Shown here: positions 1 to 57,727 of the stretch, piece after piece
How the letters are laid out: every line of letters starts with the position of its first letter
Numbering within the stretch: the stretch's first letter is position 1
IMG/VR virus record: IMGVR_UViG_3300045120_000343
Coordinates: 1-57,727 of that record
Source: a virus
Lineage: Duplodnaviria > Caudoviricetes
DNA: 57,727 nucleotides
Reading direction: 5' to 3' (one strand)
Notes under the pieces: model-generated
The model's input: the letters and a program-made list of their open reading frames with translations, nothing else
The model's database searches: none
What the model was told of the DNA's origin: nothing
Position numbers and translations under genes: made by a program

Positions 1-127
1 GGGCCTAAAAGCGCCTGGAATGGCATCTGAATACTTTGCCCGCCCTCGCCGGCGTCGCTGACGTTTCCGTCGCCGAACTTGAGGCGGGGCAGATAAATGG
101 AGACGGCAGGCGTCGGCTGCACAGTTT
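1..127. repeat. Terminal direct repeat, copy 1 (assembly overlap indicating a circular contig)
   Basis: Bases 1-127 are identical to 57601-57727, and the tail tube ORF reads through the junction in frame. Confidence 0.95.
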
Positions 128-1202
128 GCGTTGTCAGATAGGCGAGGAGCGCGACTTCAGTCTCGTTTTTGAAGTCGTTAATTAGCGTTAAATCCTGAAA
201 GAATGCCGTCATCGTACCTGTCACATTGGCGCGCCCGAGGAAAATTTCAGGAACGAAATTTTGGCCGACCACGGCATCCGATGACGGATTGAGGTTTAAG
301 GTTATATCTAGCGCGGTGACGACGCCAAGGGTCGTACCCCCAACCAGCAGATATCCGTTCACGGCAGCAAAATCGCCAGTCGATGTCGCGGCTGTTGGCG
401 CGGTGAAAAATGGTGCGCTGGCGCCGCTGTAGGTTTCCATGTCGCGGCCCATGACCGGAATATCGATCGTGGAGATGCCGGTCGCCGGAAGTTTCAGACC
501 GATGCCACCGATGCGGCATTCGGTGAATAGGCGCGTGACGTCGACATCGGTGTTGTTTATCTCGAATGCAAACTTGCGAGCAGTAAAGCTCGACGTCGGC
601 ATGAACACCGCTTTGCCGCTAGTGCCATTGGTCGTAACGCTGAATGTCGTATCTGCCGTTGCAGTTGTCGGTGCCGGCAGAAGCCCAAGAACGCGATTGC
701 TGCCGCCGCTGAACCCAGTCACGAGGAAGCTGATATTGTTGTTGACTCCGCCGCCGACAGTGAGCCCCGTAAAGCGGATGATATCGCCCACGCGCATGCC
801 GGCAGTCACTGGCGTGCCAGCAGCAAACGTCACCTGCGACAGGGTGTTGTCGAAGGTGGCCGAGGTCAGCGTCGCTTGGGTCTGCGTAATCGCGGCAGAT
901 TTGGTGGCGCGAAGACTTGCCTCGATGAAATCGAAATACGTCTTAGGACTGAACTCGCCGGAGACTGATCCGGTGACGCGCTTGATGCCATGCCGGAAAT
1001 CAGAGATTTGCCGATCAGTGCGAATTTCCGCCGATTGGTAGGTGTCCTTCGCAAGTTTGAGCGAGGATGATACGCGCCGCAGGATTTGCCCGGCCGTGAT
1101 CGCGGGATCGACGGTCGACACCGGCTGCACGTTCGCCGTTATGACGCCTGTGGAGTATGCCTTGTAGCGGATTGAGCCGCTTACGCCTTCAGCGAGGGAC
1201 AT
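1..1202 (-). CDS. Major tail tube protein, 5' part (continues across the origin to the stop at 57540; about 420 aa)
   Basis: Not in the ORF track because it wraps. ATG at 1202 after GGAG gives MSLAEGVSGSIRYKAY...LRRVSSSLKLAKDTYQSAEIRTDRQISDFRHG...SGEFS, typical of siphophage tube proteins; lies between the tail terminator and tail chaperones. Confidence 0.85.
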   Translation of the reverse strand, partial: MSLAEGVSGSIRYKAYSTGVITANVQPVSTVDPAITAGQILRRVSSSLKLAKDTYQSAEIRTDRQISDFRHGIKRVTGSVSGEFSPKTYFDFIEASLRATKSAAITQTQATLTSATFDNTLSQVTFAAGTPVTAGMRVGDIIRFTGLTVGGGVNNNISFLVTGFSGGSNRVLGLLPAPTTATADTTFSVTTNGTSGKAVFMPTSSFTARKFAFEINNTDVDVTRLFTECRIGGIGLKLPATGISTIDIPVMGRDMETYSGASAPFFTAPTAATSTGDFAAVNGYLLVGGTTLGVVTALDITLNLNPSSDAVVGQNFVPEIFLGRANVTGTMTAFFQDLTLINDFKNETEVALLAYLTTQTVQPTPAVSIYLPRLKFGDGNVSDAGEGGQSIQMPFQALLG

Positions 1203-1241
1203 TTTGCTTTCTCCACCAAATCCACGGCTGGTTTTGTTGCG

Positions 1242-1556
1242 TCACGGGCAGTGATGATACCTGCCGTCGAAACCAAAATAAAATCCAGTTTCGGGATTGT
1301 AGCTGCGGAACATTCGCGAACAATATGCGACTTGCTCTAGAGCCTCGGGCACATATTGGGGCTGATAGTATTGCGGCTGCTGCGGCTGCATCGCGCCACC
1401 TATAAAACCGCCAATCACGCCTCCCAAAATCGCGCCGCCCAGATTGCCGCCTCCTCCGCCATGCCAACCACCGCCGCCATGACCGTGCCATTGGGCGAGC
1501 GCTGGCGTCGTTGCGAGCATCCCGACGAGCATTGCTGCAACGGTCAATTTGCGCAT
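1242..1556 (-). CDS. BA14K-family secreted lectin-like protein (moron)
   Basis: Signal peptide MRKLTVAAMLVGMLATTPALA, Gly-rich linker, C-terminal YCSRMFRSYNPETGFYFGFDGRYHHCP matching the BA14K signature. Confidence 0.85.
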   Translation of the reverse strand: MRKLTVAAMLVGMLATTPALAQWHGHGGGGWHGGGGGNLGGAILGGVIGGFIGGAMQPQQPQYYQPQYVPEALEQVAYCSRMFRSYNPETGFYFGFDGRYHHCP

Positions 1557-1557
1557 G

Positions 1558-2025
1558 TTAGCCAATCTCATCAAAAAACAAAGATACCTCAACAGCGGCG
1601 CAATAATAATTATCCACTTCGCTTGCGAGCCCCTGCGGTTTCATGCTCGATCCGGCACCAAGCGGATCGACCGTAGCAGCGAAGCAACTGACCATCGCGT
1701 CGCGGTAGCTCCGAAAAAGCAACGCTATTTGCTTTGCGAGATCGGTGGCAACAAGCAGGCCAACGCCGCGAGGCACGAACACGTAAAAGATCGCCAGGCA
1801 CGGGTTGCGATAAAGATTGAGTCCGCGACCGCCGCCGAAGCCGGCGACGAATGCCTGCCCGTCCGCGCGTAGCTCGAAGAAAACGAACGCCGCCGGAGTG
1901 TTCGGCAGCAACGGGCCGTCCTCGCCGTCAAAATAGAGTGCCGTCACGCCAGCCGGCACGTTGGCCTCGAGCCGCGTGCGCAGCGCGCCATATGCGTCGC
2001 TGAAGCTGGGCATCAGCCCCTGCAC
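1558..2025 (-). CDS. Tail terminator-like protein
   Basis: About 150 aa, upstream of the tube gene; FYVFVPRGVG...A..IA.LFR pattern. Confidence 0.65.
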   Translation of the reverse strand: MQGLMPSFSDAYGALRTRLEANVPAGVTALYFDGEDGPLLPNTPAAFVFFELRADGQAFVAGFGGGRGLNLYRNPCLAIFYVFVPRGVGLLVATDLAKQIALLFRSYRDAMVSCFAATVDPLGAGSSMKPQGLASEVDNYYCAAVEVSLFFDEIG

Positions 2026-2360
2026 TGAAGTTCATAGGCGATCAGCACACCGTCAACTCTGCGCGTCGAGTCATCCGCCGCGATGATGGCGAGTTCTCGC
2101 CCGCGCACGACCAGCTTATCGTTCGTCGTTATCGGCTGTGAAAAGCCGGCTCCGACGAGATCGTCCGCGTAGAGGATGACTTTGCGATCTCCCTGGACGA
2201 TCGTGCCGACCAACTCATGCGGTTGATACCCGATGACTTGCGCACGCACATCTTCAACGTCGAAACGCGGACGATTAGCGCCCGCGCCCGTATACCGGCG
2301 CAATATGACATTGTCCGAAAGCGTGCGGCCATAAAGCGATTTCACCTGCTGCGGCGTCAT
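2013..2360 (-). CDS. Head closure / head-tail joining protein
   Basis: 115 aa with ELVGTIVQGDRKVIL and C-terminal AYELQCRG; position in the neck module. Confidence 0.7.
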   Translation of the reverse strand: MTPQQVKSLYGRTLSDNVILRRYTGAGANRPRFDVEDVRAQVIGYQPHELVGTIVQGDRKVILYADDLVGAGFSQPITTNDKLVVRGRELAIIAADDSTRRVDGVLIAYELQCRG

Positions 2361-2854
2361 CGCGCATTCAACCTCACTGACACTGAACTGTTGCCTGCGT
2401 ATGTTCCGGTAGACGTCATCTTCGCGCGCCAGCGATCGCCGAAAATCCCCGACAACGCGGTGTCATTTGAGAGAGTGGACGGTGCTACCGCCGTAAGTTT
2501 GTCGGTCAGACCCGATACATTGAATAATTTCTCGGCGCTCGCCGTCGCGAAAGTAGCGTGGGCGACCTGAACCCAGGTCGAGCCTTGATCCAAGGTAGTC
2601 TCGACAAAGACGTCGAGCGTTGTGCCGCCGCTGCCGTAGTTGAAGTTCACCTGGATCGTCGCGGCCGAAATGCCGGCAAGGCCGTCGACGTAAGCCTGCG
2701 TGGCACCCTGAGAATCGGCGGCGGACGTTACGACTTGATTGGTCACCGCCGTAGTAAGTGCCGCATCGCCGAGATTGTAGACGCGCGTGTTGGCCGCGAA
2801 AACAGCGGACAGCACAAGCAGAGATACGAAAAGAGCGACAGCGATCCGTATCAT
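2357..2854 (-). CDS. Hypothetical Thr/Ala-rich beta protein with signal-peptide-like N-terminus
   Basis: ORF coupled by 4-bp overlaps to both neighbours; hydrophobic N-terminus. Confidence 0.6.
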   Translation of the reverse strand: MIRIAVALFVSLLVLSAVFAANTRVYNLGDAALTTAVTNQVVTSAADSQGATQAYVDGLAGISAATIQVNFNYGSGGTTLDVFVETTLDQGSTWVQVAHATFATASAEKLFNVSGLTDKLTAVAPSTLSNDTALSGIFGDRWRAKMTSTGTYAGNSSVSVRLNAR

Positions 2855-3534
2855 GCCACGGTCATCTTTCTAAACGGTGCAATTTTTGCCATCACGCCTG
2901 GCGGCAAATCGCCAACATCTCCGACCGCGCCGACCCAATATTCGAAGGATGCCACGCCAAAACTAGTTTCCGCTCGTAACTTCGGATCGCGTCCGCGCGA
3001 CATCCAATAAGACCCGACCAAATCGACTGCGGCAGATTCTAAGGATGGCGGCAAATTCCTATTTGCTTCGCCAGGCAGCAGATATCCGCCGCTATAGGCC
3101 ACGACCGCAGTTTTGCTGATCCACCAGGCAGAACCATAGCCGCCATCTAAACGAAACAGCAAACCACTGTCGGCATCTATTCTATAATCGGTCGAAACGA
3201 CGGCCGTGTCGTCGACCGTGATGCTCGCAATATTTGCAACGGGTCGTCGCAACAGGGATAGGCATTCGATGCCATGCCCTAATGGATTCCAGCCATTGTG
3301 AAAACCATGAGAGCCGTAGCGGGACGGTCGCGCAGGCCAAAATGTTTCAGTCACGGTCTCGCGGCGAAACGGGCGGCAACGCGCCTCGATGTCGGAACTG
3401 GCCTCGTTGATCTTGCTCTGCAGCAAATCATCCGAGTCATTGCCGCTAATTTCCAGCTCGGCTTTAACGCGCTCGAGTGTCGTCAGCGCGGTGGCATTTG
3501 CCGGAGTTGTGACGACGAGCGTGGAATGAAGCAT
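2851..3534 (-). CDS. Head-tail connector (gp6/gp15-like adaptor)
   Basis: LTTLERVKAELEI...DDLLQSKINEAS, V.YSGGY, LPPSLESA motifs and synteny. Confidence 0.8.
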   Translation of the reverse strand: MLHSTLVVTTPANATALTTLERVKAELEISGNDSDDLLQSKINEASSDIEARCRPFRRETVTETFWPARPSRYGSHGFHNGWNPLGHGIECLSLLRRPVANIASITVDDTAVVSTDYRIDADSGLLFRLDGGYGSAWWISKTAVVAYSGGYLLPGEANRNLPPSLESAAVDLVGSYWMSRGRDPKLRAETSFGVASFEYWVGAVGDVGDLPPGVMAKIAPFRKMTVA

Positions 3535-3746
3535 CAGTCGCCGCGCTCGCGAACCGCCTTGATGAGACGACTACCAAGCTTGGGTTCGTCGTCATTCTTC
3601 ATTTTCGGAGAAGGAATGCGTTCGACCCATCCTTGCTGCACCAATTTGTCGCGCAACAGCCCAGGTGGATAGAAAACCTGCCCGACTCTGCGATTCTCAT
3701 AGGCACGCACAACACGCACGCCGTAGTCTTTGCCTGCTTGCAACAT
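3534..3746 (-). CDS. Small head-module protein
   Basis: VRVVRAY...GQVF...LVQQGWVE resembles small proteins that follow capsid genes; ATG at 3746. Confidence 0.5.
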   Translation of the reverse strand: MLQAGKDYGVRVVRAYENRRVGQVFYPPGLLRDKLVQQGWVERIPSPKMKNDDEPKLGSRLIKAVRERGD

Positions 3747-3762
3747 TGTCCAACTCCGGAAT

Positions 3763-3930
3763 TCAACTAAGGTTAGGTCGCCGGCCGAAGCCGACGCCAA
3801 TCACCCGCGTATTTTTTGGGGCGCCGTTTTCGTCTTCGTCATAATAATAAGTTGTCCACATGACGAGCCCAAACGGCCGCAGCAGTCTATCGACGAAAAG
3901 GGCGATCGGCGCCCAAGTCTTTGGGCTCAT
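3763..3930 (-). CDS. Hypothetical 55-aa protein
   Basis: ATG overlaps the FkbM-like gene stop; MSPKTWAPIALFVDRLL...; below the ORF-track cutoff. Confidence 0.4.
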   Translation of the reverse strand: MSPKTWAPIALFVDRLLRPFGLVMWTTYYYDEDENGAPKNTRVIGVGFGRRPNLS

Positions 3931-4532
3931 GACGCTACACGATCCAGCAGTCTATGCAACGGACGCTTCACAAAGATCATATTGCAAGTATTGCGATGCA
4001 CCCGCGTGTAGAACTTTCCTGATCCGAGACGATTGATTGTCAGTTCGCCGGCTTGTCCTGGGCCGCCTAGCGTTGGCAGCGCGTCATCGTCCGCATTTTG
4101 ATCAAACTCTATGACCACGACGCGCGGACGATACTGCAATAACGAATTCCATAGATAATAATCCTGACCATCTACGTCGATCACAGCAAGGTCTATATCG
4201 AGTGGAGCGCCGCAACGATAAAGAGTGCTCTCAAGCCGATGTGCATCCTCCACGGTTTGGTGCACGCAATGCACACGTTCTCCAAAAGCCTTGCTATTCT
4301 CCAACAAACGAACAAATGATGACTGAGCGGCCTCTATAAGCACGCCACTCCAGCCCTGTTCGAGAAGCCGTCGCGTATTGCTGAAGAAAAGGCCATCAGA
4401 TGCACCGCATTCGAAGCACCACTCGTTCTCCATTCCGATCACGGAGAAGATCGCCTGAAGAACGCCGTCTTCGCCGAATTGACTGTAGGAATTGAAGGCG
4501 AAATCATCGAGCCAGTCGAAACTCACTGCCAA
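3927..4532 (-). CDS. FkbM-like SAM-dependent methyltransferase
   Basis: YSQFGEDGVL, ECGASDG...SNTRRL...GWSGVLIE, IDLAVIDVDGQDYYLW, RPRVVVIEF motifs. Confidence 0.8.
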   Translation of the reverse strand: MAVSFDWLDDFAFNSYSQFGEDGVLQAIFSVIGMENEWCFECGASDGLFFSNTRRLLEQGWSGVLIEAAQSSFVRLLENSKAFGERVHCVHQTVEDAHRLESTLYRCGAPLDIDLAVIDVDGQDYYLWNSLLQYRPRVVVIEFDQNADDDALPTLGGPGQAGELTINRLGSGKFYTRVHRNTCNMIFVKRPLHRLLDRVAS

Positions 4533-5698
4533 GCTCCATCCGGAGCCTTCCCCGTTTCGTTAAACTCCCGCATCGGTTGGAAGACAGCCTGCAAATCAGC
4601 GCCCGGCCACCTCACCATCAATTCGGCATGGCCGATTGTGACTCGATTGGCGAGAAACAGCGTGTTACCGGCGAGATTCCATTTCCTCCAAAAATTGACG
4701 TCCTCGTCAATTTTCTTGTCGTCGGCCCATCCACCATCCTCGTCAGGGACGGAATGGAACCAGGGCTTAGGCAAACTCCGCAATTTGTCCGCGCGGATCA
4801 GCGTGAGCCCGAAATGCGCGGTCGCGATCTTCGTCAGATCGGGACTCATCAGCTCAAGCGGTATCCGCCCGAGCGCCTTGCCGTCCTCGTCCAGAACGGT
4901 GAATAGCGCAGTGGGGAGATGCCTTGATGATTGCAATGCTGCGATGGCGTCCGCCTCCGGGTGCGCCATCATCAGCTCGATCAGGCGGGCGACATTGGTC
5001 TTGGTAAAAATTGTGTCGTAGTCGAGCGTGAGGATCGCGTCCGGCTGGTCCTTCTCGAGGATCATCTCCAGACACTTCGTCAACGCCTGGCCCCAGAAGG
5101 CGCCGCCCTGCCGCCGAAGCCTTATCCCGAGCGGGACGAGCGCGTCGAAGCAGCAGCCGAAGTTGTCCATGAACGCTAGGCGCGGGACGCTCATCGACGC
5201 CGACACTTTCATCTCCGAAACGGCCGGCTTGGTTCCTTCAATGTTGAGCGAGACGTCATAGCTCGCGCAGTCCTCAAGTTCAGACTTCCACGGCCGCAGC
5301 AGCACGAGGCCAGCCACTGCAAGTCGCTGCCGCAAATGTTCGCGATCAAAAAGAGACTTGTGAAAATCGCTCGCGTCGGTCTGCGATCCCATGACGAACC
5401 ACTCGGCGGGCGCATCCATCAGCTTCCCGTCGAGATAACGCTTCGCCAGCTCCTCGAAGTCCGGGACCGCGATCCTCAGAATGCCTCCGGGTTTGAGCAC
5501 CCGGACCCACTCTTTGAGCACGGCCTCGATCTGCCCGTGCGGGAAATGCTCGATGACGTGGCTTGCCCTGACGACGTCGACCGAATTATCGTCATAAGAG
5601 AGCGGAAAGATTTCAGTCCCATGGTCGTGGCCGAGCGGGATATATCCTTCGGGCGATTGCACACCGGCGCCGAGATCAAGTTTTATGCTGTCGGTCAT
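4523..5698 (-). CDS. Class I methyltransferase fused to a GT-A (GT2-like) glycosyltransferase domain
   Basis: N-terminal KLDLGAG, ASHVIEH, EWVRVLKPGGILRIAVPD; C-terminal ILTLDYD (DxD), HFGLTLI, KPWF, DEDVNFW, IGH. Start at 5698 follows GAGG. Confidence 0.8.
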   Translation of the reverse strand: MTDSIKLDLGAGVQSPEGYIPLGHDHGTEIFPLSYDDNSVDVVRASHVIEHFPHGQIEAVLKEWVRVLKPGGILRIAVPDFEELAKRYLDGKLMDAPAEWFVMGSQTDASDFHKSLFDREHLRQRLAVAGLVLLRPWKSELEDCASYDVSLNIEGTKPAVSEMKVSASMSVPRLAFMDNFGCCFDALVPLGIRLRRQGGAFWGQALTKCLEMILEKDQPDAILTLDYDTIFTKTNVARLIELMMAHPEADAIAALQSSRHLPTALFTVLDEDGKALGRIPLELMSPDLTKIATAHFGLTLIRADKLRSLPKPWFHSVPDEDGGWADDKKIDEDVNFWRKWNLAGNTLFLANRVTIGHAELMVRWPGADLQAVFQPMREFNETGKAPDGAWQ

Positions 5699-5702
5699 GT
5701 AG

Positions 5703-5781
5703 GCCTCTGTCGGGAGGCGCGTGCGGAGACCGACATCTCCGCACGCTGTTCTGCGCAGACATTCCATCCGGTGTCGGCCGG
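5703..5781 (-). promoter_or_regulatory. Three-hairpin leader with CCGACA/UGUCGG loops, Shine-Dalgarno in the last stem
   Basis: mRNA order: CCGG-CCGACA-CCGG; 11-bp stem with UGUCGG loop; GCCUC-CCGACA-GAGGC then CUAC-AUG. Confidence 0.6.
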
Positions 5782-5792
5782 GAGGGGGGACT

Positions 5793-6116
5793 TCAGTTGT
5801 GTTGGGCGGCCTTGGCTTGTTCGACTTTTGCCGTCTTCGCAGCATCCGCGGCTGCCTTCTCGGCAGCGGCTACAGCGGCCTTCTCAGCGGCCTCTGCTTC
5901 TTCCGCGACCTTGGCCTCTTCGGCGAGCCGCACTTCCGCTCGATCCATAGCGGCCGGAAGCTCGACCGCGGCAGCCACCGCAACGTCGGCGAGTTTCGAG
6001 AGATGCTCGCCGGACGCATCGTCGAGATCGCGCATCGCTGCGATCCGCGCCCCCATTATGGCCCCGCCGACATGGATCACTGCATTGCGATCCATCTCCT
6101 TCTTCTTCGTCGTCAT
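5793..6116 (-). CDS. Hypothetical Ala/Glu/Lys-rich helical protein
   Basis: Open frame in the head operon with an AEK-rich low-complexity C-terminus. Confidence 0.55.
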   Translation of the reverse strand: MTTKKKEMDRNAVIHVGGAIMGARIAAMRDLDDASGEHLSKLADVAVAAAVELPAAMDRAEVRLAEEAKVAEEAEAAEKAAVAAAEKAAADAAKTAKVEQAKAAQHN

Positions 6117-6162
6117 AGCGTTTTGCCTTTCCGATTAGATTTGTGAATGGATCGAGACCCGC

Positions 6163-6624
6163 CTAGCCTTCGATCAGGCTGAGCACGTTAGCCCTGGCCG
6201 CGGTCGATATGCCTTGCTCCGGCCTGCCGAGGTTCGCATTCGCGAAGAACGTCTGCGAGGTCGCCGGCGATATCACGAGCGACAGGTACCGCTTGCGAGC
6301 GCGACAATCGACGTTGAACTTGTAGGAAGGCACCGCCGTGAGCGTGGTCGAAAAGCCCACGAGGAAATCGACGTTAGTGGCAGTCGCCGATCCCCCACGA
6401 AAACCTACGATGTCCACGAAGTTCGACGCCGTGGTGTTGTCGCTCTCCTGTAACTTCAACACGGACGGACTGCCGGCTTGGGTAGACGCCGCTTGCGTAG
6501 TCCCCCAAATGTCGATCGAAGCCCAATCAAAGCCAAGGGTATCGATGACAGATGATGTAACAGTTCCAGCAGCGGTCGCGGACGAGCCGTTGATGGCAGT
6601 AACAGCTTTGAATGCAGGCAACAT
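6163..6624 (-). CDS. Capsid decoration/cement protein (putative)
   Basis: Immediately after the capsid gene, AGGAG SD; IDTLGF...LKLQESD...KRYL pattern. Confidence 0.6.
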   Translation of the reverse strand: MLPAFKAVTAINGSSATAAGTVTSSVIDTLGFDWASIDIWGTTQAASTQAGSPSVLKLQESDNTTASNFVDIVGFRGGSATATNVDFLVGFSTTLTAVPSYKFNVDCRARKRYLSLVISPATSQTFFANANLGRPEQGISTAARANVLSLIEG

Positions 6625-6673
6625 GGCGTTGCTCCTTTTGCGATCCCGGACCAGCCGGATAAATGAGACTGAA

Positions 6674-6703
6674 GGCATCGCCGTCCTGGTTGGCGGCGAT
6701 GCC
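6674..6703 (-). terminator. Hairpin after the major capsid gene (attenuator/stabiliser)
   Basis: 10-bp inverted repeat GGCATCGCCG/CGGCGATGCC with a weak U-tail. Confidence 0.5.
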
Positions 6704-6719
6704 GTTACGGGGTTGAGGT

Positions 6720-8051
6720 TTAGGTGGTCCCGACTAGACCGACGATCGGGCCGGCGTTCGTATTGTCACCGAGATCGTGATTAACGATGTCGATGCGCTC
6801 CGTCCCAAGGATGCCGATCTGATCCAGTTCGAAATACCGTTCCTCTGATCGGCGGATCGTTGCGATGCGCCGTTCGCCCATGGCCGCCGCCATTGCCAGA
6901 TTGCCGAACAGGATCATGACCAGGCCGTTGAGCGTGGTGCTGATAACCGGAAGCTTCTGGCTGATGACGATCGGAAAGCCGAGGTAACGATACTGGATCG
7001 AACCGTCGAGCGTGGAGATGCTATTGCCGCCGGCCGTCGCGATTAGCCGTTCGAAACAAGTTCCGAATGCTAATGCCGAGCAATAGAACTTGGCTTGCGC
7101 AAGGGCATATTGTGGCAGCGTCCCGATCAGCTTGGTCAGGTCCGTGTTGTCGAGCAGCGCGAAGGTCGGATGACCAGAGGCCGCAGCGACCTTGCCGGCG
7201 TTGTGGTTACCGTCGATGAGCAAATTCGTGAGGCCACGAATGCCGCCGAATGTCGATGAGCCGTCACCGTTGAAGCCGCAATCGTCCTCCTTCGAGACGA
7301 AGGCATAGGCTATTTCCGCCGTCATCAGGTCGGCGACGCTCATCAGTGCATCTTCCGACAACTCCGTCGAGATGCGGGTCAATGCAGCGAGTTTCTTGGC
7401 GACCAGATTGACATTGTCCCAGGAGGCTGTCGACTCTGTCACCGCCGTGCCTTCAGAGATGAAGTTTGCCGTTAAGCCGCCGGTGCGCCGTGGCCAGGCC
7501 AAGGTATCACTCGACATCGGGACGATCTGAGCGTTCGCCCGGAACACGCCGAATTGCTCGCGAAGGTCGATGATGGCATTGAGCATCGGCGTCGGCACCA
7601 GAAAGCCGCCGGCCGTATTGATGCCCTCCGATTCTGCCTTCGTCACAACGTCATCATCAATGACACCATTGTCGTGGCACCATTGGCGCGCGTCGCTGTT
7701 GCCAAAGACAAATCCCTTTACCCACTTCCCGCACTTATAGGCGTTCTCCTCTGCGTCCTCGCCTCGGAACGCCTTGAGCTTGGCGTAACGCTTGCGCGGT
7801 TGCGCGAACACGCGATTGCCGCTGCCATTGGTGTCGTGCGGCTTGGATATGCTGAGCTTGTAGGAAGCCACCTTCTCGGTCTGATCTATCTTGGCCTTAA
7901 GATCAGCCGTTTCCTTTTCGAGTTCGGCGAACGCGAGCTCGTGTGTTTTGTCGGGAACGTAATCGTCGGCGCTCATCTTTTGATTGATTGCCACCAACGC
8001 CTCAATCTTCTCCGCGTGCTTGGCGCGAAGCTCGGCAAGTCTCTCCGTCAT
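6720..8051 (-). CDS. HK97-fold major capsid protein with N-terminal delta domain
   Basis: Coiled-coil N-terminus, GGFLVP, EG...TES, KKLAALTRISTELSED, LGFPIV, ILFGN motifs. Confidence 0.95.
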   Translation of the reverse strand: MTERLAELRAKHAEKIEALVAINQKMSADDYVPDKTHELAFAELEKETADLKAKIDQTEKVASYKLSISKPHDTNGSGNRVFAQPRKRYAKLKAFRGEDAEENAYKCGKWVKGFVFGNSDARQWCHDNGVIDDDVVTKAESEGINTAGGFLVPTPMLNAIIDLREQFGVFRANAQIVPMSSDTLAWPRRTGGLTANFISEGTAVTESTASWDNVNLVAKKLAALTRISTELSEDALMSVADLMTAEIAYAFVSKEDDCGFNGDGSSTFGGIRGLTNLLIDGNHNAGKVAAASGHPTFALLDNTDLTKLIGTLPQYALAQAKFYCSALAFGTCFERLIATAGGNSISTLDGSIQYRYLGFPIVISQKLPVISTTLNGLVMILFGNLAMAAAMGERRIATIRRSEERYFELDQIGILGTERIDIVNHDLGDNTNAGPIVGLVGTT

Positions 8052-8149
8052 TTGATTTGGCTTTGCAGACGTGGACTGACGCCATGTCAGTCCGGTCGCC
8101 CGGCACTGTCGGGTCCGGGGTTGTCAGAGAAACTTCTGTCGGAAGCCCC

Positions 8150-9100
8150 TCAGCCAGAATGCTTGAGTAGTTCTATCTTTTCTTCGCGCAACAGACGCTC
8201 GCGAGCGCGTTGCTCGTCGAGGCGCTTTTGCTTGGCAGCGCGCTCGATGGATTCAACGCGCGACTGATCCACGATCACCTTGCCGGATTTGGCGAGCTCG
8301 CGCTCGGCAAAATCGAATAGGATTTTTTTATCCAGGCCCGATAAATAATTCAGCGTTTCGCTGCTGGCGATCGGAGGTTCGCTTTCATTTTCCTCGTCGG
8401 CCGTCTCATGCGCGAGAATGCGGTAGGCTTTTTCAAATTCGGCCCGCGGCATCAGCACGCCTTCCGGCGAGCGCTGCCAGTTGTCGAGTACGTCCTCGAG
8501 CCATTCCTTCGCGAGACCACGATCGCCGTTAAATGCTTTGGCGAGAGCGTCCTGGTTCGCCGGAATTGCACACAGACTACATTCGAGGATCTTTGCGGCG
8601 TTGAATTGCAGACCGCCTGTCCACGACCCATCCTCATCCAACATCATCTCGATCTGATCGAAATCAGGAATAAAACCGATCGACGCGCCCCTGACGTATC
8701 CGTTCTCAGCGTACCACGCCGCGGTGTCTACCTCGGGATTTGGTCCACCAGCCTTCAGAAAGGAGAGATCGCCTTCCATTCGCGGCGGCCTGGTGCGCAA
8801 CATCTTCTCGACGTTCTTCCAGGTGCCGATCGGCCAGGTGTCCGAGCGATGGCTCATCAGCGCGATCGGATTTTGTTCAAACTCGGTAATATCGAGGCCG
8901 GCGGTGACAACCACATCGCCCATTCGGTCGACCGATTGCGAGGACATCACAAATCGAGCCGAACGAGATCCCGAATCCCAGGTCGACGGTCCCTTCGCGG
9001 CCTTCATCATCAACTCAGATCCATCGGCGCCCTGCCGCATTTGGTCCTTGCGCAACTCATGGGCCTCATCGGCGGAAATGCGCTTCGTTCGCATGGGCAA
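8150..9100 (-). CDS. HK97-family prohead protease
   Basis: SSQSVDRMGDVV, NPIALMSH, PIG, GASIGF, ILECSLCAIPANQDAL. Confidence 0.9.
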   Translation of the reverse strand: MPMRTKRISADEAHELRKDQMRQGADGSELMMKAAKGPSTWDSGSRSARFVMSSQSVDRMGDVVVTAGLDITEFEQNPIALMSHRSDTWPIGTWKNVEKMLRTRPPRMEGDLSFLKAGGPNPEVDTAAWYAENGYVRGASIGFIPDFDQIEMMLDEDGSWTGGLQFNAAKILECSLCAIPANQDALAKAFNGDRGLAKEWLEDVLDNWQRSPEGVLMPRAEFEKAYRILAHETADEENESEPPIASSETLNYLSGLDKKILFDFAERELAKSGKVIVDQSRVESIERAAKQKRLDEQRARERLLREEKIELLKHSG

Positions 9101-9104
9101 TTCC

Positions 9105-10499
9105 TCACTCTTCGGCATGACCCGAGCCATTGCCGTTAGCGTGGCGCTTTTCAAAAGGCGATGGCAGCACCACGTCGTCCGATTCCTCGCGCGCCACTAA
9201 TTCCATTGCCAACTTGAGCAACGCCTTCGCGCTCGCCGGCGGAAGATTGTCGGGATTGGGATTCGGATTTGAATTCGGCTGCGGTGGAGCTGGGAACGTC
9301 CCGGCGGGCGCCATATTCAGAGGCTGTAAATAAACGTCGCCATCTGGATAATGATTTCGATTTTCCAGCTCGCGAATTTCATTCGCATTCAAGATGCCCC
9401 AGTTACGCGCGACGGCGTAGGCATCATATCGGCTCTTCGTGTCTCCTTTGAGCAGAGCATCAGGCAAAAACTCGAAAAAATATTGCTGTTGTTCTTGCTC
9501 AGTCAGAAGATCGCGGCCGAGTGTCTGCTCCCAGCGCCGAAACTCAGTCATGAGGCAGTCGGTGACGTACTCAAGCGACTGCATTTCGATGTTGCTGTAG
9601 GTCGAGCGCTCCAGGTCACCGACCTTATGCGCTGGAACGCGATAGATACGCCATATCTCCTGGTTCTGCATCTTGCGGGTATTGATGTATTCGGCATCGA
9701 CGTTAGTTAGGCCGGTCGCGACCCAATCCATGCCGCCGTCAAAGATCGCGATCCGGTGCGAGTTCTCGACGCCGCGGTACTTACGCTCCCAATCCTCGCG
9801 AAGCTTTTTCGCCGTAGCCTCGTCGACTACACCCGGCAGTTTCACCGCACCGCGCGGTTGCGCGGAATTGCCGAAGAACGCGGCGCCATATTTCTCCGCC
9901 GCGACAGCGAGCCCGATCGTCTCGCGATGATGCGCAATCGGCGATAGACCCACGATGCCGTCGAGCGAGATGCCGCGCAGATGCATAACGGCATCGGCCG
10001 GAAGCGTCTCGACCGCGCCATAGGGACGGGTAATCCGATAAAATACATCCTGCCAGTCCGGCGTAACGAAGACTTGCACCCATTTCCATGGGATTGGCCA
10101 TAGCGCAGTGACGCGCCCGCGCAAGTCAAAATCTTTCAATGCGAGCGCATTGCCGCGCAAATCTAACTCCGCCTGCATCATCTGGCGGAAATCGAATGCC
10201 GTCATCCGCGGATTGGGCGCGAGATTGATCAAGTTGTAGAGTGCGTGATCGGTCGCCCGCTCCTTGCCTCCATCGGGCAAGCGCCGATAAAGCAAACATG
10301 GAATTTTGGCGACGTCTTCCGATCGGACGCGTATGCATGCCCACACGGCCGCGAGCCGCATGGCCGATTCCGGCGTGACCGCGATGCCGGACAACGTCGG
10401 CTCGCCGCCGTGAATCCAATCGACAAACCAGCTTGACGGATTGGTCGACGTGCTCGTGTCCTTGCGCCGCCACGGCAAAATGCGGTCAAGGAAGCCCAT
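9105..10499 (-). CDS. HK97-family portal protein
   Basis: AVWACIRVRSEDVAKIP, NPRMTAFDF, RGNA, GIVGLSPI, YSNIEMQ, LNANEIRELEN. Confidence 0.95.
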   Translation of the reverse strand: MGFLDRILPWRRKDTSTSTNPSSWFVDWIHGGEPTLSGIAVTPESAMRLAAVWACIRVRSEDVAKIPCLLYRRLPDGGKERATDHALYNLINLAPNPRMTAFDFRQMMQAELDLRGNALALKDFDLRGRVTALWPIPWKWVQVFVTPDWQDVFYRITRPYGAVETLPADAVMHLRGISLDGIVGLSPIAHHRETIGLAVAAEKYGAAFFGNSAQPRGAVKLPGVVDEATAKKLREDWERKYRGVENSHRIAIFDGGMDWVATGLTNVDAEYINTRKMQNQEIWRIYRVPAHKVGDLERSTYSNIEMQSLEYVTDCLMTEFRRWEQTLGRDLLTEQEQQQYFFEFLPDALLKGDTKSRYDAYAVARNWGILNANEIRELENRNHYPDGDVYLQPLNMAPAGTFPAPPQPNSNPNPNPDNLPPASAKALLKLAMELVAREESDDVVLPSPFEKRHANGNGSGHAEE

Positions 10500-10526
10500 C
10501 GACCAATCCCCGTTCCCTTACGGTGC

Positions 10527-10856
10527 TTACGTGGTCGGGACGTTGGCGGCGGCCGTCGCCAACCGTGAGCTGCGCGCGGTCAGCGCGCCGGCTAGGTCAG
10601 TAATGCGCTTTGCCGTGGCAGGATCGGTCTGACCGGTCTTGAGGCCAGCGACGAGAGCCGTCACCGCCACGAGAATCTGTTCTACCGAATCGTCGGTGTC
10701 GGCATTTGCCTTCGCTGCAGCTTCGGCAGCGTCGAGTTCTGCTTCATATGCCACTTTGATATCCCTTTCTGTTTGCAACAGTTCCCGCATGATCCAATGC
10801 TGGTTTTGCTCGATGCGGGCGAGTTGAGCAGCCAGGTCGTTCCAGGTGAAATACAT
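10527..10856 (-). CDS. Hypothetical helical protein
   Basis: Open frame upstream of the portal gene; Ala-rich amphipathic helices. Confidence 0.55.
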   Translation of the reverse strand: MYFTWNDLAAQLARIEQNQHWIMRELLQTERDIKVAYEAELDAAEAAAKANADTDDSVEQILVAVTALVAGLKTGQTDPATAKRITDLAGALTARSSRLATAAANVPTT

Positions 10857-10870
10857 GGGTTTTCCGTACC

Positions 10871-10937
10871 TATGCCATTTCGGCATGCCACCTATGCCAT
10901 TTTGGCAATGGACTCGTCTGTGCCGTTATGGCATATT
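10871..10937 (+). promoter_or_regulatory. Promoter A with three TATGCC-N5-GGCATA-type operators
   Basis: Sites start at 10871, 10893 and 10919; TGGACT-N17-CATATT at 10909-10937. Confidence 0.7.
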
Positions 10938-10986
10938 CCAAATCGTCGGGAGGGCGATGGTGCCCAACCAAAACCGGGAGGTTCCA

Positions 10987-11160
10987 ATGAACGATGCAGC
11001 CCTCACCCAGTTCCGCGCCCTCGCCGAGGCAATGCAGACCGAGCCAACAACTTGGGAATGGACCGGCCCGCACATGTCGCAGCGGATGTTCGGGATTACC
11101 GAAACTCGCGCCAAGACATACGCAGAGCGCCACGGGGGCGAGGCCCGCCGAATGGATTGA
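10987..11160 (+). CDS. Hypothetical 57-aa protein
   Basis: GGGAGG SD, ATG at 10987, downstream of promoter A. Confidence 0.6.
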   Translation: MNDAALTQFRALAEAMQTEPTTWEWTGPHMSQRMFGITETRAKTYAERHGGEARRMD

Positions 11161-11250
11161 CCCGCTGGTCGCACCAGCGGCCGGACTAGGCAGCGGAGCT
11201 AGCCTAGCGCGCGAGGGGGCCAAGCGAAACGCCCCCACCTACTACCCTGA

Positions 11251-11317
11251 TATGCCGAAATGGCATATCAGCTATACCGAATTAGCAATTGTCCTTAATG
11301 TGCCCTTATGGCATAGT
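11251..11317 (+). promoter_or_regulatory. Promoter B with three TATGCC-N5-GGCATA-type operators
   Basis: Sites start at 11251, 11273 and 11299; TTGTCC-N17-CATAGT at 11289-11317. Confidence 0.7.
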
Positions 11318-11343
11318 CTGAACATCAGAACGGGAGACGGACA

Positions 11344-11520
11344 ATGAAGTACGAAACAGTTTGCATCCGCCGCCAAGGTTATAGCCTGCTTCACACCGAG
11401 GGCGCCGACTTCGCAGCCAAGGTGACTTATCACGGCTGGGAAGCTCGTCGCGGCCAAGTGTATACCTACGAAGTGGTTAGCGAGTGGCTGATCCCAATTC
11501 CTGGATATTGGGGGGAGTAA
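11344..11520 (+). CDS. Hypothetical 58-aa protein
   Basis: GGGAG SD; MKYETVCIRRQGYSLLH...; below the ORF-track cutoff. Confidence 0.55.
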   Translation: MKYETVCIRRQGYSLLHTEGADFAAKVTYHGWEARRGQVYTYEVVSEWLIPIPGYWGE

Positions 11521-11525
11521 CGGAC

Positions 11526-11753
11526 ATGACCCAGCAATTCCAAGTCGGCAAGACCTACGCAACCCGCTCGATCTGCGACCACGACTGCATCTTCTCCTTC
11601 GTCGTTCTCGGCCGCACCGCGAAGACGGTCACCGTCAACGTCCACGGCAAGACGGTTCGGCGCGGGCTTTCGATTTACGACGGCGTCGAGCAGTTCAGCC
11701 CCTTCGGCAACTACTCAATGGCCACCATCATCGGCGCGGACGACCTCACGTAG
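11526..11753 (+). CDS. Hypothetical 75-aa protein
   Basis: GGAG SD; FQVGKTYATRSICDHDCIFSF...RTAKTVT. Confidence 0.65.
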   Translation: MTQQFQVGKTYATRSICDHDCIFSFVVLGRTAKTVTVNVHGKTVRRGLSIYDGVEQFSPFGNYSMATIIGADDLT

Positions 11754-11757
11754 GAGA

Positions 11758-11940
11758 ATGAAAATGAAACTCTCAGATACCGAATGGAATGCGATCGAAC
11801 GCGCTCTGCGGATAGCGGCCGACCAATACGACAGCGATGCACATGACGCATCGTGCGCCCCTAACCACGAGCGAATTGAACGATGCTTCAAAGATCAGGC
11901 GATGCTTGCCAGGACCATAGCCGACAAGATCATCGTATGA
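11758..11940 (+). CDS. Hypothetical 60-aa protein
   Basis: AGGAG SD; tightly packed with its neighbours. Confidence 0.55.
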   Translation: MKMKLSDTEWNAIERALRIAADQYDSDAHDASCAPNHERIERCFKDQAMLARTIADKIIV

Positions 11941-12122
11941 CCACCGCCCAATACCTCGCCGCACTTCGCAAGCTCGGCCTTCCCCCTTACGGGAAGGCGA
12001 CTTGCGAAGCGCTAGGCTTGCGACCTCGGCAGATCGCGCGGATGGCCAGCGGCGAAAGCGACGTGACGGAGACCGTCGCGCTGCTGCTGCGGATGTATCT
12101 GCGGCATGGCCTCAGCGGGTAG
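11937..12122 (+). CDS. Small HTH DNA-binding protein
   Basis: MTTAQYLAALRKLGL...CEALGLRPRQIARMASGE..V...VALLLRMY, an Xre/Cro-like HTH pattern. Confidence 0.65.
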   Translation: MTTAQYLAALRKLGLPPYGKATCEALGLRPRQIARMASGESDVTETVALLLRMYLRHGLSG

Positions 12123-12127
12123 CCGCA

Positions 12128-13795
12128 TTACGCGAAGCCGCCGCGCTCGAGGATGGCGTGGCGCAACTGCGCGGCGATGTCCTCTTTGGCCGAGTCCCGC
12201 GACTTGAGCCCGAGCGCCATCGCCAGCGCGACCGCACCGTCAACCCGGAACCGCACCTTGGCCTTGTCGATCTTCCGGTTGCCGGCCGGATCAGGCTTCG
12301 CGACGATCGCATTACCGACGTTCCAGGTCAGCACCGGGTTGCCAGGGTGCACGAGCTTGCGTTCCATCACCGACTGTTCAAACGCGTCGACGGCCGGCGA
12401 CATGTCGCGGAAACCTTGCCCCCACGGGACGAGCCGCAGCCCGTCGCCCTTGTCGCCGTCCTTGAATGCGGCAAACCCGATCCGATCAAATTCCTTGACG
12501 AGATCCTCGATGCGCCATCGGTCGTAGGCCATCCCGAGCACGGTGAACTTCCCGCAGAGCTCGGCGATGCGCGTTGCAACGACCGCCTTGTCGATCGTCT
12601 TACCGGGCGATGCGAGGAGATGCCCAGCCTTGACCCATTCTTCGTAACGGCGACTGCCGGCGCCAAAGTCCCGGTGACTGTGTTCGGCCAGGAACTCCTC
12701 GGGCTTCCAGAAGAATGCCCGGACCTTCGACTGGCCATCGGCGCTGATCATAATCAGCGCCGTGAGATCGTTCACCGATGAAAGATCGAGGCCGAGGTAA
12801 ACGCGCTCCCGATCCGTGAAGTCAGCAACGCCGCCGCACGCCATCCATTCAGCGCGCGAGATCAGCGACGTCGTCGGCGAAACGCGCTGGTTCAGGTAGA
12901 GGTTCCGGAACTTCGCTTCCTCGGCCGGCATGCGCTGTGCCTTCCGAGCCACCGCCTTGAAATCCTCGAGTGACCGAAAGTCCCCAAGCGCCGGATTGGC
13001 GTCCTTCCAGACGTGTGGATCGAAGATGTTCTCGCAATCCTCGTCGACTGCGTAGAGATGCGTTACGATGGTCGGATCTTGCTTGCTCAAGCCGTCGTCG
13101 ATCAGCTTCGACAGAATATGCTCTGGGTCGTTCGACTGCGTCGAGATGACCACGAACAGCGGCTCGGCACGGCCGCCCATTGACGTGTCCAGCACGTCGT
13201 ACAAGTCCCGGCTTTTCGCTTGCGCCAACTCGTCGAAAATAATTAGCGATGGCGAATAACCGTGCTTTGTTCCGGCTTCAGCCGAGATGGCGCGATAGAC
13301 AGATCCCGTGCGCAGCCCAAGCAACGTCTTCGTAGACGGAATTACTTTGACCAGCTCCTTTAGTTCGGGATCCGCCTCAATAATTTGCCGAGCAAATTTG
13401 AAGACGATCGAGGCCTGATCTCGGTCGTTCGCCGCGGAATAGATTTCGCCGTTAGGGACTGCTTCAGGACCGATTAAGTGGACGAGGACCAGGCCGGCAA
13501 TCAACGCAGTTTTCCCGTTTTTCCTCGCGACCGAAAGAATTGCCCGCCGCACCGAACGCTTGCCATTCGTTCGCGGCTGATAAATCTCCCGGATGAAACG
13601 CTTTTGAAACGGCCTCAGCTCGAACTTCGCGCCACTTCCTTCGCCGCTCGGGACAATCAAGCATTGGAGGAACGCGATAACCTTGTCCGCGCGCTTCTTA
13701 TCCGATGAGACCGGCGAACTTGCTTTTTGCTTCCGTGACGGGGCCGACCGCAAGACGGGCGCGGGCTGCTGGTGTAAGTCCGAATTCGGATGCAT
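12128..13795 (-). CDS. terL: Terminase large subunit (true start probably nearer 13710)
   Basis: LRPFQ, Walker A VARKNGKT, IIFDELAQ, GLDLSSVNDLTA, YDRW, RVDGAVALAMA. Confidence 0.95.
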   Translation of the reverse strand: MHPNSDLHQQPAPVLRSAPSRKQKASSPVSSDKKRADKVIAFLQCLIVPSGEGSGAKFELRPFQKRFIREIYQPRTNGKRSVRRAILSVARKNGKTALIAGLVLVHLIGPEAVPNGEIYSAANDRDQASIVFKFARQIIEADPELKELVKVIPSTKTLLGLRTGSVYRAISAEAGTKHGYSPSLIIFDELAQAKSRDLYDVLDTSMGGRAEPLFVVISTQSNDPEHILSKLIDDGLSKQDPTIVTHLYAVDEDCENIFDPHVWKDANPALGDFRSLEDFKAVARKAQRMPAEEAKFRNLYLNQRVSPTTSLISRAEWMACGGVADFTDRERVYLGLDLSSVNDLTALIMISADGQSKVRAFFWKPEEFLAEHSHRDFGAGSRRYEEWVKAGHLLASPGKTIDKAVVATRIAELCGKFTVLGMAYDRWRIEDLVKEFDRIGFAAFKDGDKGDGLRLVPWGQGFRDMSPAVDAFEQSVMERKLVHPGNPVLTWNVGNAIVAKPDPAGNRKIDKAKVRFRVDGAVALAMALGLKSRDSAKEDIAAQLRHAILERGGFA

Positions 13796-14177
13796 ACCTG
13801 ACCATGTCGCTTGCGGCTTTGTTGGAAGTGCCGACCAATGGGTTCTGAATCGCGTTTCCGTTCGTCGTGCGGATCATCAGGCCGCCGGTGAGCAGATCCT
13901 TCGCGGCCATCTTCGCGAGCGCGCGTTCCGCATAAACCCATCGGCCATATGCCTGGCAATAGGCCGCGAGCGATGCGACGTCGATTTGCGTGAGCAATCC
14001 GAGCCGGTAAAGCTGAACGGACACCCGCGTCCACTCGACGCGCGCCTCGTCGGTGAGAAAATCCAGCGGCTCGGGCAGCGGCGCCGGATCAGGGCGAGGC
14101 TCATTCTGAGGAATCGGCCGCTTTCCTGGGTTGCCCTCGATCAGCTTCAGGTGCGCGGGCTTCATCTTGCGGCCCAT
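13698..14177 (-). CDS. terS: Terminase small subunit, P27 family
   Basis: KPAHLKLIEGNPGKRP, LAAYCQAY, QNPLV, EFGLTPAAR. Confidence 0.9.
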   Translation of the reverse strand: MGRKMKPAHLKLIEGNPGKRPIPQNEPRPDPAPLPEPLDFLTDEARVEWTRVSVQLYRLGLLTQIDVASLAAYCQAYGRWVYAERALAKMAAKDLLTGGLMIRTTNGNAIQNPLVGTSNKAASDMVRYASEFGLTPAARARLAVGPVTEAKSKFAGLIG

Positions 14178-15409
14178 TAGGCGGCCTCTTTATGCCTTTC
14201 GGCTTTGACTTGTGCGAACGATTTGCCGTCCAGCGTTGCTTCCTGTCCTGTGAAATCCTGCCAGCGGTTGATGCAGACGTCGATGTAAGCCGGATCAATC
14301 TCGATGGCGTGACACAAACGGCCGATCATTTCAGCGGCGATGATCGTCGTGCCCGAGCCAACGAACGGATCGTAGACGGCCTGCCCCGGCGAGGAGTTGT
14401 TCTCGATCGGCCGCTTCATGCACTCGACGGGCTTTTGGGTGCTATGGCCGGTCTCAGACTTCCGTGGTTTGTCGATTTGCCAGAGCGTAGTCTGTGTGCG
14501 ATCGCCTCTCCAGTGCCCATTAGCTTGCTGGCGCACCGCATACCAACAGCTTTCGTGCTGCGGGTGATAGTGTCCTCGGCTCATGACAAGCTGGCTTTTC
14601 GCCCACACTATTTCGGCGCGGATCGTAAACCCTGCCTCAATGAGGCTTTCAAACACGGTGCCTGCATGGAGCATCCCATGCCACACGTAGGCAACGTCAC
14701 CTGGAAATAACTTCCATGCCTCGCGCCAGTCCGCGCGATCATCGTTCGTGACCTTGCCCCTCGCTGAATTTACGCTAGTCCTACGGGCAGCGGCAGGATC
14801 GTAATTCACCCCATAGGGCGGGTCCGTAACCATGAGGTGTGGCTTCACAGCGCCGAGCAGCTTTTGCGCGTCCTCGGCGTTTGTCGCATCGCCGCACAAA
14901 AGCCGATGCCGCCCCAACGCCCACAAATCGCCGTGCATCGCGACAGGATTAACGGGCAGCTCAGGAGCCTCATCCGGATCCGTCAAGCCAGCGCCGCCCT
15001 GTGCCCGAATGGCGGCCATTTCGTCGCCGAACCCCAAAAGGTCCAGGTTGAAACCCATTCCATCCAAATCCGCGGCCTCCAGCCGCAGCAGATCGATGTC
15101 CCAACCGCCATTTAGCGCGAGCTTGTTATCGGCGATCGTGTACGCCTTGCGCTGAGCCTCGGTCCAGCCCCTCGCTACCATCACGGGAACATCGGCAATC
15201 CCGAGCTGCCGCGCCGCCAGTACCCGCCCGTGCCCGGCAATTATGCCGCCCGCCTCGTCCACCAGGACCGGCGTCGTCCAGCCCCACTCCCGCACCGAAG
15301 CAGCGATCTGCGCTACCTGCGCATCGCTATGCGTTCGAGCGTTCCGCGCATATGGAACGAGCCTCTCGAGCGGCCAGCGTTCAACTTTGTCGGCAGGCCA
15401 ATCGGTCAA
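14177..15409 (-). CDS. ParB-like N-domain fused to an N6/N4 DNA methyltransferase
   Basis: LVPYARNARTHS...IIAGHGR; VTDPPYG; HSTQKPV; DPFVGSGTT. TTG start at 15409 follows AAGGGGG. Confidence 0.9.
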   Translation of the reverse strand: MTDWPADKVERWPLERLVPYARNARTHSDAQVAQIAASVREWGWTTPVLVDEAGGIIAGHGRVLAARQLGIADVPVMVARGWTEAQRKAYTIADNKLALNGGWDIDLLRLEAADLDGMGFNLDLLGFGDEMAAIRAQGGAGLTDPDEAPELPVNPVAMHGDLWALGRHRLLCGDATNAEDAQKLLGAVKPHLMVTDPPYGVNYDPAAARRTSVNSARGKVTNDDRADWREAWKLFPGDVAYVWHGMLHAGTVFESLIEAGFTIRAEIVWAKSQLVMSRGHYHPQHESCWYAVRQQANGHWRGDRTQTTLWQIDKPRKSETGHSTQKPVECMKRPIENNSSPGQAVYDPFVGSGTTIIAAEMIGRLCHAIEIDPAYIDVCINRWQDFTGQEATLDGKSFAQVKAERHKEAA

Positions 15410-15414
15410 AACGA

Positions 15415-15505
15415 CCCCCTTATGCGATTTTGCGGAATCTAACGCGTCAGCTTGCGACGGTCCCGCGCCCCAAAGATTGCGATGATTTAGATCCCCCTCC
15501 CCGTG
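15415..15505. other. Probable cos/packaging-initiation region
   Basis: Inference from position between the HNH gene and the terminase operon, with G-runs (GGGGAGGGGG, AAGGGGG) as in HK97-like cos phages. Confidence 0.35.
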
Positions 15506-15852
15506 GGCCATCCTTCACCATCGATGGACTGAGCCGCAGGATATCGCCGACTTAGATCGACCGCTGACTTGCTGTTGAGCCAGAGCTCAGACTTGCCGAG
15601 CTTGCCCTGTTCGTACAGCCACTCGAGCCTGCGCTTGATGACGTCGTGATGCCAACTGCATGCGGGCTGTAACTCTCCTCCGTGGAAGCGCGAAGCATCG
15701 CCGCGATGTGGAACGACATGATCAGCCACCGTTGCTGGTGTGGCTAAGCCAACAGCAGCGCATCCGAGACATCGAGGATGCTGAGCCAAGAAGCGGGACC
15801 GGAACGCTTCCCATCGGCGATCATAGCCGCGTTGCCGAGCACCAATCCGCAT
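15487..15852 (-). CDS. HNH endonuclease (terminase-associated, HK97 gp74-like)
   Basis: RGYDRRW...HPRCLGC...ATVADHVVPHRG...LQPACSWHH. Confidence 0.9.
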   Translation of the reverse strand: MRIGARQRGYDRRWEAFRSRFLAQHPRCLGCAAVGLATPATVADHVVPHRGDASRFHGGELQPACSWHHDVIKRRLEWLYEQGKLGKSELWLNSKSAVDLSRRYPAAQSIDGEGWPTGRGI

Positions 15853-15874
15853 CGCTGCAGCGCATCCAATCGGC

Positions 15875-16108
15875 CTATCTGTAAACCCACGGAAGTAGGG
15901 GATAGGGGTTGCCGCCCAGCACTCCCACGATCCACACCACGATGACGATCAGGATCAAAAGCCCGACGATGATCTTCCCCCATTTGTAGACCTCAGCGTC
16001 CAGCGTGACGTCAAACAACAGCTTGAGGAGCCAGACGACCACGAACGCCACGAAGATGATCACCGCTACATGCAGCAGCAGATAGAGGAACGAGATCAAG
16101 AGGCTCAT
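15875..16108 (-). CDS. Small two-TM membrane protein
   Basis: Two strongly hydrophobic segments; first gene after the putative late promoter. Confidence 0.6.
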   Translation of the reverse strand: MSLLISFLYLLLHVAVIIFVAFVVVWLLKLLFDVTLDAEVYKWGKIIVGLLILIVIVVWIVGVLGGNPYPLLPWVYR

Positions 16109-16172
16109 GCCAGTCCGCTCCGCGGCGCCCGAAAAGCGCTGGTCCAAGAGACAGGTTTTGCTGAATATCGAT

Positions 16173-16203
16173 TTAATACCATTTTATCCGACGGGTGTGT
16201 CAA
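16173..16203 (-). promoter_or_regulatory. Putative late promoter (pR'-like)
   Basis: TTGACA at 16203-16198 with an AT-rich -10 region, immediately after the Q-position gene. Confidence 0.45.
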
Positions 16204-16817
16204 GAGCTTTTTCGACGTTCCTGTGCGTAACCTAGCTCCACAGCTAGCGTTTCTAGGCATTCCGTGAAGCGTTTTCCGACATAGCCTATCGACCGCTCGG
16301 AAGTGGGCACTCCGAATGATTCGGCGATCTGCCGCAGAAACTTCCGTTCGATGAGGATGTCGCGGCAGAGGCGAGCTCCGATCCTTCCGAGCTGCTTGTC
16401 CAGGGCTATCAGGTCTTTCACCGCACCGAGCTTCGCATCGCTGAATGGACTTGGCACCATGTTGCCGCCGTCGACGGGTTCTTTCGTAGTGTCCATCGCC
16501 TTGATCGACGAAATTTCCGCTATCTCGTACAGTGTTTGGTAGGCTCGGCCTGCGAGCAGTTGAGCATCATCAACACGCCCTCGATCGCGAAGGTGCCCGA
16601 GAGGATCGTCTCGCAGAGAGCGAACTACAGAAATTTTTCCGTCAACCTGAATTCGCTCACCGCCGATCACTTCGCCTGGGTCTTCGATTTCAACGATACG
16701 CAGATGAGCGTTCGACGAAACGTCACGCGCTCTGCGATCGGCGATAGCAGTTTGCTGGCCGCGATAATTTTTGCTCCTCGATTTGCGGCGTTGCCGCTCT
16801 GCGCGTCTGCTGGTCAT
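16200..16817 (-). CDS. Putative late-gene regulator (DUF6456-like, Q position)
   Basis: RDDPLGHLRDRGRVDDAQLLAG, C-terminal HTH-like LRQIAE...LETLA; last gene of the early-right operon. Confidence 0.6.
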   Translation of the reverse strand: MTSRRAERQRRKSRSKNYRGQQTAIADRRARDVSSNAHLRIVEIEDPGEVIGGERIQVDGKISVVRSLRDDPLGHLRDRGRVDDAQLLAGRAYQTLYEIAEISSIKAMDTTKEPVDGGNMVPSPFSDAKLGAVKDLIALDKQLGRIGARLCRDILIERKFLRQIAESFGVPTSERSIGYVGKRFTECLETLAVELGYAQERRKSS

Positions 16818-16973
16818 TTGGCCCCGCGCGCTTTGTCGATCGCGTCGACGTTGACGCCGTTCTCGATCAAAATATTGATGATGTCATGAGCTGCGCTATC
16901 CGACCGGCCTCCGTCATGAAAGCCCAAGCCGGCGTATTCCTCGCAGATGATTTTTGCGAACAGATCCTCAAGG

Positions 16974-17162
16974 CTAAACGGCTGCATGTTTTTTGCTTTC
17001 GTGCTCAGCGTCCAATTTGCGCGCCAGGAGTTTACGCTCTATCCGCGAAACGACATCGAAGGCTTCGCGATCCTCCGATTGAGACAGTTCCGGCGAGTAG
17101 TTCATTTCAATTTCGGAAACGATTGCCTCAATCCTTGCCAGCAACAAATCGGTTTGGCTCAT
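16974..17162 (-). CDS. Hypothetical protein
   Basis: ATGA overlap with the helicase stop. Confidence 0.45.
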   Translation of the reverse strand: MSQTDLLLARIEAIVSEIEMNYSPELSQSEDREAFDVVSRIERKLLARKLDAEHESKKHAAV

Positions 17163-18004
17163 GACACCGCTCCGAAGATCGGCGTAAAGATGCCTGTGCG
17201 CGGATCAACGTCGAAGTGGCAATCACCTATTTTGCCGGCTCCGAGTTCGCGAACTTTGCGCGACGCAACTTTTGCTCTGTCCTTTTCGTCACGAGAGACA
17301 ATCAATCCGTTGTCGCATTTGTTGAACCAGTTCATTGATCCTTCGATGTCGGCCAGGCTCACGGGACGAGGACCGCCATGCTCAAAGACTGCTTTCGTAG
17401 GATGAGCGACCATAATAACGATGACGTTCAACATTCGGCAGAATTGTTTGATCAGCATGAGGCTCTCGCCAATATGGTCGGTCATCAGCATATCTTTCGG
17501 CTTCGACCGCTCAAGCTCGTTCCACGGATCAATCATAACCAGCTCGACCTTATCCTCTTCCACTGCGACGACCGCTTGATCCAAAACCCAATCGAGAGTT
17601 TTTGGTGGATCGTTCATGCTCTGCGCAATTGCCGACTGCACGAAGATCTGCGATTGCGTGAAGTGATCAAACGCCGGTCTCGATCCCCACATCTTTTTCA
17701 TCTTGTCGAGCAAATAAGCTTCGTTCTCTGGCACGTAGAGAAAAGATTTCAGGCCGCGCTCCCGTGCTAAATTGCAAATGACGTTCAAGAGGAACGTCGA
17801 TTTCCCGTGTCCGGCGATTCCGGTCACAACAACGAATTGACTGAGGTAAAACTTGAATATCTGATCTAGCTCCCACCATCCCGTCCCGAAGGCTTGCTCC
17901 TCGATGCTTCCTCGCTGCGGCAAGTCGGCAAGTGCGTAGTAACCTGCCTGCCCATGTCGTCCGCGGTAGGAAGCGAGATCGATGACTTCGGGATCGTTTT
18001 CCAT
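17159..18004 (-). CDS. SF4 (DnaB/T7 gp4/Twinkle-like) replicative helicase, no primase domain
   Basis: VTGIAGHGKSTF, MIDPWNELE, VAHPTK, DIEGSMNWFNKCDNGLIV. Confidence 0.85.
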   Translation of the reverse strand: MENDPEVIDLASYRGRHGQAGYYALADLPQRGSIEEQAFGTGWWELDQIFKFYLSQFVVVTGIAGHGKSTFLLNVICNLARERGLKSFLYVPENEAYLLDKMKKMWGSRPAFDHFTQSQIFVQSAIAQSMNDPPKTLDWVLDQAVVAVEEDKVELVMIDPWNELERSKPKDMLMTDHIGESLMLIKQFCRMLNVIVIMVAHPTKAVFEHGGPRPVSLADIEGSMNWFNKCDNGLIVSRDEKDRAKVASRKVRELGAGKIGDCHFDVDPRTGIFTPIFGAVS

Positions 18005-18750
18005 CAGACCCAACCATCCCGACCTTGCGGCTTTGCGATCGGCAACTCGTCGGCCCATTGGCCTCGATTGAGCCAAGTTGCCGGATGGGGGATGAACTGC
18101 GGATCGCGCCATTGCGGCTTTTGCCGCTCGAGTGCCGCGAGGATCGTTTCGACGGAGGTTTCCTTGAGCGCCTTGTCGAACGCCTTGTGGGCGGCCTTCT
18201 TGCCGGCCTTGCGGGGGTAGGCACTCCAAAATTTATCAAATCGCTCATCGAGCCCGTTGGCCGATGAGCGAGAGTCTTTCTTTCTTTCTGTATCTGAGTC
18301 TGTATCTGTACGCGTTAGTAACGCGTTACTGCTCCGTTTCTCCCTGTAACGCTTTTGGCGCAGTGAGCTGGTCGGGTCTGTGTCGCTAACGAATTGATAT
18401 TTCTCCCAATTTACGATATGAAGCCGGTTTGATTTCGCGGCCTTGCCATTTGGCTCGATCATCTCCTCCTCGATCATTCCGTCGAGCATGGCTTGCACTT
18501 CTTGTTCACCGAGATCGAGTAGCGTTGCAATGTAACGCGCGTCACGCGTTACGTAACCCCAATGTGACGCGTTACCGGCATCCTCAAGGAGCGTTACCCA
18601 AACGGCCAGAACATCCGTAAGAAAAACAGCGCCATCGACGCGGTCTTCATGCACTGTACCGCCTCCCAAACCGGAGCGCGATGCGCGCGATGCAATGACC
18701 CTAAATTTGGCGCGCTCTGCCGTTCCGCGATACCATCGAAACCACTTCAT
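18004..18750 (-). CDS. Replication initiator (lambda O-like)
   Basis: N-terminal MKWFRWY, NWEKYQ...RQKRYRE, C-terminal FDKFWSAYPRKAGK and FIPHPATWLN; upstream of the helicase; contains iterons. Confidence 0.8.
   Translation of the reverse strand: MKWFRWYRGTAERAKFRVIASRASRSGLGGGTVHEDRVDGAVFLTDVLAVWVTLLEDAGNASHWGYVTRDARYIATLLDLGEQEVQAMLDGMIEEEMIEPNGKAAKSNRLHIVNWEKYQFVSDTDPTSSLRQKRYREKRSSNALLTRTDTDSDTERKKDSRSSANGLDERFDKFWSAYPRKAGKKAAHKAFDKALKETSVETILAALERQKPQWRDPQFIPHPATWLNRGQWADELPIAKPQGRDGWV
18274..18597. repeat. Putative replication origin iterons inside the initiator gene
   Basis: GTNACGCGTTAC at 18318, 18541 and 18564; half-sites at 18346, 18532 and 18591; adjacent TCTT/TGTATC AT-rich tract. 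Confidence 0.6.
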
Positions 18751-18916
18751 ACGTCCTCTCCCGTCTCCGGGAACATGCGCCGTCGCGCCTGCTCGCATAT
18801 GTCGAAATACTCGTCCATGAGGCGCTCGGCTTCCGCGCGTGACATGCGCCCGACGTGCTCCATGCCCATTGCGGAAAAGACTATGAGCCAAGCGGCTTGG
18901 CTCGAAATCGAAACGC

Positions 18917-19420
18917 TCATACGCTCAATCCTCGCGTCGGAATTGTATAGGCGATCCGGCAATGATATGCGCAGTAGGGAAGCGGGCTGACGGTCTCCGC
19001 GCCGCAGAAGAAGAAATCCGGATCGCCGACGTCGCCGAACGGGAAGCGGCAATGGTTGTGATCGAGCTGCAGGAGTGTCTTGCGGCCGACAATCGGGATG
19101 TGGCTGCAGTCCTGCTTACTGCCGTTGAACTTCAGCTCCGGCTCGGCAACTGGCGGCTTAACAGTCTTGAGCGCTTTCACCCTGTCATTGCTGAAGCTGT
19201 ACGTTCTGGCGCGAGGTCTTCGCGTTTTTGCTTCCGCTTCAGCCTTTGCTTTCATTGACCGATGCAGCCCGAGCCGATGAATTTTTCCGATAACGGCATT
19301 GCGCGTGATACCGAGTTCGGCGGCAATGTGACCACCTGAAATGCCATCAGCCCAACGGTTCTTCAGAACGTCAGTCCGTTCGTCCGTCCAAGTCAGCTTG
19401 GGACCGAAAAAGTCGCTCAT
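18917..19420 (-). CDS. gcrA: GcrA-family cell-cycle regulator
   Basis: WTDERTDVLKNRWADG.S...IAAELGITRNAVIGKIHRLGL and LLQL...CRFPFGD...FFFCG...PYCAYHCRIAY. Confidence 0.92.
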   Translation of the reverse strand: MSDFFGPKLTWTDERTDVLKNRWADGISGGHIAAELGITRNAVIGKIHRLGLHRSMKAKAEAEAKTRRPRARTYSFSNDRVKALKTVKPPVAEPELKFNGSKQDCSHIPIVGRKTLLQLDHNHCRFPFGDVGDPDFFFCGAETVSPLPYCAYHCRIAYTIPTRGLSV

Positions 19421-19684
19421 CGCTTTGGCTCCCCTGGCGCCGCGTCGGCACCAAGCGCAAAACCAAACGTAAATCCAGAGAAGAAACTCAGTGCACATAC
19501 TAACAACAGGACGACAGTCGTCATCGCTTTGGCTCCCTCATTGGGCAGTCGCATAGCCACCAACAAACGACGGAATGTTCACTGTGATGGTCGGGCATCG
19601 GCCGCGGGTCGTGAACCCAGCCGAGCCGCTCGTAGTCGAGCACGAGGGCGAACGGCACGTAGCGGAATTGGAGAGGGCGGGCTC

Positions 19685-20191
19685 TCACTTCCACCTCCGC
19701 AATAATTCCGAGAACGAAAGATCGCAGGCTTGATGGCTAAAAGTTTTAATATTGATGCTTCGACTAATTACCGCGTTTACAGAAACATAGTAAACTAATC
19801 GGCGTGCAAGCAAGACAAAGGCAAATGCGTCTATTTTTCCTTTATAGGAACTCAAAGCGCGGTGCCCATTATAACCTGTATATCCACCGGGACCGAAGTG
19901 AGTAGAATTTTGAGATGCTTTGACCTGGAAACGCCGCATTGTTCCAAAAATGTCAGAAATAATATCTGTATCCATTCCATCGAGTTCCGCAGAATCAAAT
20001 CCTCTTATCTTCAGATCGGCCAATGTCAGGAGGTGCCCAGCTGACCCTCGCCTCCCTTGACCTGAGTTAGTAGAAAACTCGTTTGATGGAACCAGTTCGC
20101 CAAATAAATCTATGGACACACCGTTCTCGTCCAATTCTGCTGAGAGTTCCGAATGTGTCACATTGCGAGCGAAAATATTGGTGGACGTCAT
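19685..20191 (-). CDS. PD-(D/E)XK endonuclease
   Basis: GSAG...L..RG, TDII, FQVKAS, IDAFAFV pattern; visibly AT-richer than flanks. Confidence 0.6.
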   Translation of the reverse strand: MTSTNIFARNVTHSELSAELDENGVSIDLFGELVPSNEFSTNSGQGRRGSAGHLLTLADLKIRGFDSAELDGMDTDIISDIFGTMRRFQVKASQNSTHFGPGGYTGYNGHRALSSYKGKIDAFAFVLLARRLVYYVSVNAVISRSINIKTFSHQACDLSFSELLRRWK

Positions 20192-20832
20192 TCGGCGGCC
20201 TCGATCTTTGGCCGGTCGAACGTGCCGACTTCATTGCCCCAGCATGTCCATCCGGGACGCCGCTGACGCGCGAAAAGTTCGAGATAGGGTCCAGCTACCA
20301 ATCGCTCGATCCGCTCGTGTACGCAGTCCGGCTTGCGGCTGTGCTCGCGGCGCGGCTCGATGATGGCTTGCTTGATTCCGGCATCGCGGCGCTTCGGATT
20401 GCCGCGGGTCGCCAAGAGACAAACTTCGGAATTTGAGCGCGTCCAATAGCCAAGCGTCATGTGCGGATTGATGTCGTCCCGGAACATGTCGATTTGCCCA
20501 GCGTGGGCTTTGACCCAGCAAAACCCGCATGTTTTGTATTGGAAGCCCCACGCTTCGATGGTCCGCATCGACCATTCGAGCACTGGCCAACACGTCCAAA
20601 GGAACAGCACGCAATCGTCAGCAGCCAAAGCTGCGATCGGCAATGCTGATAGCTCCTGTTCCTGCAAAACCTCATAGGCTGGTTCTGTGGATCTAGACGG
20701 ATAGGAGAATTTCTTTTTTGGCGACGGCAGCTTGCTTGATCGACCCGACCACCATGTCTGAAACGCCCACGGCGGATCGGCAAGAATCGCCCCAAAATGT
20801 CCGCGCGGCAGATCGGCAAACGGATCGCTCAC
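20188..20832 (-). CDS. MT-A70-family adenine methyltransferase
   Basis: ILADPPW, DCVLFLW, AWGFQYKT..F.WVK, GYWTRSNSE.CLLATRG, EHSRKPD, YLELFARQ, WGNE. Confidence 0.92.
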   Translation of the reverse strand: MSDPFADLPRGHFGAILADPPWAFQTWWSGRSSKLPSPKKKFSYPSRSTEPAYEVLQEQELSALPIAALAADDCVLFLWTCWPVLEWSMRTIEAWGFQYKTCGFCWVKAHAGQIDMFRDDINPHMTLGYWTRSNSEVCLLATRGNPKRRDAGIKQAIIEPRREHSRKPDCVHERIERLVAGPYLELFARQRRPGWTCWGNEVGTFDRPKIEAAE

Positions 20833-21425
20833 TGCGCCACTCCCGTGAGCAGCGGCTCGGGCCGCGTGGCGAGGCGCGGATTTATCTGACAGCTCGCCCA
20901 GAGAAAGATCCCAGCAGCGTCCGCCTCGTCGACCGACACGTTGTCTCCCCAGCCGAGGCCGCGGCATAACCGGACCATCATTTGCTTGGCGATTTTTCCA
21001 TCGAGGTTGCCGACGCCCAGGGCGTATTTTCTCCATGCCCCGATGTGCGCAAGCTTTATCGGAACACCGCGAGACCGAGCCGCTCCTCGGAATATCGCCG
21101 ACAGCCCCATCGCGATCAGCGTCGTGTCGAAGTTCGTGCTGCCGAATTTGTTGGACGGCGGGATCGGCGCCTCGATGGCGAGAAGCGTTGGCGGCCCGAA
21201 CGGCGTTTCCGTCGCAATGTCGAGCTGCCCGTCGAGCGCTCGATTGATCCAGGCCATCGCGCGGGCGAACACGTCTTCGGGACCGTCGAGCTCGCGCGAG
21301 AAATTCATCGTCACGAGGAGCGGCCGACCGCCCGGAACGCCAAGCGCGACGCCGGTTTTACGCGCTGGGTCCAGGGCAAGTATCACCGGGACCGATGGTC
21401 TCGGATTATCCAAGCCTTTCACCAT
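20829..21425 (-). CDS. RuvC-like Holliday junction resolvase
   Basis: ILALDPARKTGVA, AIEAP, DEADAAGI acidic motifs. Confidence 0.75.
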   Translation of the reverse strand: MVKGLDNPRPSVPVILALDPARKTGVALGVPGGRPLLVTMNFSRELDGPEDVFARAMAWINRALDGQLDIATETPFGPPTLLAIEAPIPPSNKFGSTNFDTTLIAMGLSAIFRGAARSRGVPIKLAHIGAWRKYALGVGNLDGKIAKQMMVRLCRGLGWGDNVSVDEADAAGIFLWASCQINPRLATRPEPLLTGVAQ

Positions 21426-21750
21426 CCCCGATCATCCCTCACCCAAATAAGTGCCGGGGTTTTCCCGTCCCGGCCCGGGGCTGCCGTCCGCCCGGCAGCG
21501 AGCCTACTAGCGCACTCCACTTTGCCCCACCCGAAGGTGCTTCGCGGGCATCGCTTCAACGTGCGCGTTCGCACGGGATCTATTTGGGCGGCCGGTGAGC
21601 TGTGCTCACGTCTGCGGATCTCTCGACCGCCCCTCTGATGTGGCCCATATCCAGGGCCGGGAATTTGGTTAACGGCGAACAGGAAAGCCACTCCGCTGAC
21701 CTTCCTGCCGCCTACCGCCAGCCGCGCGGGAGTCAACTGGCGTATGGAAT

Positions 21751-22188
21751 TTACGCTTGCGTTTGCGGCCCACGGCCGACCTTGTTCAGATCGTCGGGAT
21801 CGGTGTTGCGCAGATTGGTCGGACGAAAATCGCGTTCGTCATCGGCCGCGGGATCAGTTGCTTTGGGAGCGCCGGCCATCGCAGCCGCCTTGCCGAGCTC
21901 GCCGAGTGCGTCGACCAGCGTGTTGTATGCCGCCGCCTCGTCGATATCGAAGCCGGCGGGAATTTCATCTATCTTCTTCTCAAGTCGACGCTTCTTCACA
22001 AAGCCTTTGAATGATCGAACTGGGATGCCAGCATCTTTGACCTCGACGCAAATCTCGCGCTGGTCTCCTCGGAGTTCCCTGCATTCCTGTTTGACTTTGC
22101 CGAGTAGCGATTGAATCTCTTTCTCGATATTTTCGTGTCGCTCCAGATAACCGGCCGCTTTTCCTTCTAGAGAGTTTTTGGCGAGCAT
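21751..22188 (-). CDS. GapR/DUF2312-like nucleoid-associated protein
   Basis: [12 protein letters not shown]...[14 protein letters not shown]...KGFVKKRR...Y..ALG resembles the GapR fold. Confidence 0.6.
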
Positions 22189-22700
22189 GTTGATGCCTCC
22201 TTGGCGGTTTCGAGAGCGCGGATTTGCGCGTCGAACTCGGGATCTGTGGCGCGCATGCGCTCGATTTTGTGAACAGCATGGAGCACCGTCGTGTGGTCAC
22301 GGCCGCCGAAGCGTCGGCCAATGTCAGGCAAAGTGCGCAACGTCATCGTTTTCGCGAGATACATCGCGATCTGGCGCGGGAGCACGATGTTCGCAGTCCG
22401 GCGATGAGATAAGATATCGGCTCGTCTGAGTTTGTACCGCTTGGCCACGAGCCGCTGGATTTCCGTGACGAGCAACGGAAACTCCGCGAAGTCCCGTTGC
22501 GGGGTCGAGATTATGAGCCAATCGCGGTCATGCTCGGGCGGCTCTTCTGGCTCGACAATGTTGATGATAGGTTCCGCGAGAAAGGAGGGCGGGAGCGGAG
22601 CAGGAGAAGAAGGCTTCGGAACGCCGGTCAGGCGGGCGAGGCGAGCCTTTCGTTCAGCGTTCCGTGCGATGTCGGACTCCGTGGGCTCCAATAAACTCAT
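22167..22700 (-). CDS. Stand-alone DnaA C-terminal (domain IV) HTH protein
   Basis: [46 protein letters not shown]. Confidence 0.92.
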
Positions 22701-22713
22701 CGCCTACTCCTCC

Positions 22714-22893
22714 CTATTTAACGTAAGGGATTACGCGAACGCGCACGACGGTCTGACCATCGAAACAATCCCCTGCGACGTAGCGTTTTCGTTGCCGTTC
22801 ATAGACCCCTTTAATTGATCGCGTCTCGATATCCACTATCGCCCAACAACACATTGGCCGAGGTCTGAGTTTTTTGGATTTTCTCTTTGCCAT
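22714..22893 (-). CDS. Hypothetical 59-aa protein
   Basis: MAKRKSKKLRPRPMCCWAIVD...; fills the gap between neighbours; below the track cutoff. Confidence 0.45.
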   Translation of the reverse strand: MAKRKSKKLRPRPMCCWAIVDIETRSIKGVYERQRKRYVAGDCFDGQTVVRVRVIPYVK

Positions 22894-22899
22894 CAGCCC

Positions 22900-23298
22900 C
22901 TACTTCTCCCAAACATCCTGCGGAACATTACTCGTTCTCGGCGCACTCCCCACCAAAGCTTCAGCCTCGCGAACAGCAGCGTGATCAGGCCCGGCGATCC
23001 GTCTCGCGATTTCACGTTCATGGCTTAGACGCCGCTCTTGTCGCGCGCATTCTGCCTGATAGGCGGCGCACAATTTCAGGAACACGGTGTGACCGATGTC
23101 GCGAAGGCGACTACGCCGGTATCGAAGATTCCATTGAGTCCAGTAGTCGACGCCGTACTCGCGCTCGATTGAACGCATTGCGTTTTCAAGATCGCCGGGG
23201 CCGCGGGAACGCATTTGCGCCAGATCGCGAGACCAGCGGGCCGCTTGATCGACGACGTCCACGCTCGACATTTCGTCTGCCCAGAATTTCTTGCCCAC
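22900..23298 (-). CDS. CII-position putative transcriptional regulator
   Basis: RSRGPGDLENAMRSIEREYGVDYW..WNLRYR; located after cro; GTG start after GGAG (or ATG at 23271). Confidence 0.55.
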   Translation of the reverse strand: MGKKFWADEMSSVDVVDQAARWSRDLAQMRSRGPGDLENAMRSIEREYGVDYWTQWNLRYRRSRLRDIGHTVFLKLCAAYQAECARQERRLSHEREIARRIAGPDHAAVREAEALVGSAPRTSNVPQDVWEK

Positions 23299-23503
23299 TT
23301 GCAAACTCCATCGTGCCAAGTTCGTGCTCGGAACAAGGGAGTCTTAGAAAGCAGCGCGCGGTTCGACGTTGGGGCGCGTGAACGCCCCGATAGTCCTCAG
23401 ACAGAGACAGAAAGAGTTGAGGCTGCCCCGCGTGAGCTGGGGGGCTGGGACGACGGGACAGCCTCGCCGCTGCAGGTGTCGGGGGCAGCGGATGGGGAAG
23501 TCG

Positions 23504-23728
23504 TCATTCGGCCGCCTCGCGATGGGACGGCTTCATTTTCCAAAGATGCACCGACGCAGAAAGATTTTTGCGCTCAAGCGCCTGCGTCAGGGAAAGGAAG
23601 GTATTGGCGGGGAACTGATCGCGGCTGATCCAGTTTTGCGCCGCCGTGTAGCGGCTCCCCGTGATCTCAGCGACGGCGCTGATCCCGCCGAGCGCCTCGA
23701 ACACTTCGCGTGCGGTCCTTAGCTCCAT
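23504..23728 (-). CDS. Cro-like repressor
   Basis: VFEALGGISAVAEITG....AAQNWISRDQFP HTH; divergent from the repressor. Confidence 0.8.
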   Translation of the reverse strand: MELRTAREVFEALGGISAVAEITGSRYTAAQNWISRDQFPANTFLSLTQALERKNLSASVHLWKMKPSHREAAE

Positions 23729-23732
23729 GCTC

Positions 23733-23810
23733 AGTATATAATCCACGAATTTTGGAATTGTCAACTTCCAAATCCATGCAATCGGGAACCCACAAAATTT
23801 GGACTACCCT
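23733..23810. promoter_or_regulatory. OR-like switch: three TCCA-N7-TGGA operators and divergent promoters
   Basis: Operators at 23742-23756, 23773-23787 and 23789-23803; TTGACA on the minus strand at 23764-23759. Confidence 0.75.
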
Positions 23811-23817
23811 TTCTTCG

Positions 23818-24114
23818 ATGGAGAAAAGCCGCATCGTCGACTATCGGGCTTTGGGGAAGCGCCTGCGCCAGTTCAGGGAGGGCATCGGCCTCAGCATGGG
23901 CGAAATGGCCGTTGAACTCGAGGTCGGATATACGCAGTATCAAAACTGGGAAAGCGGAAAACCGATCCCGTTCGATCAGGTGATTAAAATCTGGCGGCGT
24001 TTTGGAGTGGATCCCAGGTGGCTCACGGACGGGTTCGGCGTACCGCCAGACGCAGTTCGAAAGCCAACCAGCGAGCCGTATAAGGCCGGCAAACGGCACC
24101 GTTTTCGGAGCTAG
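23818..24114 (+). CDS. CI-like Xre repressor lacking an S24 peptidase domain
   Basis: LGKRLRQFREGIGLSMGEMAVELEVGYTQYQNWESG...GVDPRWLTDG; only 98 aa. Confidence 0.8.
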   Translation: MEKSRIVDYRALGKRLRQFREGIGLSMGEMAVELEVGYTQYQNWESGKPIPFDQVIKIWRRFGVDPRWLTDGFGVPPDAVRKPTSEPYKAGKRHRFRS

Positions 24115-24458
24115 AGGCCGGCGTGCACCCATCCCGTGCAGATGGCGGGCTCGATGTGTTTGAGTCCCGCTTGGAGCGGACTCTCGATCATCCAGCCGAT
24201 TAGGAACATGACCAGGCAAGCTGTGGTGGCTGCCGGGACGGGCACGCTCGAAGCTTCGGGTCGCACCAGAGGCGGCAGCGAGCGGTGCATCTCGACAAGC
24301 ACTTGTCGTCCTCCTTCTTTCTCCCCCTGCGCCCAGCGGAAAAGGTTGTTTACGTTAGATAAAACAGCCTCTGCGTCACGCCTGTCGTCCGGCAGCAGCG
24401 TAGCTATATGGAGCGCCTCACGCGCAAGCTGTTGATTCAGCATTGATTTCCCCCTCAC
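24111..24458 (-). CDS. Hypothetical protein with a C-terminal hydrophobic segment
   Basis: Open frame convergent on the repressor. Confidence 0.45.
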   Translation of the reverse strand: MRGKSMLNQQLAREALHIATLLPDDRRDAEAVLSNVNNLFRWAQGEKEGGRQVLVEMHRSLPPLVRPEASSVPVPAATTACLVMFLIGWMIESPLQAGLKHIEPAICTGWVHAGL

Positions 24459-24535
24459 TGTTGATTTTTCTAAAATAGTTGCTCGCCACTATCCGTTCCG
24501 CTTGCGTTGCCGTCTTTTCACGAATTATTACAACT

Positions 24536-24588
24536 TCCAATTTTCTTGGAATTAATGGTTGACTATTCCACATTTTTTGGAGTAATGC
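24536..24588 (+). promoter_or_regulatory. OL/pL-like promoter with two TCCA-N7-TGGA operators
   Basis: TCCAATTTTCTTGGA at 24536-24550, TCCACATTTTTTGGA at 24567-24581, TTGACT at 24559-24564. Confidence 0.75.
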
Positions 24589-24740
24589 TGCTCCCGTCAT
24601 CCACGGGAGCGTCCATGTTTAGTCGCGGCGAGAGATCGGAGTCAGTTTGGCTGGGTTACGATCTGGCCATTAGAGCGGATAGGTCGCTTGCGATGAAGTC
24701 CGCCCAGTCGGTGGAAGGCCGACACATTTGTCCCGGAAAT

Positions 24741-25121
24741 TCAGCGCTTCGGTTTAGTCGGAACTGCCGTGGCGTTCGCCTGTTGCGCCCTGAACTCGGC
24801 GGCGCGGGCGGCGGCCTGGTCTTCCGGCACCGAGACATAACCCCTTTCGGCCATGCAGCCGCGACCCACGGCACCCATGGCGTTCTCGCGCTCGGCGCCT
24901 GTGATCGCGCAGTCCGCGATGCCCCGGCAATAGGTCGAGCCGGAAAGGTTCGCTTTCTGGGTCTCGCCGAAGCACGCGAGTTTATCGATCTCGAATTTCT
25001 GGGCGAATCCGGGATTTTCCTTCACCGACTGGCCGTCCAGCCGAAGCCATGTGGTTTTCGTTTGCTGAGCGCACGCCGCGATCGCGACCGTCAGCGCGGT
25101 CACTCCGAGCCATTTCCGCAT
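24741..25121 (-). CDS. Lipoprotein (possible superinfection exclusion)
   Basis: MRKWLGVTALTVAIAAC lipobox; CMAERGY motif; antisense to the early-left operon, next to the immunity region. Confidence 0.65.
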   Translation of the reverse strand: MRKWLGVTALTVAIAACAQQTKTTWLRLDGQSVKENPGFAQKFEIDKLACFGETQKANLSGSTYCRGIADCAITGAERENAMGAVGRGCMAERGYVSVPEDQAAARAAEFRAQQANATAVPTKPKR

Positions 25122-25189
25122 GATGCCCTCCCCGACAAGGGAGCGGACCTTACCACTCAACCGCCGCGTGAACAATGAGGGAGCCGCCG

Positions 25190-25471
25190 ATGTCGTTCGA
25201 GCCTATCGCCATTCCCGCAGGGCGCGTCGTGGAGAAGCTTGCGAGCCGGGACCGCGCCGATTACGAGGCGCGCCTCGCCGGTGCCAATCGGATCATCGCG
25301 GAACAGAATGCCGCGCTCGCGGTCGCGCATTGCGCATTGAAGCACGCCGGACTGCTCGGCACGAACGTCCGATCCGCGGCGCTCGCCATCATCGCCGAGG
25401 CCATCGCGTCCGGTCGCGCTCCGACGATGGAGGAGGTCGCCGAGGTCGTGCGGCCGAGGAGCAAACCATGA
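25190..25471 (+). CDS. Hypothetical protein
   Basis: GAGGGAG SD; start of the early-left operon. Confidence 0.55.
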   Translation: MSFEPIAIPAGRVVEKLASRDRADYEARLAGANRIIAEQNAALAVAHCALKHAGLLGTNVRSAALAIIAEAIASGRAPTMEEVAEVVRPRSKP

Positions 25472-25640
25472 TCGCCCGCGCCATCCAGATAACGCTCGCC
25501 GCAGCGCTCATCTGGCTCATCGCAGCGCCGCGTCCGCAAGCCGAAGTCCCGCACGAGCATTGGAATTATTTGACGTGCGATCAAACGTGGCAGCGATGCC
25601 AATTGAGTTAAGAACTGATGCGCCGAAAAGGATTAATCAA

Positions 25641-26516
25641 ATGAAACAAGATCTTGTCGCTATAAACGCGCCCGCGCCGCTTGCGCTTTATGACCGGATG
25701 CAAACGGCAATCGCTGAATGCTATGCCGTGGACGATTGCCTGCAAATCGCCTCGCAAGCTGGCGCCATAGCTGCATACTACAAACAAATCAAAGATGACG
25801 GGTCTGTTAGGCAGTTTCTAGAAATAAAACTCAGGGCGTGGAGGCGGATCGGCGAGATAGTTTCGACGGTCGACAATTCAGGGTGCGAAACGACCGCCGA
25901 CCATATCCGCAAAATTCGCGCCGCATTCAACGGCGGCTCCGGCCTTGACGATCTCAATGAAACTGCAATTCGGCAGGCGCTCAAGCTTATGAAGGTGCCT
26001 CGCGAGTTCTTTGATAAGCATGTCCAAGACACCGGCAGCATCGAGAACATGGTGAATCGTTTTGAGTACGTCAAAAGGAAGGAATGGGAGGCGTCCCCCG
26101 AGGGTAAAGCCCAATTGCGGAGAGAGGCCGCATCTGACGAAAAATATAGGCTGAAACGCAAAGAAGAAGAACAACAACAGGCCGAGCGGCAAAGGCTGAC
26201 CGAGAAACAGCAGGCGGAACGACAGGCGGACGCGACTCAACTGGTGGCGGCTCGCGATGCCGCGCTGGAAGAAGTCGGAATAACCCTGGATCGCCGAGAC
26301 AGAGAGCGGATGCACGAGATCGTTTTTTTGCTCAAGAAGTCCGTGCATGAAACATTGCGCAAGGCCGCATTCGACAATCGCATGACCATGCAAGCAATCT
26401 TGCGGGCCGGTCTGCGGATGTGGCTGATCGCGCACGGATATGAGGTTGAAGCAAACGAAATGACTGAGCAAAACATGAAGGAAAGACTTAAGCGCAGCAT
26501 AGAGGCGCGCCCATGA
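25641..26516 (+). CDS. Hypothetical protein, coiled coil plus C-terminal ribbon-helix-helix-like domain
   Basis: C-terminal IVFLLKKSVHETLRKAAFDNRMTMQAILRAGL; N-terminal EIKLRAWRRIGE helix bundle. Confidence 0.6.
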   Translation: MKQDLVAINAPAPLALYDRMQTAIAECYAVDDCLQIASQAGAIAAYYKQIKDDGSVRQFLEIKLRAWRRIGEIVSTVDNSGCETTADHIRKIRAAFNGGSGLDDLNETAIRQALKLMKVPREFFDKHVQDTGSIENMVNRFEYVKRKEWEASPEGKAQLRREAASDEKYRLKRKEEEQQQAERQRLTEKQQAERQADATQLVAARDAALEEVGITLDRRDRERMHEIVFLLKKSVHETLRKAAFDNRMTMQAILRAGLRMWLIAHGYEVEANEMTEQNMKERLKRSIEARP

Positions 26517-26603
26517 GTGCAACCATCGCCTTCGCCGCCCTGTTAATCGCCGCGCTGATTTTCGTGAGCGTCGTCGCCACGCCGATACGGTGAGGAGGAA
26601 AAC

Positions 26604-26792
26604 ATGGAGTTGACGGACGAAGAATTAAAGGCCGCGATCAAGGCCCTACATTCTGTTCCGCACTGGCACTATGGTCCCAATATCGGCAAAGCCATTCGAG
26701 CAGCATTCAAGGCGGTGGGCGAACTCCGCTCAGAGCGAATCCAGCCCGCTCAAGAAACTGCCTTGGAGACGGAGCGAGACAATGGAAGTTAA
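26604..26792 (+). CDS. Hypothetical protein
   Basis: GAGGAGG SD. Confidence 0.5.
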   Translation: MELTDEELKAAIKALHSVPHWHYGPNIGKAIRAAFKAVGELRSERIQPAQETALETERDNGS

Positions 26793-27111
26793 GTGCTTAG
26801 AGATCCGTGACGCAAATACGTTCGTTCCGGTGATATTCATCCGCCCGGTTCCAGAGAACGAGGCTCAGCGCTATTTGCTTCGGCGCGACGGCTATCTGGG
26901 TAACAATGGCGAGAGGTGCATAATCCTCATTAACGCTCAATGCCGCGGCGTCGCTTACGATCCGTATGACTGGAAGCGCGACACACGAACAAAGAGAAAT
27001 GCTCATAAGTATATCGCCGAGCATTGGGCCGAGCTGAAAGACGGCGACGTTGTAGATGTGGAGTATATTCTCGGCGAACGCTCGACGAAGAAGCAGAGTG
27101 AGCGGCTATGA
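26782..27111 (+). CDS. Hypothetical phage protein
   Basis: MEVKCLEIRD..TF.PV...YDPYDW...LKDGDVVDVEYILGE; GGAG SD. Confidence 0.65.
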   Translation: MEVKCLEIRDANTFVPVIFIRPVPENEAQRYLLRRDGYLGNNGERCIILINAQCRGVAYDPYDWKRDTRTKRNAHKYIAEHWAELKDGDVVDVEYILGERSTKKQSERL

Positions 27112-27296
27112 CTCCCCGTCGGAAAAAGCCTGACAAGCGGAATTGGGAGAACTGCCCTCGTGATGGGACGAAACTCCGGAGGGGTGTCTGCAAGCAATGT
27201 GGTTATTCGCTTCCTGAATGGTGGGAGTCCGAACCAGCTCCTCGGACCGGTGCCGACGGTCGTGTGATTCCACGGCTCTATGAGGAGGCAGAATGA
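27108..27296 (+). CDS. Small Zn-ribbon protein
   Basis: CPRDG...CKQCG. Confidence 0.5.
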   Translation: MTPRRKKPDKRNWENCPRDGTKLRRGVCKQCGYSLPEWWESEPAPRTGADGRVIPRLYEEAE

Positions 27297-28192
27297 ACAA
27301 GCCCGGCATTTACTTCGACGTCCCCGTCGCCGGCTATTTTGCTGACCCGTGTCCGGTGCCGTCGCTCACTCAATCGATCGCCAAGATTTTGGCCGACGAG
27401 AAGCGTGCGCCTGCTCATGCTTGGCAATGTCATCCTCGGCTTAACCCCGATTTCGAGCCGGATGATTCTACCAAATACGATATCGGCAATGTTGCTCACT
27501 CGCTGCTTATCGGCCGCGGGAAAGAAATCAGCGTAATTGACTTTGATGATTGGCGCGGCAAAGCCGCGAAGGAAGCGCGCGAGGAGGGCGCCAAGGCCGG
27601 CAAGCTTGTCGTGCTCCGCAAACAGTTCGACCGCGCTGCGGATATGGTGGTCGCTGCACGGAAGCAGCTCGATGCCCGCGGACATGAGTCGGCTTTTTCT
27701 GATGGCAGGGGTGAAGTTATGATCACGTGGCAGGAGGATCAGACATGGTTCCGGTCGTTGATAGATTGGATGGGCATGTCTCCGACCTATCATGATTATA
27801 AGACAACTGCGTTGTCATGCGCTCCGCGTGCAGTTGAAGAACGCCCCGGCGAACTCGGTTGGGACATCCAGGCTGCAATGCACGAGCGCGGACTCGACGT
27901 CCTCGACCCGAACAACGCTGGCAGACGCGTGTTTTATTTTGTGGCCCAGGAGGACTATCCGCCGTATGCGCTGAACATCGTAGAGATGAGCGAATCCGAC
28001 ATGACGCTCGGCCGCAAGAAGCTCGACATGGCGGTCGACATCTGGCGGCGCTGCATGGCGTCAAATATCTGGCCGGCTTATCCGCCCGAGGTCGTGTTAT
28101 CCCGCCCGCGCGGCTGGACGGAGACGCGGTGGCTTGAGCGCGAGGCCGAGTATGCCGAGCGACCGCCGGTCAATGCTCTGGAGGCCGGATGA
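27293..28192 (+). CDS. RecE/DUF3799-like PD-(D/E)XK exonuclease
   Basis: PSLTQS, IGNVAHSLL, RSLIDW, DYKTT, WDIQAA, FYFVAQE..PPY, WPAY. Confidence 0.85.
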   Translation: MNKPGIYFDVPVAGYFADPCPVPSLTQSIAKILADEKRAPAHAWQCHPRLNPDFEPDDSTKYDIGNVAHSLLIGRGKEISVIDFDDWRGKAAKEAREEGAKAGKLVVLRKQFDRAADMVVAARKQLDARGHESAFSDGRGEVMITWQEDQTWFRSLIDWMGMSPTYHDYKTTALSCAPRAVEERPGELGWDIQAAMHERGLDVLDPNNAGRRVFYFVAQEDYPPYALNIVEMSESDMTLGRKKLDMAVDIWRRCMASNIWPAYPPEVVLSRPRGWTETRWLEREAEYAERPPVNALEAG

Positions 28193-28660
28193 ATGTATAA
28201 GCACGCATCGCAAAATCTTCAGCATGCAGCCAGAGCTGAGACGACAAAGAACGAGGGAATTGACGATCAGGCATTCTCCGGCCGCGCCGCCGCGGAAAAG
28301 CGAACGCAGCTTACGCAAAGATTGCGAGATATAGAATCGGGGATGCGTCATTTGCGGGAATCCATAACCGCAAGCCAGAGACGTGGCGACTGGAACGGAG
28401 TCGCAAAGTGGCAGCGTCAGAGATCACTGCTTGGTAAAGAAATGCAACAAATACAGCTCGAATTTGGGAAGCTAAATGAACGTGTGCGCTCAATTTCGAG
28501 AAGTGAGGACATAGAAAAAGAGAAAAGATTTGAACGTAATTTCCTAAATATCGCCAAGGAACTTCTCGCTGAGCCGATATTTGCCAGAATTGTCAAGGCA
28601 ACACTGCATCGAATGGGTGAAGAAGATGATGAACGAAGCAGTTCGCAATTTCCAGGTTAA
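28193..28660 (+). CDS. Hypothetical coiled-coil protein
   Basis: AT-richer ORF inserted between the exonuclease and the ATPase. Confidence 0.55.
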   Translation: MYKHASQNLQHAARAETTKNEGIDDQAFSGRAAAEKRTQLTQRLRDIESGMRHLRESITASQRRGDWNGVAKWQRQRSLLGKEMQQIQLEFGKLNERVRSISRSEDIEKEKRFERNFLNIAKELLAEPIFARIVKATLHRMGEEDDERSSSQFPG

Positions 28661-29708
28661 GCCGGCCGTTCGCGAGCGCGTGCCGTTGCTTGTAGGACTC
28701 ATGGGTCCGAGTGGCAGCGGCAAGACGTTCTCCGCGCTTCGGCTTGCCACAGGCATTCAGACTCTTGCAGGCGGCGACATCTATGGGATCGACACCGAAG
28801 CGCGCCGGATGCTTCATTATGCCGATCGCTTCAAATTCAAGCACGTCCAGTTCGACGCGCCATTCAGTTCGCTCGATTATCTCGCGGCGCTTGAACAGTG
28901 CGTCAAAGCGGGTGCTGGAGTGATCATCGTGGACTCAATGTCCCACGAACATGAATCGCCCGGCGGCATGATCGACTTCGCAGAAAAGGAACTGGATCGC
29001 ATCGCCGGCAGCGATTGGGCGAAGCGCGAACGCGTCAAAATGCTGAGCTGGCAGAGGCCGAAGGCGGCGCGTCGCCGGCTGATTAACGGGATCCTGCAGC
29101 TCAACGCGAATTTCATTTTTTGCTTCCGCGCCAAGAACACCGTGAAACCGCTCAAGATCAACGGTAAGACGGAGATCGTCCCCATGGGCTTTATGCCGAT
29201 TGCGGGCGAGGAGTTTCTGTTCGAGCAGACGGTGAACTGCCTGCTGCTACCGAACTCTGGCGGCGTGCCGACTTGGCAGTCGGAAAATATGGGCGAGCGC
29301 CAGATGATAAAATCGCCGGTGCAATTCCGGGAAATCTTCGCTGCCAATAAGCCGCTCGACGAAGACATCGGCCGCGCGCTCGCCACCTGGGCGAAAGGCG
29401 ATCAAGGACCGCGATCTCCGACCGTTAGCGACCTGGCACCCGTTGACGTGCGTAAATTCGTTGCACCACTGAAATCCGCCGCCGAACCTTCGGAGCCGGC
29501 GGATGCCGCCCCTGCCTCGCCGCCCCCGGCAACCCCAGAGGCAGGGGCGGTCCTCTCGCTCGAGGCCATGGCGCAAGAAGCCGCCACGCGCGGGCGCGAG
29601 ATCTTCGACGCTTTCTACAAGAGCCGCTCGCGCGCCGAGCAGGCAGAGCTACGGCTCATGAAGCCGGATTTGGAGAAGCTATTTCCGAAGGAGGAGGCGG
29701 CGACATGA
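28626..29708 (+). CDS. Sak4-like (AAA_24) single-strand annealing ATPase
   Basis: GPSGSGKTFSAL, IDTE, IIVDSMSHE; follows the RecE-like exonuclease. Confidence 0.8.
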   Translation: MMNEAVRNFQVKPAVRERVPLLVGLMGPSGSGKTFSALRLATGIQTLAGGDIYGIDTEARRMLHYADRFKFKHVQFDAPFSSLDYLAALEQCVKAGAGVIIVDSMSHEHESPGGMIDFAEKELDRIAGSDWAKRERVKMLSWQRPKAARRRLINGILQLNANFIFCFRAKNTVKPLKINGKTEIVPMGFMPIAGEEFLFEQTVNCLLLPNSGGVPTWQSENMGERQMIKSPVQFREIFAANKPLDEDIGRALATWAKGDQGPRSPTVSDLAPVDVRKFVAPLKSAAEPSEPADAAPASPPPATPEAGAVLSLEAMAQEAATRGREIFDAFYKSRSRAEQAELRLMKPDLEKLFPKEEAAT

Positions 29709-29882
29709 TGACGGTGGAGCAAAAGCAGAGAGCCGCCTTGATCTTGGAAAAGCGGTTCATCGAGTTTCTATTGCAGTTTGAACCGATGCAGGACATCGCT
29801 GTCGGCGATGTGAAGTGCATCGCGTCGACGGCTCGGACCTACGCTTTTGAGGAATTCACCAGAGAACTTGATTGAAATCGCA

Positions 29883-30128
29883 ATGCCAAGAATCACGATC
29901 TACAATGACAGCGAAACGGATCTCGACGCCGACTTTGACGTGGTCGAGCTGATAGGCGGCAAAGAGGCCAACCGCACGACAATGAAGCCTGACGATTCTT
30001 CCTGCGAGGGGTTTCGGCTTTACGCTTCAAACCAAGCATTTCTGATCGTTCCGCGCGGGGCGCAATGCCCTAAAATTTCTATGTCGCGGAAGGGCACGCA
30101 AATAGACGCGCGGCCAAAGGAGCCATGA
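29883..30128 (+). CDS. Hypothetical protein
   Basis: Open frame coupled to the xis-like gene. Confidence 0.45.
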   Translation: MPRITIYNDSETDLDADFDVVELIGGKEANRTTMKPDDSSCEGFRLYASNQAFLIVPRGAQCPKISMSRKGTQIDARPKEP

Positions 30129-30382
30129 CCGACGCCCCGAAATACGCCGATCTGGCGACTCTCGCGCGCGAACTCTGCGCCGGCGAGAGCACGATCGAGG
30201 GGCTGGTCCGGCAGGGCAAGTTCCCGCAGCCCTATCACCTGGGCGGCAAACGGCTATGGAAATGGTCCGAAGTCGAGGCCACAATAGCGGCCAGCCGGGA
30301 CGATTTTGTCAAAAATGTCCCCGCTGTAACCGAGGGGGGCATTCGTGAGGCGGCAAAGCGGGTTTCGCGGGGAGGGGGATAA
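30125..30382 (+). CDS. Excisionase/AlpA-like HTH protein
   Basis: DLATLARELC.GESTIEGLVRQGKFPQP..LGGKRLWKWSEV, upstream of the integrase. Confidence 0.75.
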   Translation: MTDAPKYADLATLARELCAGESTIEGLVRQGKFPQPYHLGGKRLWKWSEVEATIAASRDDFVKNVPAVTEGGIREAAKRVSRGGG

Positions 30383-30383
30383 G

Positions 30384-30572
30384 ATGGACGACGACGACTA
30401 TTGCGAACCGCCGTTCATCTGTCCTTTATCGAAACAACCTTGCATCCGGGCATTCTGCGAGGATTACGGCTGTGCTGATCAAGCATGCGTGCCACTAGAC
30501 GAAAATGATTTTGCCTGTGGGTCAATTGATGACAATGAACTCATGCCGAAATTGCCGCGGATAACGCCATGA
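30384..30572 (+). CDS. Small acidic Cys-rich protein
   Basis: MDDDDYCEPPFICPLSKQPCIRAFCEDYGC...; sits between xis and int. Confidence 0.45.
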   Translation: MDDDDYCEPPFICPLSKQPCIRAFCEDYGCADQACVPLDENDFACGSIDDNELMPKLPRITP

Positions 30573-31465
30573 AGCGGATCGAGTCCAACACCTTCGCGGC
30601 GGTCATTCGGCTCTACTACGCGAGCCCGAAGTTCCAGGCGCTCGAACGCAGCACGCAAGTCGGCTATCGGCAGTATCTCAAGGTTGCCGAACATCCCAAC
30701 GTACTTGGAGCTCTGCCCGTCGGCGTGATCCGGCCGGCGCTGGTGCAGCACTACCTTGACGCCTTTGCCGACCGTCCCGGCGCCCAACAGCGCGCAAAGG
30801 TGGCGATCAAGGCCGTGGAGAAGTGGGCGCTGGTCCGGGATCTCCTACCGTTCCCTATCACCACGGGCACCGAGGTAGTCGGCGGCGGCGACGGTCACAG
30901 GCCCTGGACCGAGGCCCAGGTCGCCTGCGCCGAAGCCTACGCGCGGCCCGAGATCAGCCGCCTCGTCACGCTCGCCGCAAATACCGGACAGCGGGGATCG
31001 GACCTCGTCCGCATGCGCTGGTCCGACATCGAGCGGGTCGACGGCCGGCTCGGGATAAATGTCACCACGCAGAAAACCGGCCGGGTGCTCTGGATACCGC
31101 TTACGGAGGCCCTACAGGCGGCTATGGCGAGCTGGGAGCGGCGGCCGGGCATGATCCTGCTGACGCGCTACGGGCAGCCCTGGGCGCACCGGAAGGCCGC
31201 CCATGAGGCATGGACGGGAGAGCGCGACCGCAATCCGAAGCTCGGGCTCTGCGCCGGCCTGGTGCTCCATGGGCTCCGCGCGACCGCTATCGTGCGGCTG
31301 CGCCGTGCCGGCTGCCCGCCGACGCTGATCTCCGACATGGTTGGGCTGAGCGTGCCCATGGTCGAGCGGTACTGCCGGTTTGCGAGCCAGCGGGAGTCGG
31401 CGATGGCCGCGGTCCACTATCTGGATCGGAACCCGAAGCCGACAAGCAAGAAGGAAACGGGGTGA
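30569..31465 (+). CDS. int: Tyrosine recombinase/integrase
   Basis: TGQRGSDL (R), QKTG (K), LHGLRAT (HxxR), MVERY (Y). Confidence 0.88.
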   Translation: MKRIESNTFAAVIRLYYASPKFQALERSTQVGYRQYLKVAEHPNVLGALPVGVIRPALVQHYLDAFADRPGAQQRAKVAIKAVEKWALVRDLLPFPITTGTEVVGGGDGHRPWTEAQVACAEAYARPEISRLVTLAANTGQRGSDLVRMRWSDIERVDGRLGINVTTQKTGRVLWIPLTEALQAAMASWERRPGMILLTRYGQPWAHRKAAHEAWTGERDRNPKLGLCAGLVLHGLRATAIVRLRRAGCPPTLISDMVGLSVPMVERYCRFASQRESAMAAVHYLDRNPKPTSKKETG

Positions 31466-31589
31466 ACATGACGAAGCGATGGAGTTCAACCCGCAGCGAT
31501 CTAACCAAGACGAAACGCAGGGCGTCGAAGCAGGCGCGCATGAAGGTTCGTGCCGCCCTCATGAAGCCGGCAGGCAAGAAGGACACGGG

Positions 31590-31817
31590 ATGAGCACGTG
31601 GAATGACATGCCGAATGACTACGAACATGCATGTGCCGAGATTAAGCGGCAGTGGGAAGCGATCGAACATATCGGGAGAATGACGGCACCGACCGTTCGT
31701 GCGCTGATCTTCGAGCATCTCGTCGGTCGTGACTGCCGTCTTGTCGAAACAGCCCATGATGTAGCCGATGAAATCATGCGGGAACTTGCCAGAGCTAGGG
31801 GGAAGGAAACGGGATGA
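31590..31817 (+). CDS. Hypothetical protein
   Basis: AAGGA SD with ATGA overlap. Confidence 0.5.
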   Translation: MSTWNDMPNDYEHACAEIKRQWEAIEHIGRMTAPTVRALIFEHLVGRDCRLVETAHDVADEIMRELARARGKETG

Positions 31818-32113
31818 GCGACATCGTGGAACAGTTAGAGGAAAAAGCTGCTCGTGCTCAGACACCAAAGAGCAGAGATTTTTACCGATCAATCAAGGCC
31901 GAGATCGAGAGGCTGCGGGCTGCGCTAGAGCCATTTGTCAGGGCTGCGGCCGATTTTGATTGTTGGGATGAAGCGCCGGCAGATAGTTTCCCGCTTCACA
32001 TCGAACATTGCTCGAACGAGAAGGCACAATTTACTATTGCCGATTTGCACCGACTTCGCGGGAACATCTACCGAACGCCCCGTTATTCCAAAACAGAAAA
32101 TGGGAGGGAGTGA
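31814..32113 (+). CDS. Hypothetical protein (EIERLR type)
   Basis: MSDIVEQL...AEIERLRAALEPF. Confidence 0.55.
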   Translation: MSDIVEQLEEKAARAQTPKSRDFYRSIKAEIERLRAALEPFVRAAADFDCWDEAPADSFPLHIEHCSNEKAQFTIADLHRLRGNIYRTPRYSKTENGRE

Positions 32114-32253
32114 CGTGTCGTGATTTTTGGTAAGACGTTGAATGATAAAATGATTTCTTCGCCCCCCACTTTCTCGAAGAGAAGCGCGACTAAGCCAAAA
32201 TCAAAGGCTTGTGGCTCTGTGAGTATCCTAATCGGGCCGAGGAGCAATGAACG

Positions 32254-32451
32254 ATGAAGCCAATACCGATCGTTACCGGGCGCGACATTGCCGAGAGGTT
32301 CGGCTACGACCAAGTTGTAATCATCGCGCGCAAGATCGGCAAAAATGGAGGCGAGTACGTCACCACTTATGGGCGCGATAAAGCTCACTGTGATGTTGCT
32401 AGGCAGATAGGAGAATTTTTTAAGTACAAATTGATGGACTGGCCACAATGA
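32254..32451 (+). CDS. Hypothetical protein
   Basis: GAGGAG SD; IAERFGYDQVVIIAR...VTTYG...HC. Confidence 0.55.
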   Translation: MKPIPIVTGRDIAERFGYDQVVIIARKIGKNGGEYVTTYGRDKAHCDVARQIGEFFKYKLMDWPQ

Positions 32452-32565
32452 CCAACAGAGTTCCGGTGGGTGTCTCCTGGGTCGTTCCGTCCTCGATCGC
32501 GGTTCGGCACGCCAATAGACACCCCGTAAGCCGTCGAGGCGGGCCGGGAGCAAAGTGAGGATAGG

Positions 32566-32757
32566 ATGAAGCACGCAGCACCAGCTTACAGAACTGTTCC
32601 CACAAGAGCATGGGCCGCGATAAGCGAGGATGTCCCTCCGAACATTTATGAAGTGGCCTGGTATCGCGAACAGCTTCGCGGCGATCTGCGGCACATCAGG
32701 GTTTCGATAATTCCCAATGTGAAGAAAAGAAAACGGCGCAAGCCAAAGCGAGGATAG
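32566..32757 (+). CDS. Hypothetical basic protein
   Basis: AGGATAGG-ATG start cassette. Confidence 0.45.
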   Translation: MKHAAPAYRTVPTRAWAAISEDVPPNIYEVAWYREQLRGDLRHIRVSIIPNVKKRKRRKPKRG

Positions 32758-33055
32758 GATGGGCGAATGGTTCATTGCCGGAGCAATCGCCGTCTTGCTT
32801 ATCATCTGGCTTGTCGTCGACCTAATAGTAGCGCTGGGAGGATAGGTTATGATGTGGCAGTTGCAATGGCAATATCAACGGCTCTTGGCCTATTGGCGGT
32901 TGATCATAGGCTGGAAAGTTCACCCCCTCCCGGAAGGGAAGGCATGTGACGGAAGTCACACGTCCGGTGCGGAGCGGCGCACTAAAATATCCGCTCACTT
33001 AACCAACTACAAGGAACCGCGGAAGCAACATCAGTCGAGTGCCGGGAAGGATAGG

Positions 33056-33358
33056 ATGAGCGATATCGTGAAGCGGCTGCGCGCATACGCGGAAAACACA
33101 GAAATTCATTCTGAAGTCGGGCCGACAGAAATATGCCTAGATGCCGCCGACGAGATCGAGCGACTGCGGCGCGAGTGCGGACGCTGGAATGTTCTTGGAG
33201 TAGTGGAAATGGAGACCGAGATAGAGCGGCTGAGGGCTATCATCGCTCTGCACGAAAAAAGGAAAGCAGGCATAGGCGGCGTTCTGTTTGATCGGACTGG
33301 CGTGAACCAGACGCAAAAAAAGGCCGCACCATCCGGCGAACCGGACAGCGCGGCCTAG
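33056..33358 (+). CDS. Hypothetical protein (EIERLR type)
   Basis: MSDIVKRLR...AADEIERLR...EIERLR. Confidence 0.55.
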   Translation: MSDIVKRLRAYAENTEIHSEVGPTEICLDAADEIERLRRECGRWNVLGVVEMETEIERLRAIIALHEKRKAGIGGVLFDRTGVNQTQKKAAPSGEPDSAA

Positions 33359-33392
33359 TCAGGGAGGAAACGTCCAAGGAGGACGTCGGATT
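33315..33392 (-). ncRNA. MmgR/suhB (alpha-r8)-like small RNA including its intrinsic terminator
   Basis: Minus strand ACGTCC-TCCTT-GGACGT hairpin, TTTCCTCCCT core (33370-33361), GACT, then a GGCCGC...GCGGCC hairpin and T7. This matches the suhB/MmgR layout as I recall it. Confidence 0.75.
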
Positions 33393-33436
33393 GTCACAGC
33401 TCTCGCTGCGACCTCGTTGGCGGACTAGCCGCCGAA

Positions 33437-34297
33437 TTATCCGCCTTGCGGCACGCCATTTTGCTTCACCTTCCGACTAAGGCTGATGAAGGTGAAGATT
33501 ACGCCAATGGCTAAGAGCGCGAGCCCTCCTATCGCGATCATGATGGCCCATGTGGCGCTGCTGCCTGCACCAACCCCCGCGCTGTCGGCCTGTTGTCTCA
33601 CAAGCACCCTCACCTGCTCCGCAATGGCAGCCACTGCCGGATCGCTGAACTTGCGCTCGCCGACGCCCTGCGCACTGCCCTGTTCAAGAGACTGAACGCG
33701 CGTTCCGATAGCAGTGACGGTTTGCCCGAGCGTAGTGAACTGATTCTGAATGTTGCGATTGGTCTCGGTCGCCGTCGAGGCAACCAAGCTTCTGAGCGCA
33801 TCCGCAGTGGTCGTGTTTTGAGTCGAAAGAACAGCCGCCGACTCGGTCACTGTCTTTGCAAGACCGGCCGCTGTCTGGATGGCTGCCGAGCTAGTCTGAT
33901 CGACTGCCGCCTTGTCCACCTGCCTGATAGCGTCAACGCGCGCCTTCTCCGTGTCTCGGATCAATTTATCGAACTCTGCACGGAGTCGTGCCTCAGCCTC
34001 CAACCGCTCCGTGTTGGCCTGAAGCAATTCCCGATCATGCTGCGACCGAAGTGCACTAAGTTCAGCAACGAGCTTCAACCTTGCGTCTGTGCTTTCTTGC
34101 AACGCAGCACGCAGATCGTCCTGGCGCTTGATGGCGGCTTCCACGAGCTGCAGGACATTCTTCGATGGGTCGAATGGCAACGCACCGGTCACCATTTGCC
34201 CGCCCGAGCTGACCCCCAATGAAGGATTGTCGGGCGCCGACTGCGCCCACGTCGGCACAGCGAGGATGAGAAAGATCAAAACCAATAAATTGCGCAT
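33437..34297 (-). CDS. Secreted coiled-coil protein with C-terminal TM anchor (last late gene)
   Basis: Signal peptide MRNLLVLIFLILAVPTWA, long helical body, TM WAIMIAIGGLALLAIGVIFTFISL. Confidence 0.65.
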   Translation of the reverse strand: MRNLLVLIFLILAVPTWAQSAPDNPSLGVSSGGQMVTGALPFDPSKNVLQLVEAAIKRQDDLRAALQESTDARLKLVAELSALRSQHDRELLQANTERLEAEARLRAEFDKLIRDTEKARVDAIRQVDKAAVDQTSSAAIQTAAGLAKTVTESAAVLSTQNTTTADALRSLVASTATETNRNIQNQFTTLGQTVTAIGTRVQSLEQGSAQGVGERKFSDPAVAAIAEQVRVLVRQQADSAGVGAGSSATWAIMIAIGGLALLAIGVIFTFISLSRKVKQNGVPQGG

Positions 34298-34320
34298 TGC
34301 CCCTCCGCCCGCTCTCCTCG

Positions 34321-34617
34321 TTATGCGGGCTGCCGCAGCTTGTGCACCGCAGCGAGGACCACGGCCGTTGCGTCGTGGTACTGCTGGGCGGTCATCTCTT
34401 CTTCGTGACCGACGGCTTTGAGCGCGGCGTGCAGGCCAGCTACCGCGGCCTTAAGCCGCCCAACCGGCGTTTGATCGATGCCACCGTCAGCGGCTCGGAT
34501 GATGTCGATCGAACCCTCATGCCAAGTCCCCCTCGGAGCAAGATGGGCTTTCCAGCTCTGTCCCTCGGCGTAAGCCTCAAGCGCGGCGGCGCCTGCGTCG
34601 ATTTCAGCGTTCGTCAT
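34321..34617 (-). CDS. Hypothetical protein
   Basis: GGGAGG SD. Confidence 0.55.
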   Translation of the reverse strand: MTNAEIDAGAAALEAYAEGQSWKAHLAPRGTWHEGSIDIIRAADGGIDQTPVGRLKAAVAGLHAALKAVGHEEEMTAQQYHDATAVVLAAVHKLRQPA

Positions 34618-34641
34618 GTCACAGCCTCCCGGTGAGCAGTC

Positions 34642-35187
34642 CTATGGCTTCGCTGGAGCAGCCGCCGATGCGGGCGCCGCAGCAGCCGCCGTCGCCGCCG
34701 CTGCGCCAGGAGGCACGATCGCGGCCAGCGCGGCGTTGATGTTCGCGCCTGAGAATTTCGACACCAGCACACTGAGCGCGGAATACTCGGCATCAACGAA
34801 AAACCCGGTCGACGGCACGCCGAGCTTTGCCTGCAATACTTGCACAGCCGCTTTCGTCTTCGGCCCCCATGAGCCGTCTACCTTGAGCGGCGCGTCGAGC
34901 TTGATATATCCCGTCGCGTCGATGAAATTCAACGTCTCCTGGACATAGGCCGTGTTATCTGGATGCGCATGCACGAGCGCGGCTGCAGCAGCGTGAAGCA
35001 CGGGATCCAGTTTTGGAAATAGCGCTGCGCCCGCATCGGCCAATACCTGGGCAACTGGCGTGCCGGTGACGACGGCGGCGACCTTGGCAATACCGTTCCC
35101 GGATGAACGAGTCCACGCCGAGACGATCTGCGGGATGAGTTGGACTAACGCAGGGACGAACGAGGCGAGGAGAGCAAAGATGGGCAT
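34642..35187 (-). CDS. Peptidoglycan-binding domain protein with hydrophobic N-terminus
   Basis: LKVDGSWGPKTKAAVQVLQAKLGVPSTG (PG_binding_1 motif). Confidence 0.75.
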   Translation of the reverse strand: MPIFALLASFVPALVQLIPQIVSAWTRSSGNGIAKVAAVVTGTPVAQVLADAGAALFPKLDPVLHAAAAALVHAHPDNTAYVQETLNFIDATGYIKLDAPLKVDGSWGPKTKAAVQVLQAKLGVPSTGFFVDAEYSALSVLVSKFSGANINAALAAIVPPGAAAATAAAAAPASAAAPAKP

Positions 35188-35224
35188 GGTACGTTCCTTT
35201 CAGATTATGTTGAGAGTTGGCGGA

Positions 35225-35608
35225 TTATTTGTTGCTTGCGACAGCCTTCGCGGCCGCGGTTCCAGCCACTACCACTGCGGGGCCGGGAATGGCCGCTGCG
35301 AGTTCCTTGCCTTCCGGCGTGTCTGCGGTAATGACGCCCGCGACGTGAGGCACTTCGCTCGCAACCTTGACGGCGTTCCGTTGTCGGTGAACGAACCAAC
35401 CCCAGATCCCGAAGACTAAACTGATCATGGCGCCCGCACCCTGAATAAACTCATCGCTGGTCACGACCGCGATGACCTGATCAGAGGTAGCCCAACCCTT
35501 GCCGGCGACAAATCCAGCGATTGCGCCGCCGAAGGTAGCCGCCGCCCATCTGATCGCGCTCTTTATCTGTTCAGCGTTGGGGCTGACGGTGTTATCCATG
35601 GCATTCAT
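35225..35608 (-). CDS. Putative holin
   Basis: Two hydrophobic segments (IRWAAATFGGAIAGFVAG; GAGAMISLVFGIWGWF) within the lysis cassette. Confidence 0.6.
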   Translation of the reverse strand: MNAMDNTVSPNAEQIKSAIRWAAATFGGAIAGFVAGKGWATSDQVIAVVTSDEFIQGAGAMISLVFGIWGWFVHRQRNAVKVASEVPHVAGVITADTPEGKELAAAIPGPAVVVAGTAAAKAVASNK

Positions 35609-35824
35609 CGGCGCGGGCCGTCCTTTGTCCATCGCTCAATCGGGAATTCCAGCTCAGCCATCCACCGGAACGGATAGGGGCCGCGATCCATGCGCCACCC
35701 TCCGAACGGATAGGCGTAGCCCTCGATGTGCGCCCACCATCCCCAACGCTCGCCACGGTAAACGCAGAAGCGTTTCCCCGGCACCGGCAAATGGATTGCT
35801 GGCGGACAGTCGAGGGGCACGGCG

Positions 35825-36037
35825 TCACTTAGGCGCGACCGCTGGCGGCACGAGCGGCGCCGGCACGGCGACCATCTGGCATTCGCCGTGAACGCCGAAC
35901 GGAGATATTTGGTCATAACCTAATCTTTTGCGCGCGAACTCGCATTTGACTTGATCAGGATATGTCTTTTCCAACGTGCCAGTCTGAACGTGCCAGACGG
36001 TGAAAAGAACGATCGCCCATTCGTAATACATGCTCAA
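35825..36037 (-). CDS. Small secreted Cys-containing protein
   Basis: Hydrophobic N-terminus; YPDQVKCE...GECQ. Confidence 0.45.
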   Translation of the reverse strand: MSMYYEWAIVLFTVWHVQTGTLEKTYPDQVKCEFARKRLGYDQISPFGVHGECQMVAVPAPLVPPAVAPK

Positions 36038-36324
36038 CTCCTGATGTCAGGCCGCAGCCCGTGCGCTATCTCGTGCGCGTAGTCGATCGGATTCTTGTTG
36101 ATGCATTCGCGCGAGAACGACATGGCCGGCGGCACTCCGCCGTTGAACTCCCCCGCCACGACGCGGAAATCGTTGTCGGCGCTCGCTTTTTCCTCGAGCG
36201 CCGCCAGCCGGGCCTCGCATTCTCCCTGGTCGGCGTACTCCGGCGTTCCGATTTCCCAATAAAGCAGCGTCATGCTTGGGACGCTGAGCAGGATTAGGAC
36301 CGGCCAGAATGCGAAGAGTTTCAT
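36034..36324 (-). CDS. Small secreted Cys-containing protein
   Basis: Hydrophobic N-terminus; YADQGECE...RECI, similar in plan to the neighbouring ORF. Confidence 0.45.
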   Translation of the reverse strand: MKLFAFWPVLILLSVPSMTLLYWEIGTPEYADQGECEARLAALEEKASADNDFRVVAGEFNGGVPPAMSFSRECINKNPIDYAHEIAHGLRPDIRS

Positions 36325-36872
36325 GCGACTAAATCATCGCCTGGCTTGGCGACGATCCGCTTGATCTCGGCGAGGAACGCCGCTCGAGCCCTCGGCGTCT
36401 CGCCGGGGTGAAAGGCATACTGAGTCGACAAAATCAGAGTCGTGCGAGCGTTGCCCTTCGCCTTGTGCCACGCCAATGTTCCCAGAACGCCGGTCATAAT
36501 GGTGCCGAAAGGCCAGGCCGGGTTGTAGAATTCGTGGGCGAAGAGGACGTTCGACGGGATCGGCCAGTCCGCGCCAGCGCTCGATGCCTGGAATCCGAAA
36601 ATCCCGTGGATGATTACCGCCTTGGCATACGTCGCGGCAACCGTGCAATTGCAAGCGCCAAGCGACGTGCCGACGACCATGCGGATCGCGTTCGCTGGCG
36701 CATGGATCAGATCGTTGGCGCATTCCTGAACTTCAAAATCCCTGTATGGCGAGCGCCCAAGATCGACGCCCGGGATCGCCTTCCTGATCTCCTCCGTGAA
36801 TGAGTATGCGCCCGGATCGGTGACCGGCCCAAACATGCCGGACATGGTGCGAATGATGACGGGCCTGATCAT
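36321..36872 (-). CDS. Alpha/beta-hydrolase-like (cutinase/LysB-like) protein
   Basis: Nucleophile elbow VVGTSLGA (GxSxG); in the lysis cassette. Confidence 0.55.
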   Translation of the reverse strand: MIRPVIIRTMSGMFGPVTDPGAYSFTEEIRKAIPGVDLGRSPYRDFEVQECANDLIHAPANAIRMVVGTSLGACNCTVAATYAKAVIIHGIFGFQASSAGADWPIPSNVLFAHEFYNPAWPFGTIMTGVLGTLAWHKAKGNARTTLILSTQYAFHPGETPRARAAFLAEIKRIVAKPGDDLVA

Positions 36873-37066
36873 TTGGTTGTGTCTCTCAGTCCCGCATGGC
36901 GCATTCGCTGCAGCGTCTCGATCTCGGCCCGAAGCATTTCGGCGTCGAGTTCGAGTTCGGTTTCCCGAGCAACGACGCGCTCGGCAAGCTCGTTCGGCAA
37001 GATCACGTAGGCGTAGCCTTCGGCGAGCCGGTCACGGATGTAGGCGATGGGGTCATCGATGCTCAC
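36869..37066 (-). CDS. Hypothetical protein
   Basis: GTG start overlapping the endolysin stop. Confidence 0.4.
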   Translation of the reverse strand: MSIDDPIAYIRDRLAEGYAYVILPNELAERVVARETELELDAEMLRAEIETLQRMRHAGLRDTTK

Positions 37067-37644
37067 GACTCCCGCACCCAACGGATTGAGTGGTCCAATT
37101 CGGCGAGCCGCGCGAGGATCGGCGCGCAGCCGGGCTGTGTATCCCACACGCTGCCATTCCACACATGGTCGGCTACCCATTTTCCGGGACGTTGGATGTT
37201 TGTTCCGCCAAAGATGTAGCTAGAGGGAATGCCTTTATTTGCTGATCCCCAGCCATTGAATTGCTCGCAGTAGAAGAGTTGTTTTTCCAGCACGGTCAAA
37301 TCTTTGACTGCGCTCAGGCCGTCCATCCTCAGCGCGTCGATCGCGCCATCAACAAATGCGTTTGGTCCTAAGAACGGGCCGCGATTCTTCGGCACGATCG
37401 TTGTCTTGCGCTTAAGCGTCTGCCCGTTGCCGAGATAGGTCCCGAAATTTGCGTTGCTCTCGCGCAGATGCAGAACAGCCGTTAGCTGCCACGGCACGCC
37501 CGTTTTGCTTTCAATCGCGACGTAGATCGCCTTATGCGCAAACAACTGTGCGGCATAGCCGTCGAACTCGTGGAGGCGATTTGGCTTGATCGCCATCGCG
37601 TCCCAGTATTTTTTATAGAGCGGCCACATTTGAGAATATCTCAT
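37063..37644 (-). CDS. Endolysin, lysozyme-like (COG5526 type)
   Basis: YVAIESKTGVPW..AVLHLRES..NF...LGNG, GRGPF-like NRGPF, EQFNGWG, GKWVADH, QPGC. Confidence 0.85.
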   Translation of the reverse strand: MRYSQMWPLYKKYWDAMAIKPNRLHEFDGYAAQLFAHKAIYVAIESKTGVPWQLTAVLHLRESNANFGTYLGNGQTLKRKTTIVPKNRGPFLGPNAFVDGAIDALRMDGLSAVKDLTVLEKQLFYCEQFNGWGSANKGIPSSYIFGGTNIQRPGKWVADHVWNGSVWDTQPGCAPILARLAELDHSIRWVRES

Positions 37645-38070
37645 TTATCCTCCCGCGCCCGGCATAAAGCAGCGGACATTCGGCATCCCCACGCTGTCTT
37701 TGTAGATCCAGGCGATGGCTGCGCCGTGTCTATTTGGCGCCGTGACAACTTCCTGCGGGCTGACCACGATCCAATTGCCGTCGATCCTCACGCGGTAGCG
37801 GTCTTCCCCGTTCACCACCGACGTGTCCCAATCAACGTCTGCGACCATCGAGCCGTCGGCGTAGGAGCAGCAAGGATAGCCGCCGCTGCTTTGCAGGGCG
37901 TCGAACCAATGGTCGAGATCGGGCCGCTTGTGGTCGTGCGCCGACGCGCCCCAAGTGAAAGCCATGATCAGGCCGGTCATGATTGCGCAGACGAGCACGA
38001 TGACTATCAGCCACCACCAGGGCGATTGATCGTTCGGCGGCTCGCGCCAACGGTCGTCAGCGTCATCCAT
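37645..38070 (-). CDS. Membrane-anchored Cys-containing hypothetical protein
   Basis: TM segment then WFDALQS..G.PCCS.ADG...VRCFMPG. Confidence 0.6.
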   Translation of the reverse strand: MDDADDRWREPPNDQSPWWWLIVIVLVCAIMTGLIMAFTWGASAHDHKRPDLDHWFDALQSSGGYPCCSYADGSMVADVDWDTSVVNGEDRYRVRIDGNWIVVSPQEVVTAPNRHGAAIAWIYKDSVGMPNVRCFMPGAGG

Positions 38071-38274
38071 CGGCGCCTCGGGATTGTGCCACTCCCGCTG
38101 CCTCACGGCAGCGTTTTTCAGGATGCCAAAGTGGCGGGCCATGACGTTCACTCGATAGGAGGAAACGTTCGTAACAGCAGCGCGGACAAAACGGTGGCAC
38201 CGCTTTTCCGCCACGTCCTCCCGGACCAAACACCAGCATCACGTCGGCATGGCGCGGGCAGAACCAGCGGGAGA

Positions 38275-38907
38275 TCACAAAGGCCACGCCTCAGCGACGC
38301 GCCAGCCCGCGCGAATGTACGGATGCGGATCGACGATCTTGACCATCGCGAGGCTTACTTTGTGGACGCCCCAATAGTCGCGAACCGTCACGGTTCCGTC
38401 ATTGTTTGCTTGCAGGACCGGAGCCACGTGCGATCGGTTCCTGTATGCCGCTGCCGTTCCCAAGACTGGAATGCTGTCTCTGAAACCCAACCAGTCAGCT
38501 GCAAGCCACCAATTGATCCCTTCACGGACGTGGTCGAGGAAACCTCGTGTGTTGTATTCTGTCCAGCATCCGCAAGGACCTCCCATGGCTGCGGCCTTGT
38601 GGCATGGTCCAGGCAAGCCTTCCGCAAACCTGCGTGGGTGACGCGCTCGCCATATGGTGTCCCGCCCGCACGGCCGCTCGTCGCACTCGTGCGAATGCGA
38701 ACGACTTTCCGTCTGAGCGCGATGGCGAGCGAAATGTTTAAGATGATGAGCCCAGCGCCGATTAAGATGACGCCGATGACGATGGGCGAGATACCGGCCG
38801 AAGTGGTGTCCATGATGATATCCGCTCCTATGCCGATGCGATGCTTCGGCGCTCGCGGTTCCAAACAAGAGACAGAAGAATGCACTTGCGATGGCGACTG
38901 TTCGCAT
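38275..38907 (-). CDS. Secreted His/Arg-rich protein with a CHAP-like C-terminus
   Basis: Signal peptide, H/R-rich linker, GPCGC...LAADW...SHVAPV...DGTVTVRD. Confidence 0.55.
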   Translation of the reverse strand: MRTVAIASAFFCLLFGTASAEASHRHRSGYHHGHHFGRYLAHRHRRHLNRRWAHHLKHFARHRAQTESRSHSHECDERPCGRDTIWRARHPRRFAEGLPGPCHKAAAMGGPCGCWTEYNTRGFLDHVREGINWWLAADWLGFRDSIPVLGTAAAYRNRSHVAPVLQANNDGTVTVRDYWGVHKVSLAMVKIVDPHPYIRAGWRVAEAWPL

Positions 38908-38937
38908 TACCTCACTCCGTTGCTATGGAACTGAAAG

Positions 38938-39372
38938 CTAAAGAGTGGCCGCCGTCACAAAGAGCGCGTCAATTTGTACGTCGGTCAAATTTAGCTGTGC
39001 GCCGACTGTGGCAATCCAAGCAGCGTCTCGACGCCATTCCGTGGCGTATTCCCAACTGTCTTTGAGATCGAGATCGGTGGATGCGGTCACTGCGGCCGAC
39101 ACCTGATCGAAGAGGCCGGCTGCACGGAGCGCTCGGCGGGCCTGGAGGGCACTCACCGCGCGGAATGGCGGCAATGAGGCCGCCAGAAGGGCGGCCCTCA
39201 GATCGGCGGACGTGGCCACAAGCGGGGTATGCGAGGCGGCCCAGGCGAGATAGGTAGGGTCGTCATCGGCCACATAGGCGACTTCCCTGACGGCATAGGG
39301 ATGGCCGTCAACGAGCCAATAGCGGTTTGCCACCGTGATGATGGCAAACGAAAATACTTTCAGCGCTGCCAT
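38938..39372 (-). CDS. Tail fibre assembly-like protein
   Basis: VSALQARRAL..AGL...WEYATEWRRD...LNLTDVQIDALFVTAATL. Confidence 0.6.
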   Translation of the reverse strand: MAALKVFSFAIITVANRYWLVDGHPYAVREVAYVADDDPTYLAWAASHTPLVATSADLRAALLAASLPPFRAVSALQARRALRAAGLFDQVSAAVTASTDLDLKDSWEYATEWRRDAAWIATVGAQLNLTDVQIDALFVTAATL

Positions 39373-39374
39373 GA

Positions 39375-41969
39375 TCAATTCACGTGAACGCGGGAGTCTT
39401 CAAGGACCGCCGTGATCGAGACTATCTTGGCGCTGCGCGGGACAGCTCCCAAGAAAATCGCCTGACGCGGAACCTGATCAGATTGTCCGACCACGATATG
39501 CAGGGGCTCGGAACGGGTCGCGGTCATGTCGAAAGGTGTCGTATCAGGATAAGTTGGGGCAACGCTCAGCGTAATCATGAGCGCGTCGTCGGCCAGGGCA
39601 TAGCTCGCAATTTGAACGGCCGCTGAGGCGCGGCTGCGGCGATCTCTGAAATAGGCAAACCAAATTCCGCCAGCACTGAAATCTAATCTGCCCCAAAGCG
39701 TAACCGTCTTGGTGCCGGCATCGTAATCGTAAACTCTGGTCGACTGGCCCCAGCGCGGCATGTCGTGATGAACCAAGATCAGATCACCGCGAGAAGCGAT
39801 AAGACCTTCGAGTTCGGTGTCCCAGCTCAAGAGGACGCGCCGATAGCGATCGGCCGCGAGAAGATATTGGCCCTCCCGATCGATTTGATCAGGTTGGACG
39901 ACGCCGTCAAATTGATTAACGGATGGCGTTTGCGGGTCGGTCACGCCCGCCTGTGGGAAGGTCTCGCTGTCGTTGATCCAAGTGACTTCATTAAGAAAGT
40001 CCAGTCGCAGCGAGTCCGTTTCGTCCTCTGGCGATGGCAGGATGAACTGCATCGCGAAACTCCCTTTGATAATGTTCTCCGAAGAGAACAGCATCGTTGG
40101 AATGGTTTGCGGCTGATCGCGATGAAATCTCACTATGCCATATTGGTGATATGGAACGGTGCGACCCGCGCGCAGCGCCAGGCCAAGCGCGGACCACAGG
40201 GTAATATTCTGCGCCGAGTAAAAATCGAAGGTGTCTCCCCGGCTGTCCCAAATAGCGGCCAGGGCCGCCAGGCCGGCCAAGTCGAAATTCACGTCGTCGA
40301 GTTTGCCGCCATAGGTCGTGTTCTTGAGCATGTCGGCGACTGCCCAAGCAATATTGCGCGTGGCCGTCGGCGCAGACCAGGAAACGCCATTCCAAATCGG
40401 CAACAATCTCGTTCCTGTTACAGCGATTTGCCGCGATGAAACGCTGTTGATCGAATTGGTCCGGTCCGCGAACATCGTGACAGCTAGCATGGTACAATCG
40501 CCGTAGCCGCGCGCCGTTTCGAGAAAGCCTCGCAATCCGTCCCAGTGGAGATCATGACCGACCGATCCGGTAAGTATTTTGTCATCCAAGCGTTTGGCTT
40601 TGATCTGCCATCGCGCCGCGAACGGAAGATTTATCCGAAATGAAAATGTCACCGGCCTAGATCGTTCGCCCGTGTAGTTGTAAGTGCCGCCCAGAAAGGT
40701 GCTGTTCGGCTCTGCGGCCGTGACCAAAGGCGAAGCTCCCGAGTCCGCAAGTTCTTGATCTAAGAATTGCCAATCGCTGAGCGGATTGCCGGAGTCATCG
40801 ATCTCCTGACACAGGAATCGCCATTCGATGGTGAGTGAGTCGAGCGCGCCGGTCCCGGTGTTGAGCTCATATAGTCCAGACGGCAAGCTCAGATCAACGC
40901 CGATCTGCTCGATAGTCCGTCCCGGCGGGCATGCGATGAAAGGCCCCTTCACATAAGTGATGCTAGAGAATACCACAAAGGTCCAATTCGTGCCGCTGGT
41001 TAACGGGTCGTTGCCGATATTATTTAGGAGAGCTGCGTAGTATGTCCTGATCCCGCCTTGGTCCCGCCAGACGACGTCGCCGATGAAATAAAAGACGGTG
41101 GCGCTCCATTCGTCAACGCTGAAGCCTCCCAACGCCGGATCGTTAGGGGCTGGGAGTTCAATCCCTAAGACTTGAGTTGAAGTGAAAACTTCCGGTTCAA
41201 AAATATTGACCGCTGTGCCGGGCAAATAAAGTGTGAAGTTCACGTTGTCGAAGGAAAGCGAGTCAGTTTGTCCAATCTCGATCTTTTCAGTCTCAATCTC
41301 GCCCTGACTCAACATGAGGACCTGGTGTAATACCTGGCCGCGATCTATCCATTCCGCCCAAGGCGCCGAGGCGAGATCAGGAACGAATCTTAGCCTGCCG
41401 TAAAGTGCTGGAATCGGATTGCCGAGCCGGGCGACATTATTTTGTGCCGAAAGGCTTCCGGCGTATGTAGGGGGAGCAGCGTCGATACCGCCGCCCGAGC
41501 CACTCGAGGCACTCGAGCCAACCCCAACCAAACCAAGATTGCCTGCTGGCTTCACCGGTATCAAAACGTTCAACAGATAATTGGCGCCGATCACGAGCGC
41601 GGCGGTGGTGACGGCAGTAATGACCCCGCCGATGATGGCTCCGCCGCCAAGCAGACCGGCGATCGGCGCTGCGAGGAACGGAGCCACGACCGCAGCCAAG
41701 ACTAGAATTCCAAGCGTCGCCGCGACTCGTGCCCCGTCGCTTTGGGGCATGACGATAAAGACGACGACGTCGCCGTCCCGCGCGCTGACGCGGTGCCATT
41801 TTGTTTGGCTGATCCAACGACCGTTGTGTGAGCAAACGATCGGCCGACGCTTTGGATCAAGACCGTTGTTGCGTGCGAGCCGGCGGAGCGATATTGACCG
41901 AGGCTCGACGACGGTCGCGCGCTTCGGAAGGCTGGAAGTTATGTTATTCAGGATGTGGACGAAGGCCAT
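39375..41969 (-). CDS. Tail tip/hub protein (gpI-like N-terminus plus gpJ-like host-specificity domain)
   Basis: Ubiquitin-like N-terminus (DGDVVVF), NVARLGNPIPALYG, TRNIAWA, DLAGLAAL...RGDTFD, GDLILVHHD.P.WG; CBM-like insert WSATVFYFIGDVV. Confidence 0.85.
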   Translation of the reverse strand: MAFVHILNNITSSLPKRATVVEPRSISLRRLARNNGLDPKRRPIVCSHNGRWISQTKWHRVSARDGDVVVFIVMPQSDGARVAATLGILVLAAVVAPFLAAPIAGLLGGGAIIGGVITAVTTAALVIGANYLLNVLIPVKPAGNLGLVGVGSSASSGSGGGIDAAPPTYAGSLSAQNNVARLGNPIPALYGRLRFVPDLASAPWAEWIDRGQVLHQVLMLSQGEIETEKIEIGQTDSLSFDNVNFTLYLPGTAVNIFEPEVFTSTQVLGIELPAPNDPALGGFSVDEWSATVFYFIGDVVWRDQGGIRTYYAALLNNIGNDPLTSGTNWTFVVFSSITYVKGPFIACPPGRTIEQIGVDLSLPSGLYELNTGTGALDSLTIEWRFLCQEIDDSGNPLSDWQFLDQELADSGASPLVTAAEPNSTFLGGTYNYTGERSRPVTFSFRINLPFAARWQIKAKRLDDKILTGSVGHDLHWDGLRGFLETARGYGDCTMLAVTMFADRTNSINSVSSRQIAVTGTRLLPIWNGVSWSAPTATRNIAWAVADMLKNTTYGGKLDDVNFDLAGLAALAAIWDSRGDTFDFYSAQNITLWSALGLALRAGRTVPYHQYGIVRFHRDQPQTIPTMLFSSENIIKGSFAMQFILPSPEDETDSLRLDFLNEVTWINDSETFPQAGVTDPQTPSVNQFDGVVQPDQIDREGQYLLAADRYRRVLLSWDTELEGLIASRGDLILVHHDMPRWGQSTRVYDYDAGTKTVTLWGRLDFSAGGIWFAYFRDRRSRASAAVQIASYALADDALMITLSVAPTYPDTTPFDMTATRSEPLHIVVGQSDQVPRQAIFLGAVPRSAKIVSITAVLEDSRVHVN

Positions 41970-42385
41970 GGCAACCCGCGTGGACGATAGAAGCCGAGGA
42001 TGTTCAAGCCAAGTGGTCGCAAGGCACCGATCTTTGTGAATATCACGCCGGTCTTCTCGAGCACGTGCAGTGTTCCTCCTCCATCGAGCGACAGATAAAC
42101 GCCGATGTGGTCGGGGAGCCTGCCGCGGCTCATATAGGTTGCGCAACCATCGAATGGCTTGTCGGTCTTTTCCGCCTCACCCGCGTCGACGGCGCGGATG
42201 AAACGGGTGCGCAACGCTTTCGATTCTGTGTGATCAAAGGAAATGTTAGGCAGACCGATTACGCCGAATTGCATTCGCAGGACATAGTCGTAAAGCCCCC
42301 AACAGTCGAAAGCGTCCGGACCTCGGGCGAGTCGCCGATATGGCTTACCGATAAGGCCGATCGCCAAATCATCATGCGTCGTCAT
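41948..42385 (-). CDS. NlpC/P60 tail tip protein (gpK-like)
   Basis: IGKPY...RGPDAFDCWGL...HIGVY...GTLH. Confidence 0.9.
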   Translation of the reverse strand: MTTHDDLAIGLIGKPYRRLARGPDAFDCWGLYDYVLRMQFGVIGLPNISFDHTESKALRTRFIRAVDAGEAEKTDKPFDGCATYMSRGRLPDHIGVYLSLDGGGTLHVLEKTGVIFTKIGALRPLGLNILGFYRPRGLPWPSSTS

Positions 42386-42960
42386 ATATATTGCAAAGTC
42401 GGAAATCTTGATGGCGAGTAGGATTGCCAAGGAAACCGACGCGAACCGACAGTCAGCGTTATCAGCCTTCCAGACACCGAAACGCCGGATGCGGAAACTT
42501 CAACCAGATTGAATTTCAACGGCGGATCGTTTTCCGGTCCAGCGCCTTCTGATCCGACGAGATATTCCCGATATGTGATGTAAATCGCCTTGCCTCCTTG
42601 TGCTGCTTGAATGAGAAGATCGATCATTTCTCGCCCGACATTGTCGACTGTGAGCGTCGCCCGTGGCGTCGGGTCGGTTGTGGTGTCAGGAATTGAGATC
42701 GAAAATGGAACGGCTGAGAACATCACAGAGCTGCTTGCTCGACGAGGGGCAGTGCTTTCTAAAACCGCGTCAAGCTCGCGCGAACCGTCATCGTTGATCC
42801 TTGTAGGGTTGGCACCATCAAACAAGAATACGTCCGCGGGAGCGTCAGCGTCGTCTACCAGCCCGTCGAAATAAATCGAGATCGTCGGGATGATCGGGAT
42901 GTCCGGATCAGCCGCAGCGTAGGCTTCCTCGAGTGCGTCGGACAGAGTGATATTAGGCAT
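42382..42960 (-). CDS. DUF1833/gpL-like minor tail protein
   Basis: LSDALEEAYA, FSAVPF.ISIP, LTVDNV, ITYREYL, FP...YS..RFP.L. Confidence 0.8.
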   Translation of the reverse strand: MPNITLSDALEEAYAAADPDIPIIPTISIYFDGLVDDADAPADVFLFDGANPTRINDDGSRELDAVLESTAPRRASSSVMFSAVPFSISIPDTTTDPTPRATLTVDNVGREMIDLLIQAAQGGKAIYITYREYLVGSEGAGPENDPPLKFNLVEVSASGVSVSGRLITLTVGSRRFPWQSYSPSRFPTLQYI

Positions 42961-42994
42961 GTGTCGTCGTCGTGGCCATACGTTAGGATTCACT

Positions 42995-45316
42995 TCATAT
43001 CGCTACTGTTGCACCATACCCGAGCAGACTAGGCGTGCGCTGTTGTATCGTAGCCCCTGAGTAAGTTGTTCCCGCAGTTCCTGCCAACATTGAATTAGTG
43101 ACACTTTCTCGATGGACTGTAATTGTACCATTACCAGTCTGATAGATATTTGTCCCGGTGACTATATACCAAACTACTCCACTCCCATTGTCCAACCCGA
43201 TCTCAAGGCCGTTAAATAACCAATTCGCATGAGTACCAGCAGCAATAGTAACTAGATGCGTCGCCCCAACATAGGACCAATTTACAGATAGATTCGCATA
43301 GTAAGAAAAACCGTCGCCTGCGCTATCTTTGACGTGGGAGTATGTCTGAGCGCCTGTCTGCTCGACGATGCACATCGAACGTGCGCAAATTGGCATAGCA
43401 GTACCCAGCACGGGTGTTTTGATCGAAGCTACATCGGCCAGAGTTATGCGTTGACATTCTCCTGGTGCTGGCTTGTAGCCAATGAATTTGGTTGTGCCGG
43501 TGCCACTAGAGCGAGGGAAAAAGGTGTGGGCAGGAGTAAACGAACTCGGAGACCAATAACTACGATCCCATTCCCCAAAACCAAATGCTTTACTCCCGAA
43601 AGCATTTTGCGAGGCAGTACTTGGATCATAGCCTGTAGCGCCGAACGTACTGCCAGGGCCGCCCGCCGGAACGGCGGTGCTCTGTCCGACGTAGCGAAGA
43701 TTCGCATTCATAAGGGCCGCAGATCGGTCCACGACTAATTGTATCGTTGTATTGTCGTCGCCGCCGTCATATCCTTCAATAACAATTCTTCCGTTCGAGG
43801 TTATGGATTGCGCCCCCTTCGTATCACGCATAACGAAATTTGTTTCAACCTGCCGAATCCAAGGAAATGCCTGGCAAGCTTGTATCACTGATGTGGTTCC
43901 GGCGCTCGGATTGGCCGGGTTGGCGTTTCGCATACAAAGCTCGTCGACAATCGCTTGGCCCCCGCTCATGTCATCGCTGTCCCCAGGCTGCGCAAATTCC
44001 GTGTCCCAAAGCGCCATGCAACAGGCATTGTTCTCGTAATGACAATGGATCAAATGGCCGGGTCCTTCGAAATAAATGCCCCTCTCGCACGCATACAATG
44101 TTGTAACCGCCTGCAATTGTGTCTGAAAATTTGTTGAGCTAAGCGCTACGTCCTGACCATAGTACGCCCACACCCAGCCTTCCCAGAGCCAATACGTTGC
44201 AACATTGGTGCTGGTGTTGAAGCTGACAAGACGGAGCGGGACAATGCCAAACCCAGGCAACACAACCGTTGCAACATCATAAACGAACCCAGTATCGGGG
44301 CATTGCGTCCAGTACGGCAGATAGTCGGGCACAACCGTGGTTGTGAACCGATAATTGGTGAAGCCCGTGCCCCCCGCAATAAAGTCGGTAAACGAGGTCA
44401 GTGCAGACGTACCAGAGATCGCGACTGCCGCACTGTTCGAGGTTCCAAACCCATGCTCGCCACCGATAACAACGTAATCCTGCCCCTTGCTACTGAACGG
44501 CCGTATTGCCCCGATGTTGCAGTGAAAGACCGAATTGACCAACGATTGACTATTCCCCCATTGAATTCCCAGATAGCAACCGTTGGTCGAGCAGTAGAAC
44601 CATTTGTTCCCCTCTGCCAGAGCTCCACTAAAGTTGTTTGTCCCAGTCTGAAATCCGCAGAAAAAGGCTGTTGCCGAGCAATCTACAAAGGTTGTGCCGA
44701 CAGCCCCGCCGCTGCCGGTCGCAATGGAAAAACCAACACAATTGGACGGCAGCAGCCGAGGGGCAAAGATACCAAGGGACACCGAGTTGTTTGTCAGGTT
44801 AACGCCGGAGACACGCTGTCCAGAGGCATCATTATTACTGCCAGGTCCTACCCACCATGCGGGGGCAGTTTGAAAAGTCACTGTGAAGCGTGTGCGATGA
44901 TCTGCCTCGACCGAGATATTTGGGCCGAAAATTGTCGGCGTTGCAGTCTGCCCGGCAAGTAATTGACCAACCGTCAAAGAACCGCGGAGATTACCCGGTG
45001 GATCTTGAAAGATTGGATTATTGATAGTCCATGCATTACTTGGTCGATATGGTATGCGAACCCGCGAGATGTCGTTGTTGAAGGCAAAGTCTATCGCCGC
45101 CTGGATAGACAGATCGGTGTAGCCGCCAACGCCGAGAAAATCGGTGACGTCGACTATGCCGGGAGTCCCCCCGCTGCCCGGAGGGCCTTGTGGTCCCTGT
45201 GGCCCCACCAGCGCCGAGACCGGCGCCCGCTTGGTAACGCCGCCCTGAACGAGTGGAAAAGGCTCTGTGCCGATCAGCGGGATGGTTGCTGGCGTCAGTT
45301 CGGAAATCTTGGCCAT
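42995..45316 (-). CDS. Tail fibre/spike with probable beta-helix domain
   Basis: N-terminal anchor MAKISEL...PLVQGGVTK, short GPQGPQGPPG, VDVTDF.G...IQAAID beta-helix cap; AT-richer codon usage. Confidence 0.75.
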   Translation of the reverse strand: MAKISELTPATIPLIGTEPFPLVQGGVTKRAPVSALVGPQGPQGPPGSGGTPGIVDVTDFLGVGGYTDLSIQAAIDFAFNNDISRVRIPYRPSNAWTINNPIFQDPPGNLRGSLTVGQLLAGQTATPTIFGPNISVEADHRTRFTVTFQTAPAWWVGPGSNNDASGQRVSGVNLTNNSVSLGIFAPRLLPSNCVGFSIATGSGGAVGTTFVDCSATAFFCGFQTGTNNFSGALAEGNKWFYCSTNGCYLGIQWGNSQSLVNSVFHCNIGAIRPFSSKGQDYVVIGGEHGFGTSNSAAVAISGTSALTSFTDFIAGGTGFTNYRFTTTVVPDYLPYWTQCPDTGFVYDVATVVLPGFGIVPLRLVSFNTSTNVATYWLWEGWVWAYYGQDVALSSTNFQTQLQAVTTLYACERGIYFEGPGHLIHCHYENNACCMALWDTEFAQPGDSDDMSGGQAIVDELCMRNANPANPSAGTTSVIQACQAFPWIRQVETNFVMRDTKGAQSITSNGRIVIEGYDGGDDNTTIQLVVDRSAALMNANLRYVGQSTAVPAGGPGSTFGATGYDPSTASQNAFGSKAFGFGEWDRSYWSPSSFTPAHTFFPRSSGTGTTKFIGYKPAPGECQRITLADVASIKTPVLGTAMPICARSMCIVEQTGAQTYSHVKDSAGDGFSYYANLSVNWSYVGATHLVTIAAGTHANWLFNGLEIGLDNGSGVVWYIVTGTNIYQTGNGTITVHRESVTNSMLAGTAGTTYSGATIQQRTPSLLGYGATVAI

Positions 45317-48300
45317 CAGCTATCCAATTCCAGGGGAGTGCCATCTTCCAACAGCAAAAACGCGCCGCCCTCATCGAGTAGAGCAGGCCCCAAAAAATCC
45401 CATGCGTCGAAGAATGGATCCAATGTCAAATCCTCGATCAGGCCGATCATGGCCAAGAGCTCGTCCGGCGTGGCCTCCGCAAAAAGCGCCTCTAGCTCGG
45501 CGAGCTGCGATGGGGTAACGCTGTTGACGTCGCGCGCCTCCAATTCGGCCACGACCTGCCAGCGATTAAAATTGATGGCATTGACAACTGGCGGCGAGGA
45601 GAAGCGGGCCTTTACCGTTCGATATTGCGAACTGTCGATCGGGACATCGATCGAAAAGAAAGCTGCCTCGTTTCTCGCGCGATATTCTAGCCACTCATTG
45701 AAATAGGCTAGTTGCGTATCGTCCCACTGCCAAGAAACAGAGAAGAGGCGAAATGGCGTCAGCGTACCGGCGCGGAAGTTAGCGATACCCTCGTTGCTTG
45801 CCTCAGTGCGATTGCCGGCCGCGGCACGCTTGTTTGAATAATTGTCAACCTGAATCGCATTTTCCAGAACTTCAGCAGGGAAAACGCCATCGTCCAATCC
45901 CGTAAAGTCGCTCCGCGATAGCAAGTTGGCGTCGTTGATTTCGAGCCGTGTCGTCAGACGCCACCGATCGGCAACGGTGGATATCGGAGCCAGTGCTTGT
46001 TCGCCGACAAAACGGGCCAGAACTGTCCTCTTGACGCTTTCGATCGGGATGTCGATGTGGAACCAGATTTCACCGTTCTTAGCGCTATAGTCGTACCATG
46101 CGTTGAAGAACTCGGCTTGATATTGGGTAAAATCGATGACGCCAGAGACGATGCGCAGCGGACTTCGGTTTGTCAGCCGAACTCGGTCAAAGCCCGATTC
46201 CATCGCCGAGCGCACGGCTGCGGCGTCCCGTTTGTTGCTGTAGCCGCTAACCAGAAAATCGGCCTGCAGAAATGGCGGGAATGTCAGGCCAGAGAATACT
46301 GGAGGCGTCGCGGCTCCAAACGGCGGGGCTTTGACGAAACTCAACGCCGGATAAAGGACGAACGAAACTTTCCGCCGCGTCGGCAATGACAACGGCTGAA
46401 ACCATTTGGTGATGAAAGTCGTCTCGGCGAATGGCGCCGCCTTGACGAAACTCAGAAACGGCTGTTCACGCGTTGGCAGCCCGCGTCTGGGCAATACCGG
46501 CTCGCGAAGTGCTGCGAACCATTTGTCGAGAGTTATAAGCTCACCTGCCGGCGTGAACTTCGACCAGATCAGACCATCGGGCTGGACCGCCGTCGGTTTG
46601 CGCCGGGTCGGAATAGAGAGCGGACTGAACCATCGTGCGTCGGTTGCCGTGTCCGTGCCGACGAACGGGAATCGCACATAGAGCTGCGCGCCCTGCTTGC
46701 GGCGGGAGGGCTCGCTTAGGGCCTGTTGCCAGCGGTCAACCGAGACCGCCTCAGCGAATGGCGCGGCCTTGACGAAGGCAAAGAACGGCTGCTCGCCCGT
46801 GGGCAGCAGGCGCAACCGGGTCGGTTCGCGCAGGGCTGCATACCACTTCTCGACCGTGATATCGGGATTGGCCGGGAAATAATAGGCCGCCGGGAACCAG
46901 GGAGGGTATTCGGCGAAGCGGATACGGCGGGTCGGCTCCCCCAATGGTAGCAGCCACTTGTCGATGCTAACCGCTTCGGCGAACGGCGCGGCCTCGACGA
47001 ACGCTAGATAGGGCTGCGCTGCCCCAGAGAGCGCCGCTGGGAAGCGTTTGGGCTCCGACAGGGGTCGGAGCCACCTGTCTATCGAAATGGCTTCAGGGAA
47101 CGGATCAGCCTTGACGAAGGCCAGCACCTGCTGGTCGTAGGCCGGTAGACCGGACCGTGCCCGTACCGGCTCAGCAAGCCAGTTGTAGTATTTATCGACG
47201 GTGACGGTTTCGCCCGCCGTTGGCGTAAGATAGGACCAGCTAAGCGACGGGAAATCCGTCAGCTTCTTGGCGCGCGTCGGTTCGGAAAGCGGAGCAAACC
47301 AGCGCGTGTCGGTCGCGATATCCGAGCCGACAAAGGACAGCTCGTCTTGCGCGCTGGTTGAATATCCACGCCGGCGACTCGGCTCAGAAAGCGGATAGAA
47401 GAACCAGCGCGCAGCATCTGTCGCCACGTCAGAGCCGACGAACGATAATTCGTCTTGTGCTTGGGTTGGATAGCCGCGGCGCCGCACGGGCTCGCTGAGA
47501 GGCTGTTGCCAGCGATCGGCGGAGACGGTCTCCGGGAACGGAGCGGCCTTGACAAAATAGGCATATGGCTGCTCGAAAGTCGTGCCGACTTTCGGGAAGC
47601 GTTTTGGTTCAGAAAGCGGCTGCTGCCATTTGTCGATCGACACCGATTCGGCAAAAGGTGCGGCCTTGACAAATGAGAGATAAGGATTTGAGCCCGGCGC
47701 CAGCCCGCGCCGCCGCACCGGCTCAGCAAGCGCAGAAAACCAACGATTGTCCCTCGCGGCATCCGAGAGCCCGAGCGCCAACGCAGGATGCTCGGACGTC
47801 GGTAAAACACGTGTGCGAACTGGCAAGCCAAGCGGAGCAAACCAGCCCATAGAGGCCGCGATATCGCTGAAAGGCAGAGCGAACTGGCGCAGCGGTGTCA
47901 ACGTATTTACCGGGGGGCCGAAGTCAAATGCCGCCGGAGTGCCAGTCGAATTCGTTGCGTTCTTACTATTGCCGCTTAAATCCGGTTCGGTCGCTACCAA
48001 GCCGTCGACCGGCCACCAATCTACTAAAGATTTAGGTCTAATCCTATTAGGACGAATTCCAGAACAATAAGCTTGTACCTCAAGAGCGGTTAGCGCGACA
48101 CTCCAAATAGCAGCGTCGGCAATCCGACCTGTGGTATCGGAAGTCGGAGTAGCCGATCCTCCATATGTTCCTACCCGAGCATTTGTAAATTGAGTTCCGC
48201 CAAAAACAGCCGAAACCGCGTCTGTGCTCGATAAAAGTGATCCAGAAAATATATATTGTGTTCTGCTTGTTGAAGAAGCGCAAACGAACAGCATAGGGTA

Positions 48301-48588
48301 CCAAGTATTGGCACTCAATGGTCCGAGAGCTGCGGGGTTACGGAAGTTGCCTACACTATCACTAACGAGACATTGAAAATTGTTTGCAGCCGCATCAACT
48401 CCAAATGAAACAGTGTTGGTAAATCCTCCGTAATCCGCATGATCCATTGAAAGTGGATGTGAATTTGATCCAGTAACGCTAGGCAACGATGTAAAATAAA
48501 CCCAACAAGCTATTGTAAATGGGTAATTGGTAAGCGGACCCACAGCCGCTTGATAGGCACCGTTCCCTACTGTGAATAGTCGCGCCAT
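45316..48588 (-). CDS. Distal tail protein with tandem Dit domains, 14 internal repeats and an N-terminal LamG domain
   Basis: LamG: FTIACWV...NTWY...GRIADAAIWSVALTALEV...LVDWWP; two copies of the YSNKR...FN.W..Y...F.ID.PI...ARF...RW....LE pattern; lies between the tape measure and gpL/K/J genes. Confidence 0.75.
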   Translation of the reverse strand: MARLFTVGNGAYQAAVGPLTNYPFTIACWVYFTSLPSVTGSNSHPLSMDHADYGGFTNTVSFGVDAAANNFQCLVSDSVGNFRNPAALGPLSANTWYPMLFVCASSTSRTQYIFSGSLLSSTDAVSAVFGGTQFTNARVGTYGGSATPTSDTTGRIADAAIWSVALTALEVQAYCSGIRPNRIRPKSLVDWWPVDGLVATEPDLSGNSKNATNSTGTPAAFDFGPPVNTLTPLRQFALPFSDIAASMGWFAPLGLPVRTRVLPTSEHPALALGLSDAARDNRWFSALAEPVRRRGLAPGSNPYLSFVKAAPFAESVSIDKWQQPLSEPKRFPKVGTTFEQPYAYFVKAAPFPETVSADRWQQPLSEPVRRRGYPTQAQDELSFVGSDVATDAARWFFYPLSEPSRRRGYSTSAQDELSFVGSDIATDTRWFAPLSEPTRAKKLTDFPSLSWSYLTPTAGETVTVDKYYNWLAEPVRARSGLPAYDQQVLAFVKADPFPEAISIDRWLRPLSEPKRFPAALSGAAQPYLAFVEAAPFAEAVSIDKWLLPLGEPTRRIRFAEYPPWFPAAYYFPANPDITVEKWYAALREPTRLRLLPTGEQPFFAFVKAAPFAEAVSVDRWQQALSEPSRRKQGAQLYVRFPFVGTDTATDARWFSPLSIPTRRKPTAVQPDGLIWSKFTPAGELITLDKWFAALREPVLPRRGLPTREQPFLSFVKAAPFAETTFITKWFQPLSLPTRRKVSFVLYPALSFVKAPPFGAATPPVFSGLTFPPFLQADFLVSGYSNKRDAAAVRSAMESGFDRVRLTNRSPLRIVSGVIDFTQYQAEFFNAWYDYSAKNGEIWFHIDIPIESVKRTVLARFVGEQALAPISTVADRWRLTTRLEINDANLLSRSDFTGLDDGVFPAEVLENAIQVDNYSNKRAAAGNRTEASNEGIANFRAGTLTPFRLFSVSWQWDDTQLAYFNEWLEYRARNEAAFFSIDVPIDSSQYRTVKARFSSPPVVNAINFNRWQVVAELEARDVNSVTPSQLAELEALFAEATPDELLAMIGLIEDLTLDPFFDAWDFLGPALLDEGGAFLLLEDGTPLELDS
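46290..47844 (-). repeat. 14 tandem protein repeats of about 37 aa (WxxPLxEPxR...FVKAAPF.E.VS.D)
   Basis: Counted in the translation; first Trp at 47844, last at 46404. Confidence 0.9.
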
Positions 48589-48884
48589 TAAATAATTCCG
48601 GCACGTTTCATCAGCACGTAGCAGCACAACAATGTCTTCTGTTGTACCGTCGCGCTGCTGAACGGTGCTGGAATTATAGCAGCTAACCCGTTGATGACCG
48701 TAGTCGCACCCCCCACTGCCGTAACCGCCGCGCTCAGAGCAGTATCAAAAGCCGCATCCAGCGCAGACGCCGCCGCGGATATATCCGCCACACTGAAATT
48801 TGCCGTCACCTGCGGACGAACAAAGTTTTCTACCGCCCAAAGAGACGCCACTTGCTGTACTTGTGAAGCGTTAAGCTGGGCCAT
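48588..48884 (-). CDS. Hypothetical Ala-rich protein
   Basis: Stop overlaps the Dit start (TAATG). Confidence 0.6.
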   Translation of the reverse strand: MAQLNASQVQQVASLWAVENFVRPQVTANFSVADISAAASALDAAFDTALSAAVTAVGGATTVINGLAAIIPAPFSSATVQQKTLLCCYVLMKRAGII

Positions 48885-48888
48885 CGGA

Positions 48889-49374
48889 TCACTCCCATAC
48901 CAGCATATGGATGCCGCTAAGAATGGCGGCGAGCGTCCAACCGGTGGCGTTGAAGGTGATCAATGTCGGGATAAGCTGTCCCGCGCTCGGCGCCGCGGTC
49001 AAGATCAGTTTATTTTCTACCAACACATCCGCTGCAGTCCAGGTGATCGACTGCTGCGTCTCCGTGGTAAGAGTGGCAGCCCCGGGATTGCTGCCCGGCG
49101 AGACAACCCCATCCTTGACCGTATATTTGACGACGCCGGAAGTGGCATTCGCCTGGAACAGAGAGCGCAGCTTGAGAACCCCTGTAGGTATCGGGTTTGG
49201 CGCGATGAATTGCAAAACGGCTGGCGCATCGCTACCCAACGAAGCAACGACCTGAATGCCTTCCAGCGCCCCAGCAAGGTTGGTATTGGTAGCAGGAATG
49301 TAAACCATAGAACTTAGGAGGCCGGATGCCCCGCCTAAATACAGCGAACAAGGAAATACATAACCGCCAGCCAT
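48889..49374 (-). CDS. Hypothetical beta-rich structural-like protein
   Basis: Thr/Gly/Ala-rich, AAGG SD. Confidence 0.6.
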   Translation of the reverse strand: MAGGYVFPCSLYLGGASGLLSSMVYIPATNTNLAGALEGIQVVASLGSDAPAVLQFIAPNPIPTGVLKLRSLFQANATSGVVKYTVKDGVVSPGSNPGAATLTTETQQSITWTAADVLVENKLILTAAPSAGQLIPTLITFNATGWTLAAILSGIHMLVWE

Positions 49375-49414
49375 TGCCTTAATTCTCCGTGGCAGACATC
49401 ATAGTCGAACGCTC

Positions 49415-49672
49415 TCATACATATGAGCGCCGCGCGTGATAGGACGCTTCCTCGGCCTCTATTTTTTTCATGAAATGGAGGCACTCGAAACAGCCTGGTT
49501 TGAGGCAGTGGAATCGCATGCAGTTACGGCAGAAGTCGGCAACCTCTTCGATCTTCTTATTCGCCGGAGTGTGAATGATGCAGCCATTGTGACAGCATTG
49601 ATGTGTATCGCATTCTCCGGTGATCTTGCCGGTCAGCCTATCAGTAAGCGTGGCATAGCCCTGCGACTTCAT
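49415..49672 (-). CDS. Cys/His-rich putative zinc-binding protein
   Basis: CDTHQCCHNGCIIH...FCRNCMRFHCLKPGCFECLH. Confidence 0.55.
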   Translation of the reverse strand: MKSQGYATLTDRLTGKITGECDTHQCCHNGCIIHTPANKKIEEVADFCRNCMRFHCLKPGCFECLHFMKKIEAEEASYHARRSYV

Positions 49673-49705
49673 ATAGATTGTCTCGCATCAAACATGGAGG
49701 AAACG

Positions 49706-50053
49706 ATGTCAGAAGAGCGCCTTGCCGAAATCCCGCCTGCCGATCCGACCGAAGAGGCCACCACGACAGAAGAGGCGTTGGCATTAATTCGCCAGCAGGC
49801 GATGGCCCTGATCGCTAAGGTCGATCCGATATTGCTCGATCAGATTCACGCCGTGATCAAGGGAACGCCCGCGGTCGTAGGAACCGCGACCATCGCCGCA
49901 GTGCTTGCCGACATTCTCTGCTTTGTCTCCAAGACCGAGGATGGCCTGGGCAAGAACGTGCTGCTCGCCTCAGAAGCGATCCTGCGGATGGCAACGGCAG
50001 GACTGAAGAACCGGCCGGCGCGAACTCCAGCCGGCCAGTTGATCGCTCATTGA
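49706..50053 (+). CDS. Hypothetical protein, antisense moron
   Basis: GGAGG SD, ATG at 49706; fills the gap between minus-strand genes. Confidence 0.55.
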   Translation: MSEERLAEIPPADPTEEATTTEEALALIRQQAMALIAKVDPILLDQIHAVIKGTPAVVGTATIAAVLADILCFVSKTEDGLGKNVLLASEAILRMATAGLKNRPARTPAGQLIAH

Positions 50054-50523
50054 GCCGACTGTGGTTCCGGAGGCATGACGGGAGCAGCCTGACCGTAAGC
50101 CGGGTGAACGGCACCGCCTGCATTGTTAATCGCCGTCAATCCATCCATCCACGCCGGCTTGGCGTTATCCACCAGGGGACCGACCTTGATGTTGTTCGCG
50201 GCGGCATAGTCGCGCAGAAATTTGGTGACGAAACCGTATTCGGCTCCGCCCGTCCGCGCATTGTTGATCATATCCATCAACAACTTCTCGGGATCGCTGT
50301 TGTCCTGACATTTCTTCCAGTTGTCATATGCCCACAGCGCCTCGCGGTTTAGATCGCGCACCAATTGAACGACTTCATCAGGTTGTCCTTTGGCCTCTAG
50401 ATAAACGGCGAGATCGTTTGCATACAAACTCGGGAACGGCGCAACCGTTGCAATCGCCTCATCAGGGATTTCGAGGCCCACATGGGCGAGACGCCACTTT
50501 TTGATCTGATTCGGATCGATCAT
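50047..50523 (-). CDS. Hypothetical protein
   Basis: ATGA overlap with the hydroxylase stop. Confidence 0.6.
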   Translation of the reverse strand: MIDPNQIKKWRLAHVGLEIPDEAIATVAPFPSLYANDLAVYLEAKGQPDEVVQLVRDLNREALWAYDNWKKCQDNSDPEKLLMDMINNARTGGAEYGFVTKFLRDYAAANNIKVGPLVDNAKPAWMDGLTAINNAGGAVHPAYGQAAPVMPPEPQSAQ

Positions 50524-50996
50524 GTCTGCTCCACGTCGAACATAAGATGAATGCGCGGCGTTTCCCCGTCGTTGGTCACGGAATGCTCGACCAGCACGTT
50601 GACCATATAGGCTTGGCCAACGCGCATAACATGCCCGCTGCCAGCGACTACGAATGAGGATTCGTCATTGCTCGTGAGCGGACAATGGACGCGACAGAGC
50701 CAAGCATCGGATTGCTGATCCATGTGCGGTTCGATGCGATGCCCCGGCATTACCGCAGAGAGCATCCTAGAGTGTGCGCGGGCGCTCGGAAATAATTCCA
50801 TCAGAGCGGCAACTATACCATCAGACATGGCACCGAAGCGATGCCAGGCCAGATCGGTGACCATCGCCGGCTTGAGTTCGCTGCGGCTCTGCTGCGGCCA
50901 CGCCTCGAACCTGATCGTCTCAATCCAGGCGACCAGGTCGAGAACGTGCACGCAGGCGAGAAATTCGACGGAGCCGCGAAAGCGACGGTCACTCAA
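50520..50996 (-). CDS. Asp/Asn beta-hydroxylase-family 2OG-Fe(II) oxygenase
   Basis: MLSAVMPGHRIEPHMD (HxD), RVHCPL, EHSVTNDGETPRIHLMFDV. Confidence 0.85.
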   Translation of the reverse strand: MSDRRFRGSVEFLACVHVLDLVAWIETIRFEAWPQQSRSELKPAMVTDLAWHRFGAMSDGIVAALMELFPSARAHSRMLSAVMPGHRIEPHMDQQSDAWLCRVHCPLTSNDESSFVVAGSGHVMRVGQAYMVNVLVEHSVTNDGETPRIHLMFDVEQT

Positions 50997-51459
50997 AAAG
51001 GTGAACGATGCAGACCGTCGTGCCGGTGTATGCCGGACTCTTTGCGCGCCCGCCAAGACCGGTGACGGTGACCGCGGGAACGATCAATTCACCGCCCGGC
51101 GCGGCGACCCAGCGATAGGTCGCACGCTGGTTAGTGGCAATTTCCAGGAGCTGCGTCGCAGCGGTGACGGTCGGCTCGATCGTGGTAACGACGCCAGCGG
51201 TAATCAGCGCCGCCGCATCGCCGGCATCCACGGGTGCCGGGACCGCCGTGGTGCGCGTTCCGGTCGAGGTCTGCCGATCGACCTTGTAGGTCACCGTGTT
51301 ATCCGCAGGGGTGCCATCGGTTCCGAACGTGAAATCATAGAGCCACGCACGCCGCAAGGTCGTGGCGCCGGTCACAGCGGTGAGATCCCACTGCGTCTTA
51401 TATGTCGTGGTCAGCGCACTCGGGGTGCCCTGAGTATTGGATAGCGAGTATTTTGCCAT
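50989..51459 (-). CDS. Thr-rich beta-sandwich-like structural protein
   Basis: 156 aa, very Thr/Ala-rich, GGAG SD, structured leader. Confidence 0.6.
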   Translation of the reverse strand: MAKYSLSNTQGTPSALTTTYKTQWDLTAVTGATTLRRAWLYDFTFGTDGTPADNTVTYKVDRQTSTGTRTTAVPAPVDAGDAAALITAGVVTTIEPTVTAATQLLEIATNQRATYRWVAAPGGELIVPAVTVTGLGGRAKSPAYTGTTVCIVHLFE

Positions 51460-51558
51460 GATGGGCTCCGTTTCGAGGCGCGTCCTTACGACGGGCCGAA
51501 TGCGCGTTGCCCAAGCGCGCTATTTGATTGGGCGTCATCCGGCTTACGCCGGAATTTC

Positions 51559-53427
51559 TCAGAAAGCGTTCATGATGTAGTCGATGTTGATTTGCATCAT
51601 GCCAGCAGTTAGAGCCTGGACGCTGACGGTCAGCGTAATCTGCTGCTCGGTGCCATTGTAGAAGAAATCGCCCGGTACTATGCCATTTATAATCAAATCG
51701 GGCGAGGTGATTGGTCCAGCGGTGATAACTGTTGCTGCTAGGAACGCAGCCGGAGTGCCCGTCACCCCTAACGCGATTTTGGCGGTATTGCTACTACTAG
51801 CAAAGGTTACCGATGGGGACGTGAAGACCCGGGTTACGATAGCACCCTTCGGAAGAGTGACGCCAAGATTCTTTGTTCCTACAGACCCGCCGTCAGTCGG
51901 AACATTGTAAGATGTGCAGATTCGACCGCCATCAAATTTAACTCTCAGACCTCGAATGCTCCCCGCGCCGAGGGTCAATTTAGTGAAATCGACGCCTTGT
52001 ATGTTGCTGAGAGATAAGTCGACGCAGTTTTTGGTAAGCGGTGCTTTGGACGACATATTACGCGCGGCGAAATTTGCAATCGTAATCCTGGTGACACCAT
52101 CTATATCCCACGGAATTGGAGATGGTGCTGAACCGCCGTCAAAATCCACTCCATCGATCACCCAATCTGCAGCGGTCGATACGGCCCCGTCGAAAGCATT
52201 AACGCAATTTTTGATTGTGCCGTTCGTAAATTTGACAGCGGACCCGAGCGGAATCTGGAAGGCCGAGAACGCCGTATCGATGAAATAGTTATTGATCGAT
52301 ATGCCGCTAATCGTTCCCTGAAAGAACATTGCCTCTTCGGCGTTCGTCGTGCCCTTGAATTTGTAGCCAGAGAGCGAGCAATGCGTACAGTCTCGCCAGA
52401 TGATACCGACATTGGCGCCTTGTGAGTTTTCGCTGTAAATATCGGACACCTGCAAATCAGTTTGCGTAAAAAATCCGAAATCACAGTTGAAGTTGCCATT
52501 ATGCGCGGTGCACTTGGAGACTTTATTGCCTTTTCCGGTGTCGATGGAATAGCCGAAATTGCTTGTGCACCCGCCGCAATCCACGTCGCATTCGGTCAGC
52601 GTGTTGTAGCCATCAGATGACGACGGCGATACCAGGGATATGCCTGCCGTGCCGCCGCCCGCCAGAGTTTGCGCCGTGACCGAGAGGGCAACCCTAATGC
52701 CGCGAATGACCGAGCGGCTTGCTTTGACCGCAAGGCCATAGGCATTACCCTGCCCCGAGAATGGCACGCTGGTGTTGGAAGCGTTGTCTGAATAAAAGTT
52801 TCCCACCGTGCAACGGTTCAGTATCGCGACGAATGCCGTTTGCGTGTGATGAAAGACCCGCAAGTCGCGAAATACGCAGTCGTTGAAAGTCGTGGGAGCG
52901 GCTCCATTGAGAGTCCCGATCGCCATCCCATCCACGTTCGAGAAATAGAGGTCGTCAAATACCGAGTCCGCGACGATCGAGGTGCTGTCTGCGCCGACGA
53001 AAATGCTATGTATAAGGTTATGCGGTGCACCGGCTTGATTGGCAAAATTGCCGTCCAGCAAGAGGCGGCTAAATGTTACACGCGATGTGGTCGCCCCCGT
53101 GGGCCACACAAACATGCTGCCACTAGCGTTAGCTTTCAATCTGAACGTAGTGTTCCCGTCCCCCAGCACCCGTAAATTGGAGAGCAGCGGCACCGAGTCG
53201 ACCGCATAGATACCGCCGCCCGTAACCCATAATGGGATTTTTTCCGAGGCGGCATAGGCGAACGCAGCAGTGACGGCGGCGGTATCGTTCGCCGCGCCAT
53301 CTCCCACGACGCCGAACTGTTGCAGGTTGAGAGCGTTGAGAGGCCGCTTGCGCCACCGGCTGCCGTCAAATTTCCAGGTGCGATAGAGATCACCTGACGA
53401 TGGCGCTATCGGGAAATCCAAAGCCAT
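51559..53427 (-). CDS. Tail spike, pectate-lyase-like beta-helix (depolymerase)
   Basis: NLQQFGVVGDGAANDTAAV..A cap motif; N-terminal anchor MALDFP..PS.G...WKFDG.RW. Confidence 0.8.
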   Translation of the reverse strand: MALDFPIAPSSGDLYRTWKFDGSRWRKRPLNALNLQQFGVVGDGAANDTAAVTAAFAYAASEKIPLWVTGGGIYAVDSVPLLSNLRVLGDGNTTFRLKANASGSMFVWPTGATTSRVTFSRLLLDGNFANQAGAPHNLIHSIFVGADSTSIVADSVFDDLYFSNVDGMAIGTLNGAAPTTFNDCVFRDLRVFHHTQTAFVAILNRCTVGNFYSDNASNTSVPFSGQGNAYGLAVKASRSVIRGIRVALSVTAQTLAGGGTAGISLVSPSSSDGYNTLTECDVDCGGCTSNFGYSIDTGKGNKVSKCTAHNGNFNCDFGFFTQTDLQVSDIYSENSQGANVGIIWRDCTHCSLSGYKFKGTTNAEEAMFFQGTISGISINNYFIDTAFSAFQIPLGSAVKFTNGTIKNCVNAFDGAVSTAADWVIDGVDFDGGSAPSPIPWDIDGVTRITIANFAARNMSSKAPLTKNCVDLSLSNIQGVDFTKLTLGAGSIRGLRVKFDGGRICTSYNVPTDGGSVGTKNLGVTLPKGAIVTRVFTSPSVTFASSSNTAKIALGVTGTPAAFLAATVITAGPITSPDLIINGIVPGDFFYNGTEQQITLTVSVQALTAGMMQINIDYIMNAF

Positions 53428-53431
53428 CGAA

Positions 53432-53920
53432 TTACAGCTCTATCCACTGGCTGGAATCGGCATCTGTTTCCCACATGAACAATCCGGGGTAAGGCGACAA
53501 TGACGGATCGTACCAAAGCTTGCCGTTGAATGGGGAGGAAGGAGCGGAGCCCGAAACCGTCACCGATTGATCCGCAGTTATTAGTTGCATCCAAAATAAC
53601 GGACTGGAGGCGGGATCATGATTGAGATTAGCGTTCTGGATCGACACATAAGCAACGGTACCGGACGACACCGCATCGAGCTGTGCGTACGTCGTCACGG
53701 CGCTCCAAACGCCACGCGGATTGAACGCTTGACCCGCCTGGATCTCCAATTCTATCCGCGCGAGCGTCTTGAGGGTGCGCGGCCCGACGTCGACGATGCT
53801 GCTGGCGCCCGTCGGCGGCCCCGTGATGACGCCGAGCAAATATCCGGTTTGCGTAACGAGAACCGCGACCTTCGCAACGAAAGTATTAACCGCAGTCTGG
53901 ACGTCCGTTAAAAGCGACAT
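53432..53920 (-). CDS. Tail adaptor with a CBM5/12-like motif
   Basis: RGVWSAVTTYAQLDAV...YVS..NAN.N.DP....FW; C-terminal SAPSSP.NG.LWYD. Confidence 0.6.
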   Translation of the reverse strand: MSLLTDVQTAVNTFVAKVAVLVTQTGYLLGVITGPPTGASSIVDVGPRTLKTLARIELEIQAGQAFNPRGVWSAVTTYAQLDAVSSGTVAYVSIQNANLNHDPASSPLFWMQLITADQSVTVSGSAPSSPFNGKLWYDPSLSPYPGLFMWETDADSSQWIEL

Positions 53921-53924
53921 CGGG

Positions 53925-56021
53925 CTATCCCGAAAACCGCGGTCGCAATCCGTAGCGATTCGTCAGCGCCGAGTTCAAAGCGCCGCGACCGTCGGAAACT
54001 TTACTTGCGATCTGTGCTTCGGCTTGCTCGACGATGAAAATGAGATCGACGCCTCCGGATTGGTTCTTCTTCTGGTCTACTGAGACCTGGGCAGAGCTGT
54101 TGTTCTGGACGTTAACATTGACCTCGACGGCGGAGCGGCCGCCTATTGCCGCCATCTGCCCTGGCGTCAACACCGACTCGTCGCGTGTCAGGATGGCCGG
54201 AACCTCGTTCGCCATAAGGCCAGCATGAAAGCGCGGGGCATCATCAAAATAAGCCGGATGGATATAGCGCGTCGTTCCTTCCGATCCAACGATGCCACCT
54301 GAATGGAATCCCGTACCAGCAAAATATGAACCTGATGCCGGGGATGCTGGCCCCAATCCTGCACCACCGGGCAGAAAACCGCCAATCGCCGACTGCAACG
54401 CTCGCGCAATCGGGATCGTGATCGTCATCTTGATGATCATTTCCTCCAGCGAGCGAATAACTGCCGTGCTCAGATCCTTGAAGGCGTCGCTGGCATTCTT
54501 CGCGCCCGTCGTGATGTCTGCAAGGCTAGACGTCAGACTGCTAGATGCCGAGTTCACGAATTCATCGGCCGCGCTGCGCGTCTGCCTCAGTTGATCGTTC
54601 ACGCGGAGTTGCGCGGCGTACGTCGAGTTCAATGCCGCGGGTACGTCGTTCCCGTATAACCCTTTTAGCTGTTGCGCGATCTGGACATCTTCCGGCGAGA
54701 GCAGCGCGGTCTTTCGGCCGAAGTCTATGTCGCTGGCGATCTTAGCGCGCTCGAGCGCCGCCGCCGCAGCCGCCGCGCGCTCCGCAACTTTCGCAATTTT
54801 GTCGGCGTAATCTTCGAGCTTGCCGCCGTTCTTAACGATGTCCTGTTGCGCCGCTTCCTGGAGGCGAAACTCGGTACGGAGCCTCGCCACCGCCTCGGCG
54901 CCTTTGCCTTCAGTTTGTGCATCGGCCTCTGTCGCTGCGATGTGGCGCTGGATCGATGCTGTCAGGCGGTCAAACTCATCAGCGGCCGTTTTGGTATCAA
55001 GCTCCTTGGGCTTCTCACCGACTGCAGTAAAACGCCCTGTAAACGCGCCGCCTAACCCCGCTGCTAGTGTTTGCCGTGCCCTAGTAAGCGCATCGATCTG
55101 CGGCGGTTCAGGTCTGTAAGATAATCCCGGCTGGCTGGCTGCCGATCCAGGCCCAGCAGACAGCGAGTTTGTGATCAGCGTGGGCAAAAGGAAAGCCGGA
55201 CTGTAAGCCAATATCTTCCCAATCGTCTCCCATGGTATCTTGTTCAAAGGCTCGACGGCTTTCGCGATTATTTCGGCGATGCTCACCCACACCGCCTGAA
55301 ATTTCAATGCAAGGTTCGTTAGATCTAATTGAACCTTGAAAAATTCGTTGATCGTGTTTTTTGCTGCGTCGAGCCGTTTCCCCAACTCGATCGCATTTTG
55401 AACTTGAGTCGATGAAATCGTTTCGGTCTGGAATTTGGTCAATTCCTTCAGTTTGTCTTCAAAGCCGCTCGGCTCAAATAATGCTCGTTGCCCGGCGATG
55501 CTGTATTTCTCTAGGAGGTCGGCCCCTAATTTTAGCACATAATTCAGCGCCTCAAACGCTGCAACCGCAGCTCCTATCGGCAAGGCAATGCGCGAGAAGA
55601 ATGCCAACGCGGGAGCTGAGAACGCGACGACGCGACCGATAACGGTCGCGATCACGCCGAGCTGCGTGCCGAGCAATCCAAGACCTTGCATAATCTCGGC
55701 GTTCACGAAGGATCGAAAGGCGGGAAACAAGGCGTAGGCGCCCAACGCGATGAGCTTCAGATGATTGATGTGGTTAAGAAGATCGCTGGCATGATCGGCG
55801 ATGCTTTTGCCGAAGGCTTGCGATCCGGCTGTAGCTTGCGCCACCGAGTTTTGGTAGGTTTGCTGTTGCCGCGTGACGTTCTGATATGCTTGCTGCTGCG
55901 CATTAAGCGACGTCGTGATCGCGCCGCTTACTTTGTTGTTGTCGTTAACGACCTGATCCACCCCCTCCGTGGAGTAGACGTAGCGCAGCCGTTTTACGGC
56001 GTCCTGCATCGTCGCGGCCAT
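53925..56021 (-). CDS. Tape measure protein (about 698 aa)
   Basis: Ala-rich helical body with hydrophobic segments; C-terminal FHSGGIVG...PRFHAGL..NEVPAIL...E.VLT. Confidence 0.88.
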   Translation of the reverse strand: MAATMQDAVKRLRYVYSTEGVDQVVNDNNKVSGAITTSLNAQQQAYQNVTRQQQTYQNSVAQATAGSQAFGKSIADHASDLLNHINHLKLIALGAYALFPAFRSFVNAEIMQGLGLLGTQLGVIATVIGRVVAFSAPALAFFSRIALPIGAAVAAFEALNYVLKLGADLLEKYSIAGQRALFEPSGFEDKLKELTKFQTETISSTQVQNAIELGKRLDAAKNTINEFFKVQLDLTNLALKFQAVWVSIAEIIAKAVEPLNKIPWETIGKILAYSPAFLLPTLITNSLSAGPGSAASQPGLSYRPEPPQIDALTRARQTLAAGLGGAFTGRFTAVGEKPKELDTKTAADEFDRLTASIQRHIAATEADAQTEGKGAEAVARLRTEFRLQEAAQQDIVKNGGKLEDYADKIAKVAERAAAAAAALERAKIASDIDFGRKTALLSPEDVQIAQQLKGLYGNDVPAALNSTYAAQLRVNDQLRQTRSAADEFVNSASSSLTSSLADITTGAKNASDAFKDLSTAVIRSLEEMIIKMTITIPIARALQSAIGGFLPGGAGLGPASPASGSYFAGTGFHSGGIVGSEGTTRYIHPAYFDDAPRFHAGLMANEVPAILTRDESVLTPGQMAAIGGRSAVEVNVNVQNNSSAQVSVDQKKNQSGGVDLIFIVEQAEAQIASKVSDGRGALNSALTNRYGLRPRFSG

Positions 56022-56028
56022 AATCGTC

Positions 56029-56688
56029 TCAACTTCTGTACTTAACGATGATCGCCGGCGAGGCGACAGAGGCTCCGGCGGCACGAGCGCGTCTACGCCC
56101 AACGCTGCGCCTCAGCGTATATCCGCCGAGCAATTCCATATATCCGAACTGGACATCGGCGATGTTGCCAAAGCGCGCGGCAGCGTCCTTGGCTGTGCGC
56201 TCGTAAATCCGGTTCGGCACTTCGATGACGAATGCCCGGCCGGCTTCGGTCTTTCCGATTTCGATCTTGCGGGCGTAGGGGACGCTATTTGCGAAAACAA
56301 ATTCGTCCGCCTTGGGCGCGACGCCGCCGAGTTGAATTTCGCGACCGTCTGCGAGCAGCTTATGGCCGCGCTTGTAGGCTCCAGAAAGGACCGGCGATCG
56401 GTCGGCGAGTGTGCTGGCAATCCATTTCAGCACGTCGGTGATAAGATCAAATTCAAAAACTACCTCGCCGCGGAGCAGATTGACCGTCTCCAAGGGCGCG
56501 TTCGGCCGACCGTCCACCGTGACCGTGTAAGGGGGCACGTGCCCAAATATCGCTTGATCGGCCGCCTTTGCTTCCTCCAGTCCATCGCGAGTGAACTGTG
56601 CCGCGGCCTGCTGTTCCGCCTGGATAATGGCCAAAGCATCGGCTTGCGTCATCGGTTCAATCGGATCAGCCTTGATCTCTAGCCCCAT
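56029..56688 (-). CDS. HK97 gp10-like neck/tail completion protein
   Basis: RSPVLSGAY, NSVPYARKIE motifs. Confidence 0.7.
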   Translation of the reverse strand: MGLEIKADPIEPMTQADALAIIQAEQQAAAQFTRDGLEEAKAADQAIFGHVPPYTVTVDGRPNAPLETVNLLRGEVVFEFDLITDVLKWIASTLADRSPVLSGAYKRGHKLLADGREIQLGGVAPKADEFVFANSVPYARKIEIGKTEAGRAFVIEVPNRIYERTAKDAAARFGNIADVQFGYMELLGGYTLRRSVGRRRARAAGASVASPAIIVKYRS

Positions 56689-57082
56689 CGCCCTGGCCTT
56701 TGATCCGCTCGCTTTCGATGCTCGCCCGCAATTGCCCAAGACGAACGAGCGCGTTTGCTTCCCATGGCTCAAGCTCGATGTGCATCAGCTCCGACCAGGA
56801 CCGCAATCCCTCCCAGGTGACCGTTGGCGGCGCCATTCCGTTCTGTGAGAGGCCGAGTGAATGCTCACAAAAACACGTCCAGAGGAATTCTGTGCCGGTT
56901 GGCAACGGCGGACCAGGGTCGACGAGCTTTTGAGCCAGCGAATGCTTGCCGAGCTTAGCCCACTGTTCCGCCGCTGAGCGCCTGTGATCCTCTTGCGTGG
57001 CGCCGTCGTCTAAGGTGCGTTTATTCCGGAATTGGTGCTCGCCGAATCGGAGGAGTTCTTCGACGAGCCCTTGATAAAATTT
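56666..57082 (-). CDS. Tail assembly chaperone T part (reached by -1 frameshift)
   Basis: The -1 frame after AAATTTT is open: YQGLVEELLRF...PPLPTGTEFLWTCF...TWEGLRSW...LEPWE. Confidence 0.75.
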   Translation of the reverse strand, partial: KFYQGLVEELLRFGEHQFRNKRTLDDGATQEDHRRSAAEQWAKLGKHSLAQKLVDPGPPLPTGTEFLWTCFCEHSLGLSQNGMAPPTVTWEGLRSWSELMHIELEPWEANALVRLGQLRASIESERIKGQGDGARDQG

Positions 57083-57483
57083 GCGGCGTTACTCACGAAC
57101 ACCCATGCTTGCCGCTGTAGCCAACCCATGCCTGGATCGGACCACAGGTCTCGCGCGTTCTCTTTTGAGAATGGCACGTCGATCGGTTCTCCTTCAAGAT
57201 CGACCAGATACCATTCTGTAGTGAGCGCCACGAGTTTGTCGATCTGGTCCTTTGTCAGATCCTCGCCATCCTGAAGATTGCGGCCCGAACGAAGCCTGCG
57301 AATGGTCTGAAAAGATTGGGCGCGATCGATCTTGCGGCCCGCCTCGCTATCGGCCGACAGGAACGAAACGAATGCCTCCTTGCCGCTCGAGTCCTTTAGT
57401 GGCGTGTCGGTTTTCGGACTGATTATCGGCATGTTGAACGCGCTCTCGACGTCGACCGAAAGCGCGGCGAATTTTCCTGTCAT
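57010..57483 (-). CDS. Tail assembly chaperone G
   Basis: Follows the tube gene; LSADSE, LVALTTEW, PFSKENA, C-terminal ANF slippery site. Confidence 0.8.
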   Translation of the reverse strand: MTGKFAALSVDVESAFNMPIISPKTDTPLKDSSGKEAFVSFLSADSEAGRKIDRAQSFQTIRRLRSGRNLQDGEDLTKDQIDKLVALTTEWYLVDLEGEPIDVPFSKENARDLWSDPGMGWLQRQAWVFVSNAANFIKGSSKNSSDSASTNSGINAP

Positions 57484-57539
57484 GTCGGTTCCTTTCCTCG
57501 TGTCGGCGAGGACATTATCTTGACAATGTCGAGACAATG

Positions 57540-57727
57540 TCAGACGGCCTCCGTGTCGACGATGCGGATTGTCGTGTTTTCGTCACCTGCCACTGTTCCT
57601 GGGCCTAAAAGCGCCTGGAATGGCATCTGAATACTTTGCCCGCCCTCGCCGGCGTCGCTGACGTTTCCGTCGCCGAACTTGAGGCGGGGCAGATAAATGG
57701 AGACGGCAGGCGTCGGCTGCACAGTTT
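57540..57727 (-). CDS. Major tail tube protein, 3' end
   Basis: IYLPRLKF...IQMPFQAL...TTIRI; contiguous with 1-1202 via the terminal overlap. Confidence 0.85.
   Translation of the reverse strand, partial: TVQPTPAVSIYLPRLKFGDGNVSDAGEGGQSIQMPFQALLGPGTVAGDENTTIRIVDTEAV
57601..57727. repeat. Terminal direct repeat, copy 2
   Basis: Identical to 1-127. Confidence 0.95.

What the first reader, a model, noticed from the sequence alone, without database searches (positions are those of the whole stretch)
5689..5781. Three-hairpin CCGACA/UGUCGG leader: possible kissing-loop translational switch
Seen: the mRNA leader of the methyltransferase-GT gene reads hairpin (loop CCGACA), perfect 11-bp hairpin (loop UGUCGG, the exact complement), then hairpin (loop CCGACA) whose 3' arm holds the SD GAGG 5 nt before AUG. 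A further CCGACA lies in codons 2-4. Inference: the central loop can pair with either flanking loop, giving alternative states that expose or hide the SD, or the loops bind a regulator protein.
Basis: partly seen in the sequence, partly recalled or inferred. Interest (0 to 1): 0.7.

Follow-up and report, generated by a model that had tools for sequence, protein, structure and literature searches.

The report
Phage mRNA leader with kissing hairpin loops

Summary

It is a conserved RNA family:
- 22 of 46 related phage loci with at least 50% MTase identity carry it directly upstream. A covariance model adds 9 more.
- 22 of 28 pairs show compensatory changes (0 of 500 shuffles).
- Rfam 15 has no match.

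In three type I contigs all three loops switch together and stay complementary: CCCACA/UGUGGG, CGCACA/UGUGCG, CCGGCA/UGCCGG. Sister elements before tail-chaperone genes use CCGCCA/UGGCGG and CCACCA/UGGUGG.

So loop-loop pairing is strongly supported. The "switch" is only inferred:
- The H2-H3 linker is 0-7 nt (0 here), so the folded H2 and H3 cannot kiss in cis. H1-H2 can.
- Two reciprocal cases suggest H2 acts at a distance. These are the window's tail-chaperone leader and contig G006's MTase leader.
- One fragment (L347) shows no complementary loop.

This is a new RNA family working by known principles. No RNA data were available.

The parts
5689..5801 (-). Whole element as matched by the covariance model built from 20 homologous leaders
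   Evidence: 75.2 bits, E 2.3e-23, model positions 1-117 of 117. It is the only full hit in the 57.7-kb genome.
5768..5781 (-). H1: 4-bp stem with hexaloop CCGACA (loop 5772-5777 on the + strand)
   Evidence: It is homologous to the 4-9-bp H1 of relatives, with stem covariation.
5750..5759 (-). H1b: perfect 10-nt palindrome with a GCGC centre (small hairpin or self-duplex site)
   Evidence: 25 of 33 elements have a perfect palindrome of at least 10 nt here, of differing sequence. Shuffled linkers give a mean of 0.42 and a maximum of 3.
5719..5746 (-). H2: perfect 11-bp stem with hexaloop UGUCGG (loop 5730-5735), the complement of the H1 and H3 loops
   Evidence: The stem is 9-14 bp in 29 elements. 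10 of its 11 stem pairs show both-side changes.
5703..5718 (-). H3: 5-bp stem with hexaloop CCGACA (loop 5708-5713). The 3' arm is the SD GAGG (+ strand 5704-5707). It abuts H2 with no linker.
   Evidence: All 4 of its stem pairs covary.
5689..5698 (-). AUG of the methyltransferase-glycosyltransferase gene (5696-5698), followed by a fourth, unstructured CCGACA (5689-5694)
   Evidence: A CCGACA beside the AUG recurs in L001, L120, L130, L141, L010 and L023.
4523..5698 (-). Downstream gene: class I SAM methyltransferase fused to a GT-2-like glycosyltransferase (391 aa)
   Evidence: Pfam Methyltransf_11 3.7e-9; Glyco_trans_2_3 weak; PHROG methyltransferase.
5793..6116 (-). Upstream 107-aa Ala-rich gene with no family match. 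It is absent at this place in most relatives.
   Evidence: In relatives the element usually follows the homologue of the 171-aa gene directly.
6163..6678 (-). 171-aa head-module gene (PHROG 5707, function unknown). In 25 of 29 close relatives its homologue is followed by the element within the 1.2-kb flank, mostly directly.
   Evidence: (67% identity to L128:903-1370).
57495..57512 (-). Satellite H3-type hairpin before the tail assembly chaperone gene: 6-bp stem, loop CCGACA (57501-57506), SD-like purines in and after the 3' arm
   Evidence: The gene is assigned by PHROG 313.
57481..57488 (-). CCGACA overlapping the AUG (57481-57483) of the tail assembly chaperone gene

Best explanation
The RNA folds into four hairpins, H1, H1b, H2 and H3.

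The hexaloop of the long central hairpin H2 base-pairs, as a kissing interaction, with identical hexaloops on H1 and on H3-type hairpins. The 3' arm of those H3-type hairpins is the Shine-Dalgarno sequence of the next gene.

I infer that this pairing tunes translation of a low-copy gene that follows an abundant structural gene. Here that gene is the methyltransferase-glycosyltransferase. At the sister site it is the tail assembly chaperone. Contact of H2 with an H3 loop, or with the CCGACA beside the AUG, would lock or occlude the ribosome-binding site. H1, the only partner H2 can reach in cis, would compete for H2.

Because folded H2 and H3 abut, the H2-H3 contact would have to be between molecules or over a long range on the polycistronic RNA.

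Shown: the conserved structure, the RNA strand, loop-loop complementarity kept through change, and the SD lying in H3.

Inferred: the effect on translation, its direction, and cis versus trans action.

The confidence given is for the whole statement. For the conserved RNA structure with loop-loop pairing alone I would put it near 0.85.
For: Structure and conservation:
- An exact UGUCGG hairpin flanked by CCGACA hairpins is present in 22 of 130 distinct upstream regions of MTase-GT homologues. All 22 are among the 46 with at least 50% identity.
- The covariance model finds 9 more of those 46, displaced or with other loops.
- RNAalifold on 20 sequences gives 26 pairs, 21 of them with compensatory changes.
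- On 33 sequences, 93.6% of cells are paired and 22 of 28 pairs change on both sides. 0 of 500 shuffles reach this, and slid controls give 36-45% paired.

RNA strand:
- The pair table shows 19 G.U against 2 A.C in stems.
- 29 elements give 31 G.U against 12 A.C.
- Sense hits score 57-108 bits; antisense hits score at most 51 bits.

Loop pairing:
- L137 has CCCACA/UGUGGG/CCCACA, L116 has CGCACA/UGUGCG/CGCACA, and L142 has CCGGCA/UGCCGG/CCGGCA.
- In a scan by structure alone, 34 of 35 hairpin triples with equal flanking loops were 6/6 complementary to the central loop.
- L230 pairs an H1 loop CCGGCA with UGUCGG through a G.U wobble.
- The H3 loop is 6/6 complementary in 31 of 33. The other 2 are parser failures (L137 is complementary by eye).

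Sister elements before tail-chaperone genes:
- L346 has CCACCA/UGGUGG/CCACCA.
- G004 has CCGCUA/UGGCGG/CCACCA, while the MTase leader of the same genome uses CCGACA/UGUCGG.

Action at a distance:
- The window's chaperone leader has only an H3 hairpin. Its loop is CCGACA, matching the genome's single H2, whereas three other chaperone leaders have CCGCCA or CCACCA in H3.
- Conversely, the MTase leader of G006 has no H2. Both of its loops are CCGCCA, matching the UGGCGG in its chaperone leader 18.7 kb away.

SD: the 3' arm of H3 is GAGG, AAGG, AGGG or GGAG, about 5-12 nt before the start codon. Duplex energies of the six loop pairs are -7.6 to -9.9 kcal/mol.
Against: - There is no expression, probing or reporter data.
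- The H2-H3 linker is 0-7 nt. By my geometric estimate, not a computation, the simple cis toggle between H1 and H3 is sterically implausible.
- L347 carries the sense motif in all three loops, and its 12.4-kb fragment holds no complementary hairpin.
- G005's chaperone-leader element shows only about 4 complementary bases.
- In G006 the UGGCGG apex is partly paired in the minimum-energy fold.
- Each alternative loop code of type I rests on a single contig.
- H1 loops of one sub-lineage are 7-8 nt and keep only CCGAC, giving 5 pairs.
- 15 of the 46 close MTase homologues show no element in the stretch fetched.
Confidence: 0.55

Rival explanations
1. Self-assembling RNA. The element mainly serves to join RNA molecules, with translation control secondary. 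The perfectly self-complementary H1b would form an intermolecular duplex. The H2-H3 rod carries complementary loops at its two ends and would kiss head to tail with other copies, giving dimers, rings or chains of late mRNA or of a processed fragment.
For: - H1b is a perfect palindrome of at least 10 nt in 25 of 33 elements, with at least four different centres (GCGC, CGCG, AGCU, GGCC). Shuffled linkers give a mean of 0.42 and a maximum of 3.
- One sub-lineage has a GUGC centre, which is self-complementary only as RNA, through G.U.
- H2 and H3 abut (linker 0-7 nt), so their complementary loops cannot meet within one molecule.
- The loops of leaders that lack an H2 match a distant H2.
Against: - Nothing here tests oligomerisation.
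- A tetraloop hairpin explains H1b equally well as a structure.
- The constant placement of the SD in H3, right before a start codon, points to translation.
- Eight of 33 elements lack a palindrome of at least 10 nt by my parser. At least one of these, the window, is a parsing failure.
Confidence: 0.15
2. mRNA processing or stability element. H1-H2 kissing builds a compact or quasi-continuous helix. This would act as a 3' barrier protecting the upstream abundant-gene mRNA, or as an RNase III or RNase E site that uncouples the decay of the two halves of the operon and so sets protein ratios.
For: - Both conserved positions lie directly after a gene for a head-module or tail protein and before a low-copy gene.
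- In more distant relatives (L349-L354) the same tail-protein/chaperone junction carries a canonical hairpin plus T-run terminator.
Against: - There is no T-run after H2, and the terminator scan finds nothing in the element.
- This reading does not explain why the H3 loop, or the CCGACA beside the AUG, must match H2.
- No RNA-end data exist.
Confidence: 0.15
3. Protein operator. A phage RNA-binding protein recognises the CCGACA-type loops next to ribosome-binding sites as a translational repressor, and H2 is an RNA decoy or anti-operator.
For: - Two-hairpin versions with two identical sense loops and no local H2 precede genes in L119, L138, L136 and L332.
- L347 has three sense-type loops and no antisense loop in 12.4 kb.
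Against: - Six different loop codes would each need a co-evolved protein.
- G004 carries two codes in one genome.
- A protein does not explain why H2 is always the exact complement.
- No candidate RNA-binding gene was identified.
Confidence: 0.08
4. Double-stranded DNA sites. The hexamers are operator half-sites in either orientation for a DNA-binding regulator of late transcription.
For: The hexamer occurs in both orientations and is clustered: 7 of 30 sense-strand copies fall in 260 nt of three leaders (Poisson 1.4e-10; leaders chosen post hoc).
Against: - The conserved bases lie in the spacers of inverted repeats whose arms covary. This is the reverse of a dimeric protein site.
- Spacing between sites varies, 22-27 and 42-51 nt start to start.
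- Wobble pairs are strand-biased.
- No sigma-70-like promoter is found there.
Confidence: 0.04

Closest known systems
Guanidine-II (mini-ykkC) riboswitch
   Same: Tandem hairpins whose conserved loops pair with each other, with translational control through an SD at the 3' hairpin. This description is recalled; the paper PMC10351892 was seen only as a search listing and abstract.
   Different: Guanidine-II loops are self-complementary ACGR tetraloops that bind a ligand. Here the loops are hetero-complementary hexaloops with six interchangeable codes, plus two further hairpins. The setting is a phage structural operon, and there is no sign of a ligand. Rfam gave no match.
   Same: A phage RNA whose two loops are complementary and covary between related phages, pairing between molecules (recalled knowledge; the PMC11975285 listing mentions a hexameric pRNA ring).
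   Different: pRNA is a free non-coding RNA bound to the portal for DNA packaging. This element is intercistronic, carries an SD, and shows no similarity to any Rfam model.
Six-nucleotide kissing complexes such as TAR-TAR* and ColE1 RNA I-RNA II; the HIV-1 dimerisation initiation site
   Same: Fully complementary hairpin loops that form a loop-loop helix, and a palindromic hairpin that can convert to an intermolecular duplex (recalled knowledge; the review PMC7357161 was seen as an abstract).
   Different: Those are antisense or replication-control and genome-dimerisation systems of plasmids and retroviruses, not phage mRNA leaders.
SD-sequestering leader hairpins and phage translational operators (T4 gene 32 pseudoknot, RegA sites)
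   Same: A structure at the ribosome-binding site of a phage gene that limits initiation. The gene 32 case is cited in PMC10690425 (passages seen).
   Different: Those are bound by proteins. Here the conserved partner is another RNA loop.
Intrinsic terminator after major structural genes
   Same: The same genomic position. Distant relatives carry a hairpin plus T-run at the tail-protein/chaperone junction.
   Different: There is no T-run, and the terminator scan does not report it. Loop sequence conservation is not a terminator feature.

Membership tests
Any Rfam 15 family | Match to a curated covariance model at or near its gathering score | tested here: not met
   (window 5300-6200, E up to 10): the best overlap was eL15-Euryarchaeota at 19.6 bits against a gathering score of 33.7; six relatives' loci gave 0 matches at E <= 0.1.
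Guanidine-II riboswitch | Two hairpins with ACGR tetraloops | tested here: not met
   The loops are CCGACA and UGUCGG hexaloops. There is no Rfam hit. The family definition is recalled.
Guanidine-II riboswitch | Association with guanidine export or carboxylase genes | tested here: not met
   The downstream genes are an MTase-GT, a gene starting MRAFITG, or a tail chaperone.
Intrinsic (Rho-independent) terminator | G+C-rich hairpin followed by a T-run | tested here: not met
   One search reports 4 terminator-like sites in 5400-8400 and none in 5689-5801. The sequence after H2 is H3, with no T-run.
The new family defined here (four-hairpin kissing-loop element, model R1) | H1, H1b, H2 and H3 in order, with covarying stems | tested here: met
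   (75.2 bits, full length).
The new family defined here | H2 hexaloop complementary to the H1 and H3 hexaloops | tested here: met
   for the window. for the family.
The new family defined here | SD of the downstream gene in the 3' arm of H3 | tested here: met
   GAGG lies 5 nt before the AUG. Relatives are shown.
The new family defined here | Loop-loop contact forms physically and changes expression | not testable with these tools
   No RNA run holds the sequence. No probing or reporter data exist.

The most novel reading that the evidence does not exclude
The hairpins form a programmable RNA addressing system. Each phage carries one or two hub hairpins (H2) whose hexaloop code (six codes seen) selects, in trans or over kilobases, all leader hairpins that display the complementary code. 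The palindromic H1b would help by pairing RNA molecules. Late mRNAs would then be physically linked and their low-copy genes co-regulated by RNA-RNA contacts alone, without a protein or a ligand.
Probability: 0.25. Interest if true: 0.85.

Novelty: new variant of a known kind. Interest (0 to 1): 0.72.

Why it matters
Natural kissing-loop regulators are few. Almost none are known in the mRNAs of tailed phages, where protein stoichiometry in the structural operon is usually put down to terminators, coupling and SD strength.

This family offers a clean natural series of loop codes that changed in concert. That is about as direct as comparative evidence for a tertiary RNA contact can be.

It also supplies ready-made orthogonal pairs for testing, or for engineering translation control.

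If the contacts act between molecules, this would be a small and tractable case of RNA-RNA assembly in phage infection. That topic was opened recently by large multimeric phage-associated RNAs (abstract of 10.1101/2024.12.08.627333, seen).

The element also flags the neighbouring methyltransferase-glycosyltransferase cassette as a regulated unit of the head module.

Tried and rejected
- BLASTN of 4500-8200 against the phage collection gave no match.
- Rfam gave nothing relevant.
- The terminator and promoter scan found nothing in the element.
- Sequencing runs: no RNA holder is listed, and the one DNA holder may be the source sample.
- Genome contigs held only partial cellular relatives covering the MTase half of the protein (at most query residues 4-208), so they gave no leaders.
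- The capsid leader (8052-8149) carries two CCGACA-type loops (z only -1.9). The capsid leaders of G001, G002, G003 and G006 do not carry their genome's code in hairpin loops. I treat it as unproven and leave it out of the parts.
- A weak model hit at 33402-33497 (8.6 bits, E 0.18) was not pursued.
- A degenerate second copy in L007/L132 (about 20 bits) has non-complementary loops and looks decayed.
- G007 is an 11-kb fragment. It has a two-hairpin element and no antisense-loop hairpin, so it is uninformative.
- The loop-independent H1b pattern search returned 60 stretches (48 distinct regions). Most were chance palindromes, and it gave only 1 loop variant beyond those known, L230.
- My first wobble count was contaminated by spurious hairpins and is replaced. 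The parser mis-assigned H1 in WIN, L001 and L003, and H3 in L137 and L003.
- Literature: three searches found no description of this element. PMC10690425 lists 10,006 candidate structured RNAs from IMG/VR. I saw passages only, and its supplementary tables are closed, so the motif may be catalogued there without a name.
- Not used: structure prediction, complex prediction, the protein atlas, the search for homologous proteins.

Full report
WHAT IS THERE

The window is a whole phage genome. Its ends are an exact 127-bp direct repeat. The genes around the finding run on the minus strand:
- prohead protease, 8150-9154
- major capsid protein, 6720-8051
- a 171-aa head-module protein, 6163-6678
- a 107-aa Ala-rich protein, 5793-6116
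- a SAM-methyltransferase/glycosyltransferase fusion, 4523-5698
- an FkbM-like methyltransferase, then the head-tail adaptor

- H1, 4 bp, loop CCGACA
- H2, a perfect 11 bp, loop UGUCGG
- H3, 5 bp, loop CCGACA, with GAGG in its 3' arm 5 nt before the AUG
- CCGACA again in codons 2-4

RNAfold returns these hairpins with z = -3.29. Of 58 copies of the hexamer in the genome, only four are exact hexaloops closed by at least 4 Watson-Crick pairs. Three of those are here.

IT IS A CONSERVED RNA

Homologues of the MTase-GT are common in viral and metagenome contigs. 403 of 454 candidate stretches were confirmed in viral contigs and 478 of 596 in metagenome contigs, with the best 80 kept in each case. 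Cellular genomes gave only partial matches covering the methyltransferase half.

I examined 130 distinct upstream regions. 22 have a long UGUCGG-loop hairpin flanked by CCGACA hairpins, and all 22 are among the 46 with at least 50% protein identity.

An alignment of 20 sequences gives 26 RNAalifold pairs, 21 of them with compensatory changes.

A covariance model, R1, scores the window element at 75.2 bits and finds no second full copy in the genome. In the relatives it recovers nine further elements. These are displaced by an inserted gene, lie after the MTase gene (L136), or carry other loops.

The element more often follows the homologue of the window's 171-aa gene, which is 67% identical. 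A sense-strand hit of at least 36 bits lies within the flank in 25 of the 29 loci whose homologue is at least 53% identical, mostly directly after the gene. The window has the extra 107-aa gene in between.

On 33 sequences, 93.6% of cells pair and 22 of 28 pairs change on both sides. 0 of 500 shuffles reach this, and slid controls give 36-45% paired.

Three observations point to the mRNA strand as the functional molecule:
- Wobble pairs are mostly G.U on the mRNA strand: 19 against 2 A.C, and 31 against 12.
- Antisense model scores are much lower.
- Arm covariation combined with conserved spacers is the opposite of a dimeric DNA site.

Rfam 15 has nothing.

THE LOOPS PAIR

Three type I contigs changed all three loops and kept them complementary:
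- L137: CCCACA / UGUGGG / CCCACA
- L116: CGCACA / UGUGCG / CGCACA
- L142: CCGGCA / UGCCGG / CCGGCA

A scan that used structure only asked for a long hairpin flanked by two hairpins with equal loops. It found 35 triples, of which 34 had flanking loops 6/6 complementary to the central loop.

L230 pairs an H1 loop CCGGCA with UGUCGG through a G.U wobble.

Counted as helices, H1-H2 and H2-H3 are 97.0% and 97.5% paired, each with two pairs changed on both sides.

Whole-genome scans of three relatives find their own code in hairpin loops essentially only in the element.

A SISTER ELEMENT AND ACTION AT A DISTANCE

The fourth hexaloop in the window, at 57501, sits before the tail assembly chaperone gene and after the tail protein that wraps the origin. 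It has a further CCGACA on the AUG.

In other phages that junction carries a full element of the same design but with other codes:
- L346: CCACCA / UGGUGG / CCACCA
- G004: CCGCUA / UGGCGG / CCACCA
- G006: CCGCCA / UGGCGG / CCGCCA

G004 therefore holds two elements with different codes, each internally matched. This argues for RNA-RNA pairing rather than one common protein.

Two reciprocal cases suggest the hub can act away from home:
- The window's chaperone leader has no H2, and its loop carries the code of the only H2 in the genome.
- The MTase leader of G006 has no H2, and both of its loops carry the code of the H2 in its chaperone leader 18.7 kb away.

Two-hairpin, H2-less versions also precede genes in L119, L138 and L136.

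WHAT DOES NOT FIT

- H2 and H3 abut, with a linker of 0 nt here and 0-7 nt in 29 elements. A 9-14-bp H2 puts its loop out of reach of a neighbouring 4-6-bp hairpin. This is my geometric estimate and is not computed. H1-H2, with a 15-29-nt linker, is feasible.
- L347 shows the sense motif in all three loops and no partner in its 12.4-kb fragment.
- G005 shows only partial complementarity.
- In G006 the apex is partly paired in the minimum-energy fold.
- The capsid-leader motifs of the window are not conserved in relatives.
- There are no RNA data.

H1b

In 25 of 33 elements the H1-H2 linker holds a perfect palindrome of 10-16 nt. The sequences differ, with centres GCGC, CGCG, AGCU and GGCC. Shuffled linkers give a mean of 0.42. 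One sub-lineage is self-complementary only as RNA. A plain tetraloop hairpin needs no self-complementary loop, so a self-duplex between two RNA molecules is a real possibility.

READING

I commit to a cis-regulatory RNA whose H2 loop kisses matching loops at ribosome-binding sites, with H1 as the competitor in cis. This would set the low translation of genes that follow abundant structural genes.

The structure and the loop pairing are well supported. The regulatory effect, its sign, and cis versus trans action are inferred.

The rivals are RNA self-assembly, a processing or stability element, a protein operator and DNA sites, in that order.

It works like guanidine-II and like other kissing-loop systems. 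It is a member of none of them.

PRIOR DESCRIPTION

My three literature searches found no description. A catalogue of 10,006 candidate viral RNAs may contain it, but its supplements could not be read.

Noticed in passing
window 1-127 and 57601-57727: The ends of the window are an exact 127-bp direct repeat, so the record is a circularly closed assembly of about 57.6 kb. A tail-protein ORF (start 1202, minus strand) runs across the junction and ends near 57541.
   Followed up: yes
window 3927-5698: The MTase-GT fusion has hundreds of phage and metagenome homologues. Cellular genomes gave only partial matches to its methyltransferase half. It sits in the head module after a Ser/Thr-rich 171-aa protein, which suggests virion glycosylation.
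   Followed up: partly
window 5750-5759 and the same position in 25 of 33 relatives: The small hairpin between H1 and H2 is a perfect palindrome of 10-16 nt with varying sequence, which suggests an RNA self-duplex site.
   Followed up: partly
window 8052-8149 (minus strand): The capsid leader has two hairpins with CCGACA or CGACA in the loop, plus an 8-bp hairpin. The motif is not conserved in the capsid leaders of four relatives.
   Followed up: partly
L349-L354, about 290-330: In more distant relatives the tail-protein/chaperone junction carries a classic hairpin plus T-run terminator, followed by a TTGAC-containing stretch, instead of the kissing-loop element.
   Followed up: no
window 33402-33497 (+): A weak model hit (8.6 bits) contains a CCUU/AAGG hairpin with loop CCGACU. 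It lies next to the region that another first-stage note calls an anti-SD sRNA.
   Followed up: no
G001, G002, G003 (loci L294-L302): Each relative gives two separate tblastn matches to the window's capsid protein, about 2.6 kb apart. This suggests a second capsid-like gene.
   Followed up: no
L007/L132 1080-1196: A decayed second copy of the element (about 20 bits) sits directly after the head-module gene, upstream of the intact copy, with loops no longer complementary.
   Followed up: partly
window 57520-57580: A run of ATGTC/TTGTC repeats lies at the end of the tail-protein gene and in the chaperone leader. Part of it forms a 9-bp hairpin in the fold.
   Followed up: no

Follow-up and report, generated by a model that had tools for sequence, protein, structure and literature searches.

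A putative distal tail protein carrying a 14-repeat N-terminal module, with a linked family of small jelly-roll proteins, in a tailed phage

The locus and its genes

The window analyzed here is a stretch of 57,727 nucleotides (positions 1 to 57,727 of the Caudoviricetes record IMGVR_UViG_3300045120_000343), and all of the genes and domains discussed below are encoded on its minus strand. Open reading frame calling and translation placed a gene for a predicted distal tail protein with a candidate N-terminal rope module at 45316..48588; the reading frame itself spans 45316-48627, and the ATG at 48588 yields a product of 1090 aa. As the initial annotation had described, this product comprises a LamG domain, 14 repeats averaging about 37 aa, and a tandem pair of Dit-like domains, in that order. 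The LamG, or concanavalin-like, domain occupies residues 9-172 at the N-terminal end (48073..48564), expected to be the distal one, and matched Laminin_G_3 (Pfam PF13385) above the gathering score (45.1 bits versus 27.6; E 1.5e-11). Stand-alone relatives of this domain, of about 250 aa, were also found.

The 14 repeats are 33 to 39 aa long and cover residues 222-739 (46372..47925). Their W..PLSEP.R anchors fall at residues 249, 283, 321, 360, 395, 430, 467, 506, 545, 582, 620, 653, 690, and 729, a spacing of 33 to 39 aa, within a conserved core of the form ...E.V..D[KR]W..PLSEP.R. Three subtypes are interleaved along the array. The repeat region is fairly hydrophobic (mean hydropathy, 0.473 versus a boundary of 0.421) and no disorder was predicted in it from charge and hydropathy, so an autonomous fold is possible. 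At the other end of the protein, a conserved motif, LTLDPFFDAWD (residues ~1039-1049), stands just ahead of an acidic, Leu-rich C-terminal tail (45319..45438), where the structural model is of low confidence.

The start of the 1090-aa gene overlaps the stop of a gene for a 98-aa Ala-rich protein (48588..48884), to which it is translationally coupled, and its stop overlaps the start of a gene for a 773-aa fibre-like protein that contains a brief collagen-like segment (42995..45316), which had no family match in Pfam or PHROG. The small upstream genes were present as the initial annotation had listed them. Beyond the 98-aa gene lies that for a 161-aa beta-sandwich protein (48889..49374), whose Atlas model starts at residue 23 and has CBM/MAM-like neighbours, and next comes an 85-aa Cys-rich protein (49415..49672) that is probably zinc binding. 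A 158-aa protein without an assigned family (50047..50523) is followed by a 178-aa Asp/Asn beta-hydroxylase-like cupin (50520..51056; start codon uncertain), which matched PF05118 with an E value of 6.8e-14 (52.4 bits versus a gathering score of 22.6), the match being confined to the profile's C-terminal half. The last of these genes, at 50989..51459, encodes a 156-aa protein for which AF2 gave a pLDDT of 85.8 and fold searches returned a jelly roll; the viral family of which it is a member is large and unnamed. The structured leader that had been ascribed to this gene proved not to be notable (folding z-score, -0.88). Profile comparison detected no relation between the 161-aa protein and the 156-aa family.

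The upstream context (51559..56102) consists of a 622-aa pectate-lyase-like tailspike gene (51559-53427), a 162-aa gene (53432-53920), and the tape measure gene (53925-56102), while the tail tip block downstream (39375..42993) contains DUF1833 (42382-42993), NlpC/P60 (41948-42430), and gpJ-like (39375-42146) genes, from which the 773-aa gene separates the 1090-aa gene. The distal-tail position assigned earlier was upheld in that the tape measure gene is on one side of the 1090-aa gene and the hub genes are on the other, but the gene does not directly follow the tape measure gene: eight open reading frames are inserted upstream of it, and one fibre gene downstream.

Tandem Dit-like domains

The two C-terminal domains, at residues ~765-905 (45874..46296) and ~906-1050 (45439..45873), were delimited by PHROG 384, self-alignment, and AF2 with Foldseek. 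Self-alignment showed them to be 34% identical (E 7e-19), far above chance. The PHROG 384 profile, which also matched the relatives P0004 and P0025, matched the 1090-aa protein over two stretches (E 4.3e-24). Each domain was predicted to consist of beta strands, a 15-residue helix, and further beta strands, with pLDDT values of 70 to 83 in the domain cores. In a Foldseek search against the PDB the four best matches were all Dit chains (8rk3_D, 8vjh_B, 9occ_D, and 9occ_C; E 4e-4 to 8e-3), values to be read in light of a model of only moderate quality (mean pLDDT, 60.6) and low TM scores (0.23 to 0.52). Chain 8rk3_D comes from the JBD30 baseplate and was taken as gp49 from its length, and 8vjh_B is named the "Distal tail protein" of Chi; the Sf11 DTP, gp17, is modelled over residues 3-165. 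Lambda gpM (8iyk_E) appeared at rank 47, with a probability of 0.95 and a TM score by target of 0.52. By sequence, searches with the single protein and with a profile found no relatives in the PDB, JBD30 gp49 and the Chi Dit included, and Pfam at E values up to 0.01 gave only Laminin_G_3 on the 1090-aa protein, with no match to the lambda gpM family.

Gene order in two other phages points the same way. In Achromobacter phage JWX the homologue, gp22, comes immediately after the tape measure gene; it is succeeded by gp23, which is small and hypothetical, then by a fibre gene in the position equivalent to that of the 773-aa gene, and then by DUF1833, NlpC/P60, and J. A member of PHROG 384, annotated "virion structural protein," gp22 has a homologous two-domain core (E 4.3e-24; tblastn E 2e-3) and, like the window's gene, is located upstream of the fibre and tail tip genes; it differs in being 357 aa long, in lacking the N-terminal extension, and in adjoining the tape measure gene. 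On the sister contig L003 the Dit homologue, 74% identical to the window's in the ring part, stands directly ahead of DUF1833, NlpC/P60, and J genes that are 67 to 84% identical to those of the window. Profile, predicted fold, and synteny with JWX and L003 together bear out the proposal that the C-terminal pair is Dit-like and in the Dit position. We infer from fold and synteny that this pair forms the ring part and that the 1090-aa protein is a distal tail protein.

A trimer of double-Dit chains, as had been envisaged for this protein, is an arrangement already solved in JBD30, where gp49 is a trimer with two tube-like domains (PDB 8rk3). By analogy, a two-domain trimeric Dit part would be of a known kind. 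Like JBD30 gp49 and the Chi Dit (8rk3 and 8vjh), its best fold matches, the window's protein is predicted to have two tandem domains of beta-sandwich plus helix per chain, although it shares no detectable sequence similarity with them and is not predicted to contain their OB-fold insertions. The N terminus of gp49 wraps lateral fibres, the subunits of which are encoded in the interval from the tape measure gene to the Dit gene. The window likewise has an N-terminal Dit extension, which would engage lateral fibres, and small genes between tape measure and Dit; its extension, at 760 aa compared to 174 aa in gp49, includes a LamG head and the 14 repeats, and its candidate subunits are unrelated to JBD30 gp47 and gp48. 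Lambda gpM has the same basic fold, a likeness at fold level only, but is a single-domain protein of 109 aa that forms a hexamer, in contrast to the two domains and large additions found here.

Linkage of the repeats to small genes

Sequence comparison indicates that the repeats are members of a large unnamed viral family, with no match among the repeat families of Pfam, PHROG, or NCBIfam. Each of the 22 viral stretches in which the repeat's DNA motif occurs codes for a member of this family. Across the family a fixed core of ~18 aa, in which one Trp hardly varies and further aromatics are present, recurs with a period of 30 to 44 aa between poorly conserved linkers. Members also differ in copy number (3 to 23), which is the variation in repeat number that the initial annotation had proposed looking for. 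Many of them consist of little more than the repeat array between short termini, and in the L017 protein the LamG domain (residues 367-522) is ordered differently relative to the repeats than in the window.

The 156-aa protein, which had been the favoured partner, does travel with the repeats: its family was present in 20 of the 22 repeat-bearing records, the two exceptions being fragments (4.9 and 4.7 kb). Conversely, 6 kb or more of downstream sequence was available for 52 loci of the 156-aa family; a repeat gene was found downstream on the same strand in 42 of them (median distance, 1.8 kb), and other large genes took its place in the remaining 10. No fusion of the 156-aa domain with repeats was found. 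Of 80 loci in which the 156-aa family is present, 77 were matched by the Cys-rich family HMM, as were all 51 repeat-bearing loci; in 37 of these 51 the Cys-rich gene sits between the 156-aa and repeat genes. A Shinella pollutisoli contig carries the repeat, Cys-rich, and 156-aa genes in unchanged order.

The dedicated small-gene cluster that had been suggested therefore stands for the 156-aa and 85-aa genes and, in a few phages, for the hydroxylase-like and 158-aa genes, but not for the 161-aa and 98-aa genes. The hydroxylase-like gene occurred in 5 of the 80 loci, the cassette order being kept in few phages, and the 158-aa gene occurred in 3; copies of the hydroxylase-like gene 52 to 54% identical to the window's are found in G004 and G013, where the 158-aa gene adjoins it. 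Neither the 161-aa gene, which was not seen with the repeat family elsewhere, nor any relative of the 98-aa protein was present in the 80 loci (0/80 for each).

The repeat family is found in head modules as well as tail modules. In G004 and G013 the cassette is located among head genes, so the 156-aa protein could serve more generally to decorate the virion or as an adaptor, and in GenBank MW202566 a relative of the 156-aa protein directly follows the capsid gene, without a repeat protein.

A candidate Dit-anchored fibre

The reading we favour, at a probability of about 0.5, is that of a Dit-anchored rope fibre. The two C-terminal tube-like domains would most probably trimerize into a pseudo-hexameric ring below the last tail-tube disc, like those of JBD30 gp49 and the Chi Dit. 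The N-terminal 760 residues would then be a swappable module, with LamG at the distal end followed by 14 linear repeats that act as a "rope." Each core (E.V..D[KR]W..PLSEP.R) may dock one 156-aa jelly-roll unit, possibly together with the 85-aa Cys-rich protein, giving three lateral beaded fibres with a LamG carbohydrate-binding head at each tip. The hydroxylase-like and 158-aa proteins may be accessory factors that modify the fibre or aid its assembly. Bead docking, the number of units docked, and a function for the hydroxylase are inferences.

The closest known analogues are the Dit-wrapped fibres of JBD30 and the chain-like fibres of the podophages GP4, VP1, and A1002. According to the study describing the latter (PMC13730344), rope-plus-bead fibres have been solved in all three. 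A chain-like fibre of this type is defined by subunits that attach to its rope through beta-sheet augmentation, with a single unit at each site. GP4 has its rope as a protein of its own and gp80 as the bead, the VP1 counterpart being gp11; in A1002 the nozzle-rope gp39, which carries dimers of the fibre proteins gp40 and gp41, has a distal Ig-like domain, a fibre-dock rope with 11 dimers, and a C-terminal ring anchor, and the fibres run along the tail tube. The initial annotation's statement that no family with this layout had been described is thus not supported, since on that account A1002 gp39 and the window's protein share an order of parts, namely a distal beta-sandwich, a segment of serial sites or repeats, and a C-terminal ring domain. 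As in the window, small genes of ~140 to 170 aa adjoin the rope gene, and the number of sites is variable. The podophage fibres differ in being anchored on a nozzle rather than a siphophage Dit, in having sixfold rather than the threefold symmetry expected here, and in spacing (~24 aa per dimer in A1002, calculated from ~268 fibre-dock residues and 11 dimers, versus ~37 aa per repeat). They also differ in the bead: the window has no Gp80-family gene (no PF23140 match at E values up to 1 in a six-frame search, and none by Pfam), and its candidate bead is a jelly roll. The possibility that the 156-aa protein is itself a Gp80 relative was ruled out by hhalign (probability, 0.1) and by its fold, and GP4 gp80 was absent from its best 50 PDB fold matches.

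The sister phage L003 offers a direct comparison. Its Dit carries 22 Gly-rich GxGxLSA repeats of 20 aa instead of the W repeats, with 19 of 21 spacings at 20 to 21 aa. Some 400 nt upstream, L003 has a GP4 gp80-family gene, which matched 8jou_a (E 6.1e-15); a member of that family matched PF23140 with an E value of 6.7e-36. This pairing of a Dit-borne repeat array with a bead-family gene speaks against a stalk in which the 14 repeats would fold alone into an elongated single-chain solenoid or beta-structure that holds LamG away from the ring, the 156-aa and 85-aa proteins belonging to the same accessory-fibre cassette in another role (tip adhesin, adaptor, or chaperone) with no docking per repeat. 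We regard such a stalk as somewhat unlikely. The hydropathy of the region would allow it to fold, the nearly pure arrays in the family are compatible with it, and the model would also accommodate the occurrence of the 156-aa family beside other large proteins, in 10 of 52 loci, or beside a capsid gene. However, the variable period and poorly conserved linkers fit less well, since a varying period around a fixed core would be easier to reconcile with a series of docking sites than with a close-packed solenoid; the presence of the 156-aa family in 20 of 22 repeat-bearing records also weighs against it. The JBD30 structure, moreover, suggests that each Dit chain leaves the ring separately, so no trimeric shaft would be expected.

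Two further models assign the repeats a different partner. The Trp/Pro-rich repeats might bind a repeating polymer of the host surface, in the manner of cell-wall-binding repeats and in concert with LamG, with the small genes as unrelated neighbours or chaperones; the near-invariant Trp and other aromatics of each core, the linkage of LamG to repeats in two orders (the window and L017), and the tailspike and fibre genes around the cassette are in keeping with such a multivalent adhesin. We nevertheless judge it improbable, as no repeat family in the databases searched was matched and the tight linkage of the 156-aa and 85-aa genes would be left unexplained. Alternatively, the repeats could run back along the tail tube or another virion surface, one ring or capsomer per repeat, and stabilize or decorate the virion without forming a free fibre. 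The course of the A1002 fibres along the tail tube and the placement of the G004 and G013 cassettes among head genes would agree with this, but the copy number of 3 to 23 has no visible tie to any virion dimension, and the occurrence of the family in both tail and head modules speaks against one fixed surface partner; we consider this arrangement very improbable.

A rope-and-bead design has become known only recently, from a few short-tailed phages. If the Dit-anchored rope reading is true, what would be new here are the rope and bead families themselves, on a Dit anchor.

Layout of the 1090-aa protein and its genomic setting

The 1090-aa protein is read from an ATG on the minus strand (45316-48588), and its description in the initial annotation as a LamG domain, a repeat array, and tandem C-terminal domains was borne out. 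Pfam places Laminin_G_3 at residues 9 to 172 (E = 1.5e-11), and a motif scan located 14 W..PLSEP.R anchors at intervals of 33 to 39 aa over residues 249 to 729. Self-alignment matched residues about 765 to 905 with residues 906 to 1050 at 34% identity (E = 7e-19). The repeats (46372-47925) fall into three interleaved subtypes, FVKAAPF.E.VS.D[KR]W, FVGSD.ATD.RW, and TP..GE..T.DKW, and these may select different partners. The same three subtypes reappear in distant family members such as the relative P0010. Neither the window DNA nor the whole protein (at E = 1e-5) had a match among GenBank phages, and the whole protein retrieved no relatives from IMG/VR.

All six upstream genes listed by the initial annotation are present on the same strand: the 98-aa (48588-48884), 161-aa (48889-49374), 85-aa Cys-rich (49415-49672), 158-aa (50047-50523), hydroxylase (50520-51056), and 156-aa (50989-51459) genes. 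The start of the 1090-aa gene overlaps the stop of the 98-aa gene, and its stop overlaps the start of a 773-aa gene. The structured leader proposed for the 156-aa gene was discarded, the 99-nt spacer folding no better than shuffled sequence (z = -0.88). An 88-aa Arg-rich open reading frame (49857-50123) overlapping the 158-aa gene at its end matched nothing convincingly and is unlikely to be a gene, which would leave about 340 nt (49673-50046) without a clear gene.

The virus is an uncultured siphophage with a complete genome of 57,727 bp bearing direct terminal repeats, and its genes for terminase, portal, protease, and capsid lie on the minus strand. The tail tube gene (Phage_tube_2; 3-1202 and 57540-57725) apparently spans the record ends, so the record start is arbitrary relative to the tail module. 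Following the tube gene are a tail assembly chaperone, a 247-aa gene without assigned function, and a 725-aa tape measure protein; DUF1833, NlpC/P60, and a gpJ-like protein are encoded farther down the module. The 773-aa protein (42995-45316), which has a short collagen-like stretch (GPQGPQGPPG) near its N terminus and no family match, occupies the position of the tail fiber gene of Achromobacter phage JWX. PDB sequence searches with it and with a 162-aa window protein found no match. Outside the tail module, a methyltransferase-like gene directly follows the capsid gene, inside the head module, both here (4523-5845) and in the related genome G013 (locus L040, 3058-4212), and a single 444-aa open reading frame (14177-15511) matching ParB-like nuclease and DNA methyltransferase families looks like a fusion of the two.

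The C-terminal pair as a probable distal tail protein

Several lines of evidence make it very probable that the C-terminal pair is the distal tail protein (Dit). PHROG 384 matched it in two stretches (E = 4.3e-24), and its closest GenBank relatives were from Achromobacter phages (eight records at E up to 1; JWX at 2e-3). The JWX homolog, of 357 aa, lies directly after the tape measure gene and is followed by a small hypothetical gene, a fiber gene, DUF1833, NlpC/P60, and J. In the sister IMG/VR contig L003, whose tail tip genes are 67 to 84% identical to those of the window, the homolog P0004 is 74% identical in the Dit part and is encoded directly upstream of DUF1833. A word-based homolog search with the Dit part had a single find, the relative P0007.

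An AlphaFold2 model of residues 745 to 1090, built from a six-row alignment, had a mean pLDDT of 60.6, with domain cores at 70 to 83, and both domains displayed a common pattern of strands around a 15-residue helix. The four best Foldseek matches to this model in the PDB were 8rk3_D (JBD30 baseplate), 8vjh_B (phage Chi tail tip, deposited as “Distal tail protein”), and 9occ_D and 9occ_C (Sf11 tail); lambda 8iyk_E ranked 47th. The published description of the Sf11 distal tail protein, gp17, gives residues 3 to 165 as modeled. The JBD30 gp49 sequence was found in PDB entry 8rk3, and chain D is taken here to be gp49, since a chain of 554 residues would exceed every JBD30 tail protein except gp49 (567 aa) and gp53 (735 aa). 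PDB searches detected no sequence-level similarity between the C-terminal pair and solved proteins.

The JBD30 article (PMC11445458) describes gp49 as a trimer whose subunits each contribute a pair of beta-sandwich domains resembling the tube protein, which reduces the symmetry from six to three, with the gp49 N terminus wrapping lateral fibers of gp47 and gp48. The genes for gp47 and gp48 lie between the tape measure and Dit genes of JBD30. The trimer of tandem Dit domains envisaged by the initial annotation is therefore an arrangement already known from gp49. Like the window protein, gp49 has two tandem tube-like domains behind an N-terminal extension, which in gp49 engages fibers; no sequence similarity between the two proteins was found.

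The repeat family and its companion genes

An exhaustive search with the whole 1090-aa protein returned 4800 representatives at E up to 0.001, matches that include the repeat family as one part. In 124 of the 150 representatives listed, at least three anchors were found, for a total of 931 units with a period of 30 to 44 aa, a core consensus of P-E-T-V-T-x-D-K-W-x-x-P-L-S-E-P-V-R, and 3 to 23 copies per protein. The Dit pair was present in six of the 150. The repeats are a large unnamed viral family; among nine repeat- or Dit-bearing proteins scanned, there was no real Pfam or PHROG family except PHROG 384 on the Dit-bearing ones. Stand-alone repeat proteins (loci L013, L020, and L021) have a Phe/Gly-rich start motif such as MFGxxxFG and a PW.LS end. 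In these loci the following gene, of 520 aa, matches PHROG 8917 and weakly Phage-tail_3, its start motif (read in L020) resembles that of the repeat protein, and no recognizable Dit is encoded between it and the tape measure gene.

Searching IMG/VR with a degenerate DNA motif for the repeat core yielded 22 stretches, all of which encode the repeat family. In nine of them a 156-aa gene homolog precedes the repeat gene on the same strand, often with the 85-aa Cys-rich gene between, and the whole records of the other 13 contained the 156-aa family in 11, the two misses being fragments of 4.9 and 4.7 kb. The predicted co-occurrence was therefore seen in 20 of 22 repeat-bearing records. In the reverse direction, the 156-aa family was located at 244 IMG/VR loci, and among the best 80 of these, 51 are followed on the same strand by a repeat gene (median distance, 1813 nt), as are 42 of the 52 with at least 6 kb of downstream sequence; some of these loci are shared with the 22 records, which makes the two counts interdependent.

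A profile of the Cys-rich protein matched 77 of these 80 loci, including all 51 with repeats, and lay between the two genes in 37 of the 51. The hydroxylase (5/80) and the 158-aa gene (3/80) were rare, and the 161-aa gene, the 98-aa gene, and the Dit pair were each found in none of the 80. From these counts, the conserved set consists of the 156-aa and 85-aa genes plus the repeat protein; the dedicated small-gene cluster of the initial annotation holds for the 156-aa and 85-aa genes but does not extend to the 161-aa and 98-aa genes, and the hydroxylase and 158-aa gene are infrequent members. Genomes G004 and G013 share the window order of 156-aa gene, hydroxylase, 158-aa gene, Cys-rich gene, and repeat protein. 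The same degenerate motif returned 33 stretches from 185,579 genomes, by estimate about chance level, and the one genuine match, an 1820-bp Shinella pollutisoli contig (L065) with the 156-aa, Cys-rich, and repeat genes in order, hints at Rhizobiaceae hosts.

The 156-aa protein was confidently predicted by AlphaFold2 to be an all-beta jelly roll (pLDDT 85.8). Weak PDB fold matches were to viral jelly-roll capsids, TNF-like lectins, and phage tail-needle knobs, BFVD matches (TM up to 0.78) were to uncharacterized phage proteins, and Atlas neighbors were unnamed viral clusters. Its family has at least 2391 members, all of about 155 to 157 aa and all unnamed. A relationship to the 161-aa protein was rejected (hhalign probability, 0.4), and a fusion of the 156-aa domain to repeats had no support, the sole longer match, P0272, resembling read-through into junk.

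A candidate chain-like fiber anchored on the Dit

Chain-like fibers built on a rope, an extended segment with serial docking sites for small bead subunits, are known from three podophages only, A1002, GP4, and VP1. In A1002, the nozzle-rope protein gp39 has an Ig-like domain at its distal end and is integrated into the nozzle through its C-terminal domain; the rope between them, about 300 Å long, binds 11 small-protein dimers through beta-sheet augmentation. In GP4, five gp80 dimers occupy a separate rope protein (both PMC13730344). The order of parts in gp39 is that of the 1090-aa protein. Our literature search found chain-like fibers only in that article and the works it cites, none of them placed on a siphophage.

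The Gp80 family, to which the fiber subunit of GP4 belongs (8jou_a, E = 6.1e-15), recurs near these genes. In several repeat-bearing phages the gene immediately before the 156-aa gene is Pfam Gp80 (E = 6.7e-36). The Dit of L003 (957 aa; L003, 2908-6577) carries 22 N-terminal Gly-rich GxGxLSA repeats, almost all about 20 aa apart, and about 400 nt upstream is a gene of the Gp80 family; L003 is likely to bear a Gp80-type chain-like fiber on a siphophage Dit. BLASTP comparison of the Gly-rich array with GP4 gp79 gave an E of only 1.9. Two further Dit relatives, P0025 and P0037, carry different N-terminal modules again, and with L003 they indicate a conserved ring on which rope and bead genes appear to have been exchanged together.

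We consider a rope-and-bead fiber on the Dit, with the repeats as rope and the 156-aa protein as candidate bead, the best explanation of the window locus, at a probability of roughly 0.5, and rank it above a self-supporting stalk formed by the repeats, which we regard as unlikely. Several observations count against the rope. Disorder is not predicted for the repeat region. A six-frame Pfam profile search found no Gp80-family gene in the window, the 156-aa protein shows no fold relation to Gp80 in its best 50 PDB fold matches, and a sequence link between the two families was rejected (hhalign probability, 0.1). About a fifth of the long-flank loci of the 156-aa family have other large genes in place of a repeat gene. 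Unlike in the window, the cassette of G004 (locus L039, 9730-14190) and G013 (L040, 5692-15449) is placed not behind the tape measure gene but within the head genes, close to those for terminase or capsid, and the one GenBank phage match to the 156-aa protein, in MW202566, is right behind the capsid gene. Complex prediction from alignments, pairing a two-repeat segment with the 156-aa protein in duplicate, gave no answer (score, 0.00), the fold of the partner itself being uncertain, and weighs neither for nor against the rope.

Two-domain Dit trimers and chain-like fibers are already known; what is new is that a siphophage Dit anchor is combined with a 37-aa W/P repeat and a jelly-roll candidate bead, the latter accompanied by a Cys-rich partner and, optionally, a hydroxylase. 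Fusion of the repeat array to a Dit occurs in this genome only, among the 150 listed representatives and the best 80 of 244 loci. More broadly, though less probably, these genes might represent a second class of chain-like phage fiber, unrelated in sequence to the known one and common among uncultured phages with thousands of members, in which jelly-roll beads on a W..PLSEP.R rope would be clamped by a small zinc protein and a hydroxylase would modify parts in some phages. Such fibers would be anchored on the Dit here and on the neck or head elsewhere, repeat number setting length and repeat subtype choosing the bead.

The locus suggests that the rope-fiber principle extends to long-tailed phages, anchored on the Dit and built from unrelated parts. 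For the repeat family and the 156-aa family, neither of them named in Pfam or PHROG, it would supply a testable role. With the same ring and another array, L003 points to the exchange of receptor-binding hardware in the form of a rope-and-bead cassette, which bears on the evolution of host range and on the engineering of phage fibers of set length.
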